From: Geosiphon pyriformis uo1 | Lineage: Eukaryota > Fungi > Glomeromycota | Length of the DNA stretch: 64,000 bases | Direction: 5' to 3' | Assembly (NCBI GenBank): GCA_016748015.1 | Contig: JAAOMT010000553.1 | Span: 152,923-216,922 of the forward strand | In this document: positions 1 through 64,000 of the stretch, piece by piece | Position numbering within the stretch: position 1 is the stretch's first letter | Layout: each line of letters opens with the position of its first letter | Program-made: the position numbers and the translations under genes | The notes under the pieces: generated by a model | Seen by the model: only the letters and a program-made list of their open reading frames with translations | Database searches by the model: none | What the model was told of the DNA's origin: nothing

Positions 1-13755: not shown

Positions 13756-16525
13756 ATGTTTCGACTTTTACTTAATCTTATTGGGGTCATTTTGCTCGTG
13801 ATATTATGTGTCAATAACATGGTTGATGGGTTCTCAACAAATGCTTATAAAGTCGTAGAAGATTGTATCAAGGCAACCGAGGCGGATATTGTTTTACCAA
13901 ATGATCCTCTTTATTTTGACGCTAGTGCCGGTGAAAGGATAAGGTTATTTTTGTTTGAAAACTTTTCCTTTTCATAAACCAGTGAAAGTTTTGATTGACT
14001 CAAACATTTTGTATTGGAAACGCGGGTTTCTTTTAGAATTAAAACCGAGCCTAAAGCCATCAGTTACCCAAAAAACGCTACACAAGTATCATGGTTGGTT
14101 CAGTGCTCCATAAAATTCAACGTGCCTCCAGTTCCGAGGAACGGTGGACACAGGTAAGAAAGTGGCATCAGCATTTTATTGGTTGATCACAAACACATAC
14201 CATAGATTATATTGATTGGCAATATGATTTCCTAAAATGATCAACATGATTCTTATCCAACAAATCACTAATACAAAATTTCCTATTACAGCTCTGAGGG
14301 ATACTCGTCAGTGAACGGCTCGCTTGTTATCGATATTAGCTATCTCGACTGGGTAAACGTAGATAAATCTTCATCTGTAGCTGTTGTCGGTGGTGGTATT
14401 CGCCTTGGACCCTTATATATTAAATTAGATCAGGCTGGGTACACCATTGTTTCCGGTTTACACCCTACAGTCGGCTTATCAGGAATCATTGCCGTTGGAG
14501 GTTGGGGTTTACAATCACGAAAATATGGTGTCACTGGTGATTTAGTATTAGAAGCTGAAGTCGTTACTTCAGATGGCAACCTAATTACTGTTAATGCAAC
14601 AGCATATGACGATTTATTCTGGGCTCTTCGAGGTGGTGGTGGTGGTCTCTATGGGATTGTAACACAATGGAAATTAAGTTTAATTCCTGCTTGGAGGAAT
14701 GTTACAGTTTGGCACATTGGTTATCCACAGAAAGTTGTTGACAAAGCAATAGCCCTTTGGTCAAGTTGGTCTTGGGGAGAACGCGATGATATGACCACAA
14801 CACTTACTATTGCTCACGATTCACTTACAGGCAGTGAACATGATTACGGTATAAAAATCCGGGGTCATTTCTTGGGTTCTCCGGATGAAGCGAGAAATAT
14901 CGCCGACACATCCGGAATTGAAAGTGTTACACCAGAAGCTTGTATCGAAATATTAACATGTGATAATCTTCAAGCACGAGCATTTTTTCTGGGTGATGTT
15001 TTTAGTTGTGGACGTGTTGATCTGTTGAATATCGGCACTAAACCATACGCCTCCATTAATGAATCATTAAGTCTTGCTGAATCCTTCACTAGTAGCACAA
15101 ATATAACAACAACTTACTCTGCAACATGGAATGGTGCAGCCGGTAATGTAACTGTCGGTATAATTCAAGGATATAACCCTGGACCCTTACAAATTCGAGA
15201 ACTTCAAAAAACCAAATCAATCTTTTTCAGCTCAGGGTTTACCTCTGACCAAATCAAAATCATCGTGGAAATATTGAAAACTTTACCTCTAGGCGCATTT
15301 TTACAATTTGAATCATATGGTGGAATTTTGGGTCGACAAAATATCGATTACACAGCTTTCCGTCATCGAAGAAACACCGCTTTCCATGTGCAAATTAATG
15401 TCGCACTTACGGGAAACGCTGCAAAGGACGCCGTTATTTTGGCGTGGCTTAATAGATGGGATACTGAAGTTCGTGTATTTTCCAATAGCTATTCATATGC
15501 GGTATGTTTATGAATTTACTCACTTCTAATATTGACGTGAAAATTTTTTTTTTAAACAACTAATGAGTTTCAATCATAAATACATTTATTTCCAATTGCA
15601 ATAGGGGTATGTTGATGCTGATCTTGAAGGCATTCACTTTTTTGGCACATCATCATCATCCAGCTCCTCTTTGGACGGTTCAGCAAATAATAATAGTGGT
15701 TCAGCTTCAGGGACTAGTAATGGAAACACAAATAGCAATAGTGGTAACGGCTCAGCTTCAGGGACTAATAATGGAAACACAAATAGCAATAGTGGTAACG
15801 GCTCAGCTTCAGGGACTAATAATGGAAACACAAATAGCAATAGTGGTAACGGCTCAGCTTCAGGGACTAATAATGGAAACACAAATAGCAATAGTGGTAA
15901 CGGCTCAGCTTCAGGGACTAATAATGGAAACACAAATAGCAATAGTGGTAACGGCTCAGCTTCAGGGACTAATAATGGAAACACAAATAGCAATAGTGGT
16001 AACGGCTCAGCTTCAGGGACTAATAATGGAAACACAAATAGCAATAGTGGTAACGGCTCAGCTTCAGGGACTAATAATGGAAACACAAATAGCAATAGTG
16101 GTAGCGGCTCAGCTACCAATGGCAACGCTAATGGCTTAAATTCGGGCAACTCTACAAGCTCCTCATCCTCATCCTCCTCATCCTCCTCCTCCTCCTTCTC
16201 ATCCTCCTCCTCCTCTTCCTCCTCTTCCTCCTCCTCCTCGTCATCAAGCTCAAGCTCCAGCTCTTCATCTTCCTCTTCCTCTTCAAATGCCATGCAATTT
16301 TATTTCGGTGAAAATCTTCCTCGGTTGAAGATCATTAAAGCGAAATACGACTCTGGAAACCGTTTCACTAATGGTTTGTTTCAATCACTTATAAATCCTT
16401 CGTGTAATTGCACTGACGTTCAAGGACCTGGTGTAAGATCAGATGCTGCTATTTTAACTATTCAGAATTTGAGTTTGTTATCAGTTTTCTGGGCTACTCT
16501 TTCCTTGGTAATGTTTATTGTCTGA
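13756..16525 (+). CDS. Secreted FAD-linked oxidoreductase (BBE-like/VAO family, AA7-like), probably GPI-anchored; exons 13756-13943, 14037-14153, 14292-15501, 15605-16525
   Basis: Signal peptide; RNGGHS FAD-His motif; PTVGLSG..GGWG; DLFWALRGGGGG; BBE C-terminal motifs YAGYVDADL and YFGENLPRLKIIKAKYD..NRF; hydrophobic C-terminus after 'RSDA'. The GT-AG introns keep the frame. Confidence 0.9.
15698..16105 (+). repeat. Coding 51-bp tandem repeat x8 (GSASGTNNGNTNSNSGN), followed by a poly-Ser tract (~16150-16285)
   Basis: Period 51 (tcagcttcagg at 15701, 15752, ... 16058); the copies are nearly identical. Confidence 0.95.
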
Positions 16526-17152
16526 TTAAATTGTGACAGATGCTTGTAAAAAGAAACCCTTTTAAATAATAGAACCACAGAGAAAGGAGGATACGATGGG
16601 AATCTTGAGTGCGGGAAAAATCAAACATGAGATCTGGCAAAAGATGAATTTAGATCAAATGTCCGAGAAATTAGGTGATGTGCGAAACTTGGAGACAAAA
16701 CTTTAATTTTTTAAATTCATCAAAAGACAATTTATTTCTGTCAAACATAATTTCTTTGCAAAAATGATTCAAGCGCAATTCGATGTAAAGTATTTTTGAA
16801 CAATGAGATCTACAATACTACCAGCTTCATATAATTGTGGATTTAATAATAAGCAATTATAAGTTAAAGATTTAAAATAAACAAATTAATAAAGTTGTTG
16901 ACTTGGGCTTATATTATTTCGTTGAATTGGATTGGTCTTTCAAAAAAAGTGATGAGTTAAAATCAATAGATCTCAAATTCCTCTGAGGAATTGATACGCT
17001 AAACGTAATTGATAACTTTGAAATATTTTTGGGATTTGAAAATTTGCAGTTTTTCCTATTCGAATTATTTGTTTTTTCATAAATATCAAGATGATCTTGG
17101 GAGAAGGAATCCTGTGCAAATTATATTTAATCCGAAACTTATTGAATCTTGA

Positions 17153-17197
17153 CCAATCATAGTCAGTTCGAGATCTAGGAGACGATTAGTGACGTCA
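17153..17197 (+). promoter_or_regulatory. CCAAT box and perfect CRE/ATF palindrome TGACGTCA upstream of the Myb/SANT gene
   Basis: Motif match only (CCAAT 17153-17157, TGACGTCA 17190-17197), about 260-300 bp before the ATG. Confidence 0.3.
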
Positions 17198-17452
17198 TAT
17201 ATCCTCGAAAAGACTACCGGCTTGTTTATCAAATAAGGAATATGATATAGAAGGCCGCTTCAGTCTGGGATTCGGATTAACAGTCCGGATTTGGCATCTC
17301 CCTTCTATGTTGCTTCACACCAAGTCTTTCTCTGCAACCTCTGTATATTGAAAAACTACTACAGCGAAGTTCGAACCGTCTCTCGCTCAAATCCCAAATC
17401 CAGTCCAGACCTCAGGCTTCTATTCGTGCTACGTTAAAGTCGGTGTCGATAG

Positions 17453-19254
17453 ATGGCAACAACACCCCAACGCATTGTCTGGGAAGATGAAGCAACCAAA
17501 TGTCTGATTGAGGCTCGAAGACATGCCGACGCCGAGTTTCGTGCCAATAAAAGGACGAAACCTATTTGGGAGCGAGTAGCACAATATTTGAACGCAAAGG
17601 GACACTTCTTTACCTTTCATCAATGTCATGTGAAATGGAAGAATTTGTTGCGTGATTACCGGGTAAGAAGAAAAATCATTTCGCTTGTTTAGCTGCAAAG
17701 GACAGGTTCAAACGAAGCAAAGCGAGATATTCGGACATCTTTCAGGGATTTGGAAAATTCAATGGGGAACTTTATGAAATTTGAGAAATTAATAAACTTT
17801 CAAAAATCTTCACCTCGAATTCTTTGAACAGCTCACCAAACAGCATAATGCCAATAATCCTAATGAATCTAAAGAAATGCAAGCTGGACCTGGCTTTCTG
17901 GGATTGATGGATGAATTTCTAGGTAGGGATTTCCAATCATTTTTGTAATTATCTCAAGTGTTGGCCCCCGATCGCTCGCGTTCGAATTGGATTCAAAACT
18001 GGATTATGTTTCGCTTCGTTGGCGTCAAAGTCACCAACGAACCTAACACCGTTTTAATCTGGTTTGATCTCAAGTCGATCCTAGTCTTGAACCTTGGACG
18101 TGCGAAACTTTTTCTAATTTACTTTAGCAAATAAATTTCCTCAAAACTCTGCTTTCATTTAATGCAAACATTCTTTATCAAAAAATTTCTTTTATCTGTA
18201 ATTTAGGCAACTTGAATCACTTTTTAAATCTTTTCATTACAAATGTCAATTTTTCACTTTTTATTTATATTTTGATCTCTTGGAATTCCACCTTTATATA
18301 TTTTTTATTATCTTAGGATATTTTCAGCAAAGATTTTTACCATTTAATCCAGATATGAAACTTTTGAAGGGTTTGTTATAAATTAGGTGTTTTCTTCGAA
18401 TATCTGCTCGCTTTTTTCGTTACTTCTAATAGCTCAACTTTACGAATAATATTTATGGTTCAAGGTAAATCCTTTTATCAACCATTTAAAAAAAATTACT
18501 GTCAATATATTCCCAGAATTTATTTATTTCCTTTGACTAAATCTAGCTTGCTTCGCTTTAAATATTTTCTTATTTCGACCATCACAAAAATTCAAAAATG
18601 CATTCAATTTTGATCCTTCTTCACCAAATAGTTGTTATTTTTCAGGTTTCTCCTGTCCAAAATTCTTCATGTTTGATCCCCTTTACTAAATCAATTTTAA
18701 TTGTCAATCTATGATTTAAAGAAACGAATTCCCCGACAGTGAATCCTTCGATATGGCCTCATGAGGATCAACCATCACCAGACCTCGGTAATCTTGTTAT
18801 TCCATCAGATGCAATAATTACCCGACCACCATCTACGACACCCCCTCAACTGGTGCCATTGGCTGCGTCCAATACCATCACCATCACTCCCAATTCAAGC
18901 CCTACTGCTAATAAGTCAGGTACTCGTAAAAGAGTACCTATAGTCCCACATCCTATGCCATCAACGTTTTCACAACCTCTTATGTGTGTCAGCATTCATA
19001 CTAAGAAGAAGTCACCCTATAAATCAAATGTAATTGTCACTAAAGGAATGACTTTTGAAGAATTGCTGAATCACGTGTTTCCCAACGGACCGCCCGTTGG
19101 GAAACGATTTGTGACCAGAACAGCACTCGACGACAGTGGCAAAGAATATTTACCAAATCAATCTGTTGACCAACTTATCGGGGGGATAAATGGACATGCG
19201 GATTTGTGGGTTGGTGTAGAAGATGACAATGTAAATTATGATGAGCTGTTTTGA
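17453..19254 (+). CDS. Myb/SANT-like (trihelix GT-1 type) DNA-binding protein, 277 aa; exons 17453-17662, 17832-17922, 18722-19254
   Basis: 'WEDEATKCLIEARR...F...KPIWERVAQYL...FTFHQCHVKWKNLLRDYR...F..LMDEFL' is the typical pattern. Splice phases (0, 1) join in frame to ORF 18739-19254. Confidence 0.85.
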
Positions 19255-19469
19255 ATTGGATTCGTAATTTAACCAAGGTTATCACAGTTCCCTGGGATCA
19301 TAAATTAATTTTTGGAAGTTTTATTTCAAGAGAGCAAAAAATATTGTTCGCATCACATACAAACATAATTAACTTTTCATGAGAGGACAAGAATATCGTT
19401 TCTCTGTAAGCAGAGTAGAATTTATTTTTCATATATATTTATCTATTCGCTCATCAACTTTTGCGAATT

Positions 19470-19475
<6 letters not shown>

Positions 19476-19500
<25 letters not shown>
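19476..19500. repeat. (TA)n microsatellite between convergent genes
   Basis: Directly visible. Confidence 0.9.
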
Positions 19501-19504
<4 letters not shown>

Positions 19505-19632
19505 ATTGTTTTTTATATAACCACAGTTGAATCATAACAAAAGTACAAAATTTACTATTAATTATATTGGGAAAAGGATGTAATTGTGTTTTGTTTATGC
19601 TTTGCGAATTGTTGGTTGTTTTATTTGAAATG

Positions 19633-22630
19633 CTACCGTTTACTATTGAGTTCTACTACAAAATGATTTGAATGTTCATTTAATTTAAAATCATTATTAG
19701 AATTAATAATCGTTGGGGTCGTCGTGGTATTCAAGCACCCAGAACCATCGTGGTTTTTTTCATCTTCTTCCGAAATCAATCTTTCGTTGCCTTGTACTAT
19801 TTCTTGTGGATCAGAAGAAGATTCCATTCTTTCCAACTTTTTCACACCAATAATTGTGTTCGGATCAGGGTACGACCGTGGTGGTGGTATAGGTAAATCT
19901 TCAATTCGTACCTCGATACCCAGAGATATTTTTGACTCATTTTCGTCATCTTCAAGGTTATTATCGTAATTGTTTGTATACGTATCCGTATATGATGATG
20001 TGTCTTGATTCATTGTGTTCTCAAATTGGCTACTTTCATCATGATTTTTAATTTTATTACTTTTACTCTCACTAATATTGTTGTTATTATTGACATAACC
20101 ATCATCGGCTAATTCAATGAAAACAGACGGAATTGGCATTGATCCAGAAAATGGAAGTGATGTTACAGAAGGTCCCGATGATATATCTTCTGCCGTTTCG
20201 GTGGTAACCATTATTGAATCGCAATCATCCTTGTTCGTTTTACCGGGGGGTTTTTGATGCTGATATTGTGGTTCTTTAGTTTTTATTTGTGTTGATTGAG
20301 TATCAAATAATTTTAATTTATGATCTTTTGCTTTATGAGAGATTGTAATATTTTTTTCGTTGAAGTTTCCATTTATGGGTATGTAAGCAGAATCCCTAGA
20401 TTTTTTATCAACATTCTCAACAACAATATCATCAACATTGTCATCAATATCAGTTAACTTGCTAAATCGTTCCGTGAAAGCTGTGGTCATATTTTTCAAG
20501 GGTTGTGAGAAATCATTGGGGATATCTGATAAAGTAGTTTTTGGCAGTGGCATTGATGATGATCGACGATGATGACGATAATCTCGGTTATTCGGTTGAT
20601 ACACATGTGGTAGGGTTGAATTATCCGGAATTGATTCAACTCCTGCTATTGATATTCCAGGATCAGATCCAAAAATTGTATTTCCTACTGGTTTTCCTCG
20701 CCCCTCACTCGCAAACTCCCGTTGATGTCGTAATCCACTCCCACGCCAAGGTCTGGTCGGGAATGTGCCAACCATAGGACTCAAATTCGAGCCATTAGAT
20801 GACATAGACCATTGATAGCGATGTTGATTAAACCTATGTGACAATGGTTCGATTTCTTGTGCGCTTGAAATCGAGTATGGTCGTGGATTATTGTTAGATA
20901 CAATTGAGGGAGGATAGTGTGATCCGTTCCAGATACCAGGAAGACGAGTGTGTCTTCCAAAAGATTGTAATGATCCGAGTGAACGTATTGATTGTTGTGG
21001 AGTGTTGGAGTTTGTAGAGATGTCATAGGTTGCAGCTTGATCTGCTAGAGCAACAATATGACTATTTCGTGAGGGTAAGGAAACGAGCGAATCACCAGTT
21101 GAATTAACCATTAAAGCGAATGTGGCAGTGCCGAATATGATTGGAAAGAGAAGAAGCCAAAATAAACCGAATAAAATATTGATAGTATAATTCGAATGTA
21201 TTTCGGTGCGAGCAAAGATATAGATAAATGAGATCAATGCTAAGGAAATGAGGGTTATCGAAAGTGTAAAGATTTCTTTCTTTACCTATGATCAAAGAAA
21301 TGGGAATTAATAATAATAATAATAACTTTGATTTTTATAATTAAATTATTCTCAAACTCACTTTGACCATATCCTCCTTCACCTGCTCCACTTTAATCTC
21401 CTCATTCGATGCGTTTGATTGTAAAGTCGAACGTTTTACATTCCTAAAATGATTCTCGACACTTCCTCCCAATCGATTACTGAAATAAATCAATGCACCC
21501 GTCAATAAAACCAAATAAAAACACCAGAACCCATATCGAGCCTGACGATAAAATTTGGCGGTGGTAGCGTCCCCTTTGTTGGCGAAATGACCACTGAGAA
21601 AGGCAAATAGATTTAATGTGATTATCGGGGCAACGATAAGGAATAAGGTGAAAAGGTCGATCAGAAAAGGGGATGGGGTCCAGGTTTTGACAAAGCTTGT
21701 CGCGGAATTGAATGGATAATTAAGGGAGCGTGGGATTAAGTACGTTAGGCCAATTCTACAAGAAATGGTGGGAGGTTAAAAAAAGAGAGACGAATGACAG
21801 GATTAGGATTTTGTCGAGATTTTAAACAAAAATCTAGAGATGACTACTTACAGGTAACATAAAATACCCCAAAATGCAAATTGCCAGCCAATTTCAAACA
21901 TCACTTTTTATAAATTTCGGAATAATTTAAATAGATCAATAATTTGGTTTCAAGTTCATATAGAATTTCCGAATGTTTCAAATTTTGCATGAATTTACAT
22001 ACACTCCATGAGAACATAATTTTTCATTGAATTTGAAACAATTAAAAGGCTATCAATTCCCTGTACTGTTGATAACAAACATTCCATGAGTTGATAAATT
22101 CGAGTAAGAATTACATTAATTTCATTAAAAAAGAGCAAAAAAATACTCACCTAAACAATAGATAGCTGTTAAGAGTAAAAACATCTTTTCGATTGTTGAT
22201 CCGGGTTTGAAAAAGGGACAAAGTATTAATAATAAAATTTCAATTTTGGTTTCTAATCAAAAAAGTAAATTCTCCATCATCCCACCCTATATGCACTTAT
22301 CCCGTCTCACTTAATAAGACTGACCTCAACAGGCTTAGGCCTAATATAACCCACATCACTGGCTTTAACAATCCATAAGGTTTGCTGCTTCTTCTTTATT
22401 CGATACACCAAAGTCACCAATTCACAAATAGCAACGAAAAAATTGGTACAAGCGATTAATATGTACAAATTTCGCCACATATCTCGTTCATCCCGATCTC
22501 CACAATTTTGGATTAATAGACGAAAATCGCAAGCGCATGAATAGCTATGGGTCGATCGAGTGATGCATGGTAAGGATGAAGTTGTTGGGATGTAGATTTT
22601 TGTCCAGTTTGGGGTATGGGTCGTTGACAT
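19633..22630 (-). CDS. Seven-transmembrane (GPCR-like topology) protein with a long disordered C-terminal tail, 6 exons
   Basis: Manual splicing (exon 1 22630-22325, exon 2 22184-22151, short exons near 22.0 and 21.87 kb, exon ~21755-21362, last exon from ~21285) gives an open frame with 7 hydrophobic segments, an N-terminal C..CACD..C cluster and a ~490-aa Ser/Asn/Asp-rich tail. Confidence 0.8.
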
Positions 22631-23502
22631 TTAATGAGGTCTTTTGATATTAAATTTACAAGGTGAGAACTTATTTAACAATCCTGATTTGGTTTCAAAC
22701 CTGTTCGCTTGGAGAAAATACTAGTTACTGAACTTTTTAGAAAAAGAGTACAAAATCAAGAATTCGAGGTTCGAGGTCTCAGGTCAATTTTTAATTTTTT
22801 GATATTTCGATTTGATTCAATTTGTGAAAAAGATGTATTTCATTGAACTTTCTAAACTTTCATTCATTAATTGATGGTTTTCAACCGTTTTGGACAGGGG
22901 AACAAGTAATTACCTAGTGTCACAACTATTGCTAAAACTAAAGAAAGGGTAAGATAAATTAAAAGGTAGAGAGACAAACTCGGAAAACGAGGATAATATG
23001 TAATGTCTGAAAATATATGTATTTTGGAAACGAATATAAATATTGTTTACCCAAAAAACTAAAATAGGTGATTTTTGTCTTTCTTTACGATCACATGGTA
23101 CTTTAAATCACTGCTACTTCTTGTAACTGAGACAACAATCGTGTGAATCTTGCAGCAACTAACCGTGTCCTCTGGATCTTTTTGTGTCTGAAAAGGATTT
23201 TATCTTCGGTTGTAGTTTGCGAAATGTTGAAATATGCTTTGTAAATGAAAAGAAGATATTGGTGAGCTTTCCCCCTTGACTTTTAAGGTAGGGGCTGAAT
23301 ATTTAAGAAAACTCGAGTTGAATTCGAAAAAGAAGCAAACGCTAAACTAACTAAAGTGGTAAAAGAAATTTAAAAACTCTAAAAGGAAATGTTTTGGAAT
23401 TAGCCTAAAAACGGTTAACTTTCAATAGGCAACTATAACGAGGAATTTCATGAATTCATCTCCTTATTCCAAGATTCATGTGATATAATTAGTTAGAAGA
23501 GT

Positions 23503-23530
23503 CGTTTGTTTGTTTGTTTGTTTGTTTGTT
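23503..23530. repeat. (GTTT)n microsatellite
   Basis: Directly visible. Confidence 0.9.
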
Positions 23531-26104
23531 CGTTGTCTGTGAATGGGAAGACTGGGAAAATTTAAAGTGAATGAATCCCATCAATAATCTCCCGAGGAAA
23601 AAAAATGTGACTTTCTGATTCCTGCCTATAGGTTCTGTTTTTGCGGTTGTGTATTGATATTATGTGATTTATAAGATAAATGATGTTACTACCAAAGTTC
23701 AGGATTAATTGTTACCCATCATCACCTGTGCGCACATAAATTATGAATTAAGAAAATCAAAGAATTTGCTTTTCCTTATTTGTATTTGGCCTCAATAGTG
23801 CTAGCTTGATTTTTTTTGCCTTATCTGGCAGCTAGATGTCTTTTAAAAATGGTATGATGCGGTGTTAATATTCGAACCAATTTAAACAATGCATGTGTCT
23901 TTTTATTTTTTATGCTGGTAAACATAGATTTATGTGTGTTTGGATTTTTTAATTTGTTAATTAATAAATTACAATTTAGCAAATTGTTATGTTAATCAAA
24001 AAAAAATTATTTAATTTAACCTGCAACTTAAAGTTATCATTTTTATTTGTATAAAAACTTGATCAAATATTCATAATAAAATTAATATTAACAATAAAAT
24101 TAAGAAAATACAAATTTGTGATAAAATACTAATATATTTTTTAAAATTTTGATTATATATAATTTTATAATATTACAAAATAATTAATAAGATGAAGATT
24201 AATTAAATACAAATTGTATTTTGATTATTCAGTTTATAATAATTATTAATTAATCTTTTAAAAAAATATTAATTATGTTTACTAACTTTTTTAATCAGAA
24301 AATATATAATAAAAACATAATTAAATTAAAGAAATTTTTAAGTATTTTAGTGTTTTAATTGGTTTAGATAAAATAACCTTAACAATATCTACGAATAATT
24401 TACTTAAAAACTTTAATATAAATAATATAATAGATAAAACTGCTGTTTATAATAATGATTTTAAAATAAATATAAGTATAAAAACACAAAAATTAATGTT
24501 TTTAATTTTTGCTAGATTATATGTTATTGCTTTTATTTTAAATATAGTGTTAATATTAAGTATATAAAATTTATAACACATTATTAAACTGTTATCAATA
24601 TATGTAATTCTGTTTTGATTAGTTTTAAATTAAACTTTAAAAACAAATATTAAATAAATTAAAATTAAAAATTATTTTAATATATTAAAAAATAAAATTA
24701 CAAATATATTAATTAATAAAATTTTTGGTTTTAAATTTTAATTATAACTTAAAATTTGTATATATTTATAATTTTAAAACTATTTTTCAAATTATTTAAT
24801 TAATGATTTAAATATTTAGCAATATTTTAATTTTTTGTTCTAAATCTTTTTAAAAATTTAAATATTAATTTTTTAAGTTTGTAATATTATAATAAGATTT
24901 TATTACCATTTATTTTTTAAATTAGTTTTAAGTTTTTTAAAACTAAATTATTTAAAATTATTTATATTATATTAATATTTTTTTAATTTTTATAAACTTT
25001 TTTAGAACTTTTAATATATTTACAAATATAAAATTCTTAAATTTAATTTAAATTAATTTAAAAATAAATTTATATTATATTTTTATTATTTTGTTTTTTA
25101 ATTAACATAAATATATAATATTATTATAATTATTATTGTTTTACAATTTGTATTAAAAAGCTTTTTAAAATTATTAAATCTATATTAATTATTATTTTAA
25201 AAAAATTTTTGTTTATAAAATATAATTAATAAGTTTTTATGCATTTTCAATTATTTTATATTTATTTACAAATAATGGGTTAAATAAAATATTATATAAG
25301 TTTAAAAGCTTGAATTTTATTAAACTGTTAATTTTTATTTAAATTATTACATAATAATTGTAATTTAACATATATATAATATTATTATTACTTTGTTTTA
25401 TCTATATTAACTTTTTTTAAATAATATAATATATATATTTAAAATTTTACTTTTAATTTTATTTTTAAACAAAAGTTAAATATTTATTAATTTATTCTTA
25501 ATTTTTATAATTTTGTTTACATACTTAGATAATTTATTTATAATATTTTTAGTATTTATTATTTAAAATAAAAATCTTAATATTATTAAATCTGTTTTTA
25601 ATTTATAATTTAATATTATTTTAAAAAATTGTTAAATCAACCAAACTATAACACATAATATTAATATATATAGAATTTTAATATTTATTTATTAGTATTT
25701 CTAATAAATATTAGTTAAATTAAAATAAAAAATAATTTTTTATTATGTTTTAAATAATTTATAGTGTTTTATAATTAAAAAACACTTTGTTGTAAACAAT
25801 TATAATATTTATTAATATGTTTTTATATACAATTAAATTTGGAATAATCTATACTAAGATAATTTATAACTTGTAATAAGCCAAAGTATTTTGAATCTAC
25901 TAATTTGGTAATTAAAAAATTCTTATGTTTATAATTTATATTTATAATACCTAATAATCCATAACTTTTTACTGTCAATATAAATTATTTCAGATGCTAA
26001 ATTTGGTTTAAATTCTGTTAATTTTGGTAAAATTGCAGTAAAACAAACCAATATTTATATGACTAAAAATACTATATAATAATATAATATTACTTATTTA
26101 ACAG

Positions 26105-26930
26105 AATAATTATTAATTATATAAGTAATTAAGTTAAAGTTTTGAATTGTCTCAAGTTTTAAATTATTATCAATTATAAAAGTAATTAAGTCAAAGTTTT
26201 GAATTGTTTCAAGTTTTAAATTATTACTAATCTTATAAATAATTAAGTCATAGTTTCAAATTGTTCCAAGATTTAAAATATAATTAATTATATAAGTAAT
26301 TAAGTCAGAGTTTCAAATTGTTTTAAGTTCTAAATTATTATTAATTGTATGAATAATCAAGTCAGAGTTTTGAATTGTTCTAAGTTTTAAATTATTACTA
26401 ATCTTGTAAATAATTAAATTAAAGTTTTGTATTGTTTTAAGTTTTAAATTATTACTAATCTTGTAAATAATTAAGTTAAAGTTTTAAATTATTATTAATT
26501 ATATAAATAATTAAGTCAGAGTTTTAAATTGTCTTAAGTTCTAAATTATCATTAATTATATAAGTAATCAAGTTAAAATTTTGAATTGTTCTAAGTTCTA
26601 AATTATCATTAATTATATAAGTAATCAAATCAGAGTTTTGAATTGTTTAAAGTTCTAAATTATTATTAATTGTATAAGTAATTAAGTTGAAGTTTCAAAT
26701 TGTCTTAAATTCTAAATTATTATTAATTGTATAAGTAATCAAGTTAGAGTTTTAAATTGTTTCAAGCTCTAAATTATTATTAATTGTATAAGTAATTAAA
26801 TTAGAGTTTTAAATTGTTTTAAGCTCTAAATTATTATTAATTATATGAGTAATTAAATTAAAGTTTTGAATTGTTTCAAGTTTTAAATTATTATCAATTA
26901 TATGAATAATTAAGTCGAATTTTTGGATTA
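26105..26930. repeat. 57-bp minisatellite, about 14 degenerate copies
   Basis: The 'aagtaattaagt' motif recurs at 26123, 26180, 26237, 26294 and onward; one unit is truncated near 26480. Confidence 0.9.
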
Positions 26931-27575
26931 GTTTTATCTGATTAAAGTTTTGATTATACTTTTTTTTTGCTTTTTAATTCTATTATATTTAATAACAAAA
27001 AAAATAATATTTTTTTAACTTATATTTTACAAAGTTATAAAAATACTATACTTTAAAATAAATTTATAGTGCTTAATTAATATTATACAAATAATAAAAA
27101 CCAATTAAAAACTGTAAAATATTTTAAAAAAAATGGTTTTTTATACATAAAACAGTCTTTAGTTTTAGCTTGGATTAAAGATAAATCAAATTTTTGTTTA
27201 TAAGCAAATACAATATATAACTTAATTAACAAGTATATATGTACAATATGTAATTCTGACTTTGATAAAACATTTGTTATTTTTGTTCAAAAGACAAAAT
27301 TATGTGAAATAATACTTATTAAAAATATAATTCAAACTACTAACATAAAGTTTTATAATTAATTAAATATTTTAGAAAATAAGTGCCAAAAACTATTCAA
27401 TAGTTAGTGTTACAAATAAACTTGGTAGGATAAAAAAATGGTAATGTTTGGTGTTCTTAATTATTGGTAATGCATGTTTCATGTAATTTCATTAACTTAG
27501 TCTTGATTATCAGTCTCTAAAGATCTTATTTATTAGTTGTGAATTTATCTATTAAGTTTTTTGGTTATAAAGCAC

Positions 27576-28500
27576 TATTACAGATGATTATTTGGAGTCT
27601 TAAATCAAATAACAAAACCCATAATTTGGTGCTCAAAAGCTTATTCACAATGATATGGATCTAAAGGTATTGTTATCTAAAGATTTTGGTTGAGTCTTTT
27701 GTATAATGAACAGAGATTCAATAGTTGTTTATCCATAGCTTCCCAGAATCGCAATTCTGTTAATTTTTTTTTTCAGTTTGATGGCTGACAATCCTCTGGT
27801 AAGTAATTTATATTCTTTACGTGCTCTACCCACTTGTAGAAATCTTTTACCAGGCAATTTTTAATGTTAATAATTCAGCGCTTAATCCTTAATCAATTAG
27901 TAAACCCAAAGAAATAACAAAAAAATAAAAAAAAAATAAAAAAAAATAAAAAAAATAAAAAAAAATAAAAAAAATAACCCAAGACAATTTGTGCATTAGT
28001 ATTCTGTTAATAGCTGTAATTAAGAGCTATTGTTTCAATGATGTTAAGTATTAATTACTATCAACATAAAGTGTTGATAGTGAGAGTAGATTAAGATAGC
28101 AAATAATTATTTATTTGATATTTGTGATGTGAAAGGTTGTTTAGATCAAATCTAAACTAAAAGGTCTTTAACTAAATAATTTTGTCTTTTCTACTTCTAG
28201 CACTACTGCTATATATACATAATTAAGATTTCTCAATTTCTCAATTCTTTACACCAGGAATCCTAGAATTCCTGGAATCTTACAATTCTTTTGAGAGGAA
28301 TTCTGCAATTCTGGAATCCTGCAATTCTGGAATCCTGCAATTCCTTGTATAAGAATCCTGAAATTCCTGGAATCCTGCAATTCCTTTGAGAGGAATTCCA
28401 CAATTTTTTTGAGAGAAATTCTGGAATTCTATATTTACTACAGTTACTTTTGATTGGCTAATTTATATGCTAATATACTTTCTATATTCTATAAGTAATA
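27576..28500 (-). repeat. 3' LTR of element A
   Basis: Direct repeat of 36856-37730, preceded on the minus strand by the PPT (aaaaggagagaa, 28504-28515). Confidence 0.95.
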
Positions 28501-28513
28501 TTATTCTCTCCTT

Positions 28514-29143
28514 TTAATATTGAGCTCCATCAAGATCTCCTAATTCTAATTCTCTATTTTTGAATATTTCTTGAACTTCTTTTTCAAGAATTACTTGTGT
28601 TATCTTGTTCTGTAAGTCTTCAAATTGAGCATTAGTTATTTTTCCCATTTGGTTAATGATAATAGAATTTATTTCTGGATTGAATAAGATTTCTGGTCAA
28701 TCTTAAAATCCAGTATGTAATCAATAAATGGCTCTTGCTTGTGTGGTCAAATTGTTCTTCCCCACAAATTGTTCCAGTTGTTGTAGTATTGTTGTGTCAA
28801 ATAATTATTTTGTTTTATCTGTATACAAGCCCTGAATGTTCAAGTATTGTCTCAAATAAAAGTAACAAAAGTTTCTTGAAAATTGTTGTATCCACCAATT
28901 CCAAGTTTCTATAGTCAACTCTTGGTATTGGGTAACTTTTTGTTGTGTTTCTATTGCCAATTTTACCTTTGTAATTATTTTGTCAACAGTGTTTTTTGTT
29001 TTTCTCTGTATTTTATCTCGTGATTTTTTTCTGGTGTTTGTGTATTTAATAGTTTGTTGGTTAATTGTAATTTCCATTTCTTGTTGTTGGATCAGTTGGA
29101 AGAGTTGTTGTATTAGTAAGTAAATGTTGTCAGTAATCTCCAT
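28514..29143 (-). pseudogene. ORF3 of element A (209 codons, internal stops), homologous to ORF3 of C/D
   Basis: Single frame MEITDNIY...YFYLRQYL...ARAIY*LHTGF...NPEINSIIINQMGKITNAQFEDL...DGAQY*. TATATAAAAG lies about 35-40 nt upstream. Confidence 0.75.
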
Positions 29144-29219
29144 TTTTTGCTGTCTTTTGTCACATATATTGTGTCTTTTATATACTCCTTGGTTATTCAA
29201 TTTTACATGTTTGGTTTAA

Positions 29220-32200
29220 TAATTATAATTGGTTTTAGATCTCGTAGAATTTCATCTGGTTTGACTAGTATTCTTTGTACTCCCAATTGTGAAATATTAC
29301 TGGTAAATAATGATGCTTTATGGTAATATTGTTTCAGTCAATTACTATGTGCTGCTTTGGTTAAGATTTTGTTGTTCAACCTTAATTTATAAGCTCTATT
29401 TCCAAAAATTTCTTCTATGTGAAATGATCCATCTCATTTGGGATTGAATTTTCTACTTTATTGTTTTTCCACTTTGGTATAATGTAGAAGTACTTTGTCT
29501 CCAATCTTAAATTCAACTAGTTTCTCTGGTAGTTGGTTGTCATGTTTTTCTTTTTGTTTTTCTTGTGACTTTTATATGTTATCAGCTGCTCTTTACCTTT
29601 TGTTTTTTAGTGTTTTCATTAAGTTATATGTTCTTCTCAACAATGTTCTTTGGAAATTCTCTTCTGTTATTGGTTTTGTTGGATATGTTTGTACTTCTAT
29701 CTTCACTGGTAGTGTCACTGTTCTACCGTATACTAATTCAAATAGTGTTGTTTGTGTAGTGTCTTGCTTCATTGTCTGATAAGCAAATAATACCAATGGT
29801 ATAAACAAATTCCATTCATCTTGATTTTTTTGGCTGATTTTGGCAATTGCTTCACACAATGTTCTATTGAATTTTTTAACTAATCCATTGGTTTGTGAAT
29901 GGTATAGTGATAACAATGGTCTTTTGATTCCAAATTTTTGACTTAATTCTTTTAATATTCTATTTACAAAGTGAGTTCCTTGATCTGATAATAATTCTTT
30001 TGGACATTTGTGTTGACAAATTAAATCTTGATAAACAAATTCGGCAACAGATTCTGCATCTGCTTTTTGAATGGCTTTTGCTTCTGGCCATTTTGTGAAA
30101 TAGTCCATGGCTACTGCAATATATCTGTTGCCTCTACTGGTGATTGTTAATGGTCTGACTAAGTCAATTCCAATTTAGTTGAATGATTGTCCTACTTTAA
30201 TTGGTTTTAATGGTTTGCTGGGTTTTGTTCTACCTCTTTTTTGACAAGCATCACAATTTTGAACATATTAGATGATGTTTGGATACATTGATGGCCAATA
30301 GTATCTTTTTCTAGTTTTTTCTATGGTTGTTTCTTTATAAACATATCCTGCTGTTGGATCTGAGTGCATGTTGAATAATATTGTTTCTTTCTCTGGTTCT
30401 GTAATTACTCTGGTTGGTTGATCTGGATTTCTTTTGTTCTTCCAGTAAAGTATATTTTGGTGATTAATAAAATATTTTGGTTGTTGTTTTATGTTGTTTT
30501 GTTTTTTTTGAGATAATTTCTTCTTGAACAATTGGGTATTTATATAATGTTGAAGTTGTTGGTATTTTTGTATATTCATGTTTTGTTATATTTTTGGGGT
30601 TGAAATGTTTTTAGATTTGTCTCATTCATGACAAACCGTCAGCATTTCCATTGTCTCTTCTCTTTTTATAATGTACTGTAAATGTATATAGTGATAGTGC
30701 TATTTTCTATTTTGCATGACAATCATCTCCAAATTTTTGCTTTTAGATTGAAGTCAATTCTTTGTGATTAGTGTACACATCAAACTTTTGACTCAAGTAT
30801 TCTTTCTATTTGGTAACAGCCCAATAGATAGCTAAGTGTTCTAGTGCTGGAGTTCTATAGTTCTTTTTAGCTAGACTTAAGCTTCTACTGACATAAGCTA
30901 TTGAATGTTTTCTTTCATCTGGTCTTTTTTGTAATAGTATTGCTCCTAATGCTTGACCTGATGCATTAGTGGTGATAATGAATGGTTTGCTGTAATCTGA
31001 ATATATCAACACTAGAGCTTGTATAAGCTTTCTTCTTAATGTGTCGAAAGTTTTTTGCTAAGCTTCTGTCTATTTGTACTTCACATTTTTGGTTTGTAAA
31101 TAATGGAGTGGCTGGACCAGTTTAAAAAAGTCTTTGATAAAATGACAATAATAGCCTGTGAATTCCAAAAATGCTTTTAGTTCTATTAAGTTGGTTGGTA
31201 CTAGAAAGTTCTTTACTATTGCAATCTTGTCTGAATCCATTTTAATATCATTTTTGCTTATAATATGTCCTAAAAACTTGAGTTCTGTTTTTCCAAAAAA
31301 ACATTTGTTTGTATTTAACTTCAATTCTGCTCTTTTCAACCTTTCAAACACTTGTTGAAGATGACTTAGATGGTCATCAAATGTTTTGGAAAACACATTT
31401 GTGTTGTCTAAGTAAACAACTATGGATTTCTACAGTAATTCAGTATAAACAATTTCTATGAGCTGTTGGAATGTTGTTGGTACATTTATCAAGCCAAATA
31501 GCATAACTTCAAATTCGAAATTCCCTTCTCATGTTGTAAAAGCTGTTTTTTCTTTATCTTTTGACTTTATGGCTACTTGCCAGTAACTGCTGTTTAAGTT
31601 TAAAATTGAGAACCATTTCTTTCTTCCAAAAGCATTGAACAGTTCTTGAATCTTTGGAGTCAGATAGTTATCACCTTTAGTTACCCCATTTAGTTTCTGA
31701 TAATCTACACAAAAACAGATCTTTCTATTTTTCTTTCAGACTAGTATTACTGGTGATGATCATGGGCTCATTGATGGCTGAATTAGTTTGTTGTCAAGCA
31801 TCTAGTTGATTTCTTGATGAATGATCTCATGGCTGACTGGTAGTACTTTGTATGCTCTTTGTTTGATTGGCATTGCCTCTTCAGTCTTAATTTGGTGCTG
31901 GATTATGTTAGTTCTGCCAAATTTATTTTCACTGGCAAAGATGTTATTGAAATTGTTGAGTAACATTTTGAGTTGTATCTGTTGAAATGAGTTTAAGTTT
32001 TCCAAGTTCATCTGTTTCAATTTTTCTGGTTAAAGCTAATAACATTCTTCTTATCCATATATTGTTTGAGATGTGATATCTACATATTCACACAGTTGTG
32101 GAAAGTCTGGAATGGAATTTGGTGGTTGTTCTTCAATTTCAGTGGTTAAATATCCAATAATGATCTCTTCTGGTATCTCAATAATGTCTTCTGTGTTGTT

Positions 32201-35200
32201 GTAAATGAGAATTTTAAGGTGACTGTGATTTTTGGCTGGTATGTATAGATTGACTAATTCAATCTCTCCTGATTTACAAAGTGTTGCTTCTGCCTCAAAA
32301 ATCTGAACCTAATCCTTTACTTTTTTTTTTATAGTTATCATGTACTGGTTATATAGTAGAATGGAAATTAATTGATGAGTGGAGATAATTTCTCTCTTAT
32401 TAATAACCTCTTTTTCTGCCATATTGACTGGTACATCTATTCTACCTGTTGATCCGAATCTCTGTATTCTTTTAGCTGTAATCCCTAATTTTTCTTTGTT
32501 TTTTACTGATACTAATTGAGTTATTTTTACCAGAGACAGAAATATTGTTTGTACTATCTTTTTGTTTGGCTCTATGATATAAGTCTTTTCTGAATTATTT
32601 TGTAGCATTGTAATGATATTTTCTACATATCTTGCATTAATTATTCCTCCTTTGATGTTGATTCCTCTTTTTATTAAACTACTCCTAGATGCTAATTGAA
32701 CCATAGTTGTTGCTGAAATTTCTAGTGCTATTTTGAGATCAATGCATGTGTGCAAATGTGGTTCCAATTTGATGGCATCTTTCTCTGGATATCTCAGATT
32801 AAACTCTGCATCTGTATTATGCACACATTCTGGCATAATGTCTTTATTGTTGTCACTATACCATCTGAGTTCCTGTTCCTTGGAGAGATCAGAAAGCATA
32901 ATGTATGTTTTGGGATTTGAATCTGAATCTGAATTGCTATTATTTTTCTTGTCATTTTAAGCAGAGCTGGAACCATTGTTTTTATCGTTATCATTGTCAG
33001 AGTTTGAATTAGAATTGAAAATTGATTCCAATTCCAATGTGCAGCTGTCATTTGGTCTTTTTTCCTTTGGAATTGTGTAGATCATGTATGGTGGTGAATT
33101 GTAAATAAGGTCACACTCATTACAATATTGAAAGTTACATAGAATTAGGCAGTGTTGACACAATCAAGTATTTAATTGCTCTAAGTATTGCTCTTGCTCT
33201 TCTCTTATGGGTGCTAATTCTTAGTAGTGTTCATGAAATTGTTCTGGATTCAGGAAGTTTATGACTGGTTTCAGGTTCCAGTCAAGTTCTATGAGTTTAG
33301 GTGAGTTATTTTTAATTGTTCTTATTTTTTCTGGTAACACTCCTTCAATTTTGGCAAGTGCCATTTGCCAGATTTTGTTGTCGTCATATGGACAGCCATT
33401 CAGATGTTTGATTGCTTGTCTCCAGACAGTGTCTATGGGTGTTTTCTTTCTTATCCAGTCACTTATGAGAATCATGTACTAACACAATTCATCACATGTT
33501 CTTCCTTTCTCAGGAATATCATTTCACATTCCTTCATTGAGGAGAGTTTCTCTACAAGCCAAGCATGACTCATTATCCTATTTTCCAACTCATTTTGGTT
33601 TTCCAAAGCAGTCAATAAGGCATGAGTGGCAATAAAACTTAGTTGCCATTTGGTATTCTTCATCATCATCACAGCATACATCCATTGATAATAATTTCTT
33701 GTCACAATTAACACATATAAGCTTTGGTCAGCAATAAGTAAATTGTTGTGGTATAATATAGGTGTAGAAGTTATAAGTGGTAGTGTTGGTGGGTGTTGTT
33801 TCTTCTTCTTTCTCTTTTCTTTTTCTCTTGTCAGTTTCTTTCCACTCCTATGTTAATAATTTATTTGGATCATTGTCAGTTCCTTAGGGTTGGTTGGTAT
33901 TTCAGATAAGTTCTTCCCTTTGTTTTCCTTTTTCGTTGTTATCTCCAGAGAGTATTGGTGGTAACTTGTTGTGGTTTTTATTAGCCCAAAAGACTTGGTA
34001 GGCTTTCCAAGTAGGTTTTTTCTTTTTTTTCTTGAACTCAATGAGTGGTGCTGTCATGTTGGTGGTCTTGAAATGACCACATGTGGCTGGTACACATGTG
34101 TATTGACCATTCTGGCTGAGTTGGAGCTCTTGTGTGTTCCAATCAAGCATTGCATTGGTTTTGAACAGCCAATTGTTATCAATAAGTACTTGGTATTAAG
34201 TTGTTTTCATAACTAATATCTTGATTGGCATGATAATACCATTGACTTCTATAGAGAAGTCATCAATCTCACCAATCAGAGTTTTGGTCACTCTATCAGT
34301 AGTAATAATTCGCACACTGGCAGATCAATTAACTCGGTGACCTAATTGGTCCATGAGTTGTCTTGTGATGATACTGCCAGCTGATCTACTGTCTAGGATC
34401 AGTTTGATGGAGTGGCCATCAACTTTAGTATCAGTGTACATGGCAGTAATAGATTTTTTTTCAAAAGCAGCTTTACTAAATAATGGTATGGTTGACAGTT
34501 CCTCGAGTTCAAATGGGAAGATGGCATCTTGTGATTTGTTCTCAGTAATGATAACTGGTAGAATATTGCTGATAAGTATTAATTGTTGGTTGGTTTCTGG
34601 ATTATTGGGTTGGGCATCTTCTGGAGTAACCAAGAAACTTAAATAGTGTTGGAAATTTGGGTTTTGGGCATGCTCAGTTTCTGAATTCTGAGAATGTAAT
34701 CTTAATTGTTGTATGGAAGAGCTGGGAATCAGTTGGTGAACAACCATCACTGATCTCCAATTTTGAGTAACTCTTGATTTAGAGTTTTCTGATGTCATTT
34801 GAGCTAAGTTAGGTGGCAGTGTTTGAACTGCAGGTGTCTGATAAATTATTTGTGGCTGCAGTGATTGATATATTACTTGTGGCTGTGGTTGATAAACTGG
34901 AGGTTGATATATGGGTGGTTAATATATTGCCTGCTGTATCATTGACAGGTAAGTGGACTGATATTGTTCTTAATTTGAGTAATAATTTGGGATTTGAACT
35001 CTGTAATCAGGGTTTTGGTATTGATTTCCCAATTGTAAATTACTATAAAAATGGCAGTTAACTCTAATGTAATCTTGTTTACCACAGTTATGGCAGACTC
35101 ATGTCTCTGGCTGCCACAGCTGATTGGATGATAATAATGAATATGACTGATTTTGGAACCAATTTGCATTTCTTAAATTATTGTATTGTTGTAGTGATTG

Positions 35201-36800
35201 ATAAATTGTGCAATTGTTAGCTAAGTATTCCTTGATCTTCTGATTGATCGAATCACTAAATTGCTTTAGTTTGAAATTCAAGTCAGATGATCTGTTCATC
35301 ATTAGATTTATGGCTTAGGCATAGTTAGCTTTGAGTTTAGCTGCTTTAAAATCTTTAGTATTTGTAACTGCAGCTTCAAGGTCTGCTGGATGCATTAGGT
35401 GTATGTGCTAGAGGATGCTACTGTGCAGTTCTCTAATGAATTGATTTAGGATTTGTGGCACTGTAAAATAATCAGTCTGTATGGCCTGAATTTGGTGCAG
35501 ATTTCTGTGGAAACGTCCTAAGTAAGTGGTAACTGCTTTATTTTCTTCTTGTTTAATAGTAGTAAAAGTATTTGCTAGGCAATTGATATTATTATTATTG
35601 CTAAAGTATTGTAGGAATGCAAACTTAAATGCATTGAAATCCTGAGGTTTGTTGGCTAAGCTTTGATACCATGAATTGGTAATATTCTGGAGAAAATAAG
35701 AGATGGCTTGCATGGCTCTGGCATCATCTCATCTGTTAGCTGCAATGGTTTTTTCCACATCATTTAGCTACACTTGAGTGTCATTCTCTTCACTGGTGAA
35801 TTTTTTGAGTTTTGCAATTGGAGCATAAGCCATTGGTATAATCAGTTGTTGGTATAGTGGTTAAAGTTGTTATTGTGGCTATTAAAGAGGCTGCTGTGGT
35901 TGTTGAAATGGTTGTTAAATAGGTTGCTGAAGTGGCTAATGTTGAATTGGTTCAATAATCAATTCAATTGGTGGCTGATCAATAACAATTACTGGAAGTA
36001 AGTTTTGTTGATTAATTACTTTGGGGTTTGAATTGTTTTGAGTTTGCTGGGTTTGAATATTCAGAGTTTCAACTTCCAGATTTTCTAGAATTGGGGTTTG
36101 GTAAGTAAATTCCTGATTCTTACTTTCTTCTTCTTTTTCTGATTCCATTACTTCCCATGGACTTGCAGTTCTGAAATCTGGTTGAGGTAGTGGTGATTAA
36201 AATTCTGATGGCATTGGTGATCACAATTTGAATTCTTTAAAATATTTGCCATATGATTTTAACAACTCTGCTCTTCTTTGTTTACTTTAAAATGAGAATT
36301 GTCCAAAGGTTGATGTCATGTTTGATGTGAACGCGTCTGCTGTAGAAATATTAATGGCACTTTCTGGTGTATAATGATATGATAGATTGGTTGGTAATTC
36401 AACTCTGGTTTTCTTTTAAGTGAATAGTTGTATCTTTTTAGGTGTTACTGCTGGTGTTTGCAATCTTCCTTTGTTTTTGTCTACATAGGTAATGAGAAAT
36501 TGTTGTTGAGTGTACTTTTCAATAGTTTAATTAATTTCTTTGATGATTGGTATGAAACTGTAGTTTCTTGGAAAACTGGTATATTGAAATAATTCTGTAT
36601 AAAAATTTTCTTTTGCAGATTCAATGTTAACTGTTCCTCCTAAGCAGTTTGTGATCCTATCATTGACATAAAAGTTAAAGGCTAATTCTGTGGGAAAATG
36701 ATTATTGTTTAATTCTAATTGTTGGCTGTACTGTTGAAACAAAAATTTGGCAAATCCTAAATGGTTTGCTCCTATGATTTCTGATTCTGCCACTTTTGGA
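29220..36800 (-). pseudogene. gag-pol: gag-pol of element A (many stops)
   Basis: Capsid-like 35408-35810; knuckle CHNCGKQDYIRVNC (~35060-35095); PR LILDS (34325-34798); dUTPase (32309-32899); RT YLDN; RNase H; integrase DYFTKWPEA/SDQGTHF. Confidence 0.92.
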
Positions 36801-36836
36801 TAATTGTTGTTGATATTGGTTCTTTGTAAGATTATA

Positions 36837-36853
36837 CCTTACAGGGAGCACCA
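36837..36853 (-). promoter_or_regulatory. Primer-binding site TGGTGCTCCCTGTAAGG
   Basis: Begins with TGG (complement of tRNA CCA) 2 nt inside the 5' LTR boundary. Confidence 0.8.
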
Positions 36854-36855
36854 AA

Positions 36856-37730
36856 TGTTACAGATAATTATTTGGGGTTTCAGATCAAATAACAAACTCA
36901 TAACTTGGTACTCAAAAGCTTATTTGCAATAATTTGAATCTGAAGGTATTGTTATCTGAAGGTTTTGGTTGAGTCCTTTGTATAATAGACAGAGATTCAA
37001 TAGTTGTTTATCTGTAGCTTCCCAGAATCGCAATTCTGTCAATTTTTTTCTTTAGCTTGATGGCCAGCAATCCTTTGGTAAGTAATCTATATTCTTTACG
37101 TGTTCTATCCACTCACAAGAGTCTTTTACCAGGCAATCTTTGATGTCAATAATTCAGTGCTTAATTTTTAATCAATTAATAAACCCAAAAAAATAACAAA
37201 GAAATAAAAAAAAAATAAAAAAAAATAAAAAAAATAAAAAAAATAAGCCAAGGCAATTTGTGCATTAGTATTCTGTCAATAGTTATGATCAAAAGCTATT
37301 GTTCTAGTGGTGTTAAGTATTAATTACTATCAACATGAAATGTTGATAGTAAGAGTGAATTAAAATAGCAAATAATTATTTATTTGATATTTGTGATGTG
37401 GAAAATTGTTTAGATCAAATCTAAACTAAGAGATCTCTAACTAAAAAATTCTGCTTTTTTTACTTCTAGTACTACTGCTATATATACATAATTGAAATTC
37501 CTTAATTCCTCAATTTTTCACACCAGGAATCCTAGAATTCTTGGAATTCTGCAATTTTTTTGAGAGGAATCCTGGAATTCTGGAATCCTGTAATTTCTTG
37601 TACAAGAATCCTGAAATTTCTGGAATTCTGCAATTCCTTTGAGAAAAATCCTGGAATTTCACATTTACTATGGTTACTTTTGATTGGCTAATTTATATAC
37701 CAATATACTTTCTATATTTTATAAGTAACA
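36856..37730 (-). repeat. 5' LTR of element A
   Basis: TGTTA...TAACA termini; adjacent to the PBS. Confidence 0.95.
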
Positions 37731-38444
37731 GCACAAAGGTTTGGCTTTTGTTAATTGCAACTTCTTATAAATGTGAGTTATCTTTTTTGAGCTAACAAGT
37801 ATAGTTGTTAGGGTCTGACATTGTTTTTTCGCCCTTCTGGTAAGCTATCAAGATAATATTAATATCCAAAACTTAGGAAGAGCTTTTCTCTTTTACCAGA
37901 CTATCATGAAGTTTATTCTTAGACAGTCAATTTTACTATGTTGCTACTTTACAAGAGGAAATAAAGAAAAAAATAAAAAGAAAAGAAAAGAAATAAAAAA
38001 GAAAAGAAAAATAAGAGAAGATAAATTAGTATTATCAATTACCATGATCAAGAGTGATTGGCCCAAATTGTTAATGGTTCGAGATAATTATGCTAAGAAC
38101 ATCTGTTCTGAAACAAAGATATGAAACAATAATTAATTCATATAAAGTTTACAAAGTTTGAAAACATGAATTTGTGATTCTGATTTCTTAATAATCGATT
38201 TATTTCAGAATATAAATATGGAATAAAATAAATAATAGAAGAGATAAGGATATTTGATTCTTGTTTAGTGATTCATATTCCTTTTGTTATTTTTTTTAAT
38301 TTCTACAATTATTCATTTTTATATATTTTTTTGGTTTTACAAGATTGCTTTTAATTATTTTGTTATTGCTAACTATTGCTTTACTATTTTTGTTATTGCT
38401 TTGTTTTTCTATATTATTTTTAGTTATCCTATATTATAACATGT

Positions 38445-39305
38445 TGTTATGGGTAAACTTAGTAAAGTATGGTAATAACATTTGATGTTCTAATTTAGTA
38501 TTCTAAAGTTGTATGTTTTTTACAGAGTTGATGTTTATCAGTTTTTAAAGGTCTTTTCTGAATGAAAATTTACCCGTTGAGTTCTTTGGTTATAAGGCAC
38601 AGAGTTTTGGTTTTTGTTGATTACAACTTCTTATAATGGTGAGCTTTCTTTTCCAAGCTAACAAACACAGTTATTAGAGTCTGATGTTGTCTTTTTGCCC
38701 TTCTGGTAAGCTATCAAGATAATGTTAATATTCAAAAACCTAGGGGGAGCTTCCCTCTTTTACCAGGCTATCACAAAGTCTATTTCCAGACAGTCAATTT
38801 TTCTATATTGCTGCTTTACAAGAGAAAAATAAAGAAAATAAAAGAAAATAAAAGAAAAATAAAGAAATAAAGAAAATAAAATAAAATAAGAAATAAATGT
38901 CCTGTTAATAGCCATAATTAAGAGCTATTGTGCCAGCAGGTTAAGTAGTAGATAATAATATGGATTTGAAAAATTGAAGAGATATTTTATTAATATAATT
39001 CTATTTTAGTTGATAGCAACTATCCTTGAAAAGAAGAGTATTTAATAATTATGGTCTGTGAGTCTAATTGACTTCTAAAAGTCTAATTTTCTTTCTGAAT
39101 GTCTTTTTAACTTCTACAGCTACTTATTTTTATACATTTTTTTTGTTCTAAAGGATTGCTTTTGATTGTTTTACTATTGCTAGCTATTGTTTTATTATTG
39201 CTAGCTATTGCTTATTATTGCTAGCCATTGATTGTTATTGCTAGTTATTGCTTGCTATTGCTAGCTATTGCTCATGTTTGTCCTATATTACTTCGAGTTG
39301 TAACA
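38445..39305 (-). mobile_element. Solo LTR B' (paralog of B, distantly related to the A LTR)
   Basis: TGTTA...TAACA termini, colinear with B. Contains a 'ttattgctagctattg' tandem tract (39170-39270). No TSD found. Confidence 0.75.
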
Positions 39306-39376
39306 CATTTTTTTTGTTACATTTTTTTGTTACATTTTTCTATGACTTTTTGGTTTTTCTACTTGGATAACAACAT

Positions 39377-40459
39377 TGTTACCAGAGGTTTTTGGTCTCT
39401 TTTTTTGAATGTTGTTAATGTCTGTTTGTTGTAAATTCATGTTTTTTAGAAGTAATTGAACCTTCAATAACTGAATTTATCTTTAAATTATCTCCTATAA
39501 TTTGAATTGCTGGGTTTATAAGTAGAATAGCCAATTCTATGCCAGTTACTTTGTGTAGTTATGTTGTAGTAAATGTCAACTCTTTCCTAAGAATTGTTCA
39601 TCTGGAAGCTCACTAAAATGTGTAGTTACTTTGTTATAAAAGTCAACTCTTTTACAGGAATCTTATTTGTAAGCTATCATAATGATTATATTATTAAAAA
39701 AAAAGAAATGTAAAAGAAATGTAAAAGAAATAGAGTTGTGTCAAGGAAAACATTTTCTATTCAGGCCTAGAGTCATTAACAAATTACTGAAATTGGTAGC
39801 TAATCAATTTCAAAATGTTAGTTGTGTTGAGAGAATTTCAAGTGTAATGATTAAAGAATTTGTTTTTTTCAAATATTTTTATTTTTATTTGAGATGTAAA
39901 AAGTGATTTGTTCCAATTAAAATATCTAAAATAAGATACTATGATCAGATATAAAAAGCTACATTTTCTTGAAAAAAAAAGCTCTTCTTTTATATAACTT
40001 GTTGTAGTACCGGGCTTTTTTCTCCTCACTCTTAACAGTTAACTCGGTGGCGGTTATCTTGGCGAGTTCTTCTTCTCATATATTCTTTTGTAATATTAAC
40101 TTTTCAAGGTTTTTATTGAGAGTTCAGTCTTTGAACTTGTACTTTTCTCTTTGTTACAATTTTGGTAAACTAAAGATACATTTCAGTGAACTACAAGTTA
40201 TTTCACTGAACTATTAATTATTTCGGCCAATTTTCATTAATTTTAATGAATTTTGACTCTGTTAAATGGTTCAAGGTATTGTGTAATTTGATCATCTTAA
40301 TTTCTATGGTACAAATTGAATTATTGATTAAGTAATAATATTTAATAATTTGATTAAATAATAAGTGATATTCAAGATAATAATAATATATGCTAATTAA
40401 TAATAGGAATTATAAGGGTAATTTCATGCTAATTAATAGCTAAAATTCTACTGGTAACA
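39377..40459 (-). mobile_element. Solo LTR of the C/D family, inverted, TSD ACAT
   Basis: Reverse complement of the C/D LTR; ACAT at 39373-39376 and 40460-40463. Confidence 0.92.
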
Positions 40460-41589
40460 ACATTATCTGGTGTTATTATATGTTATTCTGTGTTATCTCA
40501 TATTGTAATGTATTATTCTGTATTATCTTAAGTTATAACATATTATTCAATAGTATTGTATACTGTTACTAGTAGAATTTTAGCTATTAATTAGCATGAA
40601 ATTATCCTTATAATTCCTATTAGTAATTAACATGTGAATATCAATCCAAATTATTACTTATTATTTAATCAATTTATTACATATCATGATTCAATTAATA
40701 ATCCAATTAGTACAACAAAAAGTAAGATAATTAAATTACACAATACCCTGAACTTTGTAACATTCTAAAATTTGCCAAAATTTACAGAAATTTGTCGAAA
40801 TTTATATGAAATTTGCCAAAATTTATAGAAATTCGCCGAAATTATGAATAGTTTATCCAAATTAATCAATAGTTTAGTGAAATAACTTGTAGTTCATCAA
40901 AATGTATTTTTAGTTTGCCAAAATTTGAGCAAAGAAAAAAAGTGCAAGTTCATAGACTAGTACTACAACAAGTTGTATAAAAGAAGAGCTTTTCTCTTCA
41001 AGAAAATGTATCTTACTTTAGATTTATTACTTAGAACCATTCCTACATACACAAAAAGAAATAAATATCAAATAATTTGAAAAAACCAAATTCTTTAATT
41101 ATTGTACTTGGAACATTCCCAAAACCCAACTAGCATTTTGAAATTGATTAGCTACCAATTTCAGTAAACTGTTAGTGACTCCAGGCCTGGATAGAAAACG
41201 TTTTTCTTGATAAAATCCTATTTTTTTTACATTTTTTTTATTTTTTTTTTCTTTTTTTATTACAATCATTAGAGTAGCCTACAGATGAGATTCCTGTAGA
41301 AGAGTTGACTTTCACAGCAAAGTAACTACACATTTTTAGTGAGCTTCCAGACGAGCAATTCCTGGGAAAAAGTTGACATTTACTACAACATAACTACATA
41401 AAGTAACTGGCAAGAAATTGACCATTCCACTTATAAGCCCAGCAATTCAAATTATAGGAGATAATTTGAAGCTAAATTCAGTTATTGGAGGTTCAACTAC
41501 TTCTAGAAAACGTGAATTTGCAACCAACAGACAGTTACAACATTCAAAAAAAGAGACCAAAAACCTCCAGTAACATTTGGTGCTCTCTC

Positions 41590-44500
41590 ATGGAAATAAC
41601 ACAGCAAACAACAAACTTCAAAGTGGCAACCACACCAGACACAACAACTCTAGAGTATTATCAGTCAATTTACACCCATTGCAAGCAGAGATTCAACATC
41701 CCAGACGAAATTGAAATTGTTGAAAGAACACTTTACCAATACATTGAAAACTGTATTAACAATTATCTTCTTAGAAATTACAACATTTTAAAAGTAAAAA
41801 GCAACCTCTACAATAATCTAGTACACTATTTACGATTGGGAACTAAAGACCTTAACAGTAAAACACTTGCCACCTACTTTTAAGAACTCAATTACAACAT
41901 TATCAAGTATTGTGAAGAAAAATACCCAGTACAGTCTAAATACTCTTTTGATTTTGAATCAGAAACAGAAACAGACAACAAAGACAAACAAAAAGTGAAA
42001 CAACACTCAAAAAACACTCCAAACATTCCAATACTACCAAAGACAATTGCCAAACACTTGCAAACACCTGAACAAGAAACCAGTATCAAATTACCACTTT
42101 CTATCACACCATTTTCAATTTCACTTGCTCGACCACAAACACTAAATTCACCACTTAACCATTTCTCCAGACCAGAAGAATTTCAGTCACCTAGAAATTC
42201 TACTCAACAGCAGAAACCTATATCAACAAGCACCAATATTATTGAATACTTGCAGGAAAACAAAAGTGATCATTCAAAAAATTTGGAAAGTAAAGAAACT
42301 AAATCAGAACAAGGAGAAGCCACAGAAAACAAAGAGGAAATGGCAACTGCTTACATTGCAAAGATTCCAGAATTCATGAGTGAAGATAATAATACCAGTC
42401 CTCAAAAATAGCTCGACAAAGTTCAAAAAGCAGGAGATGCAAATGGTTGGATTGCAGTAAGAATGCTTAAAACAATTCCCTACTTTCTCTAAGAAACAAC
42501 AGAAGAATGATTTGAAAATTTAGAAGAACCATTTGAAAACTGGCAAGCATTCAAAGATACTTTTCTACAACAATTCACTGACAACAATACCTCTATCACT
42601 CTCAGAAACTGCTTTCACAATATCAAACAAGAAACATCTGAAACTGTTATAACCTATCTTGGAAGATTTAACAAACTTCTTAGACAAATCTGACAATTGG
42701 AAACCAATGACTACTATTCTGATGCTCAAATTCTGGATCAGTTTATAGCAGGGTTAAAAGACCAACTGATTAAGAAAGTCCATCCACATGCTCCAGCAGA
42801 CTTAGCAACTGCTATTAAACATGCAAAGAGTAATGAAATGGCAATGGAAGAAGAAAATTACACCAAGCTTGTAAACCTTGCAATTGAAAAAACCAGCTCA
42901 GCAGCTAAAAAAAAGATAAACCAACTCACAAAAAAAGTTGAAAGCTACTTTACAAACCAACAACAACAGCAATAACAACCACAAAGATATCAACTCCCAC
43001 AATGATGCAACCAAAACAATTTTAGATCACCATCCAACAACCAATCTCAAAATTGTCATTATTGTGGAATTCCAAAACACTGGAAACAAGATTGTAGGAA
43101 ATTACAAAGAGACCAACAAAACAAGAATAATTAACATTACTTTTTATCACAACAATCTTATTACCAATCTCTACCACCAACCTATTATTCACCAAGACCA
43201 CAAAATCAAAACTGTTACTATTTACCAGCTCCACAACCAATGCAGCAACAATATCAGCAACCTTTACCAATTCAGCCATATTAGACACCATCCACTCAAC
43301 AATATCAAGTACTAGCAAGAAAATTGGTTTAACATAACCAATTCACACTCCAAAATCAATTGCAGAGTAACCACAACAGAATCAATTTAAATAACCAGTT
43401 GGTTTCCCAAAATTCTGGTCAGCAAAGACCCAATCACTATCACACTTAACCCAGTTATTTTACAATACCAGAGAAATCGGATTTTCAACAAACTGCACTT
43501 TCTGAAGATGAAGTTGCAGCACCAAGATCAAACCCTTCCAACCACACCATTCTACCAGTTCAAATTGCCCAAAATGCCAATCTGTCAGATATATTTCCAT
43601 TTGAATTTGAAGCAAATGAATTACCATTTCTGCTTAATAATGCAGCAGTCAATAAACAGAAAGCAATTACTGCTATGTACACAGAAGCTACAGTAAAAGA
43701 AAAACCCATTTGCTTAATCTTAGATAGTGGATTGGCTGGAAGTATCATCACTTACCAGCTGATGCAACAACTCAAACAAAACATAAACAGACCAGCTCAA
43801 ACAGTTATTGTCACAGCTGATGGTATGAAAAAGACTCCAGTAGGAGAAATTGATGATTTTCCCTTTACAATTAATGGAATTACCATTTCAGTTAAAGTTC
43901 TTGTTATAGATGCATCCCAATACTAAGCTCTAGTCAGAAATGATTGGCTTCTCAAGGCCAATGCAAACCTGAACTGGAAAACTCAAGAACTTAAAATCTT
44001 ATACCAAGGACAATATACCATAGTACCTGCAACTTGTGGTATCTTTAACAAATGATCAGAAAAAGCTCTAGTATTTAAATTTGAAGAAGAGAAGGAAATG
44101 CCACTCACTGAAACCTACATGGCTCTTGAATTACTATCCAATTGGGCTGAGGAAACAGAACAAAAGATTTTTGAAAAATCAAGAGGATGGAAGAAAGTTA
44201 GATATTACACCAAAATCATGAAAAAAACCACTATATATTCCACTAAAATACAAAGATTGCAAAAAAAAGCTTTCATCTATGGGAGTCTGTATCTCCCCAG
44301 AAAAAAAATATGAAACTCATACTTGTTACTTCTGCAAAGCATGCCATAGAGAACAATTTGGATCCCCAAAGAGAAGTGAAAAATGAGACAAAACTCTTTG
44401 TCTTACTTGTGGAGAAAGGCTACCAGAAGAATACAATTGGATTGATGTAGCAATGAAAGGAGAAATATGTGATCAGACCTGTCAATATGCTCTATCAATT

Positions 44501-47500
44501 TTAGAAAAAGTCAGAAGAGGAATACCATTTGATGCAGCATACAACAGTGCTTTCAATAAACTTTACCACTACCCTCATAATGCTGAAATGATTTTTGACC
44601 TAGCAATAGCATTGATCAATGGAGCCACCCAAGAAGATGTCCACCAAATGAAAGAAGCTGAATACATTGAGTATACCATAGAATTAGCTGGATTTGATTA
44701 TGAAGATGAAGTAAAAACCTACCACCAAATTGCAAGCCACATATATTCGACCAAAGAAGCTCAAATTCAATGATTAGAGCAAATAAACATTCAATTGTGT
44801 AAAGAATGTGTTATGTCTTGTGATGACCAATGGTGTTTAGAATATTATGCTCTTAGCATTCCTCTGCCAGATAAGAATGATAAAAATGAAATCGAATTTG
44901 GAGTATCTGAACTAGTAGAAAAACTACCAACCACTCCTATCTATCTTCTTGAAAAGCAACCACCTCTACAACTTAAATATTTTTTGACAACCATGGCCAA
45001 AGAATCAGACCAGAAAAAGCACACAAAATTGATGCTAGATATGATCTAAGATACCCAGAAAAAGATACTTTGGTTCTCCAACCAAAGTCCTTGACAAAAA
45101 TTAATCTCAAAATTGCTCTTGAAATTCCACAAAGAACAATGGTTCAAATTGCCTCCAAATCATTATTGGCAAGCAAAGAAATCAATATTAAAGGAGAAGT
45201 TATAGATACAGAATACACTGGAGACATTACCATCATGTTGCAGAATAAGACAGACAAACCATTCAAGATTGAACATGCTGAAAAAATTGCTCAAGCAATT
45301 TACCTACCCTTAATTAATATTTCGGGATTACAATCAGTTAACAACAGAGAACAATTGGGAAAAAGTGAAAAAGAAATGCAAGATTTTGGTTCAACTGGAC
45401 AATTTACAGTTTCAGTAAACATAGCTCTTAATACACAAAATGAATTTCACCAGATTCTTCAACTTCTCCAGCCAATTACTATTTCACTTTTTGGAGAACA
45501 TCACGAAATTTACACTTGCTTAAAACCCACTACTACACAACAAATCTTTGAATTCAATGAACAAATCTGTTTGAAGCATGAAATCTCAAATTCAAATGTT
45601 TATATTCCCAAAGAAATGAAAAAATTTTGAGTTACATTCTACAACTCCAATAATTACCCTATTGTCTTATTAAACAAACTAAAGATTGGAATCATACACA
45701 GCAATATTTTTCAAGATGAAAACCCTCAAATTGTCTTTAATTTCATCGAAATTGTAAGGCACACTCTACTCCCAAATCCAAATATCATTCTAACTACTGA
45801 AAACTACTACTTTTTGGAAGAAAAACTCTCTTGAATCAACATGGGTCCCTTAGAACCTCAACAACAAAGACAATTAAAACAATTGATAGCTGAATTTGCA
45901 GATATATTTGCAAAAGACAACAATGAACTGGGAAAAATGGATATGGTTCAATATCAGATCTATACAGGAGATGCTCCACCAAAATGTCAGCAAGCTTACA
46001 GAATGCCACCTACCAGCCACCAATTCATCAGTGAAAAAGTCCAGAGAATGCTCAATAACAGATTGATTCAACCATCAAGAAGTCCTTGGGCCTTATCAGT
46101 AGTTCTTGTCAAAATGAAAAATGAAAAAATCAGATTTTGTGTTAACTATTGCCAATTGAACAGTGTGACAATTGGAGATGCCTATCCTCTTTCAAGAATT
46201 GATGACATGCTAGATGCTCTAAGAAAAGCCAAGTTTTTCTCAACTTTAGACTTGAAAAGTGGATACTGGCAAGTCAAAATAGACCCAAAAGACCGACCCA
46301 AAACAGCATTTACCACTCAAAGAGGAAACTATGAGTTCAATGTTATGGCTTTTGAACTCTGCAATGCACCAGCAACATTCCAGTGACTTATGGATGTTGT
46401 ATATAAAAGACTCTTGTGGCAATCAATAGTTGTCTATCTTGATGACACTAATATATACTCACCAAGCTTTGAGACTCATCTTATTTACCTGTGAGAAGTT
46501 TTTCAATGATTACAGAAAGCAGGATTAAAGTTAAACATTGAGAAATGTCACTTTGGAAAAACAAGCTTGATCTTTCTTAGACACATAGTTAGTAAAAATG
46601 GAGTCAAACCAAATCCAGAAACAATTAGTGCTGTGAAAAACTTCCAAACTCCAAAAAATACCACAGAGCTATGAAGATTTATAGGATTAGTCTCCTATTA
46701 CTGAAAATTCATCAAAGGATTCTCAGAAATTGCCAAATCACTCAATTATCTCACCAATAAAAATGTGCCATACAAATGGACTGAAGAACAACAAAAAACA
46801 TTTGAAACCCTCAAAACAAAGCTGACAACAGCCCCAGTTCTTGCTTATCCAGACTTCAACAAACAATTTCAACTAGCCACTGATGCTTTACACATAGCAT
46901 TTGGTGCCATCTTATTACAATTGAATGAAAATAGCCAGGAACAAGTTATCACCTATGCCAGCAGAACATTCAAGCCAACAGAACTCAAATATGGCTCAAC
47001 TGAATTGGAAGCCACTGTAGTCATCTGGGCTCTCAAACACTTTCAACAATACCTGAAGAATGGAAAAAAATTTAACATAATAACTGACAATATTGGCCTC
47101 AAATGACTTAATAAAAAGAAAACTGAACAAAGTGCTAAACAGTATCAATAGAATGACTTCTTAGCAGACTACAGATATATTGTACATCACAAACCAGAAA
47201 AACTACACACCAATGTTGATAGCCTCTCAAGAATAAGACAATATTAATACCAACATCAACACCAACAAAACACCAACAAACTTAACAGCAGAACAAAAAA
47301 CAAAATTAACAACAATAGATCCAAAAAACTACAACAACATCAAAAACTATTTGGAGACTCTTACCATGCCAGAAAATTGGTCTCCAAGTAAAAAACATCA
47401 ATTACAACACCAATCCAAACAATATTTTATACACCACAACAAAATCTATTACAAAAATTGTAAAAACCCAAACCAACCACTCAGATTAGTACAAGAAAAT

Positions 47501-48605
47501 GAAAAAAAAACAATTCTATACAACATGCACACAGATTCTTCTTCAGCACACTTGGGAAGAGATGAAACAATTCAAAGAACTCTTGAACATTATTTTTGGC
47601 CTCACATGCAAAAAGACATTCGACAATATGTAGAATTTTGTGATAGTTGTCAAAGAAAAAGAGGAACTCGCCACACAGAACTTTTAAATCCAATTAAAGT
47701 TGGACAGAGTTGAAATTGATTTAGTCGGACCATTACCTATCACAACCCAAGGAAATTAATATATTGCAGTTGCAGTGGATTATTTTACCAAATGGCTTGA
47801 AGCTAGAGCCATCCAAAAAGCAGATGCAAAATCAGTAGCAAATTTCATCTATGAAAACATTATCTGTAGACATGAATGCCCAATTGAACTCTTATCTGAT
47901 CAAAGAACACATTTTGTGAACAACTTAATACAAGAAATTTGTGAATGATTCAATGTCAAAAGACCTCTATCATTATCTTATCACCCTCAAACAAATGTAC
48001 TTGTAAAATGTTTTAACAAAACATTGTGTGAATCTCTAGCCAAAGTTTCAATAGACTTTGAACAGAAATGGGATATCTTTATTCCATCAGTATTACTAGT
48101 ATACAGAACACTAAAACAAGATATTATGAAACACACACTATTTGATCTTACTTATGGAAGAACAGCAATATTACCAATTAATTTTACAGTGGAAACATAT
48201 CCTGTGCAACCAATTAATGAAGAGAACTTGCAAGAAACACTCCAAAGAAGGGCCTACACTCTCCTTAGTACACTGGAAGGAAAAAAAAGGATAGCAGCAA
48301 CTTATATTGAATATTCTCAAGCTTAACAAAAAGAAAGACATAACAACAAATTACCACTCATAACCAACGAATTTAAAATAGGAAATAAAGTTCTCTTATA
48401 CAGAACTAAGGCTGAAAAACAATAGAATGGGAAATTTGAAAACAAATGGGATGAACCATTTTATATTCACGAAATTCTAGGCAATAGATCATGCAAGTTA
48501 AGACTTGATAACAAAGTACTAGCAAAAGTTGCACATGAAGATAGATTAAAATACTATCATTCCAGAAACAATCCTGAACTATTAATTCCACAAATTGGTA
48601 CACAT
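41590..48605 (+). pseudogene. gag-pol: gag-pol of element C (stops and frameshifts; last codons continue at 58495-58582)
   Basis: CHYCGIPKHWKQDC knuckle, LILDSG protease, dUTPase (45070-45400), RT LDLKSGYWQ/YLDD, RH TDA, IN HHCC and core. Confidence 0.93.
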
Positions 48606-49611
48606 TGTTACCAGTAAAATTTTAGTTATTAATAAGCATGAAATTACTCTTATAATTCCTATAATTAATTAGTATATTAATATCATTTCAAATTATCATT
48701 TATTATTTAATCAATTATCACATATCACGATTCAATCAAAATAATCTAATTAGTATAACAGAAAGTAGGATGATCAAATTACACAATACTCTGAACTTTA
48801 TAATATTCAAAAATTCGCCGAAATTTACAGAAATTTGCCAAAATTTATAAGAAATTCGCCGAAATTATGAATAGTTCACCCAAATTAATCAATAGTTCAG
48901 CAAAATAACTTGTAGTTCATCAAAATGTATCTTTAATTTGCTGAAATTTGAGCAAAGAGAAAAAGTGCAAGTTCATAGACTAGTACTACAACAAGCTGTA
49001 TAAAAAAAGAGCTTTTCTCTTCAAGAAAAGATATCTTACTTTAGGTTTATTACTTAGAACCATTCCTATACACACAAAAAGAAATAAATATCAAATAATT
49101 TGAAAAACCAAATTTTTTAATTATTACACTTGGAAAATCTTCAAAACCCAACTAACATTTTGAAATTGATTAGCTACCAATTTCAATAAACTGTTAGTGA
49201 TTCCATGCCTGGATAGAAAATGTTTCTCTCAATAAAATTCTATTTCTTTTACATTTCTTTTATTTATTTTTTCTTTTCTTATTACAATCATTAATGTAGC
49301 CTACAGACAAGATTTCTGTAGAAGAGTTAACTTTCACAGCAAAGTAACTACACATTTTAGTGAGCTTCCAGATAAGCAATTTCTGGGAAAGAGTTAACAT
49401 TTACTACAATGTAACTACATAAAATAACTGGTAAGGAATTGGTCATTCCCTTCATAAGCCCAGCAGTTCAAATTATAGGAGATAATTTGAAGATAAATTC
49501 AGTTATTGGAGGTTTAATTGCTTCCAGAAAACGTGAAATTAACAACAGACAAACAGTAACAACATTCAAAAAAAGAGACCAAATATCTCTGGTAACATTT
49601 GGTGTTCTTCC

Positions 49612-52600
49612 ATGGAAATAACACAGCAACAACAAATTCAAAGTGACAATCACACCAGAAACAGCAACTCTAGAGTATTATCAGTCAATTTACACCCACT
49701 GCAAGCAAAGATTCAACATTTCAGACAGAATTGAAGTTGTCAAGAAATCAGTATACCAATACATTGAAAACCACATCAACAATTATCTTTTTGGAAACTA
49801 CAACATTTCAGAAGTTAGAAACAACCTCTACAATAATTTAGTGCACTATTCACAATTGGGAACAGAAGATCTGAACAGTGAAACACTTGCTACCTACTTC
49901 CAAGAACTTAATTTTAACATTATTGAGTATTGTGAAGAAAAATACCTAGTACAGTCTAAATACTCTTTTGACTTTGAATCAGAGATAGAAACAAGCAACA
50001 AAGACAAACAAGGATTGAAGCAATACTCAAGAACCACTCCAAACACTTCAACACTACAAAAGACACCTGCCAAATACTTGCAAACACTTGAACAAGGAAC
50101 TAGTGTCAAATTACCACTTTTTATTACACTATTTCTAATTTCACTTGTTTAACCACAAACACCAAATTCACCACTCAACTGCTTCTCTAGACCAGAAGAT
50201 TTTCAGTCATCTAGAAACCCTACTCAACAGCAGAAACCAATATCAACAAGTGCCAATATCATTGATTACTTACAAAAAAATGAAAGTAATCATTCAGAAA
50301 GCTTGGAAAGTGAAGAAACTGAATCAGAACCAGAAGAAATTACAGAAACCGAAGAAAAAATGGCAACTGCTTACATTGCAAAAATCCCAGAATTCACTGG
50401 TAAAGACAATGATACCAGTCCTCAAGAATGGCTTGACAAAGTTCAAAAAGCAGGAGATGCTAATAGTTGGATCGCAGCAAGAATGCTCAAAGCAATTCCC
50501 TATTTTCTTTAAAGAACAGCAGGAGAATGGTTTGAAAATTTAGAAGAACCATTTGAAAACTGGCAAGCATTCAAAGATGCTTTTCTACAATAATTTACTA
50601 ACAACAATACCTCTATTACTCTCAGAAACCACTTTCACAATATCAAACAAAAAACATCTAAAACTGTTATGACCTATCTTAGAAGATTTAACAAACTTCT
50701 CAGATGAATCTAACAATTAAAAACCAATGACTACTATTCTGATGCTTAAATTCTGGATCAGTTTATAGCAAGGTTAAAAAACAAATTGATTAAAAAAGTC
50801 CATCTACATGCTCCAGCAGACTTAGCAACTGCTATTAGACATGCAAAGAGCTATGAAATGGCAATGAAAAAAGCAAATCACACCAAGCTTGTAAATCTTG
50901 CAATTAAAGAAACCAGCTCAGCAGCTGAAGAGAAGATAGACCAACAACAACAGCAACAACAACCACAAAGATATCAACCCCCACAACGACACAACCAAAA
51001 CAATTTTGGATCACCATCCAACAACCAATCTCAAAATTGTCATTATTGTAGAATTCCAGAACACTAGAAACAAGATTGTAGAAAATTACAAAGAGACCAA
51101 CAAAACAGGAGTAATCAACATTACTCTTCACCACAACAATCCTATTACCAATCTCTACCACCAACTTATTATTCACCAAGACCACAAAATCAAAACAGTT
51201 ACTATCCACCAGCTCCACAACCAATGCAGCAACAATATCAGCAACCTTTACCAATTCAGCCATATCAGACACCACCCACTCAACAATATTAAGTACCAGC
51301 AAGAAGATTGGTTCAATATAACCAATTCACACCCCAAAATCAATTACAGAGTAACCACAACAGAATCAATCCAAATAACCAGTTGGTTTCCCAAAATTCT
51401 GGTCAGCAAAGACCCAATCACTATCACACTCAACCCAGTTATCTTACAATACCAGAGAAATCGGATTTTCAACAAACTGCACTTTCTGAAGGTGAAGTTG
51501 CAGCACCAAGTTCAAACCCTTCCAACCACATCATTCCACCAGCTCAAATTGCCCAAAATTCCAATCTGTCAGATATATTTCCATTTGAATTTGAAGCAAA
51601 TGAATCACCATTTCTGCTTAGTAATGTAGCAGTCAATAAACAGAAAGCAATTACTGCTATGTGCACAGAAACTACAGTGGAAAGAAAACCTATTCGCTTA
51701 ATCTTAGATAGTGGATTGGCTGGAAGTATCATCACTTACCAGCTGATACAACAACTCAAACGAAACATAGACAGACCAGCTCAAACAGTTATTGTCACAG
51801 CTGATGGTATGAAGAAGACTCCAATAGGAGAAATTGATGACTTCCCCTTTACAATTGATGGAATTATCATTCCAGTTAAAGTTTTTGTTATGGATGCACC
51901 CCAATATCAAGCTCTAATTGGAAATGATTGGCTTCTCAAGGCCAATGCAAACCTGAACTAGAAAACTCAAGAACTTAAAATCTCATACCAAGGACAATAT
52001 ACTATAGTATCTGCAACCTGTGGTATCTTTAACAAACGATCAGAAAAAGCTCCAGTATTTGAATTTGAAGAAGAAAAGGAAATGCCACTCACTGAAACCT
52101 ACATGGCTCTTGGATTATTATCCAATTGGGCTGAGAAAACAGAACAAAAGATTTTTGAAAAATCAAGAGGATGGAAGAAAGTTAGATATTCCACACCAGA
52201 ACCATAAAAAAAACCACTATACATTCCACTAAAATACAAAGATTGCAAAAAAAAGCTTTTATCTATGGGAGCCTGTATCTCCCCAGAAGAGAAATACGAA
52301 ACTCATACTTGTTACTTCTGCAAGACATGCTATAGAAAACGATTTGGATCCCCAAAGAAAAGTGAAAAATAGGACAAAACTCTTTGCTTCACATGTGGAG
52401 AAATGCTACCAGAAGAATGCAATTGGATTGATGTAGCAATGAGAGGAGGAGTATATAATCAAACCTGTCAATATGCTCTATCAATTGTGGAAAAAGTCAG
52501 AAGAGGAACACCATTTGATGCAGCATACAACAGTGCTTTCAATAAACTTTACCACTACCCTTATAATGCTGAAATAATTTTTGACCTAGTAATGGCATTA

Positions 52601-55600
52601 ATCAATAGAGCCACCCAAAAAGATGTTCACTAAATGAAAGAAGCTGAATATATTGAATATACTATAAAATTAGCTGGATTTGATTATGAAGATGAAGTAG
52701 AAACCTACCACCAAATTGCAAGCCACACATATCCGACCAAAAAAGCTCAAATTCAACAATTAGAGCAAATGAACATTCAATTGTGTGAAGAATGTGTTAT
52801 GTCTTGTGATGACCAATGGTGTTTAGAATATTATGCTCTTAGCATTCCTCTGCCAGATGAGAATGACGAAAATGAAATCGAATTTGGAGTATCTGAACTA
52901 GTAGAAGAACTACCAACCACTCCCATCTATCTTCTTGAAAAGCAACCACCTCTACAACTTAAATATTTTGACAACCATGGCCAAGGAATCAGACCAGAAA
53001 AAGCACACGAAATTGATGCTAGATATGACTTAAGATACCCAGGAAAAGATACTTTGGTTCTCCAACCAAAGTTTTTGAAAAAAATCCATCTCAAAATTGC
53101 TCTTGAAATTCCACAAAGAGCAATGGTTCAAATTGCCTCCAGATCATTATTGGCAAGCAAAGGAATCAATATTAAAGGAGGAGTTATAGATGCAGGATAC
53201 ACTGGAGACATTTCCATCATATTACAGAATGAGACAGACAAACCATTCAAAATTGAACATGCTGAAAAAATTGCTCAAGCAATTTACTTACTCTTAATCA
53301 ACATTTCGGGATTACAATCAATAAACAACAGAGAACAATTGGAAAAAAGTGAAAAAGGAACTCAAGGTTTTGGTTCAACTGGATGATTTACAGTTCTAGT
53401 AAACATAGCTCTTAATACACAAAATGAATCTCACCAGATTTTTCAACTTTTCTAGCCAATTAACATTTCACTTTTTGAAGAACATCACAAAATTTATACT
53501 TGCTCAAAACCCACTACCACACAACAAATCTTTGAATCCAATGAACAAATCTGTTTGAAGCATGAAATCTCAATTCCAAACGTTTATATTCTCAAAGGAA
53601 TGAGAAAATTTTGAGTTACATTCTACAACCCAATAATTACCTTATTGTTTTATTAAACAAACTAGAGATTGAAATCATACACAGCAATATTTTTCAAGAT
53701 GAAAACCCTCAAATTGTCTTTAATTTCATCGAAATTGTAAGGCACACTCTACTTCCAAATTCAAATGTCATTCCTACTACTGAAAACTACTACTTTTTGG
53801 AAGAAAAACTCTCTTGAATCAACATGGGTCCTTTAGAATCTCAACAACAAAGACAATTGAAACAATTGATAGCTAAATTTGCAGATATATTTGCAAAAGA
53901 CAACAATGACTTGGGAAAAACAGACATTGTTCAATATCTGATCCATACAGGAGATGCTCCACCAAAACATCAACAAGCCTATCAAGTGTCACCTGCCAGC
54001 CACCAATTCATCAGAGAAGAGGTCCAAAGAATGCTCAATAATGGATTGATTCAACTATCAAAAAGTCCTTGGGCCTCACCAGTAGTTTTAGTTAAAAAGA
54101 AAAACGGAAAAATCAGATTCTGTGTTGATTATAGACAACTGAATAGTGTTACAATTGGAGATGCCTACCCTTTTCCAAGAATTGATGACATGCTAGATGC
54201 TCTAAGAAAAGCCAAGTTTTTCTCAACTTTAGACTTGGAAAGTGGATACTGGCAAGTCGAAATGGACCCAAAAGACCGACCCAAAACAGTATTTACCCCA
54301 AGAAGGAAACTATGAGTTCAATATTATGCCTTTTGGACTCTGCAATGCACCAGCAACATTTCAACAACTCATGGATGTTGTATATAAAAAACTCTTATGG
54401 CAATCAGTAGTTGTTTACCTTGATAACACTAATGTGTACTTACCAAGTTTTAAAGCCCATCTTATTCATTTGCAAGAAGTTTTTCAATGATTACGGAAAG
54501 CAGAATTGAAGTTGAATATTGAGAAATGTCACTTTGAAAAAACAAGCTTAATCTTTCTTGGGCACATTATTAGCAAAGATGGAGTCAAATTAAACCCTGG
54601 AACAATTAGTGCTGTCAAAAACTTCTAAACCCCAAAAAATACTACAGAGCTACGAAGATTTGTAGGATTAGCTTCCTATTACCAAAAATTCATTAAAGGA
54701 TTCTCAGAAATTGCCAAACCACTCAATTATCTTACCAATAAAAATGTGCCATACAAATGGACTGAAGAACAACAAAAAGCATTTGAAACTCTCAAAACAA
54801 AGCTGAAAACAGCCCCAGTTCTTGCTTACCCAGACTTCAACAAACAATTTCAACTAGCCACTGATGCTTTACACATAGCATTTGGTGTCATCTTATCACA
54901 AGTAGATGAAAATGGGCAAGAACAAGTCATCACTTATGCTAATAGAACACTCAAATCAACAAAACTAAAATACAGCTCAACTGAATTAGAAGCTGTCACA
55001 GTTATTTGGGCTCTTAAACATTTTCAACAATATCTGAAGAATGAAAAAGAATTTGACATAATAACAAACAACATTGGCCTCAAATGGCTCAATAAAAAGA
55101 AAACTGAACAAAGTGCCAAACAGTCTTGATAAAATAACTTCCTAGCAAACTACAGATATATTGTACACCACAAACCAGAAAAACTACATACCAATGTTGA
55201 TAGCCTCTTAAGAATAAGACAAGATTAATACCAACAACAATTCCACCACAGCTTACCAACCTACCAACAAAATAACCAAACAAAAATGAATCCCAGAAAT
55301 TACAGCAATCTTAAAAATTATTTGGAGACTCTTACTATGCCAGAAAACTGGTCTCCAAGTGAAAAACATTGTTTACAACACCAATCAAAACAATATTTTA
55401 TACACCAGAACAAAATCTATTATAAAAATCACAGAAACCCAAACCAACCACTTAGATTAGTACAAGAGAATAAAAAAGAAACAATTTTATACAACATGCA
55501 TACAGATCCATCTTCAGCACACTTGGGAAGAGATGGAACAATTCAAAGAACCCTTGAACATTATTTTTGGCCTCACATGCAAAAAAACATTTGACAATAT

Positions 55601-56670
55601 GTAGAATTTTGTGATAGTTGTCAAAGAAGAGGAGGAACTCGCCCCACAGAACCTTTAAATCCAATCAAAGTTGGACAACCTTTTGACAGAGTTGGAATTG
55701 ATTTAGTCGAACTATTACCTATCACAATCCAAGGAAATTGTTATATTGCAGTTGCAGTGAATTATCTTACCAAATGGTCTAAAGCTAGAGCCATCCAAAG
55801 AGCAGATGCAAAATCAGTAGCAAATTTCATCTATGAAGACATTATCTGTAGACATAGATGCCCAATTGAACTCTTATCTGATCAAAGAACACATTTTGTA
55901 AACAACTTGATACAAGAAATTTGTGAATGATTCAATATCAAAAGATCTCTATTATCACCTTATTACTCTTAAACAAATGAACTTGTAGAACGTTTCAACA
56001 GAACATTGTGTGAATCTTTAGCCAAAGTCTCAACAAACTTTGAGCAGGAATAGGATATCTTTATTCCATCAGTATTACTAGCATACAGAACACTGAAACA
56101 AGATACTATGAAACACACACTATTTGATCTTACTTATGGAAGGACAGCAATATTACCAATTAATTTTACAGTAGAAACATACCCAGTGCAACCAATCAAT
56201 AAAAAAAACTTTCAAAAAACACTCCAAAAAAGAGCCTACACTCTTTTTAGTACACTGGAAAAAAAAAAAAAATAGCAGCAACTCATATTGAACATTCCCA
56301 AGCTCAACAAAAAGAAAGACATAACAACAAATTACCATCTATTACCAACGAATTTAAAGTTGGAAATAAAGTTCTCTTACACAGAACTAAGACTGAAAAA
56401 CAATGGAGTGGGAAATTTGAAAACAAATGGAATGGACCATTTTATATTCACGAAATTCTAGGCAATAGATCATACAAATTAAGACTTGATGACAAAATAC
56501 TAGCAAAAGTTGCACATGGAGACAAATTGAAATACTATCATTCCAGAAACAATCCTGAACCATTAATTCCACAAATTGGGACACATCCCCTTTTAATTAA
56601 TTCTGAAGATATTTCCCGAAATTTAGAACCAATAATTATAATAAACAACAACCAAACTTAAACACTTAAA
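49612..56670 (+). pseudogene. gag-pol: gag-pol of element D, ancestrally one ~7-kb ORF
   Basis: ORF fragments 49643, 50303, 50786, 51308, 52403 and 52634 are all in one frame. PR ~51700, dUTPase ~52960-53385, RT ~53990-54600, RH ~54830-55220, IN with GPF motif to ~56560. No chromodomain. Confidence 0.93.
52960..53385 (+). other. dut: Trimeric-type dUTPase domain within Pol (also ~44980-45400, ~32445-32870 and ~63120-63550)
   Basis: All five motifs are present: DARYDL (AGYDL), ASRS, GGVIDAGYTGDI, IAQAI, KGTQGFGSTG. Confidence 0.92.
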
Positions 56671-56814
56671 TTTTACAATAATTCTCCAATAAAAACACAA
56701 AGACAAAAATAGTAAATAAATTACAAAAACACCCAAACCCAAAAACAAATAAAAATCTCATATCCCAAAAATAATTTTCCTTATTCTCTCTTTTCATAAT
56801 TAGTCAATTTTATT

Positions 56815-57522
56815 ATGATTATTCCCCAAAATATTCAACAAATATCCCAAAAGTTAATGTTAGTCTTAAAAACACTTCCTGACTTATCCATAACAATTAA
56901 TAGAAGTCAAATTAATTACATTCAGAAAAAAACCACAGTTCCAATAGCAAATCATTTACAGAACTATCACCCCTATAGAAGAAAAACAAGAAGTCACTCT
57001 GAGAATAGATTACCAAGACTTTTGAAGCAGGCACTAGAAGAAAATCTTTTAATTGCCTCTATTGACATTTCACCAAATACTACAATACAACAAAAACTTC
57101 TACTACTTCTTAATGAACAGAACAATGAACACACCCCTATCTATAAATACTTTCAAATTGGAAAAACACTTTATGAACAAAAACTAGAACTTGAAGCAAC
57201 AAATATCACTTCTGAAGTTATACAAAAACAAATCCACAATGAATTCAAAACAGCAGCTGGACCAACAAACACTCATTACAGACTGAGAGCAGCTCTTAAA
57301 CTCTATGACTTGTTCAATACTTGTGAAAATGTTTTACAAAATCCAATACTGCAACCAATGAAAGTCCAATACATTAGCAAGCTCACAGAACTGAAATTTC
57401 AAGAATTTTCAGACCAGATTACTTCAATTATTTTGGATCACTATCTCAATATTACAGATAGTGCTTGGACTTTGACGGAGCTCAGTCTTGAAGAGGAGAT
57501 TATGTTACCAGTAGAATTTTAG
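56815..57522 (+). CDS. ORF3 of element D: intact 235-aa protein of unknown function, running through the PPT into the 3' LTR
   Basis: Open ATG-to-TAG frame downstream of integrase, with homologs in C and A. No signal peptide or TM segment is visible. Confidence 0.8.
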   Translation: MIIPQNIQQISQKLMLVLKTLPDLSITINRSQINYIQKKTTVPIANHLQNYHPYRRKTRSHSENRLPRLLKQALEENLLIASIDISPNTTIQQKLLLLLNEQNNEHTPIYKYFQIGKTLYEQKLELEATNITSEVIQKQIHNEFKTAAGPTNTHYRLRAALKLYDLFNTCENVLQNPILQPMKVQYISKLTELKFQEFSDQITSIILDHYLNITDSAWTLTELSLEEEIMLPVEF

Positions 57523-58736
57523 TTATTAATTAGCATGAAATTACCCTTATAATTCCTATAATTAATTAGTATATTAATATCATTTCAAATTATCATTTAT
57601 TATTTAATCAATTATCACATATCACGATTCAATCAAAATAATCTAATTAGTATAACAGAAAGTAGGATGATCAAATTACACAATACTCTGAACTTTATAA
57701 TATTCAAAAATTCGCCGAAATTTACAGAAATTTGCCAAAATTTATAAGAAATTTGCCGAAATTATGAATAGTTCACCCAAATTAATCAATAATTCAGCAA
57801 AATAACTTGTAGTTCATCAAAATGTATCTTTAATTTGCTGAAATTTGAGCAAAGAGAAAAAGTGCAAGTTCATAGACTAGTACTACAACAAGCTGTATAA
57901 AAGAAGAGCTTTTCTCTTCAAGAAAAGGTATCTTACTTTAGATTTATCACTTAGAACCATTCCTATACACACAAAAAGAAATAAATATCAAATAATTCGA
58001 AAAACCAAATTCTTTAATTATTACACTTGGAAAATCTTCAAAACCCAACTAACGTTTTGAAATTGATTAGCTACCAATTTCAATAAACTGTTAGTGATTT
58101 CACGCCTGGATAGAAAACGTTTCCCTTGATAAAATCCTATTTCTTTTACATTTCTTTTATTTTTCTTTTTTTTTCTTATTACAATCATTAGGGTAGCCTA
58201 CAGATGAGATTCCTGTAAAAGAGTTGACTTTCACAGCAAAGTAACTACACATTTTAGTGAGCTTCTAGACAAGCAATTTCTGGGAAAGAGTTGATGTTTA
58301 CTACAATGTAACTATATAAAATAACTGGCAAGGAATTGGCCATTCCTTTCATAAGCCCAGCAGTTCAAATTATAAGAGATAATTTGAAGATAAATTCAGT
58401 TATTGGAGGTTCAATTGCTTCCAGAAAACGTGAAATTAACAACAGACAAACAGTAACAACATTCAAGAAAAAAGACCAAAAACCTCTGATAACAATATTC
58501 TCCTTTAATTAATCTTGAAGATATTCTCTGAAATTTAGAACCAATAATTATAATAGAATAACAACCAAACTTAAACACTTAATTCAACATAATTTTACAA
58601 TAATCTTTAATAATACACAAAAGACAAAAATAATAAATAATTACAAACACCCAAAACCCAAAAACAAATAAAACCCCAGACCCAAAAAAAAATATTTTTC
58701 TTTATTTTTCTTTTTCACTAATTAGTCAATTTTATC

Positions 58737-59444
58737 ATGATTATTCCCTAAAATATTCAACAAATATTCCAAAAATTAATGTTAGTCTTGAAAACACTTC
58801 CTGACTTATCCATAACAATTAATGAAAGTCAAATCAATTACATTCAAAAAGAAACCACAGCCCCAGTAATAAATAATTCTCAGAACTACCACCCCTATAG
58901 AAGAAAAACAAGAAGTCACTCTGAGAATAAGTTACCAGAACTTTTGAAGCAGGCACTAAAAGAAAACTTTTTATCTGCCCCTATTGACATTCCACCAAAT
59001 GCTACAATGCAACAAAAACTTTTACTACTTCTCAATGAACAGAACAATGAACACATTCTTATATTTAAATACTTTCTGCATTGGAAAAGCACTTTATGAA
59101 TGAAAACTAGAACTTGAAGCAACAAATACCAACCCAGAAGCCATACAAAAACAAATTCACAATGAATTCAAGACAGCAGCTGGATCAACAAATACTCGCT
59201 ACAAACTTAGAGCAGCTCTTAGACTCTATGACTTGTTTAATACTTGTGAAAACGTCCTACAAAGCCCAATACTTCAATCATTGAAATACAATACATTAAA
59301 AAGCTCACAAAACTGAAATTTCAACAATTTTCAGAGCAAATCACTTCAATTATTTTGGATCACTATCTCAATATTACAGATAGTGCTTGGATTTCGACGG
59401 AGCTCAGTCTTGAAGAGGAGATTATGTTACCAGTAGAATTTTAG
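58737..59444 (+). pseudogene. ORF3 of element C (stop at codon 5, frameshifts)
   Basis: Colinear with 56815-57522. Confidence 0.85.
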
Positions 59445-60406
59445 TTATTAATTAGCATGAAATTACCCTTATAATTCCTATCATTAATTAACATATTAAT
59501 ATCAATCCAAATTATCACTTATTATTTAATCAATTTATCACATATCACGATTCAATTAATAATCTAATTAGTACAACAGAAAGTAGGATGATCAAATTAC
59601 ACAATACTCTGAACTTTGTAACATTCTAAAATTCGCCGAAATTTACAAAAATTCGCCGAAATTTATAGAAATTTGCCGAAATTATGAATAGTTTATCCAA
59701 ATTAATTAATAGTTCAGCGAAATAACTTGTAGTTCATTAAAATGTATTTTTAGTTTGCCAAAATTTGAGCAAAGAGAAAAAGTGCAAGTTCATAGACTAG
59801 TACTACAACAAGTTGTATAAAAGAAAAGCTTTTCTTTTCAAGAAAATGTATCTTACTTTAGATTTATTACTTAGGACCATTCCTATATACACAAAAAGAA
59901 ATAAATATCAAATAATTCAAAAAAACCAAATTCTTTAATTATTGCACTTGGAAAATCCCCAAAACCCAACTAGCGTTTTGAAATTAATTAGCTACCAATT
60001 TCAGTAAACTGTTAGTGACTCCAGGCCTGGATAGAAAACGTTTCTCTTGATTTCTTTTACATTTTTTTTATTTTTTTATTTTTTTTCTTATTATAATCAT
60101 TAGGGTAGCCTACAAACGAGATTCCTGTAGAAGAGTTGACTTTTACAGCAAAGTAACTACACATTTTTAGTAAACTTCCAAATGAGCAATTCCTGGGAAA
60201 GAGTTGACATTTACTACAACGTAACTACATAAAGTAACTGGCAAGAAATTGGCCATTCCACTTATAAGCCTAGCAGTTCAAATTATAGGAGATAATTTGA
60301 AGATAAATTCAGCTATTAGAGGTTTAACTACTTCTAGAAAACGTGAATTTGCAACCAACAGACAGTTACAACATTCAAGAAAAGAGACCAAAAACCTCCA
60401 ATAACA

Positions 60407-63400
60407 CCGTATACTAATTTAAATGGTGTTGTTTATATAGTGTCATGCTTTATTGTCTGATAAACAAATAACACTAATAGTATAATTAAATCCCATTTAT
60501 CCTGGTTTTTTTGGCTGATTTTGGCAATGGCTTCACACAATGTTCTGTTGAATCTTTTGACTAACTCATTTGTTTGTGGATAGTATAGTGATAATAATAG
60601 TCTTTTAATTCTAAATTTTTGACTTAATTCTGCTAGTGTTTTATTTACAAAGTAAGTTTCTTGATCTGATAGTAGTTCTTTTGGACATCTGTGTTGACAA
60701 ATCAAATCTTGATGAACAAATTTGGCAATGGATTTTGTATCTGCTTTTTGAATTGCTTTTGCTTCTGGCCATTTTGTGAAATAGTCCATGGTTACTACAA
60801 TATATCTGTTGCCTTTGCTGGTTATTGTTAATGGTTTGACTAAGTCAATTCCAATGCAGTCAAATAGTTGTCCCACTTTGATTGGTCTCAATGGTTCACT
60901 GGGTTTTGTTCCTTCTTTTCTCTGACAAGCATCACAATTTTGAACATATTAGATGATATCTGGATACATTGATGACCAATAGTATTTTTTTTTGGTTCTC
61001 TTTATTGTTGCTTCTTTATGGAAATGTTCTGCTGTTAGATTTGAGTGCATGTTGAACAATATTGTTTCTTTCTCTGGTTTTGTGATTACTTTGGTTGGTT
61101 GATCTGTATTTTTTTGTTTTTGTGATAAAGTATATTTTGGTAGTTGATAAAATATTTTGATTGTTGTTTTATGTTGTTTTGTTTCTTTTGAAATAATTTC
61201 TTCTTGAACAATTGGGTATTTATATAATGTTGGAGTTGTTAGTATTTTTGTATATTTATGTTTTGTTATATTTTTTGGGTTAAAATGTTTTTAGATTTGT
61301 CTTATTTGTGACAAACCATGAGCATTTTTATTGCCTTTTCTTATTTTATAATATATTGTAAATATATATGGTGATAGTGCTATTTTCTATCTTACATGAT
61401 GATCATTTTCAAATTTTTGCTTCTGGATTAAAGTTAATTTTTTATGATTAGTATACACATTAAACTTTTGACTCAAGTATTTTTTCTATTTTATGACTGC
61501 CCAATAGATAGCTAAGTGTTCCAATGCTGAAGTTCCATAGTTTTTTTCAGCTGGATTTAAGCTTCTACTGGTATAAGCTACTAGATGTTTTCATTCATCT
61601 AGTTTTTTTTAAGATAATACTGCTCCAAATGCTTGACCTGATGCATCTGTGGTAATGATAAATAGTTTGCTGTAATCTGAATACATCAACACTGGAGCTT
61701 AAATAAGCTTTTTTTTTAGTGTGTCAAATGCTTCTTGTTGAGCTTCTGTCCATTTATACTTTATATTCTTGGTTTGTAAATGATAGAATAGCTGAGCTAG
61801 TTTAGAAAAATTTTTAATAAAGCAGTGATAATAGTCTGTAAATCCCAAAAATGCTCTCAGTTCCATCAAGTTGGTTAGTACTGGAAAGTTTTTTACTATT
61901 GCAATTTTATCTGGATCTGTTTTAATGCTATCTTTGCTTACAATATGTCCCAAAAATTTCAACTCTGTTTTGCTAAAAAAACATTTGGTTATATTTAATT
62001 TCAATCTTGCCCTTCTCAATCTTTCAAACACTTGTTGAAAATAATGTAGATGGTCATCAAATGTCTTGAAAAACACATTGGTGTCATCTAAGTAAACAAC
62101 TACTAATTTTCACAGTAGTCTAGTATAGACAATTTCTATAAGCCATTAAAATATTGCTGGAGCATTTATCAAGCCAAATGGTATTACTTCGAACTCAAAA
62201 TTTTTTTTCTGGGTTGTGAAAGCTGTCTTCTTTTTATCTTCTGGTTTCATGGCTACTTACCAGTAATTACTGTCTAAGTCCAAAGTTGAGAACCATTTTT
62301 TTCCTCCAAAAGCATCGAAAAGTTCTTGGATCTTTGGAGTTGGATAGCTATCTCCTTTTGTTACTCTATTTAGTTTCCAGTAATCCACACAAAAGCAGAT
62401 TTTTCTATTTTTCTTATGGACTAATACCATTGGTAATAACCATGGGCTTATTAATGACTGAATTAGCCTGTTGTCAAGCATTTGATTGATTTCTTGATGA
62501 ATGATTTCATGGCTGGCTGGTGGTACTCTGTATGCTCTCTGTTTAATTGGCATTGTATTTCTAGTCTTGATTTGATGCTGGATAATATCAGTTCTGCCAA
62601 ATTCGTTTTCACTGACAAAGATGTTATTGAAGTTGTTAAGTAACATCTTGAGTTCTATACATTGTAGTGGATCTAGATTTTCCAAGTTCATCTGTTCCAA
62701 CTGTTCTGGTTGGAGCAGATAACATTTTTCTTGTCTGTATATGGTTTGAGATATAATATCTACATATCCACACAGTTGTGAAAAGTTTGGAATAGTGTTT
62801 GGAAGTTGGTTCTCAATTTCTGTAGTCAAACATTCAATGGTGGTTCCTTCCAGTATCTCAATGATATTTCCCATGTTATTATAAATGGGAATTTTAATGT
62901 GTTTGTGGTTTTTGGCTGGTATGTATAGATTGACTAATCCAATCTTTTCTGATTTACAAAGTGTTGTTTCTGCTTCAAACATCTAAACCTGATCTTTTAC
63001 TTTTCTTTCTATGACTACTATGTATTAATTATATGGTGAAATAGAGATTGATTGACAGATAGAGATAATTTCTTTCTTGTCAATAATCTTTTCTTCCACC
63101 ATATTGACTGGTACATCTATTCTACTTGTGGACCCGAATTCCTGCATCCCTCTAGCTGTAATCCCTAATTCTTTCCTGTTTCCTACTGACACTAACTGAG
63201 CTATTTTTATCAGAGGTAGAAATATTGTCTGTGCTATTTTTTGTTTGGCTCTATAATATAGGCTTTTTCAGAGTCATTCTGTAGCATTACAATAATGTTT
63301 TCTACATATCCTGTATTAATTATTCCTCTTCTGATGTTTATTCCCTTTTTTGCTAAACTACTCTTAGATGCTAGTTGAACCATTGTTGTTGCTGGGATTT

Positions 63401-64000
63401 CCAGTGCTATTTTGAAATCAATATAGATGTGCAAATGTGGTTCTAATTTGATGGTGTCTTTTCTGGGATATTTCAGATCAAATCTTACATCAGTATCATG
63501 TGCACATTCTGGCATAATACTTTCATTATTATTACTGAACCATCTGAGTTTCTGCTTTTTGGAGAGATCAAGAAGTGTGATGTATGTTTTGGAATTTGAA
63601 TTGGAGTCTGAATCATTGTTATTTTCATTGCCATATTGAGCAGAGCTAGAACCATTGTTTTCATTATTATTGTTGTTGGAGTTTGAATCAGAATTGAAAA
63701 TTGATTCCAATTCTAATGCACAGCTGCTGATTGGTCTTTTTTCTTCTGAAATTGTGTAGATTATGCATAGTAGTGGATTGTAAATAAGGTTACAATCATC
63801 ACAATATTCAAAATCACTGGAAATTAAACAATGTTAGCATAGTCTGGTATTTAATTCTTCTAGCTGTTGTTCCTGTTCTTTTTTTGTTAGTGCTAGGTTC
63901 TGATAGTGCTTGTGAAATTCCTTTGGGCCTGCTTTAATATCAAAAAAAACATCAGAATTTGGAATGAAAACTGTCTCTACTGGTTCTGATGAATTGTTTT
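60407..64000 (-). mobile_element. Element E: family-A Ty3/Gypsy pol fragment (Cys-rich end, dUTPase, RT, RH, IN truncated at the C LTR); continues beyond the window
   Basis: Colinear with A 29726-33240; YLDD, DYFTKWPEA and GFGST-like motifs present. Confidence 0.92.

Follow-up and report, generated by a model that had tools for sequence, protein, structure and literature searches.

A third gene in dUTPase-bearing Ty3/Gypsy elements of Geosiphon pyriformis encodes a predicted soluble helical protein

LTR retrotransposons are known to carry extra open reading frames (ORFs) behind pol, for which explanations are poor, and the locus examined here raises the question of what one such ORF encodes and what it might do for its element. 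We investigated a 64,000-nucleotide stretch of contig JAAOMT010000553.1 of Geosiphon pyriformis uo1 (hereafter, the window), which carries two divergent Ty3/Gypsy families, D and A. A preliminary description had placed an extra sense ORF (ORF3) between the integrase gene and the 3' LTR in each of them, and this arrangement was confirmed in both. The coordinates are collected in Table 1.

Self-comparison of the window resolved the D region into a nested pair of elements, in which an older D element, E1, was interrupted by E2 where its integrase ends; the ORF3 and 3' LTR of E1 continue past E2 at 58495-60406. As in the Metaviridae (PMC7879559), these Ty3/Gypsy elements have two LTRs with a primer-binding site and a polypurine tract, and gag followed by PR-RT-RH-IN, as assigned from Pfam matches; they are unlike them in bearing a dUTPase between PR and RT, and their ORF3 is not the Env of that family, which comprises transmembrane and surface domains. 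On the pol side, D and A are 57% identical in integrase, 47% in RT/RNase H, and 50% in dUTPase, and they are 42% identical in gag. Both families also have a pre-capsid N-terminal Gag extension (49622-50350 in D; 36527-36838 in A) with no significant Pfam match. An AT-rich relic at 3251-4653 (minus strand) comprises a D-like integrase and spacer and stops near the ORF3 start.

Outside these elements, the window holds a 730-bp duplicate, 100% identical, that flanks a 20-N gap at 10451-11930 within a kinase gene fragment and is a probable assembly artifact; a gene at 14272-16525 that, from a reading of its translation, we take to be probably an FAD-linked oxidase gene, whose end region contains a tandem repeat of 51 nt (Asn/Ser/Gly); and a tandem array of about 16-19 units with a 57-nt period (25991-27071).

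Table 1. Positions of element and ORF3 features in the window, with a related environmental element for comparison
Feature	Position	Strand	Description
A element, full-length	27578..37728	-	Two LTRs; 4-bp target duplication GTGC; gag-PR-dUTPase-RT-RH-IN-ORF3
A ORF3	28514..29143	-	209 codons in one frame, 4 internal stops; 21-22% identical to D ORF3
A dUTPase	32444-32833	-	Between protease and RT
Element E2 (D)	48606-58494	+	LTRs 95.5% identical; 4-bp target duplication ACAT/ATAT
5' LTR of E2	48606..49597	+	TG...CA, then TGGTG primer-binding site
gag-pol of E2	49622..56661	+	Decayed single frame: gag, protease, dUTPase, RT, RNase H, integrase, SH3-like end
dUTPase of E2	52994-53383	+	Between protease and RT; in D, a Cys-rich stretch lies before it
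Pyrimidine tract, then AG	56775..56803	+	12 nt upstream of the ORF3 ATG; candidate splice acceptor
ORF3 of E2	56815..57522	+	235 aa, open; stop 57520-57522
N-terminal helix and beta-hairpin module	56815..56928	+	Residues 1-38; low-to-moderate model confidence
R/K/H-x2-5-PY motif and basic patch	56953..56991	+	Residues 47-59, disordered linker; candidate PY-type nuclear localization signal
Helical core, conserved	57133..57444	+	Residues 107-210; pLDDT mostly 80-95
GGAGCTCA motif and polypurine tract	57477..57499	+	Conserved at the DNA level in D, A, and L001
3' LTR of E2	57503..58494	+	TATA 57896; AATAAA 57980; intron-like signals 57928-58070 and 58090-58203
Broken ORF3 of E1	58737..59444	+	2 stops and frameshifts
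Environmental ORF3 protein P0271			Encoded on contig L001; order RT-RH-IN, 316-nt spacer, 230-aa ORF3, polypurine tract, LTR start

ORF3 is a separate gene in both families, starting 153 nt after the integrase stop (56661) in D and 59 nt after it in A. The span first given for D, 56770..57522, had the correct end, but its start has been moved to the ATG at 56815. The D frame crosses the polypurine tract (57490-57499) and ends 20 nt within the 3' LTR. Since the GGAGCTCA/polypurine DNA is read in different frames, the C-terminal tail of ORF3 represents run-through rather than conserved protein. A conserved hairpin in front of the polypurine tract was considered and dropped, as its predicted energy was only about -4 to -5.5 kcal/mol.

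The first line of evidence for a shared gene is the similarity of the two proteins in the face of DNA that can no longer be aligned, which the preliminary description had proposed from a series of short motifs. Every one of those motifs was found, and the best D-A blastn match had an E value of 0.054 over 20 nt. The proteins, in contrast, matched in BLASTP with an E value of 4e-6 (21% identity, 154 aa), and their profiles aligned significantly in hhalign (probability 80.8, E 1.3e-5, 183 columns), collinearly from the N-terminus. Further, their local alignment score of 111 was not reached in any of 1000 shuffles, the shuffled maximum being 72.

All searches combined yielded 345 related proteins in eight subfamilies, which share 18-66% pairwise identity and are collinear over ~200 residues; this divergence far exceeds that of pol. 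Family A is the commonest group (157/345). An exhaustive HMMER search over 1.84 billion representatives gave 114 ORF3 matches, and the source was determined for 55, namely 53 from G. pyriformis and 2 environmental. Among the named matches listed, 119 of 120 were G. pyriformis loci (the remaining one being the window's own protein), as were all 108 of the named matches listed in a second search. The relatives of known source are nearly all annotated as "hypothetical proteins" of G. pyriformis, and the spread across Glomeromycotina that had been envisaged was not borne out, with no named match beyond G. pyriformis among those whose source was determined. Two of the eight subfamilies are environmental, one of them with the integrase-ORF3-LTR layout (L001), where the RT-RH-IN stretch contains 2 internal stops. 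Of the 345 database gene models, 30 have integrase fused on the upstream side of ORF3, among them members of D1, D2, A, and C, and a single one has it on the downstream side. The top Atlas matches for ORF3 were unnamed Mucoromycota clusters, which may be the ORF3 family itself. A plasmid tblastn search with ORF3 gave no matches, and locus scans were empty for A1 in metagenomes and for A3 and P0270 in viral contigs.

A second question is whether this frame has been maintained by selection. The D copy is indeed open while D pol has many stops, as had been pointed out, but this openness does not reach significance and fails as an argument for selection: the E2 gag-pol, 2318 codons long and broken by 24 stops and about 3 frameshifts, itself contains uninterrupted stretches of 250 and 222 codons, and a frame of 235 codons would be open by chance with a probability of about 0.065-0.07. 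Moreover, the E1 and A copies of ORF3 are broken. The dN/dS comparison, made between E1 and E2, likewise did not differ from neutral decay; the ratio was 0.37, where 0.52 is the neutral expectation under the observed transition bias, and 29 of 74 changes were synonymous against an expected fraction of 0.33 (p 0.17). Within the D family, majority differences between D1 and D2 are rarer in the core (16/104) than in the linker (14/25), in a comparison based on 86 of 120 D rows (34 having been excluded for length or coverage). This regional contrast is ambiguous, because rare changes are likewise depleted in the core (1.3% vs. 2.9% of cells). The case for selection is instead carried by the persistence of one frame and one residue pattern in eight lineages whose DNA similarity is gone, together with a predicted fold that improves sharply as lineages are added. 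On these grounds, ORF3 is very probably a genuine, selected accessory gene.

The improvement of the fold was seen in AlphaFold, where a model from 28 close sequences was poor (pLDDT 48), whereas 81 sequences gave a mean pLDDT of 72.5 and a pTM of 0.62, with values of 80-95 over most of residues 81-200. The predicted layout consists of a helix and hairpin (residues 6-37), a disordered linker (40-63), and a helical core. The pattern of the N-terminal module is kept in every subfamily with an intact N-terminus, and the conserved residues of the core are Tyr110, Phe113, Gly116, Gly149, Asn152, Ala159, Leu163, Tyr164, Phe167, and Leu174. A homodimer prediction scored 0.01. Of the checks proposed earlier, structure prediction delivered a helical core with good confidence, and the fold searches matched it clearly to nothing. 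Foldseek of the 81-sequence model against PDB and BFVD, a search that mainly covers the core and barely samples residues 1-62, gave no match at E<=0.001, the best BFVD row being an uncharacterized phage protein (E 0.049), and the best Z scores in the VIA structure comparison were 5.2 and 6.2.

Searches at the sequence level were similarly sparse. Pfam contained no family for D ORF3; PHROGs returned weak matches only; and the best PDB sequence match was importin-5 (E 0.004), with nothing found by a wider profile. DUF1016_N (PF17761) was matched weakly by 6 of 81 members (best E 0.0028), and the scores seen, 12.9-15 bits, lie far below the gathering cut-off of 32.8 bits. It was dropped as a lead after a profile comparison with YhcG N-terminal domains, on a shallow alignment of 8 sequences (2 of 10 chosen loci having been excluded for stop codons), which gave a probability of 0.3-0.8%, with 1 and 3 of 60 shuffles as high. 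The likeness of ORF3 to DUF1016_N is superficial, comprising a Y-x-x-IG ... helix-turn ... LY pattern.

Hydropathy confirmed the reported lack of a transmembrane segment and also revealed no hydrophobic leader, the maximum 19-residue Kyte-Doolittle mean being 0.27-1.29 in seven proteins. ORF3 proteins contain 1-2 cysteines, and this, together with the lack of a hydrophobic segment, indicates that ORF3 is not Env as defined in PMC7879559. Their whole-protein pI ranges from 5.4 to 9.3, so that ORF3 is not consistently basic. The characterization of ORF3 as an old, non-env, mostly helical accessory protein was upheld, given its same position in several divergent lineages and its predicted helical core.

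Comparable genes have been described in other elements. Plants have additional sense ORFs with the same pol-3' LTR position and orientation and in many copies, but those covered in the accessible part of PMC7264820 are env-like with transmembrane segments, which ORF3 is without. The bdelloid elements Juno, Vesta, and TelKA are closer, since the accessible portion of PMC5408684 describes a dUTPase between PR and RT, no chromodomain, and a non-env ORF3, in some cases of 210-230 aa; however, the bdelloid ORF3s in that portion are fusion proteins, transmembrane proteins, GDSL esterases, or DEDDy nucleases, and the fungal ORF3 matched none of those Pfam families. A survey of fungal Gypsy elements, in the sections available to us (PMC2864245), mentions an "additional ORF of unknown function" and a dUTPase between PR and RT in PosPlaTy3-5, but it centers on chromodomain elements. 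The accessible part of PMC3248453 contains nothing on ORFs behind pol.

Clues to the function of ORF3 come from its linker. An R/K/H-x2-5-PY motif, which is the PY-NLS consensus given in the available text of PMC2408616, is present in the linker of seven of the eight subfamily representatives, where the net charge is +4 to +8 and the pLDDT is 30-35. PY-NLS proteins also have a basic or hydrophobic motif toward the N-terminus; in ORF3, much of the basic charge lies C-terminal of the PY. Among D rows, 50 of 103 retain the full motif and 62 of 103 retain the PY. The motif arises in 7-16% of shuffles for each representative, and, as the proteins bearing it are kin, its occurrence in seven of eight shows conservation rather than function. 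The nuclear location suggested earlier thus gained a motif-level hint, but one that does not extend to family A, which has no PY. Judging from this motif, the ORF3 protein likely enters the nucleus.

Further clues come from intron-like signals in the D LTR, which lie just downstream of the TATA box. The first donor GT is present in 4/5 copies, and a branch-like ACTAAC/ACTAGC plus AG in 5/5; the second donor, GTTAGT, is present in 4/5, and a pyrimidine tract plus AG in 5/5. Because the five copies are close kin (four of them, as measured, are 90-95% alike), this conservation is not independent evidence for splicing. The AATAAA of the D LTR sits within the first intron-like segment, a placement that could keep transcripts from being polyadenylated at the 5' LTR. 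A possible ORF in U5 of the D LTR is uncertain, with each frame carrying 4-7 stops fixed across all copies. The A LTRs (36858-37728 and 27578-28500, minus strand) have a protein-like U5 frame of ~100 codons after a long T-rich tract, which continues across the primer-binding site and shares its frame with gag; as no ATG follows the primer-binding site in A, translation of Gag in this family may begin in an LTR leader that is spliced. The candidate acceptor in front of ORF3 occurs in both D copies, and none was seen in A or L001.

From these signals, our working proposal is that ORF3 would be expressed from a spliced or separate short mRNA, be imported into the nucleus through its PY-type signal, and there bind the unspliced genomic RNA of the element and help it exit. 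If the introns of the LTR leader are real, the genomic RNA must keep them for the LTR to be regenerated, and the element would then need a route past nuclear retention. Working analogues are found in CERV of Cer1 and Rev of HIV, element-encoded nuclear factors that these elements need for export of their unspliced genomic RNA, according to the accessible part of PMC10309623. CERV is described there as a large protein that contains a G-like domain and a Cys loop, whereas ORF3 has few cysteines; no homology between them is shown or expected, and the link is therefore one of analogy only. The absence of PY in A, the restriction of the acceptor before ORF3 to D, and the variable pI weigh against export, and we regard a Rev/CERV-like role for ORF3 as a tentative possibility. 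We infer that it ranks first among the functions considered, close to a DNA/chromatin regulator and a particle or integration cofactor.

In the second of these readings, which we consider possible though rather doubtful, ORF3 would be a nuclear DNA- or chromatin-binding regulator that acts on the LTR, either switching on its transcription or opposing its silencing by methylation. The PY-type hint fits this role equally well, and the model contains a helix-turn-helix-like arrangement (helix 133-148, a G-x-T-N turn, and helix 153-167). Weak VIA rows include sigma-F region 4 (Z 4.6, rmsd 2.4, 57/57 aligned) as well as the C-terminal domain of CHD1 (Z 4.9). Every VIA Z score is below 8, however, in a range common for helical bundles, and the DUF1016_N lead failed its profile test. 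Also in line with this reading is the heavy transition decay of the D copies, whose divergence over 41576-56586 comprises 607 transitions and 85 transversions; decay stops fall at CGA, CAA, and TGG codons, and the transition excess and these stop sites together suggest methylation-driven deamination, including at CpA sites. In Rhizophagus, transposable elements are mostly CG-methylated, as stated in the accessible part of 10.1101/2021.03.30.436303.

An unlikely alternative assigns ORF3 to the particle, as a packaged cofactor that chaperones RNA or cDNA or takes the pre-integration complex to nuclei or target sites. The nuclear signal is compatible with such a role, insertions of both families leave 4-bp target duplications and are found nested in one another, and the C-terminal end of the E2 integrase is SH3-like with no chromodomain match in Pfam, so that targeting could come from a separate protein. 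ORF3, however, lies outside the polyprotein, behind a stop and a spacer of 59-316 nt. Improbable to a greater degree is self-encoded copy-number control, or a competitor-restriction factor limiting related elements; the faster divergence of ORF3 relative to pol and the coexistence of many subfamilies in one genome would fit, but nothing supports this reading specifically, and LTR elements make up 41.2% of the G. pyriformis genome (accessible part of PMC11952901).

It is very unlikely that ORF3 is the coat or nucleocapsid protein of a virus, captured by the element and standing in for env so that the element can pass from one hypha or host to another. ORF3 does occupy the env position, and Atlas gives closterovirus coat protein (PF01785) at 0.92 and 0.93, but the 150-151 shared features fall under the 170 typical of true members, the recognition score of the query is below the Atlas threshold, ORF3 has no hydrophobic segment, and the coat protein is absent among the Pfam, BFVD, and VIA matches listed, so this identity was not upheld. 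Finally, a non-functional passenger or chance frame, although compatible with the open D copy and with a D-D dN/dS expected of neutral decay, is the least probable reading of all, since the protein is alignable where the DNA is not, one frame persists in eight lineages, and the family alignment yields a confident fold.

A description of the ORF3 family was not found in the literature searched, to which subscription papers, supplements, Repbase, and GyDB did not belong; the family may be catalogued in Repbase, GyDB, or the Geosiphon genome paper. ORF3 defines an accessory gene family that is real and apparently undescribed, in a clade of fungal Gypsy elements that looks narrow. To the known class of ORFs behind pol it adds a protein family, as yet unnamed, whose core can be folded, an environmental copy that is independent and lies next to a nearly intact pol, and a specific proposed job. 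For G. pyriformis, the more than 300 "hypothetical proteins" retrieved here are pieces of this transposon gene and not host genes. If ORF3 regulates RNA export or silencing, it would provide a fungal parallel to retroviral accessory genes. More speculatively, and with considerable doubt, this Ty3/Gypsy clade may be "complex" in the retroviral style, its LTR leaders being spliced and its genes including both a dUTPase and a Rev-like regulator of undescribed helical fold; ORF3 would then have aided the expansion of these elements to about 40% of the Geosiphon genome, in whose annotation several hundred "hypothetical genes" would be copies of ORF3.
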